Shown in pieces: positions 1 through 64,000 of a stretch of 64,000 nt of DNA; position 1 is the stretch's first letter; each line of letters opens with the position of its first letter. The notes under the pieces were generated by a model. It worked only from the letters and a program-made list of their open reading frames with translations. It was not told the origin of the DNA and searched no databases. Origin of the DNA: Cenarchaeum sp. (GTDB lineage Archaea > Thermoproteota > Nitrososphaeria > Nitrososphaerales > Nitrosopumilaceae); contig OZ242221.1 of the NCBI GenBank assembly GCA_965206845.1, forward strand, positions 704,001 through 768,000. Direction: 5' to 3'. Position numbers and translations under genes: made by a program.

Positions 1-337
1 CAACAGGGCCAAGTCCGATGTGGCCATACCTGATGCGGGCAAGATCATACCGGAGATGCTAGAGGAGATACAGTCCGGCATGCGGGACAGGGCCAGAAAG
101 GCCCTAGAAGAGATGACACACGCAGTATCGGACTATGCCGCGTTTCGCAGCATGATCGAGGGCGGCGGATTCTTTAGGATGCTATGGTGCGGCGGCCCTG
201 ACTGCGAGAAGAAGATCAAGGAGGAGACGGGAGCCGATATTCGCGTCATTCCATTTGACGGCCAGGACGCGCCGGGCACCTGCGTCTACTGCGGGGAGCC
301 GGCGGTGTGCACAGCCATATTTGCCAGAGGATACTGA
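1..337 (+). CDS. proS: Prolyl-tRNA synthetase, C-terminal fragment (gene starts before window)
   Basis: WCGGPDCE..IKEETGADIRVIPF..CVYCG..FARGY is the C-terminal Zn domain of archaeal/eukaryote-type ProRS. Confidence 0.93.
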   Translation, partial: NRAKSDVAIPDAGKIIPEMLEEIQSGMRDRARKALEEMTHAVSDYAAFRSMIEGGGFFRMLWCGGPDCEKKIKEETGADIRVIPFDGQDAPGTCVYCGEPAVCTAIFARGY

Positions 338-620
338 GCACATGTGAGACGTGAGCCATTCTGCAGAGCCTGTGGCGCCATCTCAAGGCGCGTGGCATGT
401 GGACGAATCAATGGTGCCGAAAGTCTGGGCGGGCTCTTCGTAAAACGCGGGTAATGGAACCGTCGTCTCCGTTCCGTTGACTACTGATCCTGTCCCTCCA
501 CAACGACCGAATCTCCCCCGATAAAGAACCGGATCTTCCTCGGATTGCCAGCGCCAAGGCGGGTCATCTCGAACCATCGCGCACAAGAACTAATAATGGC
601 CGCGCCGGACTCAGAGCCGT

Positions 621-1928
621 ATGGATACCGTATCCAGGCATCCCGACAGCGCGCTGGTAGACCAGTTCAGGCAGACCCGGAGCAGAACTCTGGAGCTCGT
701 CAGGAATCTTGCACCAGACGACTATGTGGTCCAGACGGCGCCCTACACAAGCCCGATCAAGTGGCACGTTGGGCACGTAAGCTGGATCTACGAGGCCGTA
801 ATGCGCAAGATATCCCCGGATTACGAGTTCTACTCCGACGACCTCTCAGGGTACCTCAACTCTTACTATCAGCAGTTTGGCGTGCCTCACGACAAGGCCA
901 GGCGCGGCATAGTCTCCAGGCCCACCCTGGACGAGATCCTCCAGTACTTTGATGCCACCAGCCGGAGGGTGGCAGAGTTTGTCCAGGAGAGGCAGCTGAA
1001 AGACGGACAGACCCGGTTGATGACGATGGGGATCCACCACGAGTGCCAGCACCAGGAGCTGATGACATACGACCTGCAGCACCTGCTGGCCGGAAGTTAC
1101 AGGCCCGCGGAGAGGCTCAGGGCACCACGGCCCACCGTATCGCACAAGGAGCCTGCGCGCGTCCGCGGCGGCCTGTACGCGCTGGGTTACGGCGGCGGCG
1201 ACTACTGCTACGACGTCGAGCTGCCAGAGCACATGACGTACCTGGAGGACTGCGAGATCGACGCGTTCCCGGTCACCAACGGGCAGTACATGCGGTTCAT
1301 CGAGGACGGCGGGTACGGCAGCTACCGGTTCTGGCTCTCAGACGGCTGGGAGAAGGTCAAGGAGAACGGCTGGAAGGCCCCCATGTACTGGGAGAGGGAG
1401 GACGGCGCGTGGCTGCGCGACGGCTTTTCTGGAAGGAGAAGGGTAAACCCGAATGAGCCGGTCTGCCATGTCAGCTTTTACGAGGCGGACGCATACTGCC
1501 GGTGGGCTGGCGGCAGGCTTCCAACGGAGGCAGAGTGGGAGAAGGCCGCCTGCTGGGACGAGCAGAGGCAGAGAAAGACGGCATTTCCCTGGGGCAACGA
1601 GCCTGCAGGCGCAAGATACGCCAACCTGCTGGAATCGTACATCTGGCAGTGCACGGAGATCGGATCGTACCCGGACGGGGCCAGTCCGGCTGGGTGCCAC
1701 CAGATGATCGGTGACGTCTGGGAGTGGACCGCATCGGAGTTTGTGGGGTATCCCGGATTCAAGACGGGCTTTGAGGAGTACAACGACAAATGGTTCACAA
1801 ACCAGAAGGTCCTCCGCGGGGGCTCCTTTGGGACTCCGGCCGTCTCGATCCGCGGAAGCTACAGGAACTTTTTCAGGCTGGATGAGCGGTGGCTCTTCTC
1901 CGGATTCCGGTGCGCCCGGGACGTCTAG
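621..1928 (+). CDS. egtB: Ergothioneine biosynthesis sulfoxide synthase
   Basis: DinB-like N-terminus (SPIKWHVGH), iron motif HHECQHQE, FGE-sulfatase domain (RLPTEAEWEKAA, GDVWEW, VLRGGS, FSGFRCA). Confidence 0.93.
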   Translation: MDTVSRHPDSALVDQFRQTRSRTLELVRNLAPDDYVVQTAPYTSPIKWHVGHVSWIYEAVMRKISPDYEFYSDDLSGYLNSYYQQFGVPHDKARRGIVSRPTLDEILQYFDATSRRVAEFVQERQLKDGQTRLMTMGIHHECQHQELMTYDLQHLLAGSYRPAERLRAPRPTVSHKEPARVRGGLYALGYGGGDYCYDVELPEHMTYLEDCEIDAFPVTNGQYMRFIEDGGYGSYRFWLSDGWEKVKENGWKAPMYWEREDGAWLRDGFSGRRRVNPNEPVCHVSFYEADAYCRWAGGRLPTEAEWEKAACWDEQRQRKTAFPWGNEPAGARYANLLESYIWQCTEIGSYPDGASPAGCHQMIGDVWEWTASEFVGYPGFKTGFEEYNDKWFTNQKVLRGGSFGTPAVSIRGSYRNFFRLDERWLFSGFRCARDV

Positions 1929-2940
1929 AGGCCAGAACCACGCAGTAGCCGCGGGCATCCTGCCAGGTGCGGCAGATCTCAAGGCCGGCGCCCCTCATCA
2001 TACTCCTGATGCCAGGCACGGTGTACTTGTATGAGTACTCGGTGTGAATCAGCTCGTTCTCCTCCAGATCAAGGCTCAGGCCGGACTTGGGTATGCTCAC
2101 GCTCTGCCTCTTCGTGGATCTGAGGTACATCTCTATTCTGCTGCGGTCAGGATTGAATATGCAGTGGTGCTCAAAGTTATCCGGCACAAAGTTTCCATCC
2201 AGTTCCTCGTTGATCCGCAAAAGCACGTTCAGGTTGAACCTGGTCGTAATCCCCCGGGAGTCGTTGTATGCCCGCTCCAGCACGCCCCTCTCCTTTACCA
2301 GGTCAAGGCCGATGAGGAAGAGATCCGAGGTGTTCATGGTGGAGGACACCTGCCTTAGAAACCCCTGCGCGTCGTGCGGCTCAAAGTTTCCCAGGCTGGA
2401 TCCCAGAAACGCAATAAGGTTTGGCCCCCCGCCGTACCTTCTGACAAACTCCAGGCCGGACTCAAAGGTGTCCATTACTCCGGTAATGCGCAGCCTCGGG
2501 TACGCCTCCAGCAGATCAAGCGAGCTCTCACCCAGTATCTCAGATACATCAATTGGAAAGAACTCCACCCCGTCCTGCATTCCGTCCAGCACATCCAGGA
2601 TAAGCCGCGTCTTGATCGCCGAGCCGCTTCCCAGCTCCACCAGCCTATAATTGTGGTGGAGATACCCGGGGAGCTCGTCTTGCATGCGCTGCAGGATCTT
2701 GATCTCGGTTCTTGTGAGGTAGTACTCTGGCAGCTGGCATATCTGATCAAAGAGCAGGGAGCCTGCCCTGTTGTAGAAGAACTTTGGGTTCAGGGATCTG
2801 GGGCGCCGATCCATGCTGCGGGACACCTCCCAGGCAAATGACATCTCCCCGCCGGTGCTGTGGGGCCTGTAGTAGCAGAGCCGCGGACTTATGCTGTGCT
2901 TCTGGTAGCCAGGAGATCCCTGGATCGTTTTGGATGACAC
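1873..2940 (-). CDS. egtD: L-histidine N-alpha-trimethyltransferase
   Basis: PKFFY..GS.LF.QI..LPEYYLTRTE, VELGSGS, FLGSSLGNF, AYND..G.T..FN.N, TEYSYKY. Start set to GTG at 2940 (TTTAAG about 25 nt upstream); the longer ORF call is antisense overlap. Confidence 0.9.
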   Translation of the reverse strand: MSSKTIQGSPGYQKHSISPRLCYYRPHSTGGEMSFAWEVSRSMDRRPRSLNPKFFYNRAGSLLFDQICQLPEYYLTRTEIKILQRMQDELPGYLHHNYRLVELGSGSAIKTRLILDVLDGMQDGVEFFPIDVSEILGESSLDLLEAYPRLRITGVMDTFESGLEFVRRYGGGPNLIAFLGSSLGNFEPHDAQGFLRQVSSTMNTSDLFLIGLDLVKERGVLERAYNDSRGITTRFNLNVLLRINEELDGNFVPDNFEHHCIFNPDRSRIEMYLRSTKRQSVSIPKSGLSLDLEENELIHTEYSYKYTVPGIRSMMRGAGLEICRTWQDARGYCVVLASRRPGRTGIRRRATAHPA

Positions 2941-3202
2941 GTATCGGAGGTCAGGCGTACACCTTAAATGCCTTTTTCTGGAGGAGCGCAGAACCCTTAA
3001 CTCACGCATCCGTTTAGGCCCGTTACGGCACCCAAGCATCATCGATGGTTGCCACGGATGGCTGGTGTTCCCCTGTTCTGCGCCTCCCGCTCCAGTCACT
3101 AATCCGCAGACTCGGGCGGATCTTCGCGGCTGGCCAGATGCGGCAGACCCCGCTTCACGCACGGGAAGACCCTTGATATAGTACGTGCGCAGTATCCACC
3201 GT

Positions 3203-4174
3203 GTGGAATACGTTCTGGAGGTCCAGGGCCTTACCCGGCACTTTGTCAAGAAGGGTTTCTTTGGGGGGCATGTGAGCACCGTGAGGGCAGCAGACGGCGT
3301 CTCCTTCGGGCTGAGACCCGGCGGGGTCTTCGTCTTGGCGGGCGAGTCCGGATCAGGCAAGTCCACCATTGCCAGGATCATCCTGGGCGCCATCCGGCCG
3401 GATTCCGGCAGGATAATCTTCGAGGGCAAGGAGGTGCGCCGGGACAGGAACAGCCTCAAAAGAATCAGGATGGGATGCCAGATGGTGCAGCAGGATCCCT
3501 ACGACTCGATCAACCCCAGAATGAAGATATCCGATATAGTAGCCGAACCGCTGGAGATTCACAAGCTGGGGGATCGGAAGGAGAGGGAGAGGCGCGTCCT
3601 GGAGGTTCTAGAGGAGGTCCGGCTGAAGCCGGCAGAGGAGATTGCGTCAAAGAACCCGCACATGCTCTCAGGCGGCCAGAGGCAGAGGGTGGTTCTTGCA
3701 AGGGCGCTGGCAACAAACCCCAAGGTGATCATAGCCGATGAGCCGGTATCCATGCTGGATGTCTCCATCCGCGCAGAGATGCTGGAGCTTATGCAGAACC
3801 TGCAGAAGAGGCGCGGCATCTCGTTTGTATACATCACGCACGATCTTGCCACGGCCAGGCATTTTGGCGACCAGATCGCAATACTGTACCGGGGCATGAT
3901 AGTGGAGTCGGGGCCCATCGGGGACGTGCTGCTTCACCCAAGACACCCCTATACCAGGGCACTCATCGATGCGATATCCGAGCCGGATCCTGACAACGTC
4001 AACAGAATCAAGGATGTCCGGATCAAGGATGCCGAGGCAGCAGACGTGTACCAGGGGTGCAGGTTCCAGGACAGGTGCCCATATGCAGTAGACAAGTGCT
4101 CCGAGGATCCCGTCCTCGAGTCCGCGGACGGGCGCGGGGTTGCGTGCTTTTTTCCGCTGGACGACTCTGAGTGA
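3203..4174 (+). CDS. Oligopeptide/dipeptide ABC transporter ATP-binding subunit
   Basis: GESGSGKST, LSGGQRQR, IIADEP, HPYT and C-terminal Cys motif (GCRF..RCP). Confidence 0.92.
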   Translation: MEYVLEVQGLTRHFVKKGFFGGHVSTVRAADGVSFGLRPGGVFVLAGESGSGKSTIARIILGAIRPDSGRIIFEGKEVRRDRNSLKRIRMGCQMVQQDPYDSINPRMKISDIVAEPLEIHKLGDRKERERRVLEVLEEVRLKPAEEIASKNPHMLSGGQRQRVVLARALATNPKVIIADEPVSMLDVSIRAEMLELMQNLQKRRGISFVYITHDLATARHFGDQIAILYRGMIVESGPIGDVLLHPRHPYTRALIDAISEPDPDNVNRIKDVRIKDAEAADVYQGCRFQDRCPYAVDKCSEDPVLESADGRGVACFFPLDDSE

Positions 4175-4257
4175 GCATGGCCTGCCCTGAGCCTCGCCGG
4201 CGATGACCGCGCCGGGCAGGAGACACGCGATCCGGAGACATCAAGGAACCCGCAGGG

Positions 4258-7200
4258 CTATGGCGTTATGGAGGACAGCCGCCGGTCCTTGTAGATGACC
4301 AGATGCGATACGCCATTCCTTGGGTACACCCCGTAGATGAGGCCAGCCTTTTGCACCACCGAATCCTTCAGTGACACGATAATGAACTGGCTCTCCCGGG
4401 AGCGCTCCTTGAGAATCTTTGAGAGCCGTTCCGAGTTCGGCGCATCGAGTGCCGCGTCCACCTCGTCAAAGAGGTAGAACGATGAAGGCTTGAGCTTCTG
4501 CAGCGCCAGCACAAAGACGGTCGCCGCCAGCGTCTTCTCTCCGCCGCTCAGTGAGGTGGACTCCCTCTTGGGTTTTGCCGGCAGCTGGACCATGTATGAT
4601 ATTCCAGAGTTGAACAGGTCGTCCTCGTTTTGAATCTCCAGCCATGCGGCCCCGTTCATCATCTTTGGGGATATGGCGCGGATCTCCTGGTCTACGCGGT
4701 CAAAGGCATCCAGAAATGTCTGCCGCTTGTCCTTCTCGACATCCTCGATGAACTTCACTATGGAGTTGCGCTCAGACTCTAGGGAGTTCTTCCTGTCGGA
4801 CATGGAACGGTATCCGTCAGACACCTCCAGGTACTTCTCGGGAGCAATTGAGTTCAGCTTGGGTTGCAGCCTGTTCTGCTCTGTCTGCAGCGCCTCCAAA
4901 AGGCGCCCCACGGTGCCAGCGTCAAGCTGTGGGGCCGTCGAGCCCGCAAGGCGCTGCAGCTCTGCGGCCTTGCCTGCCAGTACCTCCAGATCCCGGGACA
5001 GCGAGTCGGATTTTCGTTTCAGGGAGTTGATCTCGTCTGTGAGCCTCCGGTCCTGCGCGTTGAGCCCCTTGATCCTCACGTCATACTCCCTGAGCTGCTC
5101 CACCGAGCTGCCCGTAGTTGAGATCAGATCCTGCTCCTGCTCCCTCAGCTTGATCAGCGCATCGTTGTGCTCGTCCCGCTTGCGCCCCATTGCCACCACA
5201 CCCTCCTGCAGGCTCGAAAGCTCCGCCGCCAGGCCGCTCCTCTCCGTCTGCAGGGCGCGCATCCTGCGTATGGCCTCTGACTCTCTGGCATCCAGCGAGG
5301 CCAGCCGGGATCTCTCCTCATGGAGTGCAGTCATTACCCCGGACAGCTCTGCCTCAAGCCCCGACTTGAGTCTGCCGAGCCGCTCGAGCCTGTCGCCGAT
5401 CCGTTTCTGCTCCCCCGGTGAGTGCATGCCTTCCAGTATGGCAACCCGCTGCTTCAGGGACTCGACCCTTGACTCCTGGCATATGGAGCGGATGCGGAAC
5501 GCCTCACTTCTCTTCTGCAGCGTGTCCACTCTCGCGTCCAGCACGGTTGTCATCTCTTCGGATCTTGAGATATCGGATTCGAGGCTGGCATGGGTCTGCT
5601 CTACGGCTGCCAGTCTTTTTTCTGCGGCAGACAGCCTGACGCGGTGATCCTCTGCCGCATCGTCCATGAGCTGCAGGGCAGCCTTGCGCTTTTGGCAGTG
5701 CCCCTTGAGTAGGGATATGGATCTCAGCAGATCCTCCACCGAGCCGCTCATGGATATGAGCCGGGTCAGCTTCGAGATCTTCGAGCTCACATCTATCACT
5801 GCTGCTGCCGTCAGCGGCTCAAAGAGCTCGCCGTCCAGGGTGACTGCCCGCACACCGACCTTTGACGCTTCGTACGCCACATCCCGAGTCTCGGTCAGAA
5901 CCGTACTACCGAACAGAAACTCCTTGATCCCCGAGTGCTCCTTGCTGCACTTCACAAAGTTTGAGAGGTATCCCAGCACGCCATCGCCGCTAATGGGCCT
6001 GTGCTTCTGCACCGGCACCCCCTCGTAGGGTATCATCCTTGTCTTTGGCAGTCCGTTGATGCGCGCGTACTCGGCAAGACCCAGCAGCGTCTCAAAGTCC
6101 CTTACCACCACTGCCTTGATCCAGTCCGAGCCCGCTGCCAGCATGGCCCGCTCATACTTTGCGTCCCAGGATATCATCTCGTAGACCAGCCCGTGAATTC
6201 CCAGCTTGTCTGCATTCTCCTTCAGCTTTGAGATGGAATAGTCCTCGTGCATGATGGACTTGATGGTCTTGATCCTGGTTCCGGTGCGGCCGGCCACCTT
6301 GTCAGCCTTCTCAAGGATCGCAGTCGTGTCGTCTATGCCCCGGCGCGCCCTTGCCCTTTTGGGTTCAAGCGAGGCAACAGCGGACTGCTCCTGCCTCACC
6401 TCGTCTTGGCGCCTTGCAAGCATGGCATCCAGCCTGCCCTTTAAGAGCCCCATTTGGGCGTACTTTGCCTTCAGGTCGGAGCTCTTCTTTGTGTTAGAGC
6501 TGACTCTCTCAGCCATATCCTGCATTTTGGATACGGTGCTTGAGAGGGAGAGCTGCGCGGATGCGAGCTCCTGGCGCAAGCGGTTGATCTTTTTGTCGGA
6601 CTCGATCTTTCCTTTGCCCAACAGTCCCTGCTCCTGGAAGGTGGCCGTCCACTGTCCCTCCAGGGACTGGATCTCTCGGCCGAGCCTACCGCGGTCTTCG
6701 TCTGCCTTGGCTAGCAGATCATCCCGGGTGCGCCGTTCATCCTCAAGGGATGCCTTCTGCTTGCCCAGATCCTCTTGGGACTGGTCGATCTGCGGGAGCC
6801 GCTGCCGTATCTGGGAGATCCGGTTCTGTGCAGTCTTCAGCTCGTAATCTGCCTCCTGGTGCTTGATGAAGGCCCCGCTGATACTCCTCTCCAACTCTGC
6901 CTTTGCCTTGCTGTGTGCGTCTGCACGGCCCATCGAGTCCCCCTTCTCCTTCTCCAGCGCGGCAACGCTTTTGCGGATGTCGCTGCGCCTGCCTGTCAGC
7001 TCGTCTGTCTTGCCTGTGATCTGGAGCTGCTGCCTCTTCTGCTCCCGCCTCTGGGCGGTTACGGCGACCAGATCGTTTGCAGCAGATATAGCCTTTAGCC
7101 TGTCTATGTCTGCGCCCAGCATGTCGTAGCGCAGCTTGTGGTTCCGCTCCTCCTCCAGCTCGTCGATTCTGTTCCTGATCTCGCCCATCTTGGCCAATGC

Positions 7201-7770
7201 GACCTCCAGCCGCCGGTCTGCCAGCTCCAGCTGCTTCTGGGCCTGTTCCTTCTTTTCGTCAAAGTAGTCCAGCCCCACAAGGCTCTCTATGGACTCCCGC
7301 TTCTCCTCTGGGGTAAGCTCGGCGATCTTCATTACGGTTCCCTGCTGTACTGCATTGAGTGGACTCAGGCCAGCGTTTGCAACATCGAGCATGTCCAGCA
7401 TCTGCCCCCGCTGGGTCTTTTTATCATTGACGTAGTAGGTGTTGTTGCCCTTTGTGTCCAGCTCCCTTGTGATCTTTACCCTGTCCGAGTCCACGGGTAT
7501 CTTCCGGTCCGAGTTGTCAAAGTAAACGCTGCACCTTGCCATCCTGACGCCCCGCTGGTCATCGCTGGGTATCAGGGATCGGAGCCGATCCACGCGCATC
7601 ATCTTTGGGCGGTTCTCCCCCAGGGCAAATATTATGGCATCAAGCACGGTGCTCTTGCCGGAGCCGTTGGCCCCGGAGATCGATATCATTCCGGGCTGAA
7701 GGTGCATCGTGGTGTTTTTGAATCCAAACGACTTGAAGCCAAACATCTCCAGCTTTTTGATGTGAACCAA
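4258..7770 (-). CDS. smc: Chromosome segregation protein SMC
   Basis: GFKSF, GANGSGKS, long coiled coils, hinge (VTLDGE), LSGGEK, FDEVDAALD; probable TTG start. Confidence 0.95.
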   Translation of the reverse strand: MVHIKKLEMFGFKSFGFKNTTMHLQPGMISISGANGSGKSTVLDAIIFALGENRPKMMRVDRLRSLIPSDDQRGVRMARCSVYFDNSDRKIPVDSDRVKITRELDTKGNNTYYVNDKKTQRGQMLDMLDVANAGLSPLNAVQQGTVMKIAELTPEEKRESIESLVGLDYFDEKKEQAQKQLELADRRLEVALAKMGEIRNRIDELEEERNHKLRYDMLGADIDRLKAISAANDLVAVTAQRREQKRQQLQITGKTDELTGRRSDIRKSVAALEKEKGDSMGRADAHSKAKAELERSISGAFIKHQEADYELKTAQNRISQIRQRLPQIDQSQEDLGKQKASLEDERRTRDDLLAKADEDRGRLGREIQSLEGQWTATFQEQGLLGKGKIESDKKINRLRQELASAQLSLSSTVSKMQDMAERVSSNTKKSSDLKAKYAQMGLLKGRLDAMLARRQDEVRQEQSAVASLEPKRARARRGIDDTTAILEKADKVAGRTGTRIKTIKSIMHEDYSISKLKENADKLGIHGLVYEMISWDAKYERAMLAAGSDWIKAVVVRDFETLLGLAEYARINGLPKTRMIPYEGVPVQKHRPISGDGVLGYLSNFVKCSKEHSGIKEFLFGSTVLTETRDVAYEASKVGVRAVTLDGELFEPLTAAAVIDVSSKISKLTRLISMSGSVEDLLRSISLLKGHCQKRKAALQLMDDAAEDHRVRLSAAEKRLAAVEQTHASLESDISRSEEMTTVLDARVDTLQKRSEAFRIRSICQESRVESLKQRVAILEGMHSPGEQKRIGDRLERLGRLKSGLEAELSGVMTALHEERSRLASLDARESEAIRRMRALQTERSGLAAELSSLQEGVVAMGRKRDEHNDALIKLREQEQDLISTTGSSVEQLREYDVRIKGLNAQDRRLTDEINSLKRKSDSLSRDLEVLAGKAAELQRLAGSTAPQLDAGTVGRLLEALQTEQNRLQPKLNSIAPEKYLEVSDGYRSMSDRKNSLESERNSIVKFIEDVEKDKRQTFLDAFDRVDQEIRAISPKMMNGAAWLEIQNEDDLFNSGISYMVQLPAKPKRESTSLSGGEKTLAATVFVLALQKLKPSSFYLFDEVDAALDAPNSERLSKILKERSRESQFIIVSLKDSVVQKAGLIYGVYPRNGVSHLVIYKDRRLSSITP

Positions 7771-7899
7771 CTGTATAGTACCTATACATGCATGTGATAA
7801 TCTTTTACTGGCAAGTTTATTTGACAAACTTGGTAGATTTTTCTTGCCATTTTACCATCACTGCCGGATGCAGTGCGTCCCGCCACGGGTATGTCTGTG

Positions 7900-8994
7900 T
7901 CAGGTGTCGGCGACAAAGTCCTCACAGGCCTGTTTTGCTAGCGGATCAGTCGTCTGTCTGGGGGGGTGCTTCATCAGGTATGCGCATGCAGGGTACACAG
8001 GCCCGCCCACTCCCCTGTCCAGAGCGATCTTTGCCAGCCTTATGGCGTCGATCACAATTCCCGCAGAGTTTGCCTTGTCGTCCACCTCCAGCCTGACCTC
8101 CATATTGTAGGGAATGTTTGCCCACTGTCTTCCCTCGATCCGCATGAACATGAGCTTGGTGTTTCTCAGAAACGGGATAAAGTCAGAAGGGCCGACATAG
8201 ATCTGATCATCGTCAAGACGCTCGTCCAGCTGGCTCTGGACGCTCTCGGTCTTTGATATCCTCTTGCTCACGAGGCGCTCCTGCTCCTTCATGTTCAGGA
8301 AGTCGGTGTTTCCGCCCACGTTGATCTGGTATGTCTTCTCTATCTTCGTGCCCCGGTCGTTGCACAGCCTTGCCAGGGTTCTGTGCACGATGGTGGCTCC
8401 CACCTGCCCCTTGATGTCATCCCCGACAAGCGGAATTCCCTTGGAGGCAAACTTTTTGCCCCACTCCTCGTCGGATGCGATAAATGACGGTATGCAGTTC
8501 ACGAACGCTATTCCCATATCCAGGCACATTCGGGCCCAGAAGCGTGTTGCCTGCTCGGATCCCACGGGCAGGTACGATACGAGTACCTGGACGCCCGTAT
8601 TACGGAGTGTCTCTCTGATCTCCGATGCCAGCTGCTCCGTGGATTTGGAGCTCTTGATGGGCTTGACGCGGTTCTCCACCCAGATTCCCACTCCGTCAAG
8701 GGCGGGGCCCTCGTGCACCATGGCATCCGTCCGGGGCATCTTGTCCTCAGGTATCCAGTTTACCATGTTGGGCTCCCGGTAGATGGCCTCGTTGATGGTT
8801 CTGCCTATCTTGTTCTCGCCCACGTCAAACCCGCACACAAAATCTATATCATATATGCCGTAATCACACAGCCTCTCATGGATGATGCCTATGACCTGCT
8901 GTTCCGGACTCTGCCGGTAGTACTCTATTCCCTGTATAAGTCCCGAGAAGCAGTTGCCGATTCCCACCAGGCCGACCTTGATCCCCTCAACCAT
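7900..8994 (-). CDS. ino1: Myo-inositol-1-phosphate synthase
   Basis: GIGNC, YLPVGS, GDDIKGQVGAT, GGNTDFLNM, SKRISKT, DKANSAG. Confidence 0.93.
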   Translation of the reverse strand: MVEGIKVGLVGIGNCFSGLIQGIEYYRQSPEQQVIGIIHERLCDYGIYDIDFVCGFDVGENKIGRTINEAIYREPNMVNWIPEDKMPRTDAMVHEGPALDGVGIWVENRVKPIKSSKSTEQLASEIRETLRNTGVQVLVSYLPVGSEQATRFWARMCLDMGIAFVNCIPSFIASDEEWGKKFASKGIPLVGDDIKGQVGATIVHRTLARLCNDRGTKIEKTYQINVGGNTDFLNMKEQERLVSKRISKTESVQSQLDERLDDDQIYVGPSDFIPFLRNTKLMFMRIEGRQWANIPYNMEVRLEVDDKANSAGIVIDAIRLAKIALDRGVGGPVYPACAYLMKHPPRQTTDPLAKQACEDFVADT

Positions 8995-9039
8995 TCACGT
9001 TCCTTCTTGCTGTGCTTGGTTTAAAGCTTTCTTGAGCGC

Positions 9040-9130
9040 TAGTTTGTTGCACAACCATCTCAGCCGTGCCTGGATGGTTGCCGGGCAGCAGGCATTTCGT
9101 GCCTGTGATTCGAGGTTATGCAACAAACTA
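9040..9130. mobile_element. Putative ~90-bp MITE with TA-flanked inverted ends
   Basis: TAGTTTGTTGCA...TGCAACAAACTA perfect 12-bp inverted repeat, with internal hairpins caaccatc/gatggttg and caggca/tgcctg. Confidence 0.55.
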
Positions 9131-9430
9131 TTGGGCTCTGCGGCCATGTCCGAGCCGGTCCCGTGCTAGGCAAGGGAAGCCGTGATGCGATCCGCCAAGG
9201 TGCATGGCAGCGTCTGCCGCGTATGCCACGCAGGGAAGGTTTTCAGGCATATGGCCCGACAAAGGCATGTGAACACTTTATCGTGATTTTAGGCACGGTT
9301 TGCTGCCGCATTGCCTGCTGACTCGGTGGGAGGTCAAGGCAGCACGGACCCGATGCCGGCAGTGCCTCCGGCTCATGCCTGCACGCATAGCAGGCAGTTC
9401 AAGATATATCAGACACCTTCGCAGGACGGA

Positions 9431-9586
9431 GACAAGAGACATGATCCGCAATTAAGAATCGGGTCTTCGATGCCCATAATCTTACAGATGTGCGCTCCAA
9501 AGCATGCAACTTTCGTATGATTATGCCAAAGATCGTGCTCTAATGTGCCTGCGTGCTAATTACGAATCACATCTCAGGATGACAAG
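9431..9586. repeat. ~150-bp palindromic repeat, copy 1 (MITE-like)
   Basis: 9431-9574 is identical to 16086-16229; imperfect terminal inverted arms; ACAAG at both ends. Confidence 0.85.
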
Positions 9587-9939
9587 CAAAGCGGCAGGTC
9601 CGTGTACTGGTACGAGTTATGGAAACGGATGCCGGACATAACCGCGTGCTTTGCGCCATTGTAGGCGCAATAGCAAGGCCGAACGCCACCTTCAGGACAA
9701 TATCCCATGACCCAGACCGCTACTTTGCATCATCTGTGGCAATATTTGCGGCCGTGTGTCTTGTGTCCGCTCTGCCGCTTCCCAACGCATGGTTCGAGTC
9801 TGACGATGGCGCCTTACGTGGTTTTGACGGCGGCGTGGGGACATATGCAAGATCGTTCATCAGCGCCGTCCTGCAGAATTTTCTGACTACTGCCGTAATA
9901 TTCTGGGTTGGAAGCAGGTATGGTGGAAACCGCAAATTT

Positions 9940-11004
9940 TGTATTGTAACAAAACTATGTCCTCCCCAGATCAGACGCACTCTGCGCGAATTTATTAGGT
10001 TACACTATCCAAGACGCCTGATGCCGGTCAAGCTGGATGACGACAAAATCAAGTACGTCATTCGCGAGAAGGAGAAGGAGAAGGGGACCCTCAACGCCAC
10101 AATAGCTGAAAGCATGAAGATCAGCTCACGACATGTGCGACGCCTTTGGGCCAAGTACAGGAGTACCGGCTCGTTGCCGACGATCAGCAGTGGCGGCCGA
10201 CCTGCCACCAAGACAATATCTGATGAGGAAGTCGAGATGGTGCTGGCCGAGTGCAGGAGAGGCTGTTCGGGGGTGGGACGGGTCACCAAGGCATTGGCGG
10301 ACAAAAACATAAGCGGCCGCACCGTATACAACATAATGAAAAAACATGGGCTGGTGGAGTCGTGCCCCGCAAAGGCAAAAAAACGCAAATGGGTGAGATT
10401 TGAGCGACAGTACTCTAACGCCATGTGGCATACGGACTGGCATGTCATGAAGGACTTCCGCGTGAGGGATCTGAACCTGATCACGTACCTGGACGATGCC
10501 TCGCGATGCGTCACCGGATACGGCGTGTTCAAAGAAGCAACCGGCCTGAATGCCGTGGAGGTGCTCAGGCAGGCAATTCTGGCGTTTGGCACCCCGGCAT
10601 CCATCCTGTCGGACAACGGATCCTGCTTTGTGGGCGTGCGAAGCGGCACGCCGAAGGGAACATGGACGCCTACTATCTTTGAGAGCGAGCTTCTGGATCG
10701 CGGCATACAGCTGATAAACTCAAGGCCGTACCATCCCCAGACCAACGGTAAGCTGGAGAGGTTCCACAGGACACTGGAGACCGAGGTGGGGCGGCACGAC
10801 AGTTTGGATGACTTCGTCACGTACTACAACGAGAGGCGGCTGCATTGGTCGCTTGACATAGACAACCACCAGACGCCGCTCAAGGCGTTCCATGATAAGG
10901 CGACGTATGAAACTATAAGAGTAGACAATCCAAACTGGATGGAGGTTGACATCCATGGATGACCGGCGGACAAAGGGGGGAGGACATAGTTTTGTTACAA
11001 TAGA
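9940..11004 (+). mobile_element. IS481-family insertion sequence
   Basis: 26-bp perfect TIR TATTGTAACAAAACTATGTCCTCCCC; 15-bp TSD GGAAACCGCAAATTT at 9925-9939 and 11006-11020. Confidence 0.92.
10021..10962 (+). CDS. IS481-family DDE transposase (rve integrase core)
   Basis: N-terminal HTH, WHTDW, LDDASR, SDNGSCF, HPQTNGKLERFHRT, YYNERRLH. Confidence 0.92.
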   Translation: MPVKLDDDKIKYVIREKEKEKGTLNATIAESMKISSRHVRRLWAKYRSTGSLPTISSGGRPATKTISDEEVEMVLAECRRGCSGVGRVTKALADKNISGRTVYNIMKKHGLVESCPAKAKKRKWVRFERQYSNAMWHTDWHVMKDFRVRDLNLITYLDDASRCVTGYGVFKEATGLNAVEVLRQAILAFGTPASILSDNGSCFVGVRSGTPKGTWTPTIFESELLDRGIQLINSRPYHPQTNGKLERFHRTLETEVGRHDSLDDFVTYYNERRLHWSLDIDNHQTPLKAFHDKATYETIRVDNPNWMEVDIHG

Positions 11005-11260
11005 CGGAAACCGCAAATTTAGAAACATATTTCCAGTGCTGCCGTACTGCCTGATTCCCATCATGGTTGGGGTTGCCGTTATTCCGGTAGGCACGCAGCT
11101 CTTTGAGGATCTTCTGGCTTTCACGCATGACGACATGCCAGGCACGGATCCTGGATTGTTACCCAGCTATGCGCTTGACTTCGCTGGCGGTACTGCCATT
11201 AGTCTAATTCACAATGCCTCTGCAGTCTTTCTTGGGGCATGGGTTTTCGTGCTGTTCGTA

Positions 11261-11352
11261 GTACACACTCAGGTCCCGCTCGAACCTAGGCACGGTTTTG
11301 CGAGACGCGACGCGGTTTTGTGCCTAGAAGGATCGCCGGCCTGAGTACATAC
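11261..11352. mobile_element. 92-bp MITE, copy 1
   Basis: Differs by 1 nt from 29095-29186; ends GTACACACTCAGG/CCTGAGTACATAC; TSD TGTTCGTA. Confidence 0.92.
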
Positions 11353-11700
11353 TGTTCGTAAAGGCAATAAAGATATCACACGGGTTTGGAACAAGGAAAT
11401 CGATTGGTGTTTTGGCACTGGCGCTGTTAGCCGCATATGCACTGACAACAGCGCTCGGAATCCTGCATGCACTTTTCTTATCATTCTTCCACATCTCATA
11501 GCAGTCTTTGCATACTGACAATAGCGCTCGGAATCCCGCAGGCATTCTTCTTGCCACCCGTATGGCTCTGACCTGCAGGGGTAAGTTATCTGCCATAAAC
11601 CGATCTGTTATGCCGGTCCGATGCCGGATAAACGACTTTTCAGGTTACGGAGGGCCAAAAATCCAGACAGAATTTTATAACCGGCGCCAGGTTTTTTTGT

Positions 11701-12642
11701 ATGATCGAGCCCGGGGCGCCCGTAAAGGACATCAGAATAACCAGAGACACCGGCATAGATGAGATATTTGACGAGCTGATGCGCTCCGGTGGCTTTGAGT
11801 CAACCAATCTGGCCCAAGGTCTGGAGATACTCTCTGACATGATAAACGATGGACGGTGCCTCAAGTTTCTGTCGTTTGTCGGGGCTGTGATATCGACCGG
11901 CCTGCGGGGCGTCGTATCTGACATGATACGAAACAGGTTCTTTGATGTGGCCATCACCACCTGCGGCGCGCTAGACCACGACATAGCCAGAAACTTTGCC
12001 AGCTATCATGAGGGATCCTTTACCATGGACGATACACAGCTGGCCCGGCAGGACATCCACAGGCTGGGAAATGTGCTTGTTCCCATGGAGAGCTACGGGC
12101 CCGTAATAGAGGAGAAGATGCGGGAGTTTCTGCAGAAAGAGTACGACTCGGGCATCAGGGAGATGTCCACTGCTGACATAACCAGAATGATCGGAAGCCA
12201 TCTGGGCGACGACTCGTTTCTGCACCAGGCGTACAAGAACAACGTCCCGGTTGTTGTACCAGGCATAGTGGACGGCGCAGTTGGAAGCCAGATCTGGCTC
12301 TTTGTGCAGAACCATCCGGACTTCAGGCTGAACCTGATCAAGGATGCGGATCTGCTGTCTGGCATGATATTCAAGGCAACAAAGTCAGGTGCGCTGATGA
12401 TCGGCGGGGGTATCTCAAAGCACCACACGCTGTGGTGGAACCAGTACCGGAACGGCATGGACTACGCGCTGTACATCACCACGGCGCAGGAGTTTGACGG
12501 CAGCCTCAGCGGGGCACTTGTAAGGGAGGCCATATCGTGGGGCAAGGTAACCCAGGACGCAAGGCAGGCCACGCTGCACGCCGAGGCCACCACCATACTC
12601 CCCTTCCTGTACTCGGCATTGCTGGCAAGGCTAAAGCGCTAA
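11701..12642 (+). CDS. dys: Deoxyhypusine synthase
   Basis: STGLR, TTCGALDHD, HRLGNV, IGGGISKHH, FDGSLSGA..EAISWGK. Confidence 0.95.
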   Translation: MIEPGAPVKDIRITRDTGIDEIFDELMRSGGFESTNLAQGLEILSDMINDGRCLKFLSFVGAVISTGLRGVVSDMIRNRFFDVAITTCGALDHDIARNFASYHEGSFTMDDTQLARQDIHRLGNVLVPMESYGPVIEEKMREFLQKEYDSGIREMSTADITRMIGSHLGDDSFLHQAYKNNVPVVVPGIVDGAVGSQIWLFVQNHPDFRLNLIKDADLLSGMIFKATKSGALMIGGGISKHHTLWWNQYRNGMDYALYITTAQEFDGSLSGALVREAISWGKVTQDARQATLHAEATTILPFLYSALLARLKR

Positions 12643-12851
12643 GGCCCGCACCAGGAATGCCATGCCGGGAGGACCTGCCTTTTGCCGCGCCTGTGCCTGC
12701 AGGTGTCAGCACACAGAACCCGAATCGGTTTTTCGTTTGCGCTGCTGTGTCGGCGACGTGTCCATCTCTTGTGCCCGTTGCCGCGTTGCCGTTTGCTGTC
12801 TTGCCTGCAGGATAATGCAAGGGCGGATAGATTCAGAGATATTATTGGTGT

Positions 12852-13493
12852 ATGCAAGGCATGCACATGGAGGAGACCATAGCTTTTGCCGCAACGGTGG
12901 TTCTGATCTCAATCTCAGGAGTGATGTCTCCGGGCCCACTGTTTGCCACAAATATAGTGTACGGCATCAGGGGCGGGCTGCGTGCAGGAATCAAGATGGC
13001 GTACGGCCACACCGTGGTGGAGCTACCGCTGATCATACTTCTGGGGGTCGGGATCATCTCGCTGGAGTCTTTTCCCCAGTTTCGGGTGGCAATATCAGTC
13101 CTGGGCGCACTCGGGCTGTTTGCCTTTGCAGGCCTGCAGATCAAGGGAGCTATGCGTCCCAGGCAGGTGCAGGCACAACGCGCTGGACACGGTCCGTTTC
13201 TGGCAGGGATGATGCTTACCGCGCTGAACCCGTTCTTCATAATCTGGTGGCTCACCATAGGGACGAAGCTGATACTGGACGCCATGGAGATGTGGTCTGT
13301 TGCCGGTCTGGCCATAATGTTTGGGTTTCACATATGGATGGACTACGTATGGATGGGTACGGTGGGCTTTCTGGCAAAGAAGGGCTCCGGATGGATGTCA
13401 GACAGGGTACACCGGGCCGTTCTGGTGGCGCTTTCTGGCATGCTGATCTACTTTGGCATTATCTTCGCAGCCGAGGGACTAGCCACAATCTAG
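12852..13493 (+). CDS. LysE-family translocator
   Basis: SPGPL, GHTVVE, ALNPFFIIWW; hydrophobic helices. Confidence 0.88.
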   Translation: MQGMHMEETIAFAATVVLISISGVMSPGPLFATNIVYGIRGGLRAGIKMAYGHTVVELPLIILLGVGIISLESFPQFRVAISVLGALGLFAFAGLQIKGAMRPRQVQAQRAGHGPFLAGMMLTALNPFFIIWWLTIGTKLILDAMEMWSVAGLAIMFGFHIWMDYVWMGTVGFLAKKGSGWMSDRVHRAVLVALSGMLIYFGIIFAAEGLATI

Positions 13494-13715
13494 AATCTCC
13501 ACCACAGGCTTGCACTCATCGTTAAAGGAGTTGATCCGGTGAACCAGCATCTCGCACATCTCCGGATCCAGCGATTCATAGTATCTGTCTATGTCGCCAA
13601 GCATGGTAACATGCTTTACCGCGCATGTGTTCGGAACAAGTATGAAAAGAAGAATCACTATCGATATTGAGATGGCGTAGATATGGAATTTTCCTTTAAT
13701 CCTTTGTGATATCAA
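13479..13715 (-). CDS. Small membrane-anchored hypothetical protein
   Basis: N-terminal TM helix and Cys-containing tail (DPEMC..C..LDCG); follows the Alba gene. Confidence 0.6.
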   Translation of the reverse strand: MISQRIKGKFHIYAISISIVILLFILVPNTCAVKHVTMLGDIDRYYESLDPEMCEMLVHRINSFNDECKPVVEILDCG

Positions 13716-14640
13716 TCTCTATTGTAGATATGTTTCTCTGCTTGCCGTCCTCTGACATCAGGAAATCTGACGCAATCCGCACATCTTTGATATAGTACCC
13801 CACGGTGTCCATTCTCTTTACTATCATCTGTGATACATCGACTGCCTGTGTGATTTTTTTGCCCCTAGCCTTTATTGTTACTGTCGGGTTGGATGCAATC
13901 TGTGTAAGCGTTGCATGTACGTATGTCATAATCGGCTTGCTGCCCACAAAGATAATGTCACGTCGTGGGGCAGTTTTTGCTACAGCTTCTGGCTGCGGCT
14001 CTACAGCCTTGGCTGCGGCTGGTGCCTCTGCTGCCGGCGCTTCTGCTGCTACGGGTGCCTCTGCGGCTGGCGCTTCTGCCATTGGGGGTTCCTCTGCGGC
14101 CGGTGCTTCTGCTGCTACGGGTGCTTCAGCTACTGGTTCTGCTGCCGGCGCTTCTGCCATTGGGGGTTCCTCTGCGGCCGGTGCTTCTGCTGCTACGGGT
14201 GCCTCTGCGGCTGGCGCTTCTGCCATTGGGGGTTCCTCTGCGGCCGGTGCTTCTGCTGCTACGGGTGCTTCAGCTACTGGTTCTGCTGCCGGCGCTTCTG
14301 CCATTGGGGGTTCCTCTGCGGCCGGTGCTTCTGCTGCTACGGGTGCTTCAGCTACTGGTTCTGCTGCCGGCGCTTCTGCCATTGGGGGTTCCTCTACGGG
14401 TGATTCTGACGGGGCTTCAGCTACTGGTTCTTCAGATGCGGGTGCCTCTTCTGCGGCTGGTTCTTCAGTTACTGGTTCTGCGGCCGGTGTTTCTTCTGCG
14501 GCCGATGCCTGCTGTGCAGGTTGCTCCGACTCGGGCGACCATGAATCAGAGACATCATCTAGATCATTTTGTGTTTCCTGACTTTTTTGAAATTCCGACA
14601 GTATTTCTTCAGCGTCTTTTAGTCTTTCTTGCACGTTCAA
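13696..14640 (-). CDS. Alba-family nucleic-acid-binding protein with long Ala/Glu/Pro-rich N-terminal repeat extension
   Basis: C-terminal Alba domain IFVGSKPIMTYV..IKARGKKITQAVDV..NISTIEI. Confidence 0.88.
   Translation of the reverse strand: MNVQERLKDAEEILSEFQKSQETQNDLDDVSDSWSPESEQPAQQASAAEETPAAEPVTEEPAAEEAPASEEPVAEAPSESPVEEPPMAEAPAAEPVAEAPVAAEAPAAEEPPMAEAPAAEPVAEAPVAAEAPAAEEPPMAEAPAAEAPVAAEAPAAEEPPMAEAPAAEPVAEAPVAAEAPAAEEPPMAEAPAAEAPVAAEAPAAEAPAAAKAVEPQPEAVAKTAPRRDIIFVGSKPIMTYVHATLTQIASNPTVTIKARGKKITQAVDVSQMIVKRMDTVGYYIKDVRIASDFLMSEDGKQRNISTIEIDITKD
14020..14395 (-). repeat. Coding tandem repeat (78/66-nt units, EEPPMAEAPAA(EPVA)EAPVAAEAPAA, about 5 copies)
   Basis: Near-identical repeats of gcttctgccattgggggttcctctgcggccggtgcttctgctgctacgggtgc; coordinates approximate. 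Confidence 0.9.
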
Positions 14641-14948
14641 AATCTTCCTGTAGACTAGACCATTATCTTTTATTTAATTGATAGAGTACAAATCAGCTAC
14701 GTAACATCCAGAAAATAATATACCCAGTTCGCGATATGCCAAAGAGAGCAAGTAGAGGACGCACCTAAATCATGAGACCCGACAGATCAAAGCGAACCAC
14801 AGGCTAGGAAGGCCAGAATATCTGCCTGAGTGGCAGGCAGTTCGCATTCGTCCACCCTTTTGACAAGGTATACCGTCGAATAAAAATGCGAGATCACCAC
14901 AGCGAGAAACAGGGAATTGGCCATCTGACTTGAACAATGTTTGCCCTG

Positions 14949-16079
14949 TAGCGAAAAGTTCATTGATCAGAACAGCCCAGACAGACCATGAAATACAAGC
15001 AGATGCTCAAGATTCGCAAGATTGAGAAGGATCCTCAGGTGCGAGACAGGATAATGCTGAACGTGATGGTGAAAAGGGACGGAATGAGCGTGACCAGGGC
15101 CGCGCGCTTTCTGGGCATGGCCCCGTCATGGGGAGTCAAGTGGCACAACCGGTACCTGAAGGAGGGCACTGCAGGCCTGCAGACTCGCACCCGCTCAGGC
15201 CGCCCACCGAGGATCTCAGGCGAGACCCTGAAGGCCGTTAAAAAAAAGTAAAAAAGACGGTGTACCTGACGGCAGAGGACCTGCGCGATATCATTCGCGA
15301 CGGTTCCGGCATAGAGTACATGACGAAGTATACGATATCGTACGCGCGCTTCCTGCTGCGCAGCTGGGGATTCACCAGGAAGGTTCCGATGGGACGGCAC
15401 GTGAAGAGAGCAAGCAGGCAGAAGATCGCGTGGTTCCGCAAGAAGCTGGGGCCGCTGATAGAGGAGAGGGTGAGGGCCGGCTACACGGCATGTGTGCAGG
15501 ACGAGGCGATATGCGTAGCCGACGCGCGGCTCAGGAAGGGCGTCTACACGCCCAAGGGGGTCCGCGGCGTCTACACGTACACGGGATCGCACTCCAAGAC
15601 CATCGTGTTCGGCCTGATCACGCTGGACGGGGAGGGGTTCTTCCAGAGATACGACTCCTTTACCGGGAAGGAGTTTGTCGAGTTCCTGAAGGCCGCATGC
15701 GAAAGGTTCGGGAAGATCCTGATGATAACCGACGGCGCGCCGCAGCACAGGTCGAAATTCGTCAGGGAGGAGATCGGGCGCCTGGACGGCGTGGAGCTGC
15801 AGTTTCTGCCGCCTGGCTGCCCGGATCTGAACGCGATTGAGGAGGTGTGGCTCCAGATGAAACACGCGATCTTGGACGTGCCGTACGTCCGGTTCAGCTC
15901 CATGTGCAGCGACATCGACAAGTGGCTGAGATCGTCCCTGCCAAAACTTGACATCGAAAGGTACCTCTACAGAAAAGCATAGGCAGGCGCCTGCAGGCGC
16001 ACAGGGGATCGTGCGCGCGCAGGTCCGGAAACGGTAAACGGCCGCCCCACGACCCTTCACGGATCTGAACGAACCCGTA
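14949..16079 (+). mobile_element. IS630-family insertion sequence (boundaries uncertain)
   Basis: Split transposase; candidate TA dinucleotides at 14949 and 16078, but the inverted ends match poorly. Confidence 0.6.
14988..15982 (+). CDS. IS630 transposase, two ORFs joined by a probable -1 frameshift
   Basis: ORF1 has an HTH (RSGRPP); ORF2 has DDE motifs (QDEA, TDGAPQH, PDLNAIEEVW); slippery A_AAA_AAG at 15242-15248 just before the ORF1 stop. Confidence 0.88.
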
Positions 16080-16085
16080 TTTTGG

Positions 16086-16241
16086 GACAAGAGACATGAT
16101 CCGCAATTAAGAATCGGGTCTTCGATGCCCATAATCTTACAGATGTGCGCTCCAAAGCATGCAACTTTCGTATGATTATGCCAAAGATCGTGCTCTAATG
16201 TGCCTGCGTGCTAATTACGAATCACATCTAAGAATAACAAG
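16086..16241. repeat. ~150-bp palindromic repeat, copy 2 (MITE-like)
   Basis: 144 bp identical to 9431-9574, same orientation. Confidence 0.85.
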
Positions 16242-16392
16242 TGGCTTGGAAGAAATTCGGCAATCCTGTCTTCGGGCCTGCATCAAATCTGGCGGTTGTT
16301 CACGAAATTATACTCGGCGGTGTAGAGGCCGCAAGAAGCCTGCTACAACGGTAGGTTCAGAAGGCATGAAGGCAAAGGCCTGCGCGCAGTAT

Positions 16393-16665
16393 TTAGGTGC
16401 GAGCCTTTGCATGAATGTTCGCTTGGATGTACTCATCCAGGAGCTGTTCCACGTCTTCGCCGGAGAGCGCTTTTGCCTTCTCCACCAGCTCCCTCTCCTC
16501 CACCTCATAGCAGTTCAGAACATCCTGGGAGTCCTTGAAGATCAAAAGCACCTTCTCCCCAAATATGGTATGGTACATCTTCTCCCGCTCCATGAGCTCG
16601 GGTTTTACCTTTACTCCATCCTTGCCAGCGCTTACGGGGTACACCACAGAGCGCCTACCACGCAT
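16393..16665 (-). CDS. Hypothetical protein
   Basis: Protein-like composition (YHTIF..KVLLIFKD..LNCYEVEE); divergent from the Pol IV gene. Confidence 0.7.
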   Translation of the reverse strand: MRGRRSVVYPVSAGKDGVKVKPELMEREKMYHTIFGEKVLLIFKDSQDVLNCYEVEERELVEKAKALSGEDVEQLLDEYIQANIHAKART

Positions 16666-16750
16666 CGGTATTTAGATAAAGCGGTCAGACTGTCAGGCAG
16701 CAACCCACATCAGCATCACATCATTAATAGATATTTCAGATATACTAAAC

Positions 16751-17845
16751 ATGTTGCAGAGAATAGTGCTCCATGTGGACTTTGACTACTTTTACGCACA
16801 GTGCGAAGAGATCAGAGACCTGAGCCTCAAGACCAAACCGGTTTGCGTTTGTGTCTACTCCGGCCGCGATCAGGACAGCGGAGCCGTGGCTACGGCAAAC
16901 TACCTGGCAAGAAAGTACGGCGCCAAGTCTGGCATGTCCATCAGACTGGCAAAGGCAAAGCTCCAGAAGAGCGAGGATGCGGTGTTTCTTCCCACCGACT
17001 TTGACTACTACTCGGACATCTCAGAGAGGGCAATGAAGGCAATACAGGAGTATGCCGATGTCTTTGAGTACGTTGGCAGGGACGAGGCATACCTTGATGT
17101 CAGCGCCAGAACCGGCAGAAGCTACGAGATGGCAGCTCATGTGGCGCAGCAGATCAAGAACGCCGTCCGGGAGAGGATCAGGCTCACCTGCTCTGTCGGC
17201 GTGTCGCCCAACAGGCTGGTATCCAAGATAGCCTCTGACTTTAACAAGCCCGACGGGCTTACGGTTGTCACCCCGGACAGGGTATCTGAATTTCTGGAGC
17301 CGCTGAAGGTGCGCAACATACCCGGCATAGGCAAAAAGGCAGAGGGCACGCTGGCAGGCATGAAGATCACGACGGTGAAGCAGCTCCGGGATCTGGATAT
17401 ATTCGACCTCAACAAGAGGTTTGGAAGAAAGACCGGAGCCTACATTTATGGCGCGGCAAGGGGAGAGAACGACGAGCCGGTGGCCGAGAGGGAGCCAAGC
17501 GTGCAGTTCAGCAGGATCTCCACCCTCAAGCAGGACTCGAAGGAGTTTGACTTCCTGCACCAGAGCCTGCTGCAGGTGTGCCAGGAGCTGCACCATACCG
17601 TGCAGAAGAACGGAAGACTCTTCAGATCCGTCGGCGTGCAGTTCGTCCAGTCCGACATGTCAGGCAGGACAAAGTCCAGGATGCTAAGGAACCCCACATC
17701 AAGCCTGGGGGAGCTGGAGAAGGTGGCGACCATCCTCCTCCGGGAGGCGCTGGAGGATCAGGAGAAGCAGATAAGAAGGCTGGGTGTCAGGGTGTCGGAG
17801 CTGTCAGATGCAGTGGGCCAGATCCGCATGGACAGCTACTTTTGA
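16751..17845 (+). CDS. dinB: Y-family DNA polymerase IV (Dbh/DinB)
   Basis: HVDFDYFYAQ, ATANY.AR..G, DEAYLD, SKIASD..KP, PGIG; C-terminal PIP box QIRMDSYF. Confidence 0.95.
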   Translation: MLQRIVLHVDFDYFYAQCEEIRDLSLKTKPVCVCVYSGRDQDSGAVATANYLARKYGAKSGMSIRLAKAKLQKSEDAVFLPTDFDYYSDISERAMKAIQEYADVFEYVGRDEAYLDVSARTGRSYEMAAHVAQQIKNAVRERIRLTCSVGVSPNRLVSKIASDFNKPDGLTVVTPDRVSEFLEPLKVRNIPGIGKKAEGTLAGMKITTVKQLRDLDIFDLNKRFGRKTGAYIYGAARGENDEPVAEREPSVQFSRISTLKQDSKEFDFLHQSLLQVCQELHHTVQKNGRLFRSVGVQFVQSDMSGRTKSRMLRNPTSSLGELEKVATILLREALEDQEKQIRRLGVRVSELSDAVGQIRMDSYF

Positions 17846-18822
17846 TGCACCCGGTCGTCTGCGGCTGCCGCCCCAGTCCCGTCCCGCTCGTCCAGTTTTT
17901 TTAACCGCCTGGTCTCCACGACCATCACAATAAGCAGAAATACAAAGAGCCAGGGCAAGAACATTATCTCTCCGGCAATTCCGTGAAACTCCTCCCACCT
18001 GTCTACGTCGGTGGTCACCTTGAGGGCGTACCAGGAGAGCGCGAATATTCGGAATACGTTGACAGTTATCGTGCCCAGTATGCCCACTGCAAACCACACC
18101 ATCTTTCTGGGTCTTGGAATGTTCATCTTGAGCAGAAACGCCATCATCACGAGTGAGAATATGATCACGCTGTGCACACCGGCAGAGGGCCAGAACACCT
18201 GCAGCGCAAAGGGCCCGTGATCGCCCCTGAGGAACATCAGGTTGTCCCGTGCAGTTGCCATCCCCAGATCAAAGAGGCCGACGAGGCCCACGTTGATCTG
18301 AACCAGGTACGGCACCACGTACTGTAGCGGACCTAACGTGTCGTACGGAAAGAAGGCGTCAAGGGAGAGTATGGCCGCGCTGCCGCCGAGAAATATCGGC
18401 CCTGCGGGAGCGATTCGGATCCACCTCCTTCCAAAGAAGAGGCTCAGGGCTGCCGTCACAAATGCCGCCATTATTGCAAAGTCCCACAGCCACGTAAACG
18501 AGAATATCAACGGAACCTCGATGGACTCGCCGTAGGCTATCAGCATGTCCCGGAGGCCAAACTCCAGGGACACCAGGTACCAGATCACCACAGCTGCCAG
18601 CGGAACCACCATCAGAAGCCGCCTGTGGGATATCCCCAGCCTCAGGCCCACCAGCTCGGCTACCACAAACACCAAACCAAAGAGGAATCCCCCCCTGCCC
18701 TGGTTCCAGCTGAGGTTGAAGGTGTCAGGAAATGCCACCAGGGCAAAAACAATCGGGCTTGCCACCAGGGCCATACCAAGTATCAGACTTTTCTGCAATC
18801 GGAGATCCGGACATAACAGCAA
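17836..18822 (-). CDS. Exosortase/archaeosortase-family protein (thaumarchaeosortase type)
   Basis: Multi-TM protein with motifs VFWPSAG, N.FRI and EFHG at the positions of the Cys/Arg/His triad. Confidence 0.75.
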   Translation of the reverse strand: MLLCPDLRLQKSLILGMALVASPIVFALVAFPDTFNLSWNQGRGGFLFGLVFVVAELVGLRLGISHRRLLMVVPLAAVVIWYLVSLEFGLRDMLIAYGESIEVPLIFSFTWLWDFAIMAAFVTAALSLFFGRRWIRIAPAGPIFLGGSAAILSLDAFFPYDTLGPLQYVVPYLVQINVGLVGLFDLGMATARDNLMFLRGDHGPFALQVFWPSAGVHSVIIFSLVMMAFLLKMNIPRPRKMVWFAVGILGTITVNVFRIFALSWYALKVTTDVDRWEEFHGIAGEIMFLPWLFVFLLIVMVVETRRLKKLDERDGTGAAAADDRVHQK

Positions 18823-18851
18823 ATAAAAAATCTTGCACGCAGGGCGGGGAT

Positions 18852-20006
18852 CTAGAAAAAGTCAGACAGTGTTCTCTGCTTTTTGAGCGATGCGATCATG
18901 CCGTGCTCCAGCCACTCCTTCCTGCTTATGCTCATGGGGCGCGCGGCCTCGTCCAGGGCCTGCTCAAAGCTGCCGGGCGTCGAGAACCCCTGCCGCATTG
19001 CAGCCCTTACCCCCTCCCGCACCTGCCACACACCCACGGGAATCGAGTACTCTGGACGTATCTCCCGGAGCACCAGCGCGCCTGCCTGGATCCTGTGCTC
19101 TGTCAGGTACTCGGCCACTGCCAGCCTGGCAGCAAAGTAGGCTCCCGCAATGGACGGCGTGCGGCGCATTCCCCGAAAGTCCTCGTGATCCGCACCAAAG
19201 CCCATCGCGCCGTTGGAGTACCAGGCCTCGATCATCTCGTACAGCCACCGGTGCGGGAACAATATCACCGAGAAGAGGTTCCCCAGATGCTCAAAGTGAA
19301 ACACCCTGTGCTCGTCTAGCACCGAATGATCCAGGGCCTGCTTTATCAGATGGGACGATATGATACTGTCGGTGGCAGTTATGCTCCACCTAGTGGGAAC
19401 CAGCCTTCTCCTCCTTCCCACCATTCCGATGCTAAAGCACTTCTGAATACGGGAGATATCCACGCCGCTATCGTAGAGGTGTAGCACCGCGTCCTGCGCC
19501 ATCAGATCCTTGTCATAGTACACCTGCTGGACCTTTCTGTGGGATGTCGTGTTGGCGAACTTGGCGGATTTGATCTCGCCTACCGGCCCGAAGGGGGCGC
19601 TGTGGCCGTCAAGGTGCACCAACGGTGTGGCCGCCCTGCGAAACTGCAGCTCCGAGTCTGCCGGCCCGTCTGACATTGCCATCTCTTGCAGCGCCTCGAT
19701 GTACCTGCCCTGTGGATCATCTGCCCTGACCCTCTGGACCCCGCGCACCAGGCTGAGGCGGTACTTTACAATCTCGTCCAAGCTCTTCCCAAGCCACCGC
19801 TCAGGCGCGTCCAGTATGGCGGTGTCCCCGTGGTCCGGCGGCACCATGGGGCCGACGTTTACCCTGGGGTAGCTGCGCGCGCCCACAAACACGGATGGCG
19901 GACTCGAGCCGCTGAGGGAGTTTGACGAGAACAGGCCATCGTACTTTGAGAGTATCATGTTCCATCGAAGCTCAAGCGATCTGCGGATATCCTGCGAGTT
20001 TTGCAT
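18852..20006 (-). CDS. nreA: Nre-family DNA repair protein
   Basis: GSSPPSVFVG..YP.V.VGP, LVPTRWSITATD, GAYFA.RL, PVGVWQVRE; PIP box QRTLSDFF. Confidence 0.9.
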   Translation of the reverse strand: MQNSQDIRRSLELRWNMILSKYDGLFSSNSLSGSSPPSVFVGARSYPRVNVGPMVPPDHGDTAILDAPERWLGKSLDEIVKYRLSLVRGVQRVRADDPQGRYIEALQEMAMSDGPADSELQFRRAATPLVHLDGHSAPFGPVGEIKSAKFANTTSHRKVQQVYYDKDLMAQDAVLHLYDSGVDISRIQKCFSIGMVGRRRRLVPTRWSITATDSIISSHLIKQALDHSVLDEHRVFHFEHLGNLFSVILFPHRWLYEMIEAWYSNGAMGFGADHEDFRGMRRTPSIAGAYFAARLAVAEYLTEHRIQAGALVLREIRPEYSIPVGVWQVREGVRAAMRQGFSTPGSFEQALDEAARPMSISRKEWLEHGMIASLKKQRTLSDFF

Positions 20007-20121
20007 GTGTGGTTCTTGGACTGCACACCGTATAAAGATGGCATGACACCATCCTGGCAGGACGCCGGTTCCGCATCCGGCTGCCAGCGAGGTTTAAACG
20101 GAGCTGCCGCAAAACCAGTGT

Positions 20122-21042
20122 ATGCCCATCAGGAGAATCGTATCGTTTCTTCCAAGCGCCACAGAGCTCATCTACGAGCTGGGAGTGCAAGACATGCTGT
20201 TTGGAGTGACGCACGAGTGTCTGTACCCTGCAGATGCCGCATCAAAGCCGCGGGTCATCTCCGCTGTGTTTGATCCACAGCACATGTCAAGCCGGGAGAT
20301 CGACGAGAAGACCCGCAGCCTGATGGAGGGAGGCCACGACATATTCAGGCTTGACGAGGATGTCCTCTGCGCTGCCAGGCCGGACCTCATAGTGTCCCAG
20401 AACACATGCCAGGTCTGCGCCGCGCATACAGGCCAGGTGGATGCGGCCCTGAAGGCGCTTCCCCAAAAGCCCCGCGTCCACTCTATGGATCCTCACAGCA
20501 TGGGGGAGATACTGGATGGCATCGTGGAGTTTGCAGAGATGGTGGGGGTGCCAGAGCGCGGCCGGAGGCTGCGCGCGTCACTGGAGGATCGAATTCGCAC
20601 CGTTACGGGGAGGCTGGCAGGCTCCACGCCCCGGGTGCTGGCGCTGGAGTGGCTTGATCCGTTCTTTACCGCGGGGCATTGGGTTCCTGAGATGATCGGG
20701 GCAGCCGGCGGGCAGAATCTCGTCAGCGGCACCGGTGAGCACTCCAGAGTCATGCCGTTTGATGAGATAGCCGCAGCAGATCCGGACATCATGCTGCTCA
20801 TGCCGTGCGGGTTTGATACGCGGCGCACCGCATCAGACTACCGCAGTGTGCTGCAGGACAGAAAGGACTGGCAGGGTCTGAGGGCCGTAGAGGACGGCCA
20901 GGTATATGCCCTGGATGCGAACTCGTACTTTAGCAAGCCCGGCATAAGGACGGTTACCGGAATCGAGGTTCTGGCAGGGATACTCCACCCCGGGGCGTCA
21001 GCAGACATCCCGGTTCCCGCAGGCTCCTCTGAGAGGGTCTAG
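20122..21042 (+). CDS. Cobalamin/iron ABC substrate-binding-like protein (BtuF-like)
   Basis: RIVSFLPSATE..GVTHEC.YP, LEWLDP..GHWVPEMI..AGG, PCGF. Confidence 0.85.
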   Translation: MPIRRIVSFLPSATELIYELGVQDMLFGVTHECLYPADAASKPRVISAVFDPQHMSSREIDEKTRSLMEGGHDIFRLDEDVLCAARPDLIVSQNTCQVCAAHTGQVDAALKALPQKPRVHSMDPHSMGEILDGIVEFAEMVGVPERGRRLRASLEDRIRTVTGRLAGSTPRVLALEWLDPFFTAGHWVPEMIGAAGGQNLVSGTGEHSRVMPFDEIAAADPDIMLLMPCGFDTRRTASDYRSVLQDRKDWQGLRAVEDGQVYALDANSYFSKPGIRTVTGIEVLAGILHPGASADIPVPAGSSERV

Positions 21043-21515
21043 TTGCTCAGCCGGCACTCCACGGCCAGGGATCTGGTGGTGGTGTAGTACGTGATCAGGA
21101 GGAGCGCGATCGCGGCTATTCGCAGCGGTATCTCATAGTTTGAGACAAAGGCAGACGCGGTAGCGCCGACGCTTCCAAAGGTCGAGATGATAGCAAAGCC
21201 GACAGGCCCGCAACTGCAGGCGCCGGCAACGGCCCCTACTATCGAGCCTGCCACGCCTCCGCCCATCTTCCTTCTGGAGCTGCGTAGAACCCTTATCCGG
21301 TATACGTTCATCGGGAGCACTACTGCCGAGAGAGCCGAGAGTACGACTATCAGGGCCAGTCCGAGCTCGCCGTCCTGCGGTATGTGGCCCACAAAGTACG
21401 GCTCCAAAAAGACGTACTCGGAGAGCAGCAGAAGCGGAAACAGGAGACCCGCGAAGATGACCAGCGCAAGTACCGCATACCCCGTACTTGAAAAGACCAC
21501 TCTCGTTGCGTTCAA
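21039..21515 (-). CDS. Hypothetical membrane protein with CxC motif
   Basis: Three or four TM helices; GACSCGP. Confidence 0.75.
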   Translation of the reverse strand: MNATRVVFSSTGYAVLALVIFAGLLFPLLLLSEYVFLEPYFVGHIPQDGELGLALIVVLSALSAVVLPMNVYRIRVLRSSRRKMGGGVAGSIVGAVAGACSCGPVGFAIISTFGSVGATASAFVSNYEIPLRIAAIALLLITYYTTTRSLAVECRLSN

Positions 21516-21661
21516 TATGCCACAGATGCGAGGGGGTTGGATTTAGACTATTTGTTTTTGCCACCAGAGCCCGTGCCCAAATCCGATAGGCGGTACCGAA
21601 TAGCCTGCAATGGCTCTGCCGCTGCAACGAACACATGTGCAGGACTGCATGCTGGAGCGGC

Positions 21662-23329
21662 CTACCACCCAAGTACATCGTAGTACGACCGGGGGACGTA
21701 CTCTTTCATCGAGAGGAGAAGCTGCCAGGCGGCCCCGTCAAGAACGTGGGTATCGCAGTAGTCGCTCTCGTTTCGAACAGAGCGGCCAAAGCCCTGCAGG
21801 AGTTTCACCAGGGTGGCATACCGGTACCAGTCCCGATCTCTTTGCGCCTTGACCTTTGTCCTCTTGTCTGCCATGGACAGGTACGGCGTCTTTACTATAA
21901 TCTGAAAGCGGGACAGGTCGTCCTTCAGGTCAACGCCGTACCAGAGTGACGGCGACGCAAGAACGTTGGGACGGTGCGTCTTGGCGTGGGCATCAAGAAC
22001 GGCTGCCCTCTTTCCCTCCACGCCTTCGTGGGCAATCGAGACCCGACTGCCGACAAGGCTCTGCAGGTCGCCGCACTGCCTCTTTGTGGTGGTAAGTACC
22101 AGGCCCTTCTTGTCGCGGTACTGGTTCATGATCTCCTCGGCCTTGCGGTACACGGCATCGTAGTCCTCTGCAGTGGATCTGTAGTTGAGCCACCTCACGT
22201 TGTGGAACTTGATCCTTCTGCTTCTCGCCGGAAACGGCGACAACGGCACCTCGACAAAGGCGCACTCAGACTCGGGCATGTCCATCGTTTTACAGAACCT
22301 TCCCTTGTGAATTGTTGCGCTCATGAAGAGCTGGTGCGGCATATCAAAGAACTGTTTGGTGTACTTGCCCACCTCTATGGGCTTGATCGATATCTTCGTC
22401 ACATTGTCTGAAAAATCCCTGTGCTCCTGCACCACAAAGTTCTCAGGATCCTCCTTGATCTCCATGATGGACGTGTCTATCGACTCCCTTCTCCCCCGGA
22501 GCCTCAGCGTCTGGTCCGTGCGCGGGTCGTCTGCCTCTAGCCTCTGTATTATTCTGGTGTAGCCGTCCCCCAGGGCATCCATTATCTCAAGCGTGCCGTC
22601 TATGGTGCCCGTTACAAAGTCCGCAAACTGCAGTTTCACGTCTTCCATGTATGATGGCAGGATGTCCAGCCCGATGTACCCTATGATCTGGTTCTCTATC
22701 TCGTGCGCCTCGTCGGCCACCAGGCACTTGCGCTCCAGATACTCCGCCATTCCCTTGGAGTAGAGGCGCGTCTGAAAGTACGACGAGTAGTTGAATAGCG
22801 CGTGGGTTGCCAGCAGTGCCTGGAACTTTTGGTTGTAGTAGTGGCATGTCTCCTTTATCGGCTCTGAGATCCGCTCGTCCTCGGTGCCCTGGTTGAAGAC
22901 CGCCAGCATGGACATGGAGGGCTTGTACTTGCAGTACTCGGTCTCCTTTTTGCCTGCAGGCGTCTTTGTCTCCCAAGAGCACACCCCAAAGTTGCAGCCC
23001 AGCCTAGGATCCCGCGCGGCGTCATTGTAGGATATGCCGGTGCGCTTGTATATCTCAAGGCACGGAAAGTTGGACATGCCCTTCATGGGGTACACAAACT
23101 CAAAGTCCCGCGTGTACTGGTCCTGCAGTATCTTCTGCGCAGTCACTATAAACGACGAGCCCAGCGACTTTGCCACGGTCATTGCAATGTGTGACTTGCC
23201 CACGCCCGTTGGCATGCACAGCAGGATGTTCTTGTATCCTGATTTGATGGCGGAGTCGATATCGACTATGACCTTCCTCTGAATTGGTCTGGGCGTGTAC
23301 TTGCTGGGAAAGTGCTCCAAAAGCATCAT
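21662..23329 (-). CDS. DinG/XPD-family SF2 helicase
   Basis: PR..Q, PTGVGKS, Cys-rich insert, DEAH, MSAT, GVD, QGFGRSVR. Confidence 0.88.
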   Translation of the reverse strand: MMLLEHFPSKYTPRPIQRKVIVDIDSAIKSGYKNILLCMPTGVGKSHIAMTVAKSLGSSFIVTAQKILQDQYTRDFEFVYPMKGMSNFPCLEIYKRTGISYNDAARDPRLGCNFGVCSWETKTPAGKKETEYCKYKPSMSMLAVFNQGTEDERISEPIKETCHYYNQKFQALLATHALFNYSSYFQTRLYSKGMAEYLERKCLVADEAHEIENQIIGYIGLDILPSYMEDVKLQFADFVTGTIDGTLEIMDALGDGYTRIIQRLEADDPRTDQTLRLRGRRESIDTSIMEIKEDPENFVVQEHRDFSDNVTKISIKPIEVGKYTKQFFDMPHQLFMSATIHKGRFCKTMDMPESECAFVEVPLSPFPARSRRIKFHNVRWLNYRSTAEDYDAVYRKAEEIMNQYRDKKGLVLTTTKRQCGDLQSLVGSRVSIAHEGVEGKRAAVLDAHAKTHRPNVLASPSLWYGVDLKDDLSRFQIIVKTPYLSMADKRTKVKAQRDRDWYRYATLVKLLQGFGRSVRNESDYCDTHVLDGAAWQLLLSMKEYVPRSYYDVLGW

Positions 23330-23481
23330 AGCTGCAGGCTCGACGTGAGCTGGTATTATTGCTTTGGCAAAAGTGAGGCTACCTGCCCCACCGGGCCAAT
23401 CGTGAAGGCACGGCCGGGCGCACAAACCCGCACCCGAGATACGTGTTCAGACTTTTATCTTGGCAGTGGTAAAGTCTCCGA

Positions 23482-25251
23482 GTGCAGTTCTCCGTTTTAT
23501 CAGACATATTCGAAGAGATGGAAAAGACCGCCAAGAGGCTTGAGCTTACAGACCACCTGGTGCGCCTCTTTGAGCAGACGCCCGTCGACGTGATCGCAAG
23601 AATCGTCTACCTGATACAGGGAAAGCTAAGACCCGACTATGAGGGGATTGAGCTGGGCGTGGCAGAGAAGATGGCCATACGGGCCATCTCCAAATCGTCA
23701 GGTACTCCCGTCAACAAGGTCGAGGCGGCGTACAGGGAGAGCGGGGATCTTGGCGACGCCGCGTCATCCATACTAAGGCAGAAGGCGCAGACCACCTTTG
23801 TCATGGAGGACATCACCGTGGAGAGGGTGTATGAGACCCTGGTCCGGATTGCAAAGCTGGGAGGATCCAGGTCGCAGGACATGAAGATAAAGTACATCTC
23901 AAGCCTGCTCAACGACGCCAGCCCCAAGGAGGCCAGCTTCATCCTCAAGCTCCTGCTGAACACGCTGCGACTGGGCATAGCCGAGAACACCGTAATGGAC
24001 GGACTGGCCGTGGCCTTTACCGGTGACAAGGGCAACAGGAAGATACTCGAGAGGGCGTACAACGTATCAAGCGATCTGGGACTTGTGGCAGAGACCGTTG
24101 CCAGGGACGGCATAAAGGGGATGGAGTCGTTTCAGGTACGGGTCTTCAGCCCCGTCAGACCCATGCTGGCAGACAGGGTAAAGAGCGAGAGCGGGGCCAT
24201 GGAGAAGATGGAGGGACCGTTCAGCGCAGAGTACAAGCTGGACGGGGAGAGGGTGCAGGTTCACGTCCAAGGCAGGAACGTGACGCTCTTCTCACGCAGC
24301 CTGGAGAACATTACAGAGTACTACCCGGACATAGTTGAGAAAATTCCCGGGACTCTCAGGACCCGGGAGGCGATACTGGAGGCAGAGGCCGTGGCCATAA
24401 ACGAGGACACCGGCGAGTTTCTTCCCTTTCAGGAGCTGATGCACCGGCGGCGCAAGCACCAGCGGGAGAAGGCGGTTCTCGAGTATCCCATCACGGTAAA
24501 CTTTTTTGACATCCTTCTGGCCGACGGCAAGAGCTGCCTTGACAAGCAGTACTCGGAGCGGAGAAGTCTGCTGGAGGAGATGGTGATGCCAGACGAGTTT
24601 GCAAGGAACATTCCCATGAAACCGGTCCACAGCAGGGACGAGATCGAGGACTTTATGGAGAACAGCATAAACGCCGGATGCGAGGGCCTGATGCTGAAGC
24701 TCGACGGGGCGCCGTACCGGGCAGGATCCCGCGGCAGCCTCTGGCTGAAGCTCAAGCGCGAGTACAGAAACGAGCTGGGAGACAGCCTTGATCTCGTTGT
24801 GATCGGGGCATTTACAGGCAAGGGCAGGAGAACCGGAAGGTACGGCACCCTGCTGCTGGCCACGTACAACGATGAACGGGATACCTTCCCAAGCATCTGC
24901 AAGGTGGGAACCGGGTTCACCGACGAGCACCTGGACACGTTCTACCAGATGCTCTCAGACAGGGTGACGTTGAAGAGGAATGCCAGGATCGAGAGCGAGA
25001 TGGTGGCAGATGTATGGTTTGAGCCCGAGACGGTGATCGAGGTGGTGGCATCAGAGATTACCCTCAGCCCCATCCACAAGTCCGCCATGGATTCCATCCG
25101 GAGCGGAAGCGGGCTGGCGCTCAGGTTCCCCAAGTTTACCGGAAAGATCAGGTCAGAGAAGATAGCCGAGGATGCATCCACCGACGAGGAGGTCGTGGCG
25201 CTGTACAAGAGCCAGAAGAAGACGGTGCGCGACTCGCAGTCCCACACGTGA
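23482..25251 (+). CDS. lig: ATP-dependent DNA ligase
   Basis: EYKLDGER, EGLMLK, WLKLK, DLVVIG, LRFPKF. Confidence 0.96.
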   Translation: MQFSVLSDIFEEMEKTAKRLELTDHLVRLFEQTPVDVIARIVYLIQGKLRPDYEGIELGVAEKMAIRAISKSSGTPVNKVEAAYRESGDLGDAASSILRQKAQTTFVMEDITVERVYETLVRIAKLGGSRSQDMKIKYISSLLNDASPKEASFILKLLLNTLRLGIAENTVMDGLAVAFTGDKGNRKILERAYNVSSDLGLVAETVARDGIKGMESFQVRVFSPVRPMLADRVKSESGAMEKMEGPFSAEYKLDGERVQVHVQGRNVTLFSRSLENITEYYPDIVEKIPGTLRTREAILEAEAVAINEDTGEFLPFQELMHRRRKHQREKAVLEYPITVNFFDILLADGKSCLDKQYSERRSLLEEMVMPDEFARNIPMKPVHSRDEIEDFMENSINAGCEGLMLKLDGAPYRAGSRGSLWLKLKREYRNELGDSLDLVVIGAFTGKGRRTGRYGTLLLATYNDERDTFPSICKVGTGFTDEHLDTFYQMLSDRVTLKRNARIESEMVADVWFEPETVIEVVASEITLSPIHKSAMDSIRSGSGLALRFPKFTGKIRSEKIAEDASTDEEVVALYKSQKKTVRDSQSHT

Positions 25252-25432
25252 GGCCGCAGTCCGGCGCTGCGACACGAAAGACTAGGCCCGCGCATGTGGC
25301 CACATCCACGCCTCGTCCAGGCACGAGGATACACGTTTGAGCAGATACCTGCGCCCGGCCCGATGCGGCAGGCGGACCCACACACACAGGCATGCCAAAG
25401 CTTTATCTTAAAAATAGTCAGGAATGTGACAA

Positions 25433-26185
25433 ATGAAGACAAAGGTGTTTGCACTTGCAGGAGCGGCGGCAGTCGTAGCTGTTCTGGCAGCCGCTCTGGC
25501 GTACACTGACACACCGCCGCAGACCAGATACGAAGAGTCCAACCTGCAGATAAGGGAGGCCCTTGCACAAGAGCAGATCAGCATGTCGGCGCCGATCAAC
25601 CTGTCCACCCAAGATCTGATAGAGCAGTTCTGCTATCCGTTCATCGACGAGGCAAACCCAGTTCTCTCACAGGAAGGGTCGATGGGACGCATCATAATCA
25701 GCAGCGCAAGTGCAGGCAGGAATGTCCCGATACAGTACTGCACGTCCACGGAGATCGTTGGAACCGCAGAAGAGTTTCTTGGCAACGTGCACATGGCAGG
25801 ATCCTCAGACGAGCCCACCATTGCAATAGGCGCGATCCAAGTGAGCCACACGCAGAGCTTTGAGGACATGGCGGTGGTCTTTGAGTCAATGGTGCAGGTT
25901 CTTGCGTGCGACTGCTGGGAGGAGGCGCAGGCACTATCCATGCCCCCTGCCTGGGACACCGAGGGCGGCAGCGTTGGTGACTGGCAGGCCGAGCCCGACA
26001 GGATACCTGACAGATATGAATCCCTGTACGACATGATATGGGACATCAACACAAGGCACCAGCAGAGCGAGCTTGCAGAGCCCCTGACCGTCTCAAACAT
26101 AATCGAGCTGGAGGGAAGGATGATCCAGATCATACTGCTCCCAAATCCACAGGGAATCGAGTGGCAGATGCGCATCGTGCTCTGA
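25433..26185 (+). CDS. Secreted or membrane-anchored hypothetical protein
   Basis: N-terminal signal/TM segment; acidic; YCTSTE and CDCW motifs. Confidence 0.75.
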   Translation: MKTKVFALAGAAAVVAVLAAALAYTDTPPQTRYEESNLQIREALAQEQISMSAPINLSTQDLIEQFCYPFIDEANPVLSQEGSMGRIIISSASAGRNVPIQYCTSTEIVGTAEEFLGNVHMAGSSDEPTIAIGAIQVSHTQSFEDMAVVFESMVQVLACDCWEEAQALSMPPAWDTEGGSVGDWQAEPDRIPDRYESLYDMIWDINTRHQQSELAEPLTVSNIIELEGRMIQIILLPNPQGIEWQMRIVL

Positions 26186-26238
26186 GGGATGCTGCACCGC
26201 ACGCAAGCACAATATAGAATGGAGTTTATTTTGGCATC

Positions 26239-27063
26239 ATGCTTGAAGAGATGTGGCTGATCCTGTTGGGGTTTGGAGCCGGGGCCATAGGATCCATGGT
26301 GGGGTTCGGCGGCGGGGTCGTGATAGCGCCCGTCTTGACATTTATGGGATTTCCCCCGGCGCTGGCAGCAAGCAACAGCCTCTTTGGGGCGTTTGGCAAC
26401 ATCAGCGCAGCCGTGCTCACACACACGCTGAAGAGGCGGCTCAAGTACTCGCTGGGCCTGAAGATGGGCCTGGTGTCGGTTCCCGGCACGGTGCTGGGAG
26501 CACTTCTCTCCGGCTATGTGGAGTCAGACGTCTTCAAGGTACTGTTTGGCGTGATACTTGTAGTGATCAGCGCCTACATACTGACCAAGGGCAGGATGAG
26601 GGCGCACTCAACAGGCCATACGTGGCTTGTGGTAGTACTGACGGCAGGCGCCAGCTTCTCTGCTGGAATCGTGTCCAGCTTCTTTGGGGTCGGCGGCGGC
26701 ATCATCTTTGTGCCCCTGATGGTGCTTGTCATGGGAATGACGATGAAGGACGGCGCCGCGGCGGCCCAGCCGGCACTGCTAGTTGCCGCCTTTGCCGGCC
26801 TCGTATCCCACAGCATGCTCGGGCATCCGGACTTTTACCAGGCCATGCTGCTGATGGCTGGGGGCTTTGGGGGCGGACTGCTGGGAGTCAGGGTGTCCCG
26901 TGGGCTTGGGGACAGGCACCTGCGGGTCATCGTATCCGTGCTGATCACTGCGGCTGCCGTCAGGCTCTTCTGGGAGGCGCTAGACGAGATGTACCGCGGG
27001 GGCGCCCTCTTTGCCGTGTACGGACTGCCATCGGAGATCGCAGGATCCGGACTACTTCCGTAG
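26239..27063 (+). CDS. TauE/SafE-family sulfite exporter
   Basis: Two GxGGG..xP repeats; about 8 TM helices. Confidence 0.9.
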   Translation: MLEEMWLILLGFGAGAIGSMVGFGGGVVIAPVLTFMGFPPALAASNSLFGAFGNISAAVLTHTLKRRLKYSLGLKMGLVSVPGTVLGALLSGYVESDVFKVLFGVILVVISAYILTKGRMRAHSTGHTWLVVVLTAGASFSAGIVSSFFGVGGGIIFVPLMVLVMGMTMKDGAAAAQPALLVAAFAGLVSHSMLGHPDFYQAMLLMAGGFGGGLLGVRVSRGLGDRHLRVIVSVLITAAAVRLFWEALDEMYRGGALFAVYGLPSEIAGSGLLP

Positions 27064-27069
27064 AGATGC

Positions 27070-28845
27070 CTATCTTGTCTCATCAACGCAGAACGAGACC
27101 ACGGCGGACGATGCCGCATCCCGGGACAGGGCAAAGTCCAGGGCGGATGCCATCCTCTCGCTGTCAGGCTCCGCTCCGGCAACAGTTCCTGCAAACACAG
27201 AGAAGATCCTGATCCTGGACTTGAGGACATCGCTGAGCTCCTGGTTGACCGTGGCGGTGAACGGGCGCAGCGCCCCGCGGAACACCTCTATCTGCCCGCG
27301 GCGTATGCCAGAGACCCTGCCTGCCGGCATGTCCGGACCCACTATCACAACAGAGCCTGTCGCATCCTTGAACAGCCGCGGGTCTCTGCCTCCCCCGGGC
27401 ACAAAGTACTCCAGGGCGCTCTGGGCCACGGCCGCCGTGCTGGTGATGAACCTGTCTACCAGTCCGTCCCACTGGGATCTTGACAGCCCCACAAGCTTTG
27501 GGAACTCGGGCAGGTTGCCGGTCATGTGAACCACGCCAGCCACCGGTCCCAGTTTTGCGCCCGCGGTGTTAAGCCACCTCAGGATCTCATCGGCGGATGT
27601 GGTGTCCACTACATGTGAGTGAAACTTGTTGGAGATGGACTCGCGATACTCCTGGGGGGTGTCCCCGGACACAAGACATACCGCCTTGCCTCCGCTTTGT
27701 TCTATGTGTGATGCCAGAAACTCCGCCCTCTTTACGTCCGCATCGTCTGCTGCCTGTATGGTAAGGACCACGGCCTTGCCAGCAAGGTCTGGCCGGTGCA
27801 CCGACGGGGCCGCCGCCCCGATGTGCGGCTTGACCGGATAAAACACCCTGTCCCCTGGAACCACCTTGCCGTTGAGTATCGCCGCCATGTCGTCATCACA
27901 CAGATCCAGCACCGTCCGGGCAACCTGCTCTTGGGACAGGAACTGCCTGTCAGCAATCATATGGGATGTGTTTCGCTGAATCTTCTCTGCAATTGCCTGG
28001 ATCTTGTTCAGCAGTCTGGCCAGTATCTGCGTCAGCTCGCCAGCGCTCCTGCCCGTGGACTCGGCCATGCCCTCTGCGGCCTTGGCAATTCCCTGCTCCA
28101 CAACATCAGGGCTCTCCCCCAGCAGACCGACTATCTGCCCGTTGGCCGCGTCCACCTGCTCCGGACTCAGATCCTCAAAGCCGCCAACCCTCATAAACTC
28201 CGAGGCGGCCTTGGGGTAGACGGTCTTGTAGATGCGATCCGAGTGCACCGGCCCGGGGTTTGTGGCAATGGAGATTATCCCCCTGTCTGCAAGCTCCCAA
28301 GACATGGCCTCTGCCAGCCTGTTCTTGGCTCCCTGGGATGCTGTGTACGGGCTACGGAACCTGTAGGGCCTCTGCTCCAGCGGCCTCTCCTCCGTGAAGA
28401 ATGTAGATATCGTGATTATCTTTCCGCCCTTGGCCATTACGTCCAGGGCCCGAACCGAGGTCCAGAAGGTGCCAGTAAGATGGATGCCCACGGTGCTCCC
28501 AAACTCGTCAAGTGGGGCGCTGGCAAAGCAGGTCACCGGACCCGAGACGCCGGCATTATTTACCACGCAGTCCACCGTGATGCCGTCGTCCCTGATTGCG
28601 TCAAACATGCGGTTGACGTTCTCCTCATCGGCCACATCAACTCCGGAGAAGAGCCTGACGGAGGCTCCGCTTCCCACACTGGAGATTATCCCGTTTAGCA
28701 TTCCGGCAGTATCCTCCAGCGGTCCTCGCCTTCTTCCCAAGAGTATGACCGAGGCGCCTCCCTCAACAAATTTTTTGGCGATGGCCTGGCCGATTCCCGT
28801 ACCGCTGCCGGTAACCAACACAGTCTTGCCTTGAAACTTTAACAT
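27070..28845 (-). CDS. Two-domain short-chain dehydrogenase/reductase
   Basis: TGSGTGIG, NNAGVSGP; degenerate second SDR-like half. Confidence 0.85.
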   Translation of the reverse strand: MLKFQGKTVLVTGSGTGIGQAIAKKFVEGGASVILLGRRRGPLEDTAGMLNGIISSVGSGASVRLFSGVDVADEENVNRMFDAIRDDGITVDCVVNNAGVSGPVTCFASAPLDEFGSTVGIHLTGTFWTSVRALDVMAKGGKIITISTFFTEERPLEQRPYRFRSPYTASQGAKNRLAEAMSWELADRGIISIATNPGPVHSDRIYKTVYPKAASEFMRVGGFEDLSPEQVDAANGQIVGLLGESPDVVEQGIAKAAEGMAESTGRSAGELTQILARLLNKIQAIAEKIQRNTSHMIADRQFLSQEQVARTVLDLCDDDMAAILNGKVVPGDRVFYPVKPHIGAAAPSVHRPDLAGKAVVLTIQAADDADVKRAEFLASHIEQSGGKAVCLVSGDTPQEYRESISNKFHSHVVDTTSADEILRWLNTAGAKLGPVAGVVHMTGNLPEFPKLVGLSRSQWDGLVDRFITSTAAVAQSALEYFVPGGGRDPRLFKDATGSVVIVGPDMPAGRVSGIRRGQIEVFRGALRPFTATVNQELSDVLKSRIRIFSVFAGTVAGAEPDSERMASALDFALSRDAASSAVVSFCVDETR

Positions 28846-29094
28846 GAACAGCCTACCGCACGTACAGCATTATTTGTTTGGATATGCACGCAGTGCGCGG
28901 CCCAAGCTGCCTCGAGTATAATGCCGCTCCCACAGTAGCCTTGGGATCCACAAAAGCCGGCCCGGCAGGCTATACGAATCTCTGGACTGCCATAGCATGA
29001 GATTGCATACTGCGTCGAGCCAGGCGCAAAGATTTTCCCGGTGTGCATTTTTCATGTCCGAATGATGGGGGAGTGCGGCCTCGCACGACTGCAT

Positions 29095-29186
29095 GTACAC
29101 ACTCAGGTCCCGCTCGAACCTAGGCACGGTTTTGCGAGACGCGACGCGGTTTTGTGCCTAGAAGGATCGCCGACCTGAGTACATAC
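29095..29186. mobile_element. 92-bp MITE, copy 2
   Basis: TSD GACTGCAT at 29087-29094 and 29187-29194; near-identical to 11261-11352. Confidence 0.92.
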
Positions 29187-29234
29187 GACTGCATGTCTGA
29201 TATCTTTATTTGTGGGATTGCCTGCGTGCACTTA

Positions 29235-29471
29235 ATGCACGATACCGAGTCTGACACGTTCGAGCCAAAGACATGGCCCCAGAAGGTATGTGACATGCTC
29301 GCCGAGATAGACATCAAGTGCCGGCCAAATGAGATCGCCGCAGGTGATGTAGAGGGAGACGACTACTATGGAAGGTTCTTCTCCCAGACGCCGAGGATGG
29401 TCACCAACAAGGGAAGCCTGGAGGTAGAGAATGCGAACATTGACGTCATCCACATTATTCAGAAGGGATAG
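29235..29471 (+). CDS. Hypothetical protein
   Basis: MHDTESDTFEPK..; the upstream extension of the ORF call runs into the MITE; abuts the next gene. Confidence 0.65.
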   Translation: MHDTESDTFEPKTWPQKVCDMLAEIDIKCRPNEIAAGDVEGDDYYGRFFSQTPRMVTNKGSLEVENANIDVIHIIQKG

Positions 29472-29473
29472 AG

Positions 29474-29845
29474 ATGCAGGATCCTAATCCACTACCATGG
29501 GGCGCAATGGACAGGTTTCAGGCACACTTTATCGTAAGAAGAGACACCGGCCACGGCAAGGACTTTGTTGCCAGAACGATACTCAAGACCACGGGGCACT
29601 TTGCCGCAAAGAAGATAGCGTCGGTCAGCTGGAACGGCGGCAGAATCGCCGAGGTTCTGAACGCAGATACCGCGCTAAACGACATGATATCCAGGGAATC
29701 CACAAAGGATGCAGACATCCGCATCGAGCCCACCGGCACCGGAGTCAGGATCAGAAGCAAGTGGAAGAACCACTTGGAGTTTAAGATCACAAAAGAGATG
29801 TTTCAGATCTACGACAAGATTGCAGGGCATGTAAAGTCGCTCTGA
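29474..29845 (+). CDS. Hypothetical protein
   Basis: Compact ORF with typical codon usage; operon-like spacing. Confidence 0.75.
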   Translation: MQDPNPLPWGAMDRFQAHFIVRRDTGHGKDFVARTILKTTGHFAAKKIASVSWNGGRIAEVLNADTALNDMISRESTKDADIRIEPTGTGVRIRSKWKNHLEFKITKEMFQIYDKIAGHVKSL

Positions 29846-30000
29846 GCCTTGCCCGTACGGGTTTGATGCCCAAAAGAGCCACGCCGACAGATCTATCGGA
29901 CCGTACCTTTTGCGTACCGCCGCCGGATCACAGATATGCCGCATCGCCGGAGGTCATGGCGCCGCAGGCAGGGTAATCCGCACCAGCGCCCATGCCGCAC

Positions 30001-30537
30001 CTAGGCCTTCCACCAGTCCAAGGCAATGTAGCCCACCTGGCCCCGGGCCTGCGGAACCGCCAGTATGAAATGCTTTCTCACGGTGGTGGCCAGCCTGCCT
30101 GCCAGCACTACCGCAGTAGAGCTCATCGAGTCCCGCTTGCTGTAGACCTGAACCAGGTACGGCGCGTGGTCGATTCCAGGGCCCTTCTCATACACCGCAA
30201 AATCGCAGCCAAACTTGATTCCCGGATTTACCACGTATCCCAGATCGCGAAAGTTCCTGTACACCTGGTACTTTTTGTCAAAGTCATCGTACTCCTCCCG
30301 GCACACCAGGAGCACCTCGTCCCGTGACATCTTCCTTCGGGATCTGAACACGGATATCTCCGACTCCTCCATCAGGTAGAACCCCTCGATCAGATCCAGA
30401 ATCAGCGGGGCGTCTATCTCGCCGGGCTTTGGCTTGGGAATGCCCAGAGGCTTTCCGTAGTAGCCGGCGCTAAAGAGCCTCTGCGAGTCGGCAATGTTCC
30501 AGACTACAATCCTATTCTCAATTAATTCGCTCTTCAA
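30001..30537 (-). CDS. endA: tRNA-splicing endonuclease
   Basis: YQVY..FRD.GY.V.PGIKFGCDFAVY..GPG..HAPYLV, R...TVRK. Confidence 0.93.
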   Translation of the reverse strand: MKSELIENRIVVWNIADSQRLFSAGYYGKPLGIPKPKPGEIDAPLILDLIEGFYLMEESEISVFRSRRKMSRDEVLLVCREEYDDFDKKYQVYRNFRDLGYVVNPGIKFGCDFAVYEKGPGIDHAPYLVQVYSKRDSMSSTAVVLAGRLATTVRKHFILAVPQARGQVGYIALDWWKA

Positions 30538-30538
30538 T

Positions 30539-31192
30539 CTACAAACTGAGCGCCAGCAGTATAAACGAGTCTGACACCCTCTGGCACTTGTCGGCCATCT
30601 CCTCTATTCCCTCTATGACATCCTTTAGCAGAAGGAGCTCCTTTGTGTCAGAAACCTCGTTTAGAATTCGAAGGGTTGCCTGACGGTACTTTGTGTCTAT
30701 CTCCCGCTCTATTGCCTGCGTCTCCTGTGCCAGATCTATGGAATTTGGGGCGTTGTTGCTCAGGTTTCTGATCACCTCATTCAGCTTGTAGACCTCGTCG
30801 ACCACCAGCTCGATCAGCTTTGTCAAATCCTTGTCGATCTTTGTGTTCTTTAGCGTTATCGGCTTGATGTTTGCCAGCTTGAATGAAATTCCCGTGATGT
30901 ACCCCGCAATCTCGTCCATGGTGTACGCAGTGTTCAGCAGGTTCTCACGATTCATAATGAGGCCGCCCACGTCTGCTACCTCCCTTGTGATCTTTCGGCG
31001 GAGGTTCTCCACCTCGTCCTCGATGGACGATATCTGATCCAGGCTGCTCTTGACTGCTGCCCTGTCCTTTCTGAGCATCGCATTGGGCAAGGTCGCCAGC
31101 TCCCTGGTTGCATTCAGAATTCTGTTAATCTCATCCTGAAGTACAGCAATTGCTTTTCTTTTAGCCTGTACTTCAAGCTCTCCGCTGTACAT
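30539..31192 (-). CDS. DUF47/PhoU-like phosphate transport regulator
   Basis: Helical repeats IEDEVENLRR..RE.L..MDEIA and IEREID..IEEMADKC. Confidence 0.8.
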   Translation of the reverse strand: MYSGELEVQAKRKAIAVLQDEINRILNATRELATLPNAMLRKDRAAVKSSLDQISSIEDEVENLRRKITREVADVGGLIMNRENLLNTAYTMDEIAGYITGISFKLANIKPITLKNTKIDKDLTKLIELVVDEVYKLNEVIRNLSNNAPNSIDLAQETQAIEREIDTKYRQATLRILNEVSDTKELLLLKDVIEGIEEMADKCQRVSDSFILLALSL

Positions 31193-31330
31193 TTACAGAG
31201 TATAATTATTTGGCTGCGTTAATTAAATCCTTTGGGAAAGTATATCTTCTGGACGCTTTGGGCGGCGCATGCAAGATTAACTCCCAGTTATGGAAAACCT
31301 GGGCGCCGGCAGACCACGCCGGTACGCATA

Positions 31331-31822
31331 TCAAATGGAGATTATCTCAAGCACCGAGTCAAGGGCGATGCCAAACTCGTCCACAAATCCGGCAGTCACC
31401 TCCAAGACATAGAGTGCCTCCCCCCGGGGGCCCGTACCGGTGCATGTTGCAGTCTCGAGCGCGGACTTGCACGGGGGGACATCCTTCTCGATGTGCACCA
31501 CGTTACCGTCCGCATCAAACCAGATTATATCCAGCGGAAACTGCATGTTGAGCATCCACATAGAGTAGGCTCCCGGCTCATCAAATACGAAGATCATACC
31601 CTGGTCGTAGGGCATCTGTTCCTGGAACATGAGGCCGCGGACGCGGCGCGGCTGGGTGTCGGCCACCTGCACCTCAAGCGCCCTGCCGTCAAGTATTACC
31701 GTACCGCGGGGGAACTCCACTGACTCCAGCTTGGCATCGTCAGGAATTGAGAGGATGCCGGCAACCCCTATAATCACCGCGGCGATTCCTATTGGGATCA
31801 GGGCCTGTGCTCTTGTTGCCAC
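31331..31822 (-). CDS. DUF192-family protein
   Basis: VQVADT..R..GLMF..GMIFVF..MWM.NM.FPLDI..YVLEV.AG. Confidence 0.9.
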   Translation of the reverse strand: MATRAQALIPIGIAAVIIGVAGILSIPDDAKLESVEFPRGTVILDGRALEVQVADTQPRRVRGLMFQEQMPYDQGMIFVFDEPGAYSMWMLNMQFPLDIIWFDADGNVVHIEKDVPPCKSALETATCTGTGPRGEALYVLEVTAGFVDEFGIALDSVLEIISI

Positions 31823-31898
31823 ATGTAGATGAGAACCTCTCCTGTTAAAATATCCTTATCCCGGCGATAGACAATAAATTATACGAGAGACTCCATGC

Positions 31899-32366
31899 AT
31901 GGTACAGATGAAGAGTCCAGACAGACTGAACTCGATAAAAGAGGCGCACGAGTTTGAGAGGAACAAGTTCAGCCAGAGGGCCGAGGACTATCTGGAGGTA
32001 ATAGCGGAGCTGGTGGAGCAGAGGGGCTATGCGACCACTCTGGACATATCAAGGTACATGAACGTCAGCGCGCCCAGCGTGACCAAGATGCTACGCCGGC
32101 TGGACGAGGCAGGATATCTCGAATACGAAAAGTACCACGGAATAAACCTCACACCAAAGGGCAGCGAGCTGGCAGAGGCCATCAGGCAGAAGCACAGCAT
32201 CCTGCTGGAGTTCTTTGAGATTCTGGGGGTCGGCCACGAGACTGCCAACCTCGACGCAGAGGGCATTGAACACCACCTCAGCCCCAAGACCATCGGGCAG
32301 CTAAGAAAATTCCTCATGTTTTTGAAGTCAAACCAGGCAATAATAGAGATAATCAAGAAGCTCTGA
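31899..32366 (+). CDS. DtxR/MntR-family metal-dependent regulator
   Basis: EDYLE.I, VSAPSVTKML, LTPKG, KH..LE.F, A..IEH. Confidence 0.92.
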   Translation: MVQMKSPDRLNSIKEAHEFERNKFSQRAEDYLEVIAELVEQRGYATTLDISRYMNVSAPSVTKMLRRLDEAGYLEYEKYHGINLTPKGSELAEAIRQKHSILLEFFEILGVGHETANLDAEGIEHHLSPKTIGQLRKFLMFLKSNQAIIEIIKKL

Positions 32367-34143
32367 TCTTGACCCGAACATCGCGGGGATTGACCTTGGC
32401 AAGATCCTGCGCCTCCCGGGAGTGCCTGTGGAGCTTGATGTAGCCGTTCTTGCCCACTTGGTCCGAGAGGATTACCTCATCGCCTGCGAGTATGTCGGCT
32501 TCCATTCCACCGTACTCCCGCCCCACCATGAGGCACAGGGAGCGCTTTGACTCGGATATGCGAAGTGGTATCTCCGACGGCACCGCTGCCTGCTCCCTCT
32601 CCTGTATGTCTATGCGAACCTGGAGCTGCTTCTCCAGCTCGGTTATCTTGGAGCCGCCGCGGCCGATTATAGCAGGTATGCATCTTTTGCCCACCCGGAT
32701 TCGGACGCTGTTGCCTGACAGCACCTCGATCTGGGCATCGGGGTCAAACCGCCGAAATGTCTCGGTAATCTTCTCCTCAACCAGCTTGTGCATGTCGTGG
32801 CCCTGGGTAACCGGTATGACGACATTCTCCTCGCCAAAGGTGTAGATCTCGTACTCCAGTATGCCGTCCTCAAAGTCGCGAATCTCGATTACCGGCCGTG
32901 CCAGATCCTGCTCCACCATTCCAGAGGGAACCTTGATCTTCAGTTCCAGCTGGTACACCTTGTCGATCTGCCCGTACTTGACAAAGACCACGGTATCCAG
33001 GACGCTGGGAATGATGCCTAGCTCTATCTTGCCCATAAAGCGCTGAATCGAGTCCAGCGGGGCGCTGGCGTGCACCACGCCGACCATGCCCACCCCAGTA
33101 AGCCGCAGATCCGAGAATATCGTAAAGTCTTCGCGCCTCCTTATCTCGTCAAATATGGTGTAGTCGGGCCGGACAAGCATCAGTATGTCTGCCGAGTTTT
33201 CAAAGGAGCCGTCCAGCCTAGTGTACTGTGTGACTGCCCGGTCCACCTGCAGATCTCGCGGCGACTCGAAGGTCTTTACTATCTTTCCGGAGGAGTGGTA
33301 AAAGTTTGCAAGGCTCGATGCCAGGGTGCTCTTGCCGGAGCCCGGTGGTCCTGATATCAGCATGCCCTCGGCCTGCACGGTCAGTCTTGTCATGAGCTTC
33401 TCAGATATGCCATAATCCTTTAGGGACATCCGGACTGTGGGATGCACGATAGTAATCTCGTACTTTTCTGAGAAGGGCATCTGGGTGATGGCTATCCGGT
33501 AGTCGCCGTGCTGCACCACTAGCGCCCCGGGCTTGGATATCTCAACGTTCATCCCGGCCCTGGAGGACTCGAGTATCTGGGTGGTAATCTCGTGCAGGTA
33601 GTCCCGTGTAAGGGCCACATCCCCTGCTGGAACGAGCTCAAAGTGTCCCGGCTTGCCCCTCTTTGCCATGGCCGGCAACCCCTCCTTGAGGTGCACGCTC
33701 ATGGTCTGGGCATCAAAGTACTGCAGGAACTCCATCTGCTCATCCCTGGGAGTGGGATGCTGGAGGCTGACGGTGACTCCCTGAACCTCCGCCACCAGGG
33801 ACTGGACGCGGTCCGATGTATACAGTATGGCACTGTTCTGCACCGCAACATCCTTGATTATGGCGTCAATGCGCCCGCGCTCTGAGAGACTGACATCGTC
33901 CGCGCTAGGCCTTGATCCTGCAAATCGAATCTGCAGGTCAAAGCCTGCAGCCATCTCCTTTATCTTCCTGATCTCCTCCAGGCCGATAAAGCCCTCCTCC
34001 TTTTTTTGTGCGGCCTGGGACTGCAGCTCGTCTATGACGGCCTCGGGAATTATAATCTCCGAGCCTTCAAAGCCGCCGGATCTTATCAGCTCGGTAATCC
34101 GTCCGTTGATAACTATGCTTGTATCTACAACTATCTTATCCAA
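32353..34143 (-). CDS. PIN-domain ATPase with KH domain (PINA)
   Basis: VVDTS PIN domain, GPPGSGKST, ESPRDLQV, RPDYTIFDE, IIGRGG KH motif. Confidence 0.92.
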   Translation of the reverse strand: MDKIVVDTSIVINGRITELIRSGGFEGSEIIIPEAVIDELQSQAAQKKEEGFIGLEEIRKIKEMAAGFDLQIRFAGSRPSADDVSLSERGRIDAIIKDVAVQNSAILYTSDRVQSLVAEVQGVTVSLQHPTPRDEQMEFLQYFDAQTMSVHLKEGLPAMAKRGKPGHFELVPAGDVALTRDYLHEITTQILESSRAGMNVEISKPGALVVQHGDYRIAITQMPFSEKYEITIVHPTVRMSLKDYGISEKLMTRLTVQAEGMLISGPPGSGKSTLASSLANFYHSSGKIVKTFESPRDLQVDRAVTQYTRLDGSFENSADILMLVRPDYTIFDEIRRREDFTIFSDLRLTGVGMVGVVHASAPLDSIQRFMGKIELGIIPSVLDTVVFVKYGQIDKVYQLELKIKVPSGMVEQDLARPVIEIRDFEDGILEYEIYTFGEENVVIPVTQGHDMHKLVEEKITETFRRFDPDAQIEVLSGNSVRIRVGKRCIPAIIGRGGSKITELEKQLQVRIDIQEREQAAVPSEIPLRISESKRSLCLMVGREYGGMEADILAGDEVILSDQVGKNGYIKLHRHSREAQDLAKVNPRDVRVKIRAS

Positions 34144-34423
34144 AAACGCTAATCGGTTTTGCTGTTTTTATTGCTCACTTAAGTTTTTAGAATCGAGCTA
34201 CGCCTAACATGGCATCGGTCCACCTGCCGTCCGAGACTGGCGCTATGGCTAGCCCGAAATTAGCGTGCCCGAGTGCAGGGCGTGACTGCATATCCGGCAG
34301 ACCCGCGGCCGCGTCCTGCCGTGATCACGGCAGGGATCGGACTGGCCCGTACCTTGCGCAAGAATGGAAATCTGTGAAACCAAAAAAGTTAGGTTTATTA
34401 CCAGATTACAGGAATTAAGGTAA

Positions 34424-35683
34424 ATGAACATTAGAATACTGTTCACAACATTAATTGCCGGCATGCTTGTTGTAGGCGCCGCTCCTTCAGCCTGGGGCTC
34501 TGCCCAGCTGGACGCGCTGATAAACCCCAACAACAGCGAGTCACCATTTGAGATCAAGTACCAGCGATCGGTCTTCATCGAGTACGAGGACGGCGGTCAG
34601 ATCGCAGATGCCCTGAGAGGCGCCAGTGGCTCGTTTGCGTTCACGCAATCTGACGGCGACCCGGAGGTGGAGAACCTCAAGGGACTGATCAACCAGAACA
34701 TCCGGTCCGCCCAAAGCCCCACCAGCATCAAGGAACTCAATGTCGACTATCTGGTGACCCTCAGCGGCAACCAGGAGCTGACATCCATAGACTACAAGAT
34801 TGTGCTCACCGGCACGTTGCAGGATTACATAATCGTTGAAGGCCAAGGAGCCGGGAGATCCATCATCGATATAGGATGGAGGGATCTCACGGCAGACGGC
34901 CCAGTTAGCATGCAGGGAGGAGAGATCAACCTCCCCATCAGTGCCATAGACCAGCTGGCTCCCGATGTGGCAGCGGTAATCCAGGGCGAGGCCAGGGATC
35001 TTTTGGAGCGGCCGCTCATTGATGCAGCCCAGATCCACAACCAGCCCATTGCAACCTGGCACTTTCTGTTTGATGCCACGGGAATAACCGAGGATGCGCT
35101 CCAGTTCGGCCTGTCAGAGGAGATCGCCGGGTTTGTGGTGTCCAAGTTCACCATGGGAGAGAGCAGCATCAGAGAGGGGATAAAGATAGAGAGGGAGTTT
35201 GAGGCCACATTTACCCATGACAGAGAGTACACCGTCAGAACCCTCGAGTCATCAGACAGTGCCAGCCTGTCCGTAATCGGATTTGCAGTAGGAGACAGTC
35301 TGGATGACACCGAGGTATTAGGGGTAACGCCAGAACCGCCGGAGGGAACCTCGATCAAGCCAACAGGCGACTTTCCCGTATTCATCATATACGGAATGGC
35401 AGGACTGGCAGCAGTGGGCGGCGGGGCGTTCTTCCTGTTCAGCAACAGGGCCCTGAAAAAGGAGGCAAACATGGGACAGCAGGGAATCGATCCGTCCAGA
35501 CTTACAGCGTACCAGACCAGCTCGAGCGCGGGCGGCTATCAGACCAACAGGGCAGAGGCACAGCTCAAAGTCGGCGACGACTACCAGAAGCACCGGAGCG
35601 TGTACGACGAGGCGCAGGACTCGCAAAAGGATGATGACGACACGCCACAGAGTACCAAGGGCGCCATGCCCAAGGGCTGGTAG
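34424..35683 (+). CDS. Secreted, C-terminally membrane-anchored hypothetical protein
   Basis: Signal peptide, acidic body, TM helix (VFIIYGMAGLAAVGGGAFFLF), cytoplasmic tail. Confidence 0.8.
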   Translation: MNIRILFTTLIAGMLVVGAAPSAWGSAQLDALINPNNSESPFEIKYQRSVFIEYEDGGQIADALRGASGSFAFTQSDGDPEVENLKGLINQNIRSAQSPTSIKELNVDYLVTLSGNQELTSIDYKIVLTGTLQDYIIVEGQGAGRSIIDIGWRDLTADGPVSMQGGEINLPISAIDQLAPDVAAVIQGEARDLLERPLIDAAQIHNQPIATWHFLFDATGITEDALQFGLSEEIAGFVVSKFTMGESSIREGIKIEREFEATFTHDREYTVRTLESSDSASLSVIGFAVGDSLDDTEVLGVTPEPPEGTSIKPTGDFPVFIIYGMAGLAAVGGGAFFLFSNRALKKEANMGQQGIDPSRLTAYQTSSSAGGYQTNRAEAQLKVGDDYQKHRSVYDEAQDSQKDDDDTPQSTKGAMPKGW

Positions 35684-35692
35684 CAAGAGTTA

Positions 35693-35979
35693 GTGCGTGC
35701 CAGTAGTAACCCTCCTTCTGTTTTCACGATATTCAGCTTTGCAGTCCACCTGAGCCGGTTACAGGAAACCGTTGGCTCCGTTTGACCTTGCTCCATGTGG
35801 GACAGATCTTTCACTCCATGCTTGGAAACCTCAGGCTTTGGGGCCATCACCGTACGCCAAGCCGGATCTTTTTCTGTTCTGTTGCCTGCCATCTCTGACA
35901 ACCCATCTCCAGGCCACATCTCCTGTATGGAGGGAGGAGTTTCCTCTGCCGTGGCAGCATGTCGCGCTCTGGCTCGCAC
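35693..35979 (-). ncRNA. rnpB: RNase P RNA
   Basis: Minus strand has the conserved GAGGAAACUCCUCC and AACAGAAGGAGGGUUAC (P4 pairing); P1 ends GUGCGAGCCAG/CUGGCACGCAC. Confidence 0.93.
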
Positions 35980-36118
35980 CACACCTGCTATGCATCGCAC
36001 AAATTTGAACATTTCTGTGGTGTGTGAACCAAAAAACCGCCGCAGGGCAGCGTGGCAGGTCGCACAAACCGGCACGGCCTAGAAAGAGATATTATCGTTC
36101 TCTGGATCCTACACTGTA

Positions 36119-37696
36119 TTGTTTTTAGTATTGGCAACGGCAGCCTGTCTTGTTATTCTGGCAGGATATGCATACCAGGGCGCGTCTGCCGAGCCTGTCC
36201 TCCATGACGAGGGCCTGATCCTCGAGAGGTACGTCTCCGGCCTCTGCTGCGGAGTGACCACCATGGAGTTCATAGATCAAGACACCCTGCTGGTTCTGCA
36301 GAAGAACGGCAAGGTCAGGCTGGTTCGCGACGGACTCCTGCAGAGCGAACCGGTTCTTGTGGTTGACACCCAACCCGTCAGGGAAGCAGGCCTGCTCGGG
36401 ATTGCCGCCGTCAACTCCACGGTGTACATTTACTATACAGCGACCATCGGCGAAGATCGACTGTTAAACAGGATTTACAAGTACGCATGGGACGGGGATG
36501 CCCTGATCAACCCGGTCCTGGTCAAGGAGCTTCCCGCGAACCTGTACCACAACGGCGGGGCGATGATAGCAGACCAAGACGGCCAGGTGTACGCCGTCAT
36601 AGGCGACACGGGCAGGTACGGGCCGCTCCAGAACAAAAAGCTGGAGAACCTGTTCCCTCCAGGAATCACCGACTACCTGGACACCGGCGTGGTTCTGCGG
36701 GTCGATCCCGAAGGCCCGTACTGGGCAGTGGGCATCAGGAACAGCTTTGGCCTTGCCATCGATCCGCTTACCGGCAACATGTGGGACACGGAGAACGGCG
36801 ACGATGACTACGATGAGATCAACATGGTGCCAGACGGGTTCAACAGCGGATGGCAGGCCATCATGGGCCCGGCAACACAGGAGGAGCTGGAGCGCCTCAT
36901 CGGGTACGGGGACTACCAGTACCAGGATCCAAAGTTCAGCTGGAAGCGCACGGTTGCTCCCGCCGGCATAGGCTTTGCAAACTTTGAGGAGACAGACGAG
37001 TACGACAGCTCGGTCTTTGTGGGAGACTGCAACAACAGCCGCCTCTACAGGTTTCAGCTGAACCCGGAGCGCGATGGGTTTGTGTTCACCAGTCCCGGCC
37101 TTCAGGATCTTCTGGCAGATGAGGGCGACTCCATGGATGAGATCATAGTCGGCACCGGTCTTGGATGTATTACCGGTATCAGGACTGGGCCTGACGGCTA
37201 TTTGTACCTGGCAAGTCATGTGGAGAATGTGATCTACAGAATTCTGCCCGCAGAGGCGGCGAGATCCCCCGAACCGGCGGATCCGCCAGGCGGCGGGTGC
37301 CTCATCGCCACAGCGGCATATGGCACGGAGCTGGCGCCGCAGGTGCAGCTCCTGCGGGAGACCCGGGACGGACGGCTGCTCTCCACCGCATCCGGGGCGG
37401 CATTTGTCTCTGCATTCAACTCCGCATACTACTCGTTCTCGCCTGCAGTCGCTGACCTTGAGAGGGAGAGCCCGGCCCTCCGCGAGGCGACAAGGCACAT
37501 GATCACCCCGATGCTGTACTCCCTGTCGCTGATGACGCTGGCAGACGAGGGCTCGGAGCTGCAGACTGTGGGGCTGGGCATCTCCGTGATTCTGCTGAAC
37601 CTGGGAATGTACGTGGCAGCCCCCGCGGCGGCGGCATGGCAGATCAGGAGGCGGCTCCTTCGGCCGTCGGCCGCACAGGGCCCGGCCGGCAGATAG
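36119..37696 (+). CDS. PQQ-dependent sugar dehydrogenase (GSDH beta-propeller) with CFI-box-CTERM domain
   Basis: EAGLLG, HNGG, GIRNSFG, ENG..DEIN..G.N.GW; C-terminal GGGCLIATAAYGTELAPQVQ.LRE.RD plus TM. Confidence 0.9.
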   Translation: MFLVLATAACLVILAGYAYQGASAEPVLHDEGLILERYVSGLCCGVTTMEFIDQDTLLVLQKNGKVRLVRDGLLQSEPVLVVDTQPVREAGLLGIAAVNSTVYIYYTATIGEDRLLNRIYKYAWDGDALINPVLVKELPANLYHNGGAMIADQDGQVYAVIGDTGRYGPLQNKKLENLFPPGITDYLDTGVVLRVDPEGPYWAVGIRNSFGLAIDPLTGNMWDTENGDDDYDEINMVPDGFNSGWQAIMGPATQEELERLIGYGDYQYQDPKFSWKRTVAPAGIGFANFEETDEYDSSVFVGDCNNSRLYRFQLNPERDGFVFTSPGLQDLLADEGDSMDEIIVGTGLGCITGIRTGPDGYLYLASHVENVIYRILPAEAARSPEPADPPGGGCLIATAAYGTELAPQVQLLRETRDGRLLSTASGAAFVSAFNSAYYSFSPAVADLERESPALREATRHMITPMLYSLSLMTLADEGSELQTVGLGISVILLNLGMYVAAPAAAAWQIRRRLLRPSAAQGPAGR

Positions 37697-37707
37697 CCGC
37701 CCGTGCC

Positions 37708-38208
37708 TCAGGATGGCTGCCCCATGCCGTGCTCTGCCAGAATACCGGGAATCTGCTCCTGGGACTTCATTGCGGCGTAGTCATCTAGCAGGCTCTGGTT
37801 CAGCTCAAGGAATGTGTGGCCCCACCTGAACTTGTCAAGTATGAGGCGGGGGGTTGCCGCATCACCCAGGATGTAGAGCGCGGCGGCAGCCGCCTCTGCG
37901 GTGCTCAGCTTGCCCCGTTTTGCATAGTTGACGGAGTTTCCTGCGAGAAGGGGCGGGAGCCTGCGCGCAATTCCCCGGAACCTGCCGGAGAACGCCGGAC
38001 CGGCCCTGTTCCAGGAACAGTCCACTGCGGTTATCGAGTTTGCCAGTGCCCTGTCGCCGGGAACCAGAAAACGGTCGGCAAAGGGATCCAGCAGTATCGT
38101 GCTGTCGGCTGTCCTTTTGACCGCCCTGGCCAGATCAAACCTCACCATTCTTGCCGCGGTGCACTTTTTTGGATCATCCTGCCGCAACATCAAAACCCGA
38201 ACATGCAA
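37708..38208 (-). CDS. tsr3: rRNA aminocarboxypropyltransferase Tsr3
   Basis: QDDPKKCTA, DCSW, R.LP.L.A.N.VNY, LSTAEA, F.WG.TF..LN. Confidence 0.92.
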   Translation of the reverse strand: MHVRVLMLRQDDPKKCTAARMVRFDLARAVKRTADSTILLDPFADRFLVPGDRALANSITAVDCSWNRAGPAFSGRFRGIARRLPPLLAGNSVNYAKRGKLSTAEAAAAALYILGDAATPRLILDKFRWGHTFLELNQSLLDDYAAMKSQEQIPGILAEHGMGQPS

Positions 38209-38256
38209 GTACCAACAGGTATACGGGAAGGATATTTGTTTATTCTGTGGCTGTCA

Positions 38257-41031
38257 TCACGGAACCGGCAGATATGTAACGGTGTAGTAGAACCGCGTAG
38301 GCTGGTTGCCGCCGGATACGTTCACGATCCACGTGGAGTCGTCGATTGCGGCAGAGTTCGCAGGCGATATTGTAAACGTCCCTATGCGGATACCAGCCTT
38401 GCCATACTCTACGATGTAATCGGCATCGCCGATCCGGACAGTCGAGCCTGCACCCGTGGTGGGTTTTCGAATCGCGCAGTCATCGCCTGAGCCTATGACG
38501 CACAAACCGCCGGACGACAGCGCCGTGATCCCGGACGGGCCATATCCTGCAGTAACCAGCAGCCCGGTAATCTCATGCGGCGCGTAGCCAATGCCGCCAT
38601 CCATACGCTCCTGTACGCCAATGGCGATCAGGGAATCAGAAATCCTGCTAAACCTTTCCGCTATTGGTGTGGCAGGGACAGGGACGGGCAGATCGTCACC
38701 GGGTTCAGGGACGGTTTCTGGCGGAATAGCGTCCTGAACCTGTGGGTCGGGCTCCGGAATCGGGATATCGACAGGCCTCGGGACAACCTCAAACAGAGCC
38801 GAGCTGTTGGTGTAGCCTGCATCCACCAGCACCTCGTACCTTCCCAGGGGTTCGGACTCGGAGAGTGCGTACTTGAGACGGAATGCGCCATCAGCGCCGG
38901 CAGGTATGCTGACAGAGGCGATCTGGGATCCGCATATCGATGGGCCACATACCGCATCTGCCCCAGACTCGTAGATTACAGAGACATCAAAGAACTCGAC
39001 ATATGCAAGGCCCGCAAGGCTGGCAGATACCGGCACGACATCCCCGGGATGGTATAGATCCCCGTCAAGGCTTACCAGCAGCTCCGATCCCCCGTCCCCA
39101 GGCAGGTCCGCTATCGAGAACCTGGTCTCCGCAGCGTGTTCCCCATAGCTTGCCCGGATCGTGTATGTTCCCTCAGGGATTATGTTGGTTGGCAGTGGAA
39201 ACTCGGCCTCGTAGTATCCATCATCAAGAAATACAAACGAGACAAATGGGTCGATGCCTGAACCAAAGTCGACGGCCACGCGCACCCGCTCCGGCACTCC
39301 GGAGACCATTCTATTGCTGTCCTGTGCGGTTCCCTCGACTACGAGCACGCCGCCGGACTTGTAGATGGATTCCCGGGAGCCAACGGTCAGTGGTGGAACG
39401 GGGCCGCCGTCGGGATTCTCAGATACCTCGAAGACCGCCGCTTTGTGAGTCTCCTGGATCCGCATTACCAGCATGTACTCCCCGTAGACAGCATCGTTTG
39501 CCGCCGGCGTGCCCCAAGTGGCAGCAAACTCGGCGCCTTCCACGGCAGACCTAAAGTAGAACACGTCGCCGTCAGGTGCGGTCACCGTGTAGTGAACTGC
39601 CTGTCCGTCAGACGAGTCATGGATGCCGGCTATCACGACCTGATCTCCGGGCCCGTACACCCGCCTGTCAAGATGGGCATGGATTTCGGGTTCGCCGGAG
39701 TCGCCTGCCACGACAAGAAAGCGATCCGAGGCCAGCAGGCCGCCGTGGTATGAGGCCCTCAGCCAGTACTCGCCGGGGAAGATCTTCGGATCCAGGCGGA
39801 GCTCTCCGGCAAAGAGACCGCTGCCGTCCAGGCTGGCATTGGATCCCGCGGGAAGCAGGTTGCGTGTAGGGTCGCTTACACGGTACAGCAGGAGATCTAC
39901 GTGCTCCACGCCTGCGACCGTGTCTGCCACCCGGCCATACGCGAGCACCGTCTGGCCCGCCCGGTAGACGGCTCCGTCAGTAGAGAGCGCCAGTGAGACG
40001 TCCAGGGTGCCCGGAGACACAAGGCCGTCTGTCACGGGAACGACAAGGGTTCCGCTCTCAGCAGACGTAGAGACCTTGACGGTGTATTGGCCCAGCCCCT
40101 TTGGGCCCGGCGGGATGGCAAATTTGTAGTCAAACGAGCCGTCGTCTGCAGCCTGGATCACATCAGACAGATACATCCGCGGGGTTCCGGCGGATCTGTC
40201 TGTTGCAGTATTGACATAGGTAACCTTGACCATGATGGGATCAAAATCGCTGTAGACCACCGAGCCCGTGACATGGACCGTCTGGCCTGGGCTGTACATG
40301 CCTCCGCCGGCAGACAGCGCAATTGTCCGGTCCACCGCATTCCGCAGCTCTACCTGTGTCGAGGCGGCAAGGCCCGTATACGCGGCATCGATCACGTATA
40401 TGCCGGAGATCAGATCTGCCCGGTTTATGTGAAAGGAGGTCGAGGATTGCATGCCCTCAAGCCCGTTTGGATTCGCCTTTGGAATCTGGGTCTCCTCGTA
40501 TACCAGGCTGCCCAGGGGATCTCTGATTGTAATGCGCAGGGTTTCGCCGGAGATCAGCTGATCTGCACTCACCTGTATATTCACGCGTTGATTCGGCACG
40601 TATGCCAGCCTGTCGGCAGATACGGTAAGCGGAACCCTTTGCTCTGGTTCGATGGGATCCACCACCACCAGACCCAGCTCCTGGGTTGCACCGCCATAGG
40701 ATGCCGTCACGGTGTAGTTACCCGCATCTGCTCTGGCAGGATGCAGCGATACGCTGGTCTCAAAACCCAGCAAGTGGTCAGGAAGTATGGAGATGGCTTC
40801 AAGGTAGTCAGGACCGCGAACCGTCACATCGACAAACTCCACCTGGTTTGCCAGACTCACCACCCTGGAGACGCTGCCAGATATCATGACGCTCTCCCCC
40901 AGGACATATCTGTCACTGTCCGTCTCCAGCGTAATTGTGACGGGAGCCGTATCCTGTTGCGCATGTGACGGGACGGTTCCCACTACGGCCAGTAACAGAA
41001 CCAGCACGACTGTCGGTATTGCGAGCTTCAT
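38257..41031 (-). CDS. Large secreted surface protein with Ig-like repeats
   Basis: Signal peptide; about 6-7 repeats of 'D...Y.pG..V.i.G....G.Y.v.A.Y'; Pro-rich linker. Confidence 0.85.
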   Translation of the reverse strand: MKLAIPTVVLVLLLAVVGTVPSHAQQDTAPVTITLETDSDRYVLGESVMISGSVSRVVSLANQVEFVDVTVRGPDYLEAISILPDHLLGFETSVSLHPARADAGNYTVTASYGGATQELGLVVVDPIEPEQRVPLTVSADRLAYVPNQRVNIQVSADQLISGETLRITIRDPLGSLVYEETQIPKANPNGLEGMQSSTSFHINRADLISGIYVIDAAYTGLAASTQVELRNAVDRTIALSAGGGMYSPGQTVHVTGSVVYSDFDPIMVKVTYVNTATDRSAGTPRMYLSDVIQAADDGSFDYKFAIPPGPKGLGQYTVKVSTSAESGTLVVPVTDGLVSPGTLDVSLALSTDGAVYRAGQTVLAYGRVADTVAGVEHVDLLLYRVSDPTRNLLPAGSNASLDGSGLFAGELRLDPKIFPGEYWLRASYHGGLLASDRFLVVAGDSGEPEIHAHLDRRVYGPGDQVVIAGIHDSSDGQAVHYTVTAPDGDVFYFRSAVEGAEFAATWGTPAANDAVYGEYMLVMRIQETHKAAVFEVSENPDGGPVPPLTVGSRESIYKSGGVLVVEGTAQDSNRMVSGVPERVRVAVDFGSGIDPFVSFVFLDDGYYEAEFPLPTNIIPEGTYTIRASYGEHAAETRFSIADLPGDGGSELLVSLDGDLYHPGDVVPVSASLAGLAYVEFFDVSVIYESGADAVCGPSICGSQIASVSIPAGADGAFRLKYALSESEPLGRYEVLVDAGYTNSSALFEVVPRPVDIPIPEPDPQVQDAIPPETVPEPGDDLPVPVPATPIAERFSRISDSLIAIGVQERMDGGIGYAPHEITGLLVTAGYGPSGITALSSGGLCVIGSGDDCAIRKPTTGAGSTVRIGDADYIVEYGKAGIRIGTFTISPANSAAIDDSTWIVNVSGGNQPTRFYYTVTYLPVP

Positions 41032-41125
41032 CTTTGTATCCCTAAATGAGCAGACAGCCTGTTTTTTAAGTTATGACCGCCGGGAGTCGCGAGCGTCCGG
41101 ATCCACATGCAGGCATCCGGGGCCA

Positions 41126-41371
41126 TTACATATCCTCCTGCGCCATCTGCTTTTTTGAGGCTATGCTCTTGATCGCAAAGAAGATGCAGGCGCCGATTCC
41201 AACCGCAAATACCGGCGCCACAAAGGGCGTCATTCCAATTACCATCAGGGCCGTACCGGCGACAAGTATTGCATCCCGCCTCACAAACCTCAACGTATGT
41301 GATGCGCCATGAACCGATAAAAGGATAGTGCCGTGGCTCAGGCCAAATTGGTTCTCTTCACTGCATGTCAT
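41126..41371 (-). CDS. Small membrane protein (start uncertain)
   Basis: Two hydrophobic segments followed by a basic tail. Confidence 0.5.
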   Translation of the reverse strand: MTCSEENQFGLSHGTILLSVHGASHTLRFVRRDAILVAGTALMVIGMTPFVAPVFAVGIGACIFFAIKSIASKKQMAQEDM

Positions 41372-41597
41372 TACTCTAACTCTTCTTCATCGCCCGGCGA
41401 TGGTGTACCGGCATCCCGGAGTAATAGTTTTTTGTCAGGCTGGCCTTGGCCGTATCCCTTCTGGGCTGCCGGAACGGGCCGGAGGCGAGTCACGGGCCGT
41501 GGTCTGGGCAGTGCCGTCAGATGTGCGGCGTGCCGCATATGGCCGGATCCACGGGTGCGGATCGATGGCAGCGAGGGCGCCTTCCCGATGCAAAGAG

Positions 41598-41674
41598 TGG
41601 CGGGATTGGCAGGATTTGAACCTACGACCCCTGGTACCCAAAACCAGAATCATACCAAGCTAGACTACAATCCC
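41598..41674 (-). tRNA. tRNA-Pro(TGG)
   Basis: Cloverleaf GGGATTG..CTGGT-TTTGGGT-ACCAG..GGTTCAAATCC..CAATCCC, encoded CCA. Confidence 0.95.
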
Positions 41675-41752
41675 ACAAGGTACGGCAAGTCGGTACCTCA
41701 ATTTAACTTTGGTACATTAGATTTTAAATAACGACCGGCAGGGATCGTAACA

Positions 41753-42646
41753 GTGGAGACGGACAGCTACCTCAGGGCAGGCAGAATAGCAGCCGAGGTA
41801 AGGGAGATGGCAAGGAACAAGAACTGGGTTGGAAGAACCACCTACGAGATATGTGAGGAGATCGAGGGCGAGATAGCAAGGCGCGGGGCAGTATGCGCCT
41901 TTCCGGTAAACACCAGCATAAACGAGGTGGCGGCCCACTACACCGCAGAGCCCAACGACACGCTTACCATCACGGAGAATGACCTTCTGAAGATCGACCT
42001 GGGAGCCCAGATAGACGGGTACATTGCAGATACCGCAGTTACCGTCAACTACAACCCCGAGTACGACTATCTGGTAAGCACCGCAGAGGAGGCGCTGGAG
42101 AACGCGCTGGCGGTGGCGCGGGCCGGCGTCAAGACCAGCAAGATTGGAAGAACCATCGAGGATACCGTAAAGCGGAACAGCTGTCTGCCGATAGCCAACC
42201 TCAGCGGCCACTCGCTGGATCGGTACACGATACACGCAGGAAGATCCATCCCCAACATATGGTCCCTGTCCTTGGAGTCGCTCTCGGCCTCGTCGGCTTA
42301 CGCCTGCGAGCCCTTCGTTACAACAAAGAATGGCGCGGGCTTTGTAAAAAACGGCAAGACAAAGAACATCTACGCCCTGGCATCACGGAAGAGGACAAAG
42401 AACGCAGACGCAGACAAGCTGCTGGAGTATATCTGGGAGAGCTTTAACATGCTGCCCTTTGCCCTGCGCTGGATCCTAAAGGACTACCGGGAGGATCGGG
42501 CAAGGGAGCTGTTGGAGGTTCTGGTAAAGAAGAAGGCGGTGCGCGCCTACCCGGTACTGGTAGAGGTCATGGGCCAGAGGGTGGCGCAGGCAGAGCACAC
42601 GTTCATACCCGGAGACGACGGAATCACCGTAACGACCAAGGCCTAG
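41753..42646 (+). CDS. map: Type II methionine aminopeptidase
   Basis: AFP, AAHY, KIDLGAQIDGYIADTA, NLSGH, EPF, QAEHT. Confidence 0.95.
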   Translation: METDSYLRAGRIAAEVREMARNKNWVGRTTYEICEEIEGEIARRGAVCAFPVNTSINEVAAHYTAEPNDTLTITENDLLKIDLGAQIDGYIADTAVTVNYNPEYDYLVSTAEEALENALAVARAGVKTSKIGRTIEDTVKRNSCLPIANLSGHSLDRYTIHAGRSIPNIWSLSLESLSASSAYACEPFVTTKNGAGFVKNGKTKNIYALASRKRTKNADADKLLEYIWESFNMLPFALRWILKDYREDRARELLEVLVKKKAVRAYPVLVEVMGQRVAQAEHTFIPGDDGITVTTKA

Positions 42647-42649
42647 GGA

Positions 42650-42823
42650 CTACTTGGCAGTCTCGCCGTAGATCATCTCTATAGTCACCACGCCGCCGCA
42701 CGGACACTGTGCCGACTCGGCAAACAGGCAGTCCCCCGGGGCAAACTTCGCCCGGGTCTCCCTGCTGCAGGACCCGCACCGGGATACCGTGTACGCCGTG
42801 GTGACCTTGGGCTTCTTGAACAT
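42650..42823 (-). CDS. Small Zn-ribbon protein (57 aa, not in ORF track)
   Basis: MFKKPKVTTAYTVSRCGSC..F.PGD..CPCGG..IY.E; ATG overlaps the upstream stop (TGATG). Confidence 0.75.
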   Translation of the reverse strand: MFKKPKVTTAYTVSRCGSCSRETRAKFAPGDCLFAESAQCPCGGVVTIEMIYGETAK

Positions 42824-43944
42824 CACTGCGGCACCCCCAGGGTGTTGCCCACCCCCACCACTAGAACCGAGCCGCCCTCCGGGGCGGCCTCACGGATCAT
42901 CTCACGAACCTGGTGGCTCACATCGTCGGCCCGCAGCGCGACATCCTTTGTCATCAGCGTGATGGCCTCTCCGACCGTCTGCTTTACCACAATGGCATAG
43001 ATCGGAATGCCGTGCTTTGTCGCAGCCTCCTCGATCTGGAACCGTTCCGTGCCGATTCCCCCTATGGCAGCCCCAAAGCCGCGGGAGATCGTTGCCGACT
43101 CCTCGCCCTCCATCCTCATGGCGGCATCGATCATGATCACCGCATCGACCTTGTCCTGGGAGATTACATGCTCGACGGCGTCTCCCGGACGGCCCACAGA
43201 CGACAGCGGGCCCCTGGCCTTTAAGAGGTGGATGCGCCTCCCGTCCATCTCGGTCCGGGCCCAGACGGTCTGAAACGCCGCCTCCTTCTTCTCCAGATTC
43301 AGCATCATCCTGCCCACTATCATGGGTCCGATTCCGTCGCCCACAGGCTGTCCCAGCTTGAATACCGGCGCGGCGTCCCTCAGGGCCTTGGCCTCCTCCA
43401 TTATAAAGGGAAGTATCATCTGGAGAGGCAGAATCATTGGAAAGTTCTTCTGCTTTTTTGCGGTCAGATACAGGTGGTTGACAATCCTGTAGACCAGGTG
43501 CAGTGAGGATGCAATCTCCACAAGGGTCTGGATCTTTGACTGCGCCAGCTCGTCCAGGCTCGGATCAAGCTCCCGGATCTGCGCCCTTGTGTGATCGTCT
43601 CTGGAGCGCACCAAGTGCCGAACCTTGGGCACCATGCCGGCCGGATCCATGTCTACAGGCATTATGCTAAAGTAGTCAATGATGGTCCTGATGCGGGACG
43701 AGGGATCCGAGGCCGTCTTCACGTTCTTACTGATGTAATCCATCAGCTCGCTCTCTGACTCGTCCCGGTATATCTTCAGCTTGGTTACGTGCTTTTTGAC
43801 CTGGTTGGCCGAGATGTACAGCTGGATCTGCTGGCCGTAGAAGACGAAGAAGATTATTGGAAGGATCCACACCAGCATCATAAGAGGGCTGGTATCATCG
43901 CCGAAGCTAAAGAACTCCTCAAAGTCGGTAAAATCCACCGACAT
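42823..43944 (-). CDS. DUF1512-family membrane-anchored protein
   Basis: PVDMDP.G, PVGDGIGP, KA.GP..VGR.G, IDAA...EGE, VGVGNT.G. Confidence 0.85.
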   Translation of the reverse strand: MSVDFTDFEEFFSFGDDTSPLMMLVWILPIIFFVFYGQQIQLYISANQVKKHVTKLKIYRDESESELMDYISKNVKTASDPSSRIRTIIDYFSIMPVDMDPAGMVPKVRHLVRSRDDHTRAQIRELDPSLDELAQSKIQTLVEIASSLHLVYRIVNHLYLTAKKQKNFPMILPLQMILPFIMEEAKALRDAAPVFKLGQPVGDGIGPMIVGRMMLNLEKKEAAFQTVWARTEMDGRRIHLLKARGPLSSVGRPGDAVEHVISQDKVDAVIMIDAAMRMEGEESATISRGFGAAIGGIGTERFQIEEAATKHGIPIYAIVVKQTVGEAITLMTKDVALRADDVSHQVREMIREAAPEGGSVLVVGVGNTLGVPQ

Positions 43945-44141
43945 CTGCTGCCCGCAATTCCAAATTAAACGCTTCGATATTTTTTGCCGCGCAGCGGTTT
44001 TAGGAACCACTCCGCGATCCAAGAACCCCGGCGGCGCCGGCCACCTGTCGCATCCGGTCAGGCCCAAAGGCGCCCCACAGCGTGTACGCCGGTGCCCGGA
44101 TAAGAGAGGAGCCGGCCCGATATCCTTTGGGGGTTTAAAAA

Positions 44142-46072
44142 GGGAATTATATACTTCGGTAGGCATGACCACGCGCCTCCCGCGGATGGGGTTTTTGTTT
44201 GGATACCTTCACATGGCATCCGCTCCCATCCGGGAGCCAGTAACCTGCCACCCCCGGATGGCCATGACGGTTCGGACTGTCTGCATGGTCTGCATGGTAT
44301 TGTCGCGGTGTTTTTATGCGCGCTTGGCATTTGCATGCGGTAATGAGACCCATCATGGCGGCCGCGACAGCAACAGTGTTAGCGGCGACGGCAACCGCAA
44401 CGGCAACCGAGCCGGCGCCAAAAAAGTGGTCAAGGCGCCCAATGGAGGGCACCATGGTGCGCACCATAAAGGTGGACTTTGACCAGTCGGCCGAGCTGTC
44501 AGATTTGATATCCCGCCGCATGGACCAGCAGAGGTGGGCCTTCAACATGGCCGTCCGCGAGAAGCTGAACGACCCGAGAACGACAAAGTATGACCTCAAC
44601 AAGATGCTCACCAAATGGAGGAATGAGAAGAAGTGGCTCGTCCATGACAAGGACGCGCTGGCCGCAGGACGCAAGGAGGCCTGTAACAACAGGGTGCAGA
44701 GGACCGGGCTTCGCCAGGGCCTGGACGCGGTGGAGAAGTTCATGATATCCAACGGCAGGAAGCGCCGCAACAAGTCGGTGTGGAAGTACCTGGCCAAGCT
44801 CTATCGGGAAAGGGAGGCGAGGAAGGCCGCCAAGATGTCACGCAACAGTGGGGGCGGCGATGGCGGCGCCCAAAATGAGGCAAGCGGCGCCGACGCTGGC
44901 GCAAGCCTGCCGTCAAACAAGTGGAGCAGGAAAAATAACAAGTGGCGCCGCAGGGACACCCTGTTCAAGAGGAAGGGGAAAATGTGGTCCCTGTCGGTGT
45001 TCGAGAAGCCCGTATACAAGGGCGGCAACACGGTCATGCTCCCCGGTATAGGCACTGTAAGGGTGCACGGCGACGTTGAGGATCTGGACATGCGCCCCTT
45101 CCAGCTCGTGGAGACGACCAAGAAAACAACCAAGCGCACCAAAGATCACCACAAGACTTACCGCCTCCACATCCAGGTTGAAACCAAGGCACCAGAGCCG
45201 TCCGAACATGCGGTCATCAGGGGCGTGGACATGGGCATAGTCCACGGCGCCGCCACCGTCGACCTTGGCACCGGCCATCACAAGTTCCACGACCTCCCAA
45301 ATGGCTGCAGGAGAGCCAAGAACGACGACATATCGAAGATGTACTCGGAGCTCTCGCAAAAGAGGGGAGGGAGAGGCAACCGCAGGATCAGGCAGGACAC
45401 CAATGAAGGCGCCGACGGCAGGAACAACACGAGCGGCAACAACAGGAACAAAACAAGGAAGCCCAAGTCCCGCGGCTACAGGGAGCTCCAGAGGAAGATC
45501 CGGAAGAAGCGCGAGAAGATCGCCAACTGCCAGACCAACTGGGAGAGGCACGCGTCCAAGGAGATTGCGGACGGCGCCGGCACGGTGGCCATCGAGGACC
45601 TGAAAGTCAAGAACATGACCGCTAGGGCCAAGGGCAAGGGGAGCTCCGCCAAGACGGGGCTCAACCGCGAGATGGCGTACTCAAGGCCAGGGACTTTCCA
45701 GCGCCAGATCATGGGCGCCTGTGAGAACGCGGGAGTCATCGTCATAACGGTGGACCCCAAGGGCACCAGCATAACATGCCACAAGTGCGGCCACAGTGAC
45801 AAGGAATCCAGGATATCCCAAGGGAGGTTCCGCTGCGCCAATGACAAGTGTTACAATGACGTCAACGCCGACATAAACGCGGCGCATAACATTGCCTCCA
45901 AGGCGACAGCCATGGCGGCAGGGCGGCGGGGATCGTCGTCCCAAGGCGCGAGACTCCGGCGCGGGATTGCTCCCGCGCGTTCCGCAAACAGCACGCGAGA
46001 AGCAAGCGTGGGAGGGATTGCAAGAGCGCCAGAAAAAGGCAGGGGTACTGCGTACCCATGTATATAATTCCC
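44142..46072 (+). mobile_element. Non-autonomous TIR element carrying a TnpB-like nuclease
   Basis: TIR GGGAATTATATAC (13-bp perfect, 21/24 when extended); direct repeat TTTAAAAA at 44134-44141 and 46073-46080; no transposase inside. Confidence 0.85.
44343..46067 (+). CDS. tnpB: TnpB/Cas12f-like RNA-guided endonuclease
   Basis: RTIKV..R..FN N-terminus, RuvC-I GVDMG, RuvC-II IEDL, Zn finger TS.TC..CG..F.C...C, RuvC-III NADINAAHNI; start could be anywhere from 44316 to 44454. Confidence 0.92.
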   Translation: MRPIMAAATATVLAATATATATEPAPKKWSRRPMEGTMVRTIKVDFDQSAELSDLISRRMDQQRWAFNMAVREKLNDPRTTKYDLNKMLTKWRNEKKWLVHDKDALAAGRKEACNNRVQRTGLRQGLDAVEKFMISNGRKRRNKSVWKYLAKLYREREARKAAKMSRNSGGGDGGAQNEASGADAGASLPSNKWSRKNNKWRRRDTLFKRKGKMWSLSVFEKPVYKGGNTVMLPGIGTVRVHGDVEDLDMRPFQLVETTKKTTKRTKDHHKTYRLHIQVETKAPEPSEHAVIRGVDMGIVHGAATVDLGTGHHKFHDLPNGCRRAKNDDISKMYSELSQKRGGRGNRRIRQDTNEGADGRNNTSGNNRNKTRKPKSRGYRELQRKIRKKREKIANCQTNWERHASKEIADGAGTVAIEDLKVKNMTARAKGKGSSAKTGLNREMAYSRPGTFQRQIMGACENAGVIVITVDPKGTSITCHKCGHSDKESRISQGRFRCANDKCYNDVNADINAAHNIASKATAMAAGRRGSSSQGARLRRGIAPARSANSTREASVGGIARAPEKGRGTAYPCI

Positions 46073-46092
46073 TTTAAAAAGAACCGCTTTTA
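45900..46092 (+). ncRNA. Putative TnpB omega/reRNA (scaffold plus about 20-nt flank-derived guide)
   Basis: Conserved with 51089-51250; covarying hairpins; expected position at the tnpB 3' end. Confidence 0.65.
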
Positions 46093-46120
46093 TTATAGCT
46101 AATATAGAAGTTTTTTATTA

Positions 46121-46681
46121 ATGCCACAGACTAAACCAATTGTAAGCGTAGAGAATGTAGTTGCATCCGCATCAGTAGATCAGAAGATGGATCTAAACGA
46201 GATCACAAGAACATTCCTGGATGTCGAGTACCATCCAGACCAGTTTCCCGGGCTAGTCTTCAGGTTGAGCAACCCCAAGACCGCCACGCTGATCTTTACC
46301 TCTGGCAAGATGGTGTGCACCGGCTCAAAGTCCGAAGAGATGGCCAGAAAGGCGGTAAAGACCGTCGTTCAGAAGCTCCGAAAGGGCGGCGTCAGCGTAA
46401 AGAAGGATGCCGTGGTGGAGATACAGAACATCGTAGCGTCCATCAACCTAGGCGGAAAGATCCACCTAGAGCAGGCCGCAAGAACCCTGCCCCGGAGCAT
46501 GTACGAGCCGGAGCAGTTTCCTGGCCTGATTCACAGAATGCTGGATCCCAAGACGGTAATACTGCTGTTCTCCTCTGGAAAGCTGGTGTGTACCGGAGCA
46601 AAGAAGGAGCCCGATGTGTACAGATCCGTCAACAACCTGCATGCCCTCCTAGAAGAGAAGGATCTCATGATCTACGAGTAA
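46121..46681 (+). CDS. tbp: TATA-box-binding protein
   Basis: Two repeats: ENVVAS..YHPDQFPGL..SGKMVCTG and QNIVAS..YEPEQFPGL..SGKLVCTG. Confidence 0.97.
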   Translation: MPQTKPIVSVENVVASASVDQKMDLNEITRTFLDVEYHPDQFPGLVFRLSNPKTATLIFTSGKMVCTGSKSEEMARKAVKTVVQKLRKGGVSVKKDAVVEIQNIVASINLGGKIHLEQAARTLPRSMYEPEQFPGLIHRMLDPKTVILLFSSGKLVCTGAKKEPDVYRSVNNLHALLEEKDLMIYE

Positions 46682-46938
46682 TCACCTACTCCCCCCCATT
46701 TTGCACGATGTCCTGATACCTGCCCATGCGCGGAACCGGGATGCCATGGTGCGGCCTTGTGCATGAGGGCCGCATCGAGCCTGCCGGGATTCGCCGGATG
46801 CAGAACCGTCCGCGGCACCGCGCCAGGCGCAAGAGCGCCCCTGAGACGCGCGCTCAAGGTACGCAGACGGGAACGGATGCGACCCCGCGCCGCGCCAACA
46901 GCGAATATTTTATATGGTTTCAACCGATCACGTAGGCA

Positions 46939-47637
46939 ATGGTAAACCCCCGCGCGTGGCTTGCAGAGTCGATAGCCACGTACGCACTGGTCTTCTTTGG
47001 GCCGCTCTCGATAATACTGGCAGTGGCGCAGTTCGGCGAGGGGCTTACCACCATGTCGGTGCTCTTCATCTCACTGGCACACGGGGGCATCATCGGCGTG
47101 ATGATCTACACCTTTGGGCACATATCGGGAGCCCACATCAACCCCGCAGTTACCATACCCATGATGGTTACAAGAAAGATCGGCATCTCAGACGGGATAG
47201 GCTACATCGTCTTTCAGATTATCGGCGCGCTGGCGGCAGCCGCAACCCTGAAGGCAATACTGCCGGAACTGGGAGCCGCGGTAAACTTTGGAACACAGGG
47301 AGGACCAAGCGAGATATTGAACAAGAGCGTTGGTTCGGGATTTGCAGTGGAGGCCGTTTTGACGTTCTTCCTGGTGCTGGTAATATTCATGACTGCTGTG
47401 CACAAGAGGGCATCTCCGGGATGGCACGGGTTTGCCATCGGCGGAATGGTGTTCCTGATTCACCTGATAGCGGTTCCGCTTACCGGGGCATCGGTCAATC
47501 CCGCCAGGACGTTTGGTCCGGCAGTAATATCCGGCTTTTGGGAGTTTCACTGGCTGTACTGGGCCGCGCCCATTCTGGGCGGAGTCGTGGCAGGCCTGCT
47601 CATGAACTACATCTACGTCAAGAAGGAAGAGCAGTAG
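46939..47637 (+). CDS. Aquaporin (MIP family)
   Basis: SGAHINPAVT and GASVNPARTFGP. Confidence 0.95.
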   Translation: MVNPRAWLAESIATYALVFFGPLSIILAVAQFGEGLTTMSVLFISLAHGGIIGVMIYTFGHISGAHINPAVTIPMMVTRKIGISDGIGYIVFQIIGALAAAATLKAILPELGAAVNFGTQGGPSEILNKSVGSGFAVEAVLTFFLVLVIFMTAVHKRASPGWHGFAIGGMVFLIHLIAVPLTGASVNPARTFGPAVISGFWEFHWLYWAAPILGGVVAGLLMNYIYVKKEEQ

Positions 47638-47657
47638 GCTGGTTGCCGGTTCTGCAC

Positions 47658-48059
47658 ATGAGCACCACTCCAGACCGCCTGTTGCGCTCTGAGCATGATG
47701 CTCTGAGGGGTGCTGTAGACAGGCTGTTGGGGGAGACCGGAAGGCTCCCCGTATCTGATGTGGTCGGGGCGTACTACCTGGCCATAAGCCTGGGAGCCGC
47801 AGTTGAGGCGGCGCGCAGGGCAGGCATCGCGGCGCACGAGTCCCGGGATCTGTTGGATAGGTTCAACCGGATCCTGCACCCGCGGGTGGCCCGGGAGCTC
47901 TCAGATGCCATACAGGAGCAGATCACAAGGCTGCAGACGCAGAGCCACGAGAAGACAAGGAAGGAGACAGAGTGCGAGGCAGGCGCCTACTCGAGGCTCC
48001 GCGAGATGATGAGCACCCGGGAGTTTGTCAGGCAGTATGGGCATGGAATGGACGTCTGA
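47658..48059 (+). CDS. Hypothetical helical protein
   Basis: MSTTPDRLL..LREMMSTREFV.QY; operon-like position. Confidence 0.65.
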   Translation: MSTTPDRLLRSEHDALRGAVDRLLGETGRLPVSDVVGAYYLAISLGAAVEAARRAGIAAHESRDLLDRFNRILHPRVARELSDAIQEQITRLQTQSHEKTRKETECEAGAYSRLREMMSTREFVRQYGHGMDV

Positions 48060-48852
48060 TCTGGTCGGGATCAAAAAGGAGCTGGCGCGGCGCAGCCCAG
48101 GAGGCCTGCTGGAAGCCGTCCCCGAATCGGAGTACGGGGGCCTGACGGCGCGCCGTCTGGAGTGTATCCACAGGTTTGCCCGGAGCAACCCCATCTACCA
48201 CACCTCGCACCGGGAGACCATATCCGGGGTGCCAGTCCGCGTATACGAGGGTGACTGCAACAGGTACTGGCTCAACAGCATACAGCACGATTCCAGCCGG
48301 GCGCCCTTCTCGCCTACCTGGATGGCATCCGCATATGCGATGGCATCGGTGGCCCGGTCCCTGGGATTTCTGGAGGTTGTGGATGTAGGATCCGGGGACG
48401 GTCGGATTGCCCACTTTGCCAGAGTGTGCGGCATGGATGCCTGCGGCATAGAACTTGACGAAATGCTGACAGACCTGCAGAAGAGGATTGCAGACTCCAC
48501 GGGGATCAGCTACAGGACAGAGTGCGCCGATGCCGCAGCACTCGACTACGGCAGGCTTGGGCTGACGCGTCCGGCGTTCTTTATCGGCGGCCTTGCCCAG
48601 ATGGGCGGCAGTGAGCTGGCAGGAGCTGTCATAGACGGGATTGGCAGGGTCCCTGGCCTTCTGGGGAGGTCGTGCGTGGTACTTGCGGGAACGCACTCGG
48701 CCAAGTACGCGCCGGCGCCGCCGGCAGGCTGGGGCTCGACGATAAGATCCAGGGGGATGGACGTGATCAGGACAATAGAGCTTCCCACCGCCTGGACCAT
48801 GCACGAGCCGCAGGAGACGCCGTACATCTACTGCAGGTTTGCGCCTACGTAG
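48025..48852 (+). CDS. SAM-dependent methyltransferase-like protein
   Basis: VVDVGSGDGR motif I; GIELD. Confidence 0.8.
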   Translation: MSGSMGMEWTSDLVGIKKELARRSPGGLLEAVPESEYGGLTARRLECIHRFARSNPIYHTSHRETISGVPVRVYEGDCNRYWLNSIQHDSSRAPFSPTWMASAYAMASVARSLGFLEVVDVGSGDGRIAHFARVCGMDACGIELDEMLTDLQKRIADSTGISYRTECADAAALDYGRLGLTRPAFFIGGLAQMGGSELAGAVIDGIGRVPGLLGRSCVVLAGTHSAKYAPAPPAGWGSTIRSRGMDVIRTIELPTAWTMHEPQETPYIYCRFAPT

Positions 48853-49028
48853 GCCGGGGAATGGCAACTCCGGGGAGATGAGCCTGCCGGCACGGGGCAG
48901 CCGACTGCCTGTAGGCGCTCCGGGAATGCCCCCGGCGGGGCCGCGATCAGTCAGTTAGTTTGTGGCGATATCCTGCAGGATGCCACCTGATAGAAATTCA
49001 AATTAAGGCCGTGCTTGGTAGCGCTGTT

Positions 49029-49103
49029 GGGCTCGTTGCATAGCATGGATAGTGCGAACGCTTGCGGAGCGTTAGGTCGAGGGTTCGAATCCCTTCGGGC
49101 CCA
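49029..49103 (+). tRNA. tRNA-Arg(GCG)
   Basis: GGGCTCG..AACGC-TTGCGGA-GCGTT..GGTTCGAATCC..CGGGCCC A. Confidence 0.95.
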
Positions 49104-49272
49104 CTCTTTGGATCGCGGCGGCGATGTCACCGCGCGCAGACCGGGCGATTAGGGAGTCGGATTGTAGACGCGCCGCATCCGGGCTGATCCCTAGTCAGAG
49201 ATCATCAGCCGAGTTTGCAGGAGAGCCAGATCTTCCAAAAGGCATATTAGATGATTTTTCTGTTGTTTTTTC

Positions 49273-49857
49273 ATGGGCGATTCCAAGGAACCTCACGTAG
49301 TGGGAGTCGAGGTGCTAAAGCAGAACGGTCTGGACGTGGATGCCCTGATAAGGGAACTGGTAAGCAACGCGGCCGTCGAGTTTGCGGCATACTATTACTT
49401 TACGAACCTGCGCTCCTTCTGTACCGGAATGGAGGGTGAAGGAATCAAGGGAGTGATAGAGGACGCCAGACTCGAGGATCTCAGCCACTTCGAGTCCTGC
49501 ATAGACAGGATATACCAGCTGGGGGGGGAGTTTCCCACCGACATTACCAAGTTTGTAGAGCGGGCCAACGCAGAGTTCCTGCAGTCGGACAGAAAGACCA
49601 CGCTGAACCAGATCCTGGACAAGTGCCTCAGAGCCGAACAGGGGGCCATCATAAACTGGAACAAGATATGCAGAATGACCCACGGAAAAGATCCCGTGAC
49701 GTACGAGATTGCGTCACACATACTGGCAGAGGAGATAGAGCACGAGTCCTGGTTTCTGGAGATCCTGCACGGCAGGCCGTCAGGACACATGCGGAGAAGG
49801 TATTCAGGCGAGCGGCCACACACCGGCAAGCATTCCAGGTCACTGGGAGATCTCTAG
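49273..49857 (+). CDS. Dps-like (DpsL) ferritin-family protein
   Basis: E..AYYY, EDARLED..HFE, AE..AI, EEIEHE.WF.E. Confidence 0.9.
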   Translation: MGDSKEPHVVGVEVLKQNGLDVDALIRELVSNAAVEFAAYYYFTNLRSFCTGMEGEGIKGVIEDARLEDLSHFESCIDRIYQLGGEFPTDITKFVERANAEFLQSDRKTTLNQILDKCLRAEQGAIINWNKICRMTHGKDPVTYEIASHILAEEIEHESWFLEILHGRPSGHMRRRYSGERPHTGKHSRSLGDL

Positions 49858-49906
49858 CAATTGTCCGGTATGAATAGTTTTTATCTAACTACATTTACAC
49901 TAACCT

Positions 49907-50287
49907 GTGAGCCAAAAATACAGCACTCTAGAGGAGCCATGCCGCGAGATTCTCAAGCTTCCGAAGATCAGGTTTGCCGGCGTCATCGACAGAATGGGCA
50001 GGCGGATTGCCGGCGGCTTTGGAAAGGATGTCGTACCACTCGTTACCGACCGTGACAACCGGGGAATGTACATACAGCTAGCACTGGAGTATCTGATGAG
50101 AAGGGACTTTGACAGCAATCTGGGACAGATCGACTACATAGCATCCCGTCGCGAAAAAGTCACAATGATAACCATTCCTATAGAGAATGGCATAGTACTG
50201 ATAAGCGCCGAGCGGGATGTCGACATCGAAGAGACAATCGCGCAGGTAAACTCTACGTTTACGCTGCTTCCCCACGTCAGGCCCTAG
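49907..50287 (+). CDS. DUF6659-like (roadblock-like) protein
   Basis: C..IL..IRFAGVID.MGR..GG..MRRDFD..LG..Y..RR.KV. Confidence 0.8.
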   Translation: MSQKYSTLEEPCREILKLPKIRFAGVIDRMGRRIAGGFGKDVVPLVTDRDNRGMYIQLALEYLMRRDFDSNLGQIDYIASRREKVTMITIPIENGIVLISAERDVDIEETIAQVNSTFTLLPHVRP

Positions 50288-50386
50288 GCGCAGACACGAT
50301 CGGCTGATCTTCTGGGCTGCTTTGGCAGGCGCGTATGCCACGGGTCAGGTGTCAAAAGAATGCCCTGCACACTGCCTGCCCAGGCA

Positions 50387-50503
50387 TCACCTCCGAAACA
50401 TGACAAATATGCGGGTTCCCACAAGGATGCCTACGGCGGCGATGATGGCCAGCATCACCAGATACCGGGCCGGGTCGTCCATGCCAGTCCATAGGATGTC
50501 CAC
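50387..50503 (-). CDS. Small membrane peptide (38 aa, not in ORF track)
   Basis: MDILWTGMDDPARYLVMLAIIAAVGILVGTRIFVMFRR: single TM with basic end. Confidence 0.5.
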   Translation of the reverse strand: MDILWTGMDDPARYLVMLAIIAAVGILVGTRIFVMFRR

Positions 50504-50884
50504 AGATATAGGTCAGATCCCCGGCATGTCAGCAGGATCTGCGCCCGTGTCTTGATGTGGACATCTTGCTGACCCGCAGGTAGCTGCGCTGCCCCATCAG
50601 TCGGTGAATTTTTTACAGCTGCACCCCGTAACCAGGCACCTGCCGGTGCCCCCCAGGTGCGATGCGGAGAAATGAAAGCACCCGATCTCCATGTTTCTGC
50701 ACTGCACAGGAACCAGAATGTACGGCATCTTTTAGGTTGTTCTGTTTTGGCAGCGTCGCACCATCTCAAGGCACGCAGCTGTGGCGATCTGCAGACCGGA
50801 AGCCGACAGAAGAGAGCCGCCACAGGCTCCGACATGCCGCAGACGGGACATCCGGCAGACGGTCAGCCGGCCGCACCGGGCATC

Positions 50885-51058
50885 TCAGCCGTAAATGAGG
50901 CAGTGTTCGCACTCGCAGCTGGGCTGTGCGCTTGACTTTGCAAGGCATTTTTTGTGCTGGCCCGCCTGGCACTGGACACAGACCTCGTCCAAGCTATCCA
51001 CCTCGGAGTACTTTTTTGACTGATCAAAGCCAAACCCTCCATCCTGAGGTCCTACCAT
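50885..51058 (-). CDS. Small Cys-rich Zn-binding protein
   Basis: CVQC..H..C...CECEHC; TATA-like TTAAAATA about 25 nt upstream of the ATG. Confidence 0.65.
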   Translation of the reverse strand: MVGPQDGGFGFDQSKKYSEVDSLDEVCVQCQAGQHKKCLAKSSAQPSCECEHCLIYG

Positions 51059-51088
51059 ACATCCACTGGCGAGCACCTACTATTTTAA

Positions 51089-51389
51089 GGGAATTATATA
51101 CAAAAGTACACGGTACTTCTGCCTTTTCTTGGCGTTCTTGCAATCCCTCCAACGCTTGGTTCTCGCGTTTGGTTCACGGAGCGTCCGGGAGCAATCCCGG
51201 CCTGGAATCTCGCGCCTTGGGACGACAATCCCTGCCGCCTTGACGGCAATGTTGTGCGCCGCGTTTATGTCGGCGTTGATGTCGTTCTTGCACCTGTCGT
51301 TCGTGCAGTGAAACTTTCCCTGCGACACCCGGGAGTTTTCATCCCTGTGCCCGCATTTGTGGCATGTCGTGCTGGTGCCCTTGGGGTCC
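51089..51389 (-). mobile_element. 5'-truncated copy of the TnpB-TIR element (Zn finger/RuvC-III fragment, scaffold and right TIR)
   Basis: DPKGTS.TCHKCGH..SQG.F.C.ND.C.ND.NADINAAHNIA matches the full copy; ends in GTATATAATTCCC. Confidence 0.9.
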
Positions 51390-51624
51390 CATGTGTGGTA
51401 CCAGGTTCGCAGTTCTGCCTCCCTCCGGCCGCGCCGCTGCAAGTGCGCTGTCCATCAAAGAAAGGGCTCACAGACTTGACGCGGCTCATGGAGCCGCTAC
51501 GTACGCGCGAAGCGGATCGTGATCCTGCGCAGGAGGTCGCGTCATACGCCTGTCCGGTATGCGCATGCAGGAGAATCTCTGCGCCCGACCCGTAGCGGAG
51601 CATGGCGCGCCTCAAAGTCGTCCG

Positions 51625-51762
51625 CTAGATCTCATCCTTGTCTTGGTCGTTGTCCCAGAGATGCATCGTTCCCCGTATCATAAAGGAACCCACAATTATG
51701 GCCACAAGGCCGCCCACTACAAAGACAAAGAACCTTCCCACATCACCTACAGAGGCCAACAC
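51625..51762 (-). CDS. Small membrane protein (start uncertain)
   Basis: FFVFVVGGLVAIIVGSFMI TM segment with acidic tail. Confidence 0.5.
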   Translation of the reverse strand: MLASVGDVGRFFVFVVGGLVAIIVGSFMIRGTMHLWDNDQDKDEI

Positions 51763-52027
51763 ACATGGATCCCCTACCGTGTAATCAAGTCTTTCTATAA
51801 TCCATTGGGTAGGTATTTTTAGCGCAGATATCCCTGGTATGCCATGAGCAAGGCAAAGCGCGTCGCCGCCTGGGTCGGAATACTTGGAGGCGGCATCGGC
51901 TTTTACTTCTTCTACGGATATGTAGCAGAGCTGATGCGCTAGGCCTGCCCGATCCACAGATGGGCCGCGCGGCCGGCACGGGATCCAAGCCGCGGGGTCA
52001 GACTTAACTACCATACGCCGGTGGGTT

Positions 52028-52465
52028 ATGTCGTTGGATGAGATTCCCCGTCAGGCAGCAGACCTCCTTGATGACATACGGCTGGGATACGTTGCCACCA
52101 CGAATGGTGACGGCACCCCCAACCTGTCACCCAAGGGAACCATCTTTGCCATTGACGCACACCACCTGGTCTTTGCGGACATCAGGTCCCCCCAGACCGT
52201 CAGGAACATTAGATCAAACCCGGCAGTTGAGATCAACGCAGTGGATCCCGCATCAAGGAAGGGGTACCGCTTCAGGGGCACGGCCTCCATACTGGAGGAC
52301 GGGGACGAGCTGGCAGGGATAATTGACATGTATAAAAAAAGAAACGTCAGGAGCAGGATCAGCAGGGTAGTCAAGGTCAGGATAGGTGCGGTTGCCGAAG
52401 TGACGTCGCCACTGTATGATCTAGGAATGTCCGAGTCTGAGATCAGGAAACGCTGGCAGCCGTAG
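52028..52465 (+). CDS. Pyridoxamine 5'-phosphate oxidase-like FMN-binding protein
   Basis: VAT..DG.PN.SPKG, T..NI..NP, KGYRF.G.A. Confidence 0.88.
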   Translation: MSLDEIPRQAADLLDDIRLGYVATTNGDGTPNLSPKGTIFAIDAHHLVFADIRSPQTVRNIRSNPAVEINAVDPASRKGYRFRGTASILEDGDELAGIIDMYKKRNVRSRISRVVKVRIGAVAEVTSPLYDLGMSESEIRKRWQP

Positions 52466-52502
52466 GGCCCGGCTACCTGACCTTTCTGTACTTTTTTGCT
52501 GG

Positions 52503-53561
52503 CTACGCGCTCATCTTTTTTGGACTCTGTCTCGGGACAGCGCCCAGCTTCTGCTTTGCGGCCTCAAGCTCCTGCCTTGTGTAGTCCAGCTGCCTCTTCG
52601 TAGAATCAAGCTCCTGCTTTGTGGCCTCAAGCTCCTGCCTTGTCTCATTTAGCCTTCGCTTTATCGACTCGACCACGGCACTGGCTGCCCGAACCACGTT
52701 TGGCGGATCGGCAGGCGAGACCGGCAGCACACCATCGGCAGGCACCAATGCGTCGTGCCGGGAGATCTCTGCGTCCCTCCTGGACATAGCTGCCTCGTAG
52801 CTGCTTGTGATGCTGGCCAGCTGCCTCTTTAGACTCTCAAGCCTTGCCCGGTCGGCATCGATCTCCATCCTCAGTCGCCTTGAGATCGACTCGTCATTCC
52901 CGGGCTTGCCGGTGCCCATGGGGCGGTCCGCGGTCTCAGGGGCATGCCTGACGGCCTTTATCTTCTCCAGAATTTTGTCGTGCTCGTTTCTTACGAGCTT
53001 GATGTCTGCCTGCTTTTTGTTGTACTCCCGCTTGGTGGCCATCAGCTTGCCCACGATGCTGTTGTACTCGGTCTTGACACTGTCCAGTTTTTTCGTGATC
53101 GACTCCAGGCTCTTTGTCTTGGCCGCCATCTGCTCCTGTATGTCCTCTGGCACTAGCCCCCCCTCTGGGATCGTCTGCTCACGGGCGTGATCGTCGGGTA
53201 CGGGCGTCTCTGCGCCCTGCGGTGCGGGCTTTTTTGTGGCCTCCTCTGCCTGCACAGTGGGCAGCCCGGCCACTCTGTCTGTAGCCTGCGCCCTGCCTGC
53301 AGACAGGGTATCATGACTGCCCTGCCTGGTCTCTGGCAGCACGCGACCGGTCACCGGCTGGTCTTTCGATAGGGCCGGAGAACCGCCTGGCGGTGGCGCC
53401 TTGAACTTTGGTGCATGGTATGCCTTTGGCAGCGCCGTCCTGACGCTTGACGGCGCTTCTGCTGCTCCCGCGGGATCATCCTCCCTGTCTTTTGACACCT
53501 TGAGCCACTTTAGTGCCCTGCCACCTAGTATCTTGTTTTCTTGTGTCTTGCACCATTTCAA
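52503..53561 (-). CDS. Coiled-coil hypothetical protein
   Basis: Disordered N-terminus; heptad repeats RQELEAT/KQELDST/KRQLDYT/RQELEAA. Confidence 0.7.
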   Translation of the reverse strand: MKWCKTQENKILGGRALKWLKVSKDREDDPAGAAEAPSSVRTALPKAYHAPKFKAPPPGGSPALSKDQPVTGRVLPETRQGSHDTLSAGRAQATDRVAGLPTVQAEEATKKPAPQGAETPVPDDHAREQTIPEGGLVPEDIQEQMAAKTKSLESITKKLDSVKTEYNSIVGKLMATKREYNKKQADIKLVRNEHDKILEKIKAVRHAPETADRPMGTGKPGNDESISRRLRMEIDADRARLESLKRQLASITSSYEAAMSRRDAEISRHDALVPADGVLPVSPADPPNVVRAASAVVESIKRRLNETRQELEATKQELDSTKRQLDYTRQELEAAKQKLGAVPRQSPKKMSA

Positions 53562-53572
53562 AGTTAATCACA

Positions 53573-53782
53573 CTATGAACCGCGTCTTCTTTTAATAAAG
53601 TTAAGATAAAACCCCGTCCCGCCGACGACAAGGCCACCCACCAGTGAGGCTGTGGCCATCTCCGGGTACTCGCCGTGTATGTTGGGCGCCAAAAACAGGA
53701 GCAGTGCGCCAAATATTATCAGTGCAAAGGGCCCTCCCCGCCTGGATCTGTTGTGCTCGCTGTGTGCCATACTGCATATCAC
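53573..53782 (-). CDS. Small two-TM membrane protein
   Basis: GPFALIIFGALLLF..GLVVGG.GFYL.F.KRRR. Confidence 0.7.
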   Translation of the reverse strand: MICSMAHSEHNRSRRGGPFALIIFGALLLFLAPNIHGEYPEMATASLVGGLVVGGTGFYLNFIKRRRGS

Positions 53783-53858
53783 TATGGCGCCGATACATAT
53801 TTGACTCGATCGATTCTGCGTCTGGCCCTGCTGCAGAGCCTAGTCGATCAAGCCACGT

Positions 53859-55445
53859 CTAGATGTAGTCCCTTACGAGCCTGCCAACCTTGTGCCTTCC
53901 GATGTCCGTAATGAACGGACCCAGCCTCGGGCCCCGGTTTGTGCCCAGTATGATCTGGTACAGCGTGCGAAAGAGCCTCCCAGGAGGAACGCCGCTTGAC
54001 TTTGCGACCCCAAATATCGCATCCTGCAGGTTCCCTGGGCTCTCCGGGGCGGTCAGCACGTGTGCCAGCTCCGCCAGCGCTCCTGTCATGGCGTCGTCCA
54101 GCTCCACCTCGATCCTCTCCTGCACGTCAAAGTCGTCAGAATAGTTTCCCGCTAGGTCTATGAGATGCTCCACTTCTGGGGCAGGCCCGGCAAGCACACC
54201 GTAGTCTGCCAGCTTTTTGGCCACCCGCTCCCTCCGCTCCTCCCGGAACACCCGGCACAGCTCCACTAGAAGCCGATAGCTGATGTGCGGAGTGGGCGCG
54301 GCCGGTGGGTTTAGCAGGTTGACGTACTGGTACAGCCCGCGGGATCTGATCTGCTTTGCCTGGTTGTCCGGCTTTGTCCTGCCAAAGTAGAGATCCTCCA
54401 GCTCGTTGTATTCGTCCATCAGGGAGGGTATGTCGTCAAAGCCCACCTCCCGGGCGCCGGTTATCCTCTTGTAGAGCAGGAGCAGTATGGATTTTGGGCT
54501 GCCGTAGCGGAGCCACTGCTGCGGCGTCACCACATTGCCCGATGACTTTGATATCTTCCTGCCTCCCTTGTCCAGAAACATCTCGTATCGCACATGGTAC
54601 GGGTGCGGATAATCCAGAATGCTGTCGGCCACCCAGTCGTTCACCTTTACCGAGTCCATGATGTCCTTGCCGTAGGCCTCAAACCGTATATCTAGCGCCT
54701 GCCACCGGGCGGCAAACTCCACCTTCCAGGCCAGCTTGCCCAGGTCCCGGGATATGTCTGACTCGCCGCAGTGACCACAGCCCCTCACCAGGGTAGAGCC
54801 CACCTCGGCATCGCGGCACCGGTATCTCACCACCCTCTCGTCGGGGAGGTACTCGAAGGCCTCGGCCGTGTACAGCCGCCGGCACTGGGCGCAGACGGGA
54901 AAGTACGGAAGCGACTGGCGGAACTTCTCCTGTCCCACCATCTCCGCTATTCTCTGACCGATGCGGCCGCTGTTTATCAGGATTGTGTGGATCTGCTCCC
55001 GGAACAGCCCCTCCTCGTAGGCCTTCTTTGCACTCTGAAACCTGTACCTTATCCCCACTGCGTCAAGGCCCTCCAGCAGGAGGCTGCTCATGCGGTCGCC
55101 GTACGAGTCATACTCCCCGTAGGGATCCGGCACCAGCGAGACCGGCCTTGCCAGGTGCTCCTCCAGGGATATGGGAAACCCGTGGGGAATCTTTCTCAAG
55201 CCGTCCAGATCATCCGAGTACGCCACAAGCTCCGCGGGGTACCCCTGGTCCTCCAACGACAGCTTTACCCCATAGGCCCGCACCGCATCACCCAAGCTGC
55301 CTATGTGCGGTATGCCCGATGCACCCAATCCGCTCTCCACCCGGATCAGATCCAGGCTCCTTCCCAGGCGCCTCTCCCGCTGCACCAGCTCGTGCGCCAG
55401 CTTGTCTATCCAGGTGCCGCGACCCACAGTGTCTGCCGACATCAC
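53859..55445 (-). CDS. lysS: Lysyl-tRNA synthetase, class I
   Basis: SGIPHIGS, DD.DGLRK, KL.WKVEF..RW, KISKSSGN, GPRLG. Confidence 0.95.
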   Translation of the reverse strand: MMSADTVGRGTWIDKLAHELVQRERRLGRSLDLIRVESGLGASGIPHIGSLGDAVRAYGVKLSLEDQGYPAELVAYSDDLDGLRKIPHGFPISLEEHLARPVSLVPDPYGEYDSYGDRMSSLLLEGLDAVGIRYRFQSAKKAYEEGLFREQIHTILINSGRIGQRIAEMVGQEKFRQSLPYFPVCAQCRRLYTAEAFEYLPDERVVRYRCRDAEVGSTLVRGCGHCGESDISRDLGKLAWKVEFAARWQALDIRFEAYGKDIMDSVKVNDWVADSILDYPHPYHVRYEMFLDKGGRKISKSSGNVVTPQQWLRYGSPKSILLLLYKRITGAREVGFDDIPSLMDEYNELEDLYFGRTKPDNQAKQIRSRGLYQYVNLLNPPAAPTPHISYRLLVELCRVFREERRERVAKKLADYGVLAGPAPEVEHLIDLAGNYSDDFDVQERIEVELDDAMTGALAELAHVLTAPESPGNLQDAIFGVAKSSGVPPGRLFRTLYQIILGTNRGPRLGPFITDIGRHKVGRLVRDYI

Positions 55446-57019
55446 GCCGTCAGATCCCGGGCCATGTAGGGCCCATCAGGCCGGTACCCCAGCCTCCCAT
55501 AGTAGGGTCTTGTCCCCACGGCACTGATGACCAGCATCTTCCTTGCGTCGTAGTCCTCTCGGGCCACCCTCTCGGCCTCCCGCATCAGGCCCCTGCCCAG
55601 CCCAGAGTGCTGGATGTCCGCCCCGGATCGGCTGCCTATCCTCAGGGACCTTCCGTAGACATGCAGCTCCCTCACAATGCAGGAGCGGCCGGTAACCTCG
55701 CGCCGGTGCGCCCGCTCTCCGGGACGCCGAAGCCGCAGGAACCCGTACACCAGATCATTCTCGTCCTCGTATGATATGAACGCCTCATCGCCCCCCGAGG
55801 CGCGGTACCCGCGTATCTTCAGCCGCGGATTGCCGTGCACGCCTGAGAGGCCCGCCTCGCGGCACCTTATGCACCGGCACGACAGGCCGCGGGACTGCAT
55901 GTATTTGAGCACCAGCTGGCGCAGATTGCCGGATCTTGGCCCGGCGGTAATCTCCCCGGGAGAGATCTCCCTCTGAACCCGCATGATCCTCACCCACGGC
56001 GGTACCATCCTCTTTGCCTCAGCCAGCACGCGGATCATCTCCTCCTGGGTGTAAGGATGATACCGGCCCGCCACATACTCGTCGTACAACGGCGTGCCCT
56101 CCAACACCAGCGACGGGTATATCTTGAGCATGTCAGGCTTGAGATCCTCATCGGTAAAGAGCCGCTCAAAGTCGGCTATATCCGCCTGCGGCGTCATGGA
56201 CGGAAGGCCAGGCATCATGTGCGCCGCGATCTTGTACCCCGCATCCCTGGCCACCTGGAACGACTCTGTCACATCAGCATAGGTGTGGCCGCGGTTCACC
56301 ATGCGGTACACCCGCTCCTGCAGGGTCTGGACGCCTATCTCCACCCTGGTCACGCCGTACTCCAGCATGGCGTCAACATGCTCCCTTTTGCAGTAGTCCG
56401 GCTTGGTCTCCACCGTCAGGCCGACGTTTCGAATGTCGGCTGCCTCGTTGGCGGACTTGGCCTCCTCTAGGGAGGACGACACGAATCCGTTCAGCGCGTC
56501 GTAGCACGACTTGACAAAGCCTGCCTGGTAGTCCCGCGGCATGAAGAGGAACGTGCCGCCGACTATGACCAGCTCCAGCTTGGATGGATTGTGGCCGTAA
56601 GCCACCAGCCGGTCCAGCTTGGTCAGAATCTGCCTGCCCGGATCATACGAGTTCGCCATGGCGTTGAGGGTGGACGGCTCGGTGCCGGTGTAGCTGTTGG
56701 GCGTGTTGAACTCGACTCCGCCCGGGCAGTAAGTGCACCTGCCGTGGGGGCATGCATACGGCTTTGGCATCAGGGCAATTACTGCCACGCCGGAGGCCGT
56801 CTTTACCGGCTTTGTCATCAGCACGTCCTGCAGCCGGTCAAAGTCAGAACCGCGGGCAGTGGCCAGAATCTCATGGTTTCCCGGTATTTTTGTCAGGGAG
56901 TACTTGGAGCAGACCCGCATTATGGCCGAGCGCACCTGCTTCTTTGTGGGGCAATTTATGGCAAGCAGCTGCCCCGATATCTCGCTACATGCCCTGTCGT
57001 AGTCTGATGCCTGCATCAA
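55442..57019 (-). CDS. elp3: Elp3 tRNA uridine(34) acetyltransferase (radical SAM plus GNAT)
   Basis: CPHGRCTYCPGG, ETKPD, RELHVYG, QH.G.G..L. Confidence 0.95.
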   Translation of the reverse strand: MMQASDYDRACSEISGQLLAINCPTKKQVRSAIMRVCSKYSLTKIPGNHEILATARGSDFDRLQDVLMTKPVKTASGVAVIALMPKPYACPHGRCTYCPGGVEFNTPNSYTGTEPSTLNAMANSYDPGRQILTKLDRLVAYGHNPSKLELVIVGGTFLFMPRDYQAGFVKSCYDALNGFVSSSLEEAKSANEAADIRNVGLTVETKPDYCKREHVDAMLEYGVTRVEIGVQTLQERVYRMVNRGHTYADVTESFQVARDAGYKIAAHMMPGLPSMTPQADIADFERLFTDEDLKPDMLKIYPSLVLEGTPLYDEYVAGRYHPYTQEEMIRVLAEAKRMVPPWVRIMRVQREISPGEITAGPRSGNLRQLVLKYMQSRGLSCRCIRCREAGLSGVHGNPRLKIRGYRASGGDEAFISYEDENDLVYGFLRLRRPGERAHRREVTGRSCIVRELHVYGRSLRIGSRSGADIQHSGLGRGLMREAERVAREDYDARKMLVISAVGTRPYYGRLGYRPDGPYMARDLTA

Positions 57020-57197
57020 ACACAGGTGACATGCCTGCCATAAATTCTTTAGAGCTCATCCCGTATGCGGGATCAGATCTTCCCCGTTTGGGGTCTGGTT
57101 TGCGTAGAGCTCCCTCTGGAAGGAGATGCCACCGGCGCGCCTCCAAACCCCTGTACCCGGCCGGTACGGCCGGCGGTTGCACGGCTCTGGCGCGGGA

Positions 57198-58457
57198 TCA
57201 TGTAGGATCCTGGGGCTTGGGGCTCGCCGCGTCGTCACCCTTGCTCGTGTCCCGGAGCTGCTCCTTGCGATACTCGATCTTCAGCCAGACGGGCGTGATT
57301 ATGGTGGTGGCAATTACCATGATGATTATGGTCGAGTACACGCTGCTGGTCAGAATGCCGGACGAGACGCCAACGCCGGCGACGATGAGGCCCACCTCTC
57401 CCCGGGAGATCATTCCAATGCCAACCTTCATTCCCTTGCTCCGATCCTTGAGGAACAGCCACGCTGGTATGCCGCATCCGAACAGCTTTGTCACAACTGC
57501 GATGACGATGATCACGCCGCTGAGCATCAGAATCTCCAGGTTGACATCCCGCAGGTCCACCTGCGCGCCTATAATCGCAAAGAACAGCGGTGCAAAGATG
57601 AGGCCGATCTTCTCGATAAAGTGCTCCACCTTCTCAAAGACCTTGGTTGTGGACAGCGCCATCCCGACGGCAAAGGCGCCCACTATGGGGGACAGGCCGA
57701 TGGAGCCGGCCAGTGCCGCTGCGCCAAAGAACGACGCGGTTGCGATTCCCTCGACGCTTCCCTTGGCCTTCCAGAGCCGCGGCGTCACAAGGCGCGGAAT
57801 CAGGAATACCGAGGCAAGCAGCATGATGGCAAAGAAGGCCAGCACCTGGAATATGGTAATTATGATTTCAAAGATGTCAATATCAACAATCCCCGAGTCG
57901 CTGCCCACCAGGGACGTGACCACGGACAGAACCGCTATGGCAAGTATGTCGTCCACTATTGCGGCCCCGATGATCAGCCTTGCCTCCTTTGATTTTATCT
58001 TTCCAAACTCGCTGAGTACCTGGACCGAGATTGCGATGCTCGTGGCAGTCAGCGCAGTGGCGATAAGCATGGACTGCAGGACGTCAAACCCGAACATCTG
58101 GAACGCCACCAGGCCCGCAAAGAACGGTACCACCACCCCCATGGTGCCCACCGTGAGCGAGGCCTTGCCTCCCCGCAGGAACTCCCTGGGAGTCATCTCA
58201 AGGCCGGCCATGAACAGGATTACGATTGCGCCAATCTCCCCCAGGATGCGGAGCTCCGCATCCAGCTTCAGTATCGACTCCCCGTTGTAGACAAGAAACG
58301 CACCCAGCGCAAACGGCCCGATTATCATGCCGGCCAGAAGCTCGCCCAGGACTATGGGAAGATGTATCCTCATGAACAGCTCTGCCATGAGCTTGGCTGC
58401 AAACAGGAGTATGCCCACAGCGATTATGGTCTGAATAAAGTGCGCCTCCGTAGCCAT
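57198..58457 (-). CDS. Cation:proton antiporter (CPA2)
   Basis: GE..AG..IGP, ATSIAI, IVDD, SRGEV. Confidence 0.92.
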   Translation of the reverse strand: MATEAHFIQTIIAVGILLFAAKLMAELFMRIHLPIVLGELLAGMIIGPFALGAFLVYNGESILKLDAELRILGEIGAIVILFMAGLEMTPREFLRGGKASLTVGTMGVVVPFFAGLVAFQMFGFDVLQSMLIATALTATSIAISVQVLSEFGKIKSKEARLIIGAAIVDDILAIAVLSVVTSLVGSDSGIVDIDIFEIIITIFQVLAFFAIMLLASVFLIPRLVTPRLWKAKGSVEGIATASFFGAAALAGSIGLSPIVGAFAVGMALSTTKVFEKVEHFIEKIGLIFAPLFFAIIGAQVDLRDVNLEILMLSGVIIVIAVVTKLFGCGIPAWLFLKDRSKGMKVGIGMISRGEVGLIVAGVGVSSGILTSSVYSTIIIMVIATTIITPVWLKIEYRKEQLRDTSKGDDAASPKPQDPT

Positions 58458-58622
58458 ATCTTCTGTTTATAAACAGCGCGATCATATAAGCGTCGCAATT
58501 CTGGCATGATCCAGGCCAGAAATGCCCCACGTATGTGAACTATGGGCAGGATCCAGGCTGCCGGTTATCTGGAGCCCGTCTGGCAGCCCGGGCTCTGTCC
58601 GGCGGCGCGTGGACGTGACACG

Positions 58623-59801
58623 TCAGGATGCCGGCGGCTCCTGCTCTAGTGTGACCCGCAGAAAGTCAAACCGGCGACATGTGCACCCCGTCTCAAGCAT
58701 GTCGGCGACGCTCGGACTGATGCTGCCCCCCTCAACGAACCTCTTGACCGGGAGGCCCCCCTCTGCCTCCATCAGCAACACTACTCTGGTGGGCGACCTC
58801 CTTGCGTACCTGACGGAGTGGATGGTCTTTTGGTTTATCTTGCTGGCACCTTCGTAGATCAGCACCGGACCAGCGGGAATCGTCTTGAGCGACCTTAGCA
58901 GCCGGGACGGAACCTCGTCCTCGGTCTCTACTGTGACCCGGATGACGGACCGAAAGCGTACCGGCATCTTGCGCATGTCCTGGGATACCTCAAGGGACGC
59001 AAGCTCGATGCAGGGCAGCTCCACCGTAGCCGGAAAGGCATGGCTGCGCCTTCGCGGGTTGAGAAGCCGGGCAAAGAACGGCCTGCCGTCTCCCAGAACA
59101 AGGCTGTCCTTGTCTTCACCGCCGATCCAAGATATTCTTGCCTGCGTGGCTCCCATTGCGTCACGGAGAAACCCGGAGATCTGCCTCTCCACGCTCTGGG
59201 CGCCGACGCAGAGGGTGCACCCGGAGCCGCCGCATCCGGAGCAGCGCGGGCGCTTCTGCGGCATGCCGCGAAGCCTTTTGATGTACCGTCCCGATACGGC
59301 AACCGGCCTCGTGTGGATGTCAACGGAGTCGTTCCTAAAGCTGACGGTAATCGTCAGATCCGGCCTGGTGTGATCTATTGTGGCGCCCGTGGCCCGGCGG
59401 AACTTTTTTGCAAGCTCGCCTGCGATCTCTGCCTTGATGCTGTCGGTGCCCTTCAGAAGGTACCTAGAGCGAACCGCGTCGTCCCTGTCAAGCACCGAGG
59501 GCCGGAGCGAGGCGCCCACCATGAACGACTCAAACTCCACATCGTAGGTCAGATTCCTGAACCTGTCCACGTATGTGCCCAGCCGCCGGCACAGGCCGCG
59601 GCATATGTAGCATTCCTCCGGCTCCTCCCTGTCCATCTCCCGGCGGATCCTCCCCCCCAGCCTCTTGCAGGAGGAGAGCCCCAGCCGTCTGACGTACAGC
59701 CTGCCCAGGCAGCTGTCGCACAGCGCAAACTCGGAGGATACCTTCAGCGCATGTGCCACGACGGATTGCAGCTCCAACCGAAAGAGTCCGGGTTTCGTCA
59801 T
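58623..59801 (-). CDS. pus10: tRNA pseudouridine synthase Pus10-like
   Basis: LCDSCLGR, CYIC, GRY.K..R..PQ, GGEDKD, GRPF, GGL.VK.FV.G. Confidence 0.85.
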   Translation of the reverse strand: MTKPGLFRLELQSVVAHALKVSSEFALCDSCLGRLYVRRLGLSSCKRLGGRIRREMDREEPEECYICRGLCRRLGTYVDRFRNLTYDVEFESFMVGASLRPSVLDRDDAVRSRYLLKGTDSIKAEIAGELAKKFRRATGATIDHTRPDLTITVSFRNDSVDIHTRPVAVSGRYIKRLRGMPQKRPRCSGCGGSGCTLCVGAQSVERQISGFLRDAMGATQARISWIGGEDKDSLVLGDGRPFFARLLNPRRRSHAFPATVELPCIELASLEVSQDMRKMPVRFRSVIRVTVETEDEVPSRLLRSLKTIPAGPVLIYEGASKINQKTIHSVRYARRSPTRVVLLMEAEGGLPVKRFVEGGSISPSVADMLETGCTCRRFDFLRVTLEQEPPAS

Positions 59802-59812
59802 TATAGGATTTG

Positions 59813-61141
59813 CTAGCCCAGCCCCATCTGGCGCAGCCGCCTCTCGGCATCGCGTCCCCGGGTTGCCTTTATCATACTCTTGGAGCCCTTGTAGCTCTTT
59901 ACGAGCTCTCTTACATCGCGCTCCGGCCAGCCAGAGCCCCTGGCAATCCGCTTTGCCCGGGAGGCGTTGATCAGGTTAGGATCTGCCTTCTCAGCGACGG
60001 TCATGCTCTGTATTATGTAGCGCCACCGCTGGAGCCGGCCTTCGGCCTTGTCTATCTCAGACTCCTTTACCGTTTCGGATATGCCGGGCAGGTTCTCAAG
60101 AAAGCTCCTGACCGAGCCGGTCTTGGTAATCTCTTCTATCTGGTGGTAAAAATCCTCCATGTTCATCTTTCCCCTGGACAGCCTCCTGAGCTTGCTCTCG
60201 TCCCCCTCGGTCTCCAGCCGTCGAACCAGATCAAGAACCGCTTGGATGTCTCCCATTCCCAGAAGCCGTCCCACGAATCTTGTGGGTGAGAACTTTTCAA
60301 GATCGTCAACCCGCTCGCCGGTACCGATGTACATTATCTGGGCTCCCGTGGCAGCCGACGCTGCCAGAGCCCCGCCCCCCTTGGCCGAGCTGTCCAGCTT
60401 TGTGACCACTATGCCGCCCACCGGCACCGTCTTGTGAAATGCCTCTGCCTGGCTGAAGCACCTGCGGCCTATGGTTCCGTCGATTACCAGCAGCGCCAGA
60501 TCCGGATCCGAGGCGCGGCTTATCCGCTTCATCTCGTCTAGCAGCTCCTGCTCCTCCTTGTGCCTTCCCGCGGTATCTATCAGTACTATGTCGGGCGCCG
60601 AGTCTGCAAAGTATGCCAGTCCACGCTTCACGATATCTGCCGGGTCGTGTGCCCCCTCCCGCCCGTACACCTCTACCTTTGCCCGCTGGCACATGGTTCT
60701 GAGCTGCACCAGCGCCCCCGGCCGGTAGGTGTCAGCGCCTATGACGCCGACCCTGTACCCCTGCTTTGTAAGAAACAGGGACATCTTTGCGGTAACCGTG
60801 GTCTTGCCGCTTCCCTGTATGCCCAGCATCAGAACCTTGTTGATCCGGCCCGGAACGAACTCGAACTTTGCCTCCGTTCCCAGAAGCTTTGCCAGCTCGT
60901 CGTAGAGGATCTTTACTATGTGATCCTTTCGTGAGAGGCCCGGGGGAGGGTTCTCCTTGAGGGACCGCTCCTTTAGCTGCTTGGATATCTCAAACACCAA
61001 GGGCACGTCCACATCGGCATTGAGCAGTGCCAGCTGCACGTCGTGTGCGAGCGCCTTTATGAGCTTCTCGTCAACGCCGGAGGAGTTTACGATCTTCTTT
61101 ATGGCCGTCCGCAGGTTACCCTTGAGTCCCTCCAGCATCAC
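59813..61141 (-). CDS. srp54: Signal recognition particle protein SRP54
   Basis: GIQGSGKTT, DTAGR, TKLD..AKGG, M domain SMT..E..RIARGSG. Confidence 0.96.
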   Translation of the reverse strand: MMLEGLKGNLRTAIKKIVNSSGVDEKLIKALAHDVQLALLNADVDVPLVFEISKQLKERSLKENPPPGLSRKDHIVKILYDELAKLLGTEAKFEFVPGRINKVLMLGIQGSGKTTVTAKMSLFLTKQGYRVGVIGADTYRPGALVQLRTMCQRAKVEVYGREGAHDPADIVKRGLAYFADSAPDIVLIDTAGRHKEEQELLDEMKRISRASDPDLALLVIDGTIGRRCFSQAEAFHKTVPVGGIVVTKLDSSAKGGGALAASAATGAQIMYIGTGERVDDLEKFSPTRFVGRLLGMGDIQAVLDLVRRLETEGDESKLRRLSRGKMNMEDFYHQIEEITKTGSVRSFLENLPGISETVKESEIDKAEGRLQRWRYIIQSMTVAEKADPNLINASRAKRIARGSGWPERDVRELVKSYKGSKSMIKATRGRDAERRLRQMGLG

Positions 61142-61496
61142 ACTACAGGCGGGCTTCTTCTATTTCAAGTCTTGGGAATTGGTTCTTTACGCCTAAGAAC
61201 TAGTTCCCCAAACCCTCTACGAATGGGCTCTTCGGGGTTTCTCGTCTGGAAGGGGACGGCGCAGCAGCCAGCACTGCGCTCAACGTCACAGATTCAGCCA
61301 TCATGGAACCGACCTGTCCACGGCGCCCACCCATCGTCTCAGAACCGCCAAGGGAGACAGGGTCCTTTCGAGCATTGGTGGACTTGGGCAAGACATACCT
61401 GTGTCCCGCCGCCTGGCTGAGAGCCGTACCGGATCTGACCAAGCAGGGCCTGCAGGTAAAGTGGCAGCAGCCCGGCAGGGGGTCAGCCTATGCGGA

Positions 61497-62183
61497 TCAG
61501 CCAGCCCTGGGAGCCTGACGGGCCCCGGAGATTTTGTAGAACCCGCGGTAGCCGTCCCAGTGTGCGGATCCGGTTACAAGTATGGGAGACGTAAACAGCG
61601 GGCAGTCGATCACCAGAGTCTCGGCCTCGCCGCCCTCAAAGCTCAGGTTAAAGCCGAACCTCTCTGAAAGACCCTCCAGCACCGGAAGGTTCTCCCTGGT
61701 AATCTCCCTGCCGAGCCAGGAGCCGTCCAGGCCTCCTGCCGCAACGGCGGTGATGATAAACCGAAAGTCCGCGTCCAGCAGCTCGCGCATGTATTGCACC
61801 TGATCCTTATGCCAAACCGGTGAGATCATCTCCAGTCCCAGCCGACCGCAGATCTTCTCAAAGGCATCTAGCTGAAACCTGCTCAGGATTCCACCGTGAA
61901 CCACCCCCCGGATGCCGTGTTCGTGCCTGACCTCATCCAGCATGGTATGAAGCGTTGCAAGCTCCATGGCAGCATCCGAGGAAGATGCGGCATACTTTTG
62001 CGGCATCTGCATTGCCGTTGCCTGTAGTTTTGTAATGTCTATGTTCGGATGGTGCAGCAGCATGCTTTCAGGGGAGGCAGGCGAGACTGTCACCAGGCAT
62101 TCCACGGAATGGCCCTGCTTTTGTGCGCTGTACACCGAATAGGCGCTATCCTTTCCGCCGGAGAAGAGCGCCGCCAGCTTCAT
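61497..62183 (-). CDS. Diphthine-ammonia ligase (Dph6 family)
   Basis: LFSGGKDS PP-loop; EGGE.ET.V.D.P.F. Confidence 0.9.
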   Translation of the reverse strand: MKLAALFSGGKDSAYSVYSAQKQGHSVECLVTVSPASPESMLLHHPNIDITKLQATAMQMPQKYAASSSDAAMELATLHTMLDEVRHEHGIRGVVHGGILSRFQLDAFEKICGRLGLEMISPVWHKDQVQYMRELLDADFRFIITAVAAGGLDGSWLGREITRENLPVLEGLSERFGFNLSFEGGEAETLVIDCPLFTSPILVTGSAHWDGYRGFYKISGARQAPRAG

Positions 62184-62277
62184 TGTAACGGCACTTGCCG
62201 AAGTACTTGGCATGCTTCATCACTCATAATCCTCATCACCAGTCAGACGGCTTTTCCAGTCATCATCAGCACCCAGG

Positions 62278-62688
62278 CTAGTTTTTTACGCGCATTATTT
62301 TAGTCCTGTCCATGACCTTCCAGTACTCTACATTCTGGCCGTTCTCCAGCTGGCCCTGCACACTCTCGTCTATCAGGGTCACATCGATGGTATCAAAGGT
62401 GTCAGAGTCCATCACCTGTGTTATGTCGCCAGTCATCGAGATTATCTGTCCGAGTCTCTTGTCGATGAGCGGAACATGCACCTGCATGCTGACAGGTCCC
62501 ACGTGGGGGCGCTTCTGCCCGTCAAAGATGCCCACGGCCACGATTCGCGCCTTTGCCGCACCGTGCTTGCCTGGCTTGCTTGTATCGTACTCTGTTATTC
62601 TGCACGCCTCGCCGGTGGCCTGATCCCCCACGGGAAGAAGAATGTAGGATCCGATCTTCAGGGAACCTAGGTCAGCAGGTCTGCTCAT
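62278..62688 (-). CDS. eif5a: Translation factor aIF5A/eIF5A
   Basis: SKPGKHGAAKAR hypusine loop. Confidence 0.96.
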   Translation of the reverse strand: MSRPADLGSLKIGSYILLPVGDQATGEACRITEYDTSKPGKHGAAKARIVAVGIFDGQKRPHVGPVSMQVHVPLIDKRLGQIISMTGDITQVMDSDTFDTIDVTLIDESVQGQLENGQNVEYWKVMDRTKIMRVKN

Positions 62689-63100
62689 ATGTGATGGACG
62701 GGCGGTGTTGAATATTTAACTTTTCTATTTAGCATGACTGCGCTCCAGAGGAGCATACCAGTTCAGATGTCGACCTCCGGGTAGCCATTTTGGATACCTG
62801 TCTGTAGAGCACGGCCATTTGTTACGGATCCCCCCCAACCCTGATGCCGCAGGCAGTGCGGCGTACGGCTGCAGATATAGGATCCAGGCGGCATAAACCG
62901 CAGTGGCAGCTTGCCCCACAAGCGCCTGCACCGCGGCACCATTCCGACGGATCCGCCATACAGCCATTCCCGCAACAAAGGGGCCCACAGTCCAAGGTAC
63001 AGGGAGCGCTTCCCGCTCAGTCTTCTTGACAGCAGTCAGGCAGCGTAGCCATTACGCGTCACTGTGGGGCTAGATCCGCGGCATGCATTCGTAGTAGGGT

Positions 63101-63712
63101 CTACTTGAGCCGCTCTAGGAGCGACAGTGCAAACAGATTTGACATCTTGATGCCCTTCTGACAGACATCCCTGCGCGTCTTCTCGCAGTATTTTTTGACG
63201 CTCTGGTGGCTCTTCTCGCTGGCCACCTCCAGGACCATTATGCTCTGGCTATATGGGAACGTAAACTTGAGCGGCTCTGTGCAGTAGAGATCCATGCTGC
63301 CCCATATCGCCCGGCCCACCTGGGTTCTTCGGGCCAGCTGCTCTGCCACCTCCCGCATGTCCTCACTGGACTCCCCGTACTCTAGGTAGTACACGGACAC
63401 AAAATTCACAGGATCCGAGACCTCCCGCTGAAAGAGATCCTCGCGGCTGCTGAGCATGAAGGAGATCTTTTCCTGGTTGAACCTCTTCAGATCCCGCCGG
63501 ATCTTTGCCTCGTCCCTGTACTTGACCAGGATGTAGTGGTTGGCATGGGAAGAAAAGTACGACTTGCCGTCGTCTGAGAATGTGGCGGTAACAAAGTACA
63601 TGGACTCGATATTTCTGGAGTGGGCCCAGATATCCTTCAGCTCCGCCGAGTCATGATCATGCCTGTATGGAACGCATGCGTATCCCATGTTCACCATAAG
63701 CGTTCGTAACAT
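63101..63712 (-). CDS. Hypothetical protein (start probably MGYACVP)
   Basis: Long ORF with typical codon usage; no recognised motif. Confidence 0.75.
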   Translation of the reverse strand: MLRTLMVNMGYACVPYRHDHDSAELKDIWAHSRNIESMYFVTATFSDDGKSYFSSHANHYILVKYRDEAKIRRDLKRFNQEKISFMLSSREDLFQREVSDPVNFVSVYYLEYGESSEDMREVAEQLARRTQVGRAIWGSMDLYCTEPLKFTFPYSQSIMVLEVASEKSHQSVKKYCEKTRRDVCQKGIKMSNLFALSLLERLK

Positions 63713-63841
63713 AGGTTTTTTGCCACGGCGCAGTATTTAACATTTGGAGCCCGTGGCACTGCCTGGGATTCGTGGCACGGCACAACGGCACGCCCCTGCG
63801 TCGATAGTTATTTAATACATAGAGGTACACGATCAAACTGT

Positions 63842-63966
63842 CCCAAGCTAGCTCAGCCTGGTAGAGCTTCCGGCTGTAGTTGTCGGCTTTGGGCTGGCTC
63901 AAATAGCAGCATACCAGGCATACAGAAACCGGGTTGTCGCAGGTTCAATTCCTGCGCTTGGGACCA
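63842..63966 (+). tRNA. tRNA-Tyr(GTA) with a ~48-nt intron at 37/38 (about 63880-63927)
   Basis: CCCAAGC/GCTTGGG acceptor, D arm GCTC/GAGC, CT-GTA-G, BHB-like ctgt/acag junction, GGTTCAATTCC, encoded CCA. Confidence 0.93.
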
Positions 63967-64000
63967 CAATATAATCCGGCGCCGGTGTGTGATCGGCGCG

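What the first reader, a model, noticed from the sequence alone, without database searches (positions are those of the whole stretch)
45900..46092. Covarying 3' scaffold marks a putative omega RNA whose guide would be the sequence upstream of tbp
After RuvC-III the two copies remain highly similar in DNA but are read in different frames (..RRGSSSQGARL.. versus ..GIVVPRREIP..), so the constraint is on the nucleic acid, not the protein. Compensatory stems: GCGGGA-ttgc-TCCCGC versus CCGGGA-ttgc-TCCCGG, and GGGTAC-tgc-GTACCC versus AAGTAC-cgt-GTACTT; GCC-(7 nt)-GGC is also kept. By analogy with TnpB reRNAs, the guide is the flank TTTAAAAAGAACCGCTTTTA, lying 30-48 nt upstream of the TBP start codon. 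The scaffold would then run through a TIR and the guide would begin with the TSD, an unusual layout.
Basis: partly seen in the sequence, partly recalled or inferred. Interest (0 to 1): 0.75.

Follow-up and report, generated by a model that had tools for sequence, protein, structure and literature searches.

The report
Guide-RNA scaffold of an archaeal TnpB transposon
The last 150 bases of a jumping gene that sits just upstream of the archaeon's TATA-binding-protein gene fold into a conserved RNA shape, most likely the handle of a guide RNA for the element's own TnpB nuclease, and the element unusually has the ends of a cut-and-paste transposon.

Summary
Window 44142-46072 is a 1931-bp element with 13-bp inverted ends and an 8-bp target duplication. 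It carries only a TnpB gene. The genome holds at least 16 diverged copies. Over 17 right ends, six helices in 45922-46060 are 95.7% paired, against 37-52% for slid controls, and nine pairs change compensatorily. Over 55 sequences from three genera, 34 of 38 pairs do. Invariant G·U pairs place the structure on the tnpB strand. Third-codon-position excess stops at about 45893, and the encoded tail is predicted disordered. So the constraint is on nucleic acid.

The best reading is a TnpB omega-RNA scaffold whose guide is the right flank, 46073 to about 46092. No RNA ends or cleavage were shown.

New here:
- The same ends bound IS1595-type DDE transposons in related genomes, so this is a transposase-less TnpB rider on IS1595 ends.
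- The base 5' of the left duplication is G in 13 of 13 copies, and in 23 of 27 overall. This is a TAM-like, orientation-specific mark.

A scaffold running through an inverted end and target duplication is already known for eukaryotic Fanzors.

The parts
44133..44133 (+). G immediately 5' of the left target-site duplication; candidate TAM base
   Evidence: G at this position in 13 of 13 TSD-bearing copies of this genome and in 10 of 14 in other genomes.
44134..44141 (.). Left copy of the 8-bp target-site duplication, TTTAAAAA
   Evidence: Identical 8-mer at 46073-46080.
44142..44154 (+). Left terminal inverted repeat, GGGAATTATATAC
   Evidence: Reverse complement of 46060-46072. It recurs at the ends of all copies.
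44466..46067 (+). tnpB gene, 533 aa from MVRTIKVDF. Catalytic residues D255, E377 and D469, with a C4 zinc finger. The stop codon TAA lies inside the right TIR.
   Evidence: Pfam Cas12f1-like_TNB, E 7.8e-15. Catalytic and zinc-finger residues are conserved in 90 sequences. The AF2 model has pLDDT 85. Foldseek matches Cas12f 8dzj at E 5e-14 and ISDra2 TnpB 8h1j at TMt 0.68.
45921..46072 (+). Candidate omega-RNA scaffold. Helices: H1 45922-28/45934-40; H2 45945-49/46026-30 (long-range); H3 45959-66/45971-78; H4 45980-83/46011-14; H5 45992-96/46006-10; H6 46040-48/46052-60. A single-stranded A-rich linker and the TIR follow. The 5' end of the RNA is not known; nucleotide-level constraint starts at about 45893.
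   Evidence: Covariation. Codon-position switch. Covariance model match at 45903-46072, 200 bits.
46060..46072 (+). Right terminal inverted repeat, GTATATAATTCCC; it would be the 3' end of the scaffold
   Evidence: All copies end sharply here and the flanks are unrelated beyond it.
46073..46080 (.). Right copy of the 8-bp target-site duplication
46073..46092 (+). Inferred guide: the TSD plus the next 12 nt. It overlaps the upstream edge of the conserved tbp core promoter.
   Evidence: Inferred from the known TnpB and Fanzor layout; not shown here. The promoter block from AAAAGGAAC..CTTTTAT(A/T)TATAG is conserved in the same-genus genome G001.
46121..46681 (+). TATA-binding protein gene; the neighbour, not part of the element
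   Evidence: Pfam TBP, E 1.5e-58.
51089..51395 (-). Second copy in the window: a 5'-truncated remnant holding the last ~60 tnpB codons, the scaffold and the right TIR
   Evidence: Covariance model match at 51089-51258 (-), 182 bits.

Best explanation
Window 44142-46072 is one of at least 16 diverged copies of a transposase-less insertion sequence. Its only gene is a catalytically intact TnpB RNA-guided nuclease.

The last ~150 nt of the element (about 45921-46072) overlap the dispensable, disordered 3' tail of tnpB and run through the right inverted repeat. They encode the scaffold of the element's omega RNA (reRNA). Transcription continues over the right end, so the 3' part of the RNA, about 16-20 nt from 46073, is the guide. 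The guide therefore starts with the 8-bp target duplication and goes on into the tbp promoter flank.

The TnpB-RNA complex would recognise the uninterrupted target, that is G, then the TSD, then the flank. The G 5' of the duplication would be at least part of the TAM. The complex would cut that empty allele so that repair copies the element back. It would spare the filled site for two reasons. The right-hand copy of the target is preceded by ..TTCCC rather than G. The left-hand copy matches the guide for only 8-9 nt.

Movement itself is most likely done in trans by an IS1595-family DDE transposase. That transposase's own elements carry the same 13-bp ends and make 8-bp duplications.

Shown: the structure and its covariation, its strand, the element boundaries, the TIR and TSD, the G(-1) bias, the TnpB fold and catalytic residues, and the shared ends with IS1595 elements.

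Inferred: that the RNA exists, its ends, guide use, the TAM, homing, and trans-mobilisation.
For: 1. Structure. Six helices are 95.7% paired against 37-52% for slid controls. Nine pairs carry compensatory changes in 17 right ends. In 55 distinct sequences from three genera, 34 of 38 pairs carry compensatory changes, pairing is 93.4% against 37-49%, and all five measures are reached by 0 of 500 shuffles. That alignment was fitted to the model and includes 7 partial left-end hits. Distant subfamilies keep the architecture with other letters, for example GGCGC/GCGCC becomes GACAG/CTGTC.

2. Strand. G·U pairs at columns 22-38 and 25-35 are invariant in 17 of 17. They would be C·A on the other strand.

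3. Not protein. There is no third-position excess in the tail. Compensatory changes alter the amino acids. Four of 15 long copies shift frame in the last part. The tail has pLDDT below 50.

4. The structure ends exactly at the element end. Beyond it, 21 flanks are unrelated.

5. TnpB is intact and under purifying selection.

6. Target asymmetry. G at -1 of the left TSD in 13 of 13 copies here. By my arithmetic, with G at about 0.286 of bases, the chance is about 1e-7. Overall the count is 23 of 27. Only 3 of 13 have the mirror-image C after the right TSD. Every right end finishes in C.

7. Partner transposase. TIR-bounded elements with a DDE_Tnp_IS1595 transposase (Pfam E 2.9e-40), the same ends and 8-bp TSDs occur in G115 (L201, L215, L218). 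This genome has one intact homologue (27542-28444) and one decayed homologue lying 54 nt from a perfect TIR (1467214-1467226).

8. The same layout is established experimentally for TnpB and Fanzor (PMC10711439 and PMC13565253, passages read).
Against: - No RNA evidence with ends or strand. The four runs laid were assembled contigs, and two of them are only guessed to be RNA.
- No contig joins the right end to tbp.
- Single-sequence folding is not significantly stable: z = -1.81.
- No Rfam family matches.
- A one-base TAM would be unusually short. Positions -2 to -4 show only a depletion of A.
- Four of 14 TSD-bearing elements in other genomes lack the G, among them all three 1637-bp elements of G302.
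- The terminal hairpin H6 is also present, inverted, at the left end in copies with about 40-bp TIRs. That helix could therefore serve the transposase rather than, or as well as, the RNA.
- Restorative homing is thought to give little benefit to DDE cut-and-paste elements (PMC13565253, passage read).
- In Fanzors the 3' TSD lies in the scaffold, not the guide, so the guide may start only after 46080.
Confidence: 0.72

Rival explanations
1. The conserved right-end sequence is a DNA-level transposition signal. It would consist of subterminal binding sites or DNA hairpins read by the IS1595-type transposase, and not an RNA.
For: The 13-bp TIR is nearly invariant across subfamilies whose TnpB has diverged to about 37% identity. 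Hairpin H6 is mirrored at the left end in copies with about 40-bp TIRs. MITE-like derivatives keep the right-end ~100 nt.
Against: Helices H1-H5 occur only at the right end. IS1595 elements with the same TIR have quite different subterminal sequence (..TTAAAATCA) and no scaffold. Invariant G·U pairs and a long-range helix spanning 80 nt fit RNA better than duplex DNA sites. Helix sequences change freely while pairing is kept, which protein-binding sites would not allow.
Confidence: 0.08
2. The structure is a cis-acting part of the tnpB mRNA, such as a 3' stabiliser, a terminator or a translation control element. Alternatively it is the scaffold of a TnpB that no longer uses the flank as a guide, for example a regulatory TldR-like use.
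For: The ORF reads through the whole structure to a stop in the TIR in 11 of 15 copies here, and also in the AT-rich 1637-bp subfamily. Translation and folding must therefore interact. No RNA 3' end has been mapped.
Against: The catalytic triad and zinc finger are intact, unlike exapted inactive TnpBs (PMC10691335, passages read). The family is mobile and multi-copy with fresh TSDs. The orientation-specific G at -1 is what a TAM-linked guide system predicts and has no role in an mRNA element.
Confidence: 0.13
3. The tail after RuvC-III is a functional C-terminal peptide, and the DNA similarity only reflects protein conservation.
For: The frame is kept in 11 of 15 long copies, and a recognisable peptide (..GIAPARS..REPSVGGIARAPEKG..) recurs.
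Against: There is no third-position excess (0.17/0.19/0.15). Paired substitutions change residues, for example GRRGS, GRPGW, GRQGL. The tail is unrelated in sequence in other subfamilies. It is predicted disordered.
Confidence: 0.03

Closest known systems
ISDra2 / ISFba1 TnpB with its omega RNA (reRNA), IS200/IS605 family
   Same: A small RuvC nuclease of the same fold (8h1j TMt 0.68, 8iaz TMt 0.62). A structured RNA region overlaps the 3' end of tnpB and ends at the right transposon end. The guide is expected from the right flank, and a TAM-like mark lies 5' of the left end.
   Different: IS200/IS605 elements have no TIR and no TSD, and they move as single strands by a Y1 TnpA (PMC13565253, passage read). 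This element has 13-bp TIRs and 8-bp TSDs, and its ends are shared with IS1595 DDE elements. The TAM candidate is a single G separated from the element by the TSD. No Rfam family matches.
Fanzor1 (e.g. SfAV) and Fanzor2* reRNAs in eukaryotic and viral cut-and-paste transposons
   Same: A TnpB homologue is the only gene of a non-autonomous TIR/TSD element, and the RNA scaffold runs through the TIR (PMC10711439, passages read). Old copies at about 80% identity still encode intact proteins (PMC3627910, passage read).
   Different: The host is an archaeon. The RuvC-II glutamate E377 lies 61 residues before the zinc finger, which is the canonical TnpB position and not the Fanzor rearrangement (PMC13565253). 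Fanzor TSDs are short and sit in the scaffold. Here the TSD is 8 bp and variable, so it can hardly be scaffold and would be the first 8 nt of the guide.
DDE-transposase-associated TnpB branches (Altae-Tran et al. 2023, PNAS)
   Same: Prokaryotic TnpBs inside elements with inverted terminal repeats. Solo TnpBs are flanked by the same ends as transposase-bearing relatives, and the tnpB 3' end lies within 250 bp of the transposon end (PMC10691335, passages read).
   Different: The main text names only IS630. A later review names ISL2, IS630 and IS1031 (PMC13565253). 'IS1595' does not occur in the PNAS main text. Its supplementary tables could not be read, so this family may be listed there.
IS1595 family insertion sequences and their non-autonomous derivatives
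   Same: Identical 13-bp termini and 8-bp TSDs as elements that encode DDE_Tnp_IS1595 transposases in related genomes.
   Different: No transposase lies inside the element; a TnpB gene and an RNA scaffold take its place. Insertions are oriented with respect to a flanking G. This could not be assessed in the 3 transposase-bearing elements with clean TSDs, which is too few.

Membership tests
TnpB / OMEGA RNA-guided nuclease system | RuvC D-E-D catalytic triad split in three motifs, with a C4 zinc finger between RuvC-II and RuvC-III | tested here: met
   D255, E377, D469, C438, C441, C457 and C462 are invariant or at least 90% conserved in 90 sequences. Pfam PF07282, E 7.8e-15. PDB profile hits to Cas12f and TnpB, E 9e-15.
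TnpB / OMEGA RNA-guided nuclease system | TnpB/Cas12f fold over the full length | tested here: met
   AF2 pLDDT 85, pTM 0.77. Foldseek probability 1.00 to Cas12f 8dzj, ISDra2 TnpB 8h1j and 8exa, ISFba1 TnpB 8iaz and Fanzor2 9b0l.
TnpB / OMEGA RNA-guided nuclease system | Conserved structured non-coding RNA region overlapping the 3' end of tnpB and ending at the right transposon end | tested here: met
   Covarying six-helix structure at 45922-46060, strand-specific, ending at the sharp element boundary.
TnpB / OMEGA RNA-guided nuclease system | The RNA is expressed and carries 16-20 nt of right flank as its guide | tested here: inconclusive
   Only assembled contigs of four runs could be laid. 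One 399-nt contig of a run guessed to be RNA covers 45919-46073 of another copy and runs on for 241 nt. No ends or strand can be read from it.
TnpB / OMEGA RNA-guided nuclease system | RNA-guided, TAM-dependent DNA cleavage | not testable with these tools
   Needs biochemistry or an interference assay.
TnpB / OMEGA RNA-guided nuclease system | Fixed motif (TAM) 5' of the insertion site on the tnpB strand | tested here: inconclusive
   G at -1 of the left TSD in 13 of 13 copies here and 23 of 27 overall. It is a single base, and its recognition by TnpB is not shown.
IS200/IS605 family | No terminal inverted repeats and no target duplication; subterminal hairpins; Y1 TnpA | tested here: not met
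   13-bp TIRs, and 8-bp TSDs in 13 of 16 bounded copies. No other gene lies in the element.
IS607 family | Serine recombinase TnpA; no TIR and no TSD | tested here: not met
   TIR and TSD are present. No second ORF with a family match lies in the element.
IS1595 family (DDE) | Element bounded by TIRs with an 8-bp target duplication (the family's 8-bp value is recalled from ISfinder, not from a call) | tested here: met
   Three transposase-bearing elements with the same ends have 8-bp TSDs.
IS1595 family (DDE) | Encodes a DDE_Tnp_IS1595 transposase | tested here: not met
   None inside the element. Homologues lie elsewhere in the genome, at 27542-28444 (intact) and 1466759-1467160 (decayed, next to a perfect TIR). 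The element is therefore at most a non-autonomous relative.
Fanzor | Eukaryotic or giant-virus host; RuvC-II glutamate moved to about 6 residues before the zinc finger | tested here: not met
   Archaeal genome with a TBP gene, in a family that includes a genome titled Nitrosopumilus sp.. E377 lies 61 residues before C438.
Any Rfam RNA family | Match to a curated covariance model | tested here: not met
   Nothing in 43500-52000 at E up to 1 apart from a tRNA.

The most novel reading that the evidence does not exclude
The TnpB-omega RNA module has been grafted onto IS1595 (Merlin-type) DDE transposon ends in archaea, and the variable 8-bp target duplication is the TAM-proximal seed of the guide, read next to a one-base G TAM. 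Every ribonucleoprotein would then match two places. It would match the empty target in full. It would also match its own left junction over G plus 8-9 nt. That partial match could bind there without cutting and couple RNA-guided recognition to the transposase. The coupling might set insertion orientation, mark the left end for excision, or repress tnpB. If so, this would be a prokaryotic parallel or forerunner of the Fanzor1 arrangement, and it would be a mechanism by which a guide nuclease helps a cut-and-paste element.
Probability: 0.15. Interest if true: 0.85.

Novelty: new variant of a known kind. Interest (0 to 1): 0.55.

Why it matters
How TnpB helps its transposon is worked out only for IS200/IS605 and IS607, which excise without a scar. 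Whether and how it helps DDE cut-and-paste elements is an open point in the field (PMC13565253, passage read).

This family offers a natural test case:
- dozens of diverged but intact TnpB genes;
- a well-defined covarying scaffold;
- sharp ends and clean 8-bp duplications;
- a candidate one-base TAM tied to insertion orientation;
- an identifiable partner transposase family.

It also gives a compact archaeal TnpB, about 490 structured residues, with a defined roughly 150-nt scaffold that could be tried as an editor.

For the organism, the copy in the window sits at the upstream edge of the conserved core promoter of its TATA-binding-protein gene. The inferred guide is complementary to that promoter edge.

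Tried and rejected
- **RNA evidence.** The look-up of sequencing runs listed 14 runs. Four were laid (X1, X2, X3, X6). All are assembled contigs, which show no ends, strand or level. Contigs cover parts of tnpB and tbp. None bridges 46073 to tbp. One X2 contig (RNA only guessed) spans 45919-46073 of another copy and continues 241 nt into a different flank. This is suggestive only.
- **Phage collection:** no match.
- **The search for related loci on genome contigs with the single protein** found nothing. With alignment A1 it gave 24 loci, of which only L054 and L055 carry the TIR. The metagenome scan gave 38 distant TnpB loci, none with the TIR.
- **First AF2 model** from 31 close sequences was unusable, pLDDT 44. 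It was replaced by a 90-sequence alignment.
- **Pseudoknot** between GGGAUU (46012-46019) and the 3' AAUUCCC: possible on paper and used in the single-sequence MFE. It is untestable, because the TIR never varies and the internal partner varies without compensation.
- **GCC-7nt-GGC stem:** rejected.
- **Partner transposase among this genome's repeated IS families.** Ten ORFs were scanned (DDE_Tnp_1, DDE_3/IS630, DDE_Tnp_4, rve), and all these families have other TIRs. The partner came to light only through a 2690-bp TIR-bounded element in G115.
- **Empty tbp allele in the same-genus genome G001:** no synteny to the left of the promoter, so no pre-insertion site could be read.
- **G(-1) control on transposase-bearing elements:** only 3 have clean TSDs, which is too few.
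- **One Pfam call failed** on a mis-framed reference and was not repeated, so six further IS ORFs remain unscanned.
Full report
**What is at the site.**
Window 44142-46072 (+) is a 1931-bp element. It is bounded by GGGAATTATATAC and GTATATAATTCCC and flanked by the direct repeat TTTAAAAA (44134-44141 and 46073-46080). Its single long ORF (44466-46067) is a TnpB:
- Pfam Cas12f1-like_TNB, E 7.8e-15.
- PDB profile hits to Cas12f and TnpB.
- D255, E377, D469 and the four zinc-finger cysteines conserved in a 90-sequence alignment.
- An AF2 model with pLDDT 85 and pTM 0.77.
- Foldseek matches to Cas12f 8dzj (E 5e-14), ISDra2 TnpB 8h1j (TMt 0.68), ISFba1 TnpB 8iaz and mimivirus Fanzor2 9b0l.

The next gene, 48 nt downstream, is tbp. 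The window lies in a complete 1.65-Mb, 57% G+C archaeal genome. One genome of the same family carries the record title Nitrosopumilus sp..

Both stems and both peptide readings are as described. The second copy (51089 to about 51395, minus strand) is only a 5'-truncated remnant, and it has a 20-nt gap just upstream of the scaffold. That gap explains the frame change.

The genome holds many more copies. There are 42 DNA matches. Twenty-one are right-end-like, and 16 are TIR-bounded or long copies at 73-87% identity. All right ends stop at ..AATTCCC, and the flanks beyond are unrelated.

**Is the constraint on nucleic acid?**
In 11 of 15 long copies the tail keeps the window copy's frame and stops at the TAA inside the TIR. 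Four copies shift frame near the end. So the frame argument fails, but the conclusion survives on better evidence:
- Mean pairwise diversity at codon positions 1/2/3 is 0.179/0.139/0.361 in 45173-45894. It is 0.168/0.189/0.146 in 45921-46059 (14 copies).
- In 30-nt steps the third-position excess disappears at about 45893.
- Residues 488-533, encoded by 45927-46064, have pLDDT below 50.

**The structure.**
I aligned 17 right ends: 16 from this genome, leaving out five short or left-end pieces, plus one MAG copy, L054 (alignment A2). RNAalifold and inspection give six helices:
- H1: 45922-28 with 45934-40
- H2: 45945-49 with 46026-30
- H3: 45959-66 with 45971-78
- H4: 45980-83 with 46011-14
- H5: 45992-96 with 46006-10
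- H6: 46040-48 with 46052-60

An A-rich linker lies between H2 and H6, and the TIR follows H6.

The counts are as follows:
- 95.7% of 644 cells are paired, against 37.0-52.3% with partners slid.
- Nine pairs and 43 cells change on both sides.
- The covariation score is 0.239 against 0.112 for shuffles (0 of 500 reach it).
- The two measures that count pairs or pair types were not beyond shuffles on this small set (85 and 179 of 500).
- The pair at columns 27-33 occurs as G-C (8 copies), C-G (6) and A-U (3).
- G·U pairs at columns 22-38 and 25-35 are invariant, which fixes the strand as that of tnpB.

The GCC/GGC pairing is not supported.

A covariance model (R1) finds the motif in 8 of 151 genomes sampled from the family, in 3 of 27 genera. 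On 55 distinct matches, 34 of 38 pairs show compensatory change and pairing is 93.4% against 37-49%. All five measures are reached by 0 of 500 shuffles. Two caveats apply: this alignment is fitted to the model, and seven partial left-end matches were not removed.

AT-rich subfamilies rebuild the same architecture from different letters. Folding energy of the single sequence is not exceptional, and Rfam has no match.

**What kind of element.**
Thirteen of 16 bounded copies have 8-bp duplications. Ten are perfect, two have one mismatch and one has two mismatches. TIRs and TSDs exclude IS200/IS605 and IS607.

No other repeated IS family of this genome shares the ends. The same 13-mer is abundant in related genomes, for example 77 hits against 1 control hit in G115. 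A 2690-bp TIR-bounded element there encodes a DDE_Tnp_IS1595 transposase (Pfam E 2.9e-40) with a methyltransferase-HNH cargo and the TSD CAATTTTA. Two more such elements have 8-bp TSDs.

This genome has an intact homologue (27542-28444, 60% identity, degenerate ends). It also has a decayed homologue 54 nt from a perfect TIR. The TnpB elements are therefore best read as transposase-less riders on IS1595-type ends, moved in trans. That step is inferred.

**A target asymmetry.**
With every copy oriented by tnpB, the base 5' of the left TSD is G in 13 of 13, and the first TSD base is T in 10 and C in 3. The mirror position after the right TSD is C in only 3 of 13.

In other genomes, 14 of the 32 loci examined had a readable TSD. 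Ten of those 14 have the G. The exceptions are three 1637-bp elements of G302 and L170.

A symmetric DDE preference would not fix orientation. A TAM read by TnpB, or selection through TnpB, would. The right end always finishes in C, so the right-hand target copy lacks the G.

**Mechanism.**
In known TnpB and Fanzor systems the guide is the right flank (PMC10711439, PMC13565253 and PMC10691335, passages read). That TnpB processes its own mRNA into the RNA is recalled, not checked here. By analogy, the guide here is 46073 to about 46092. Because the TSD is variable, it is more likely guide than scaffold, unlike the Fanzor case.

Comparison with the same-genus genome shows a conserved tbp promoter block starting about 46076. 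The element therefore sits at the promoter's upstream edge, and the inferred guide overlaps it.

**What is known, and novelty.**
TnpB omega RNAs are established. So are scaffolds that run through a TIR or TSD in Fanzors, and DDE-linked TnpB branches with solo copies.

I found no paper that joins TnpB with thaumarchaeal names. I found none that links TnpB functionally to IS1595: nine papers hold both words, judged from the search listing only. 'IS1595' is absent from the PNAS main text, but its supplements could not be read.

Verdict: a real feature, and a new variant of a known kind.

Noticed in passing
L201 (G115:C1:1770047-1772736) and L218 (G115:C1:1043578-1046414): IS1595-type elements with the same 13-bp ends carry a DNA methyltransferase fused or adjacent to an HNH nuclease as cargo (Pfam N6_N4_Mtase E 1.2e-26, HNH E 6e-14). 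These ends therefore mobilise at least two different nucleic-acid-targeting cargos.
   Followed up: partly
window 44155-44465: The ~310 nt between the left end and the tnpB start are 70-85% conserved among copies. They keep an open alternative frame (..FACGNETH..KAPNGGHH..HHKGGL) in several copies. It is not clear whether this is a promoter or leader, a small ORF, or a second RNA.
   Followed up: no
G000:C1:938659-939364; L151 (G302); G115:C1:658457-658571: MITE-like derivatives of 706 bp, 386 bp and 115 bp are bounded by the same TIRs. The 706-bp one keeps the 3' half of the scaffold.
   Followed up: partly
G000:C1:870565-872715 and L149 (G274): Nested insertions sit inside TnpB elements. In the first, an IS with its own ~19-bp TIRs and a 348-aa ORF whose tail looks like an IS4/IS5-type DDE transposase (judged by eye; the Pfam scan failed) replaces the 5' part of tnpB. 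In the second, ORFs that look like an IS630-type transposase (by eye, not scanned) split tnpB.
   Followed up: partly
L054 (contig titled Dehalococcoidia bacterium MAG): A copy with 72% protein identity and an identical right end lies on a 31-kb contig binned as a bacterium. This is either a mis-binned archaeal contig or transfer between sponge-associated microbes. Its left end lacks the first ~11 nt.
   Followed up: no
window 46076-46120 against L183 (G001): The tbp core promoter block (AAAAAGAACCGCTTTTATTATAG) is conserved in the sister species, but the sequence upstream of it is not syntenic. RNA-library contigs over tbp begin at 46120-46136, which would fit a leaderless or near-leaderless mRNA.
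   Followed up: partly
window 49029-49103: A tRNA gene (Rfam RF00005, 56.8 bits).
   Followed up: no
window 13988-14500: A long array of 33-nt-period direct repeats, rich in GCT/GGT/TCT. It is probably a low-complexity repetitive coding region.
   Followed up: no
window 11261-11352 and 29095-29186; 9431-9586 and 16086-16241: Two pairs of near-identical short repeats: 92 nt at 99% identity, with inverted termini GTACACACTCAGG..CCTGAGTACATAC, and 156 nt at 98%. They are possibly small mobile elements or IS ends. IS copies lie at window 9940-11004 (rve-type) and 14869-16090.
   Followed up: no
whole genome G000: For a 1.65-Mb genome it is very rich in insertion sequences: 121 repeated regions of at least 400 bp at 80% identity or more, falling into about 20 multi-copy families.
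   Followed up: partly
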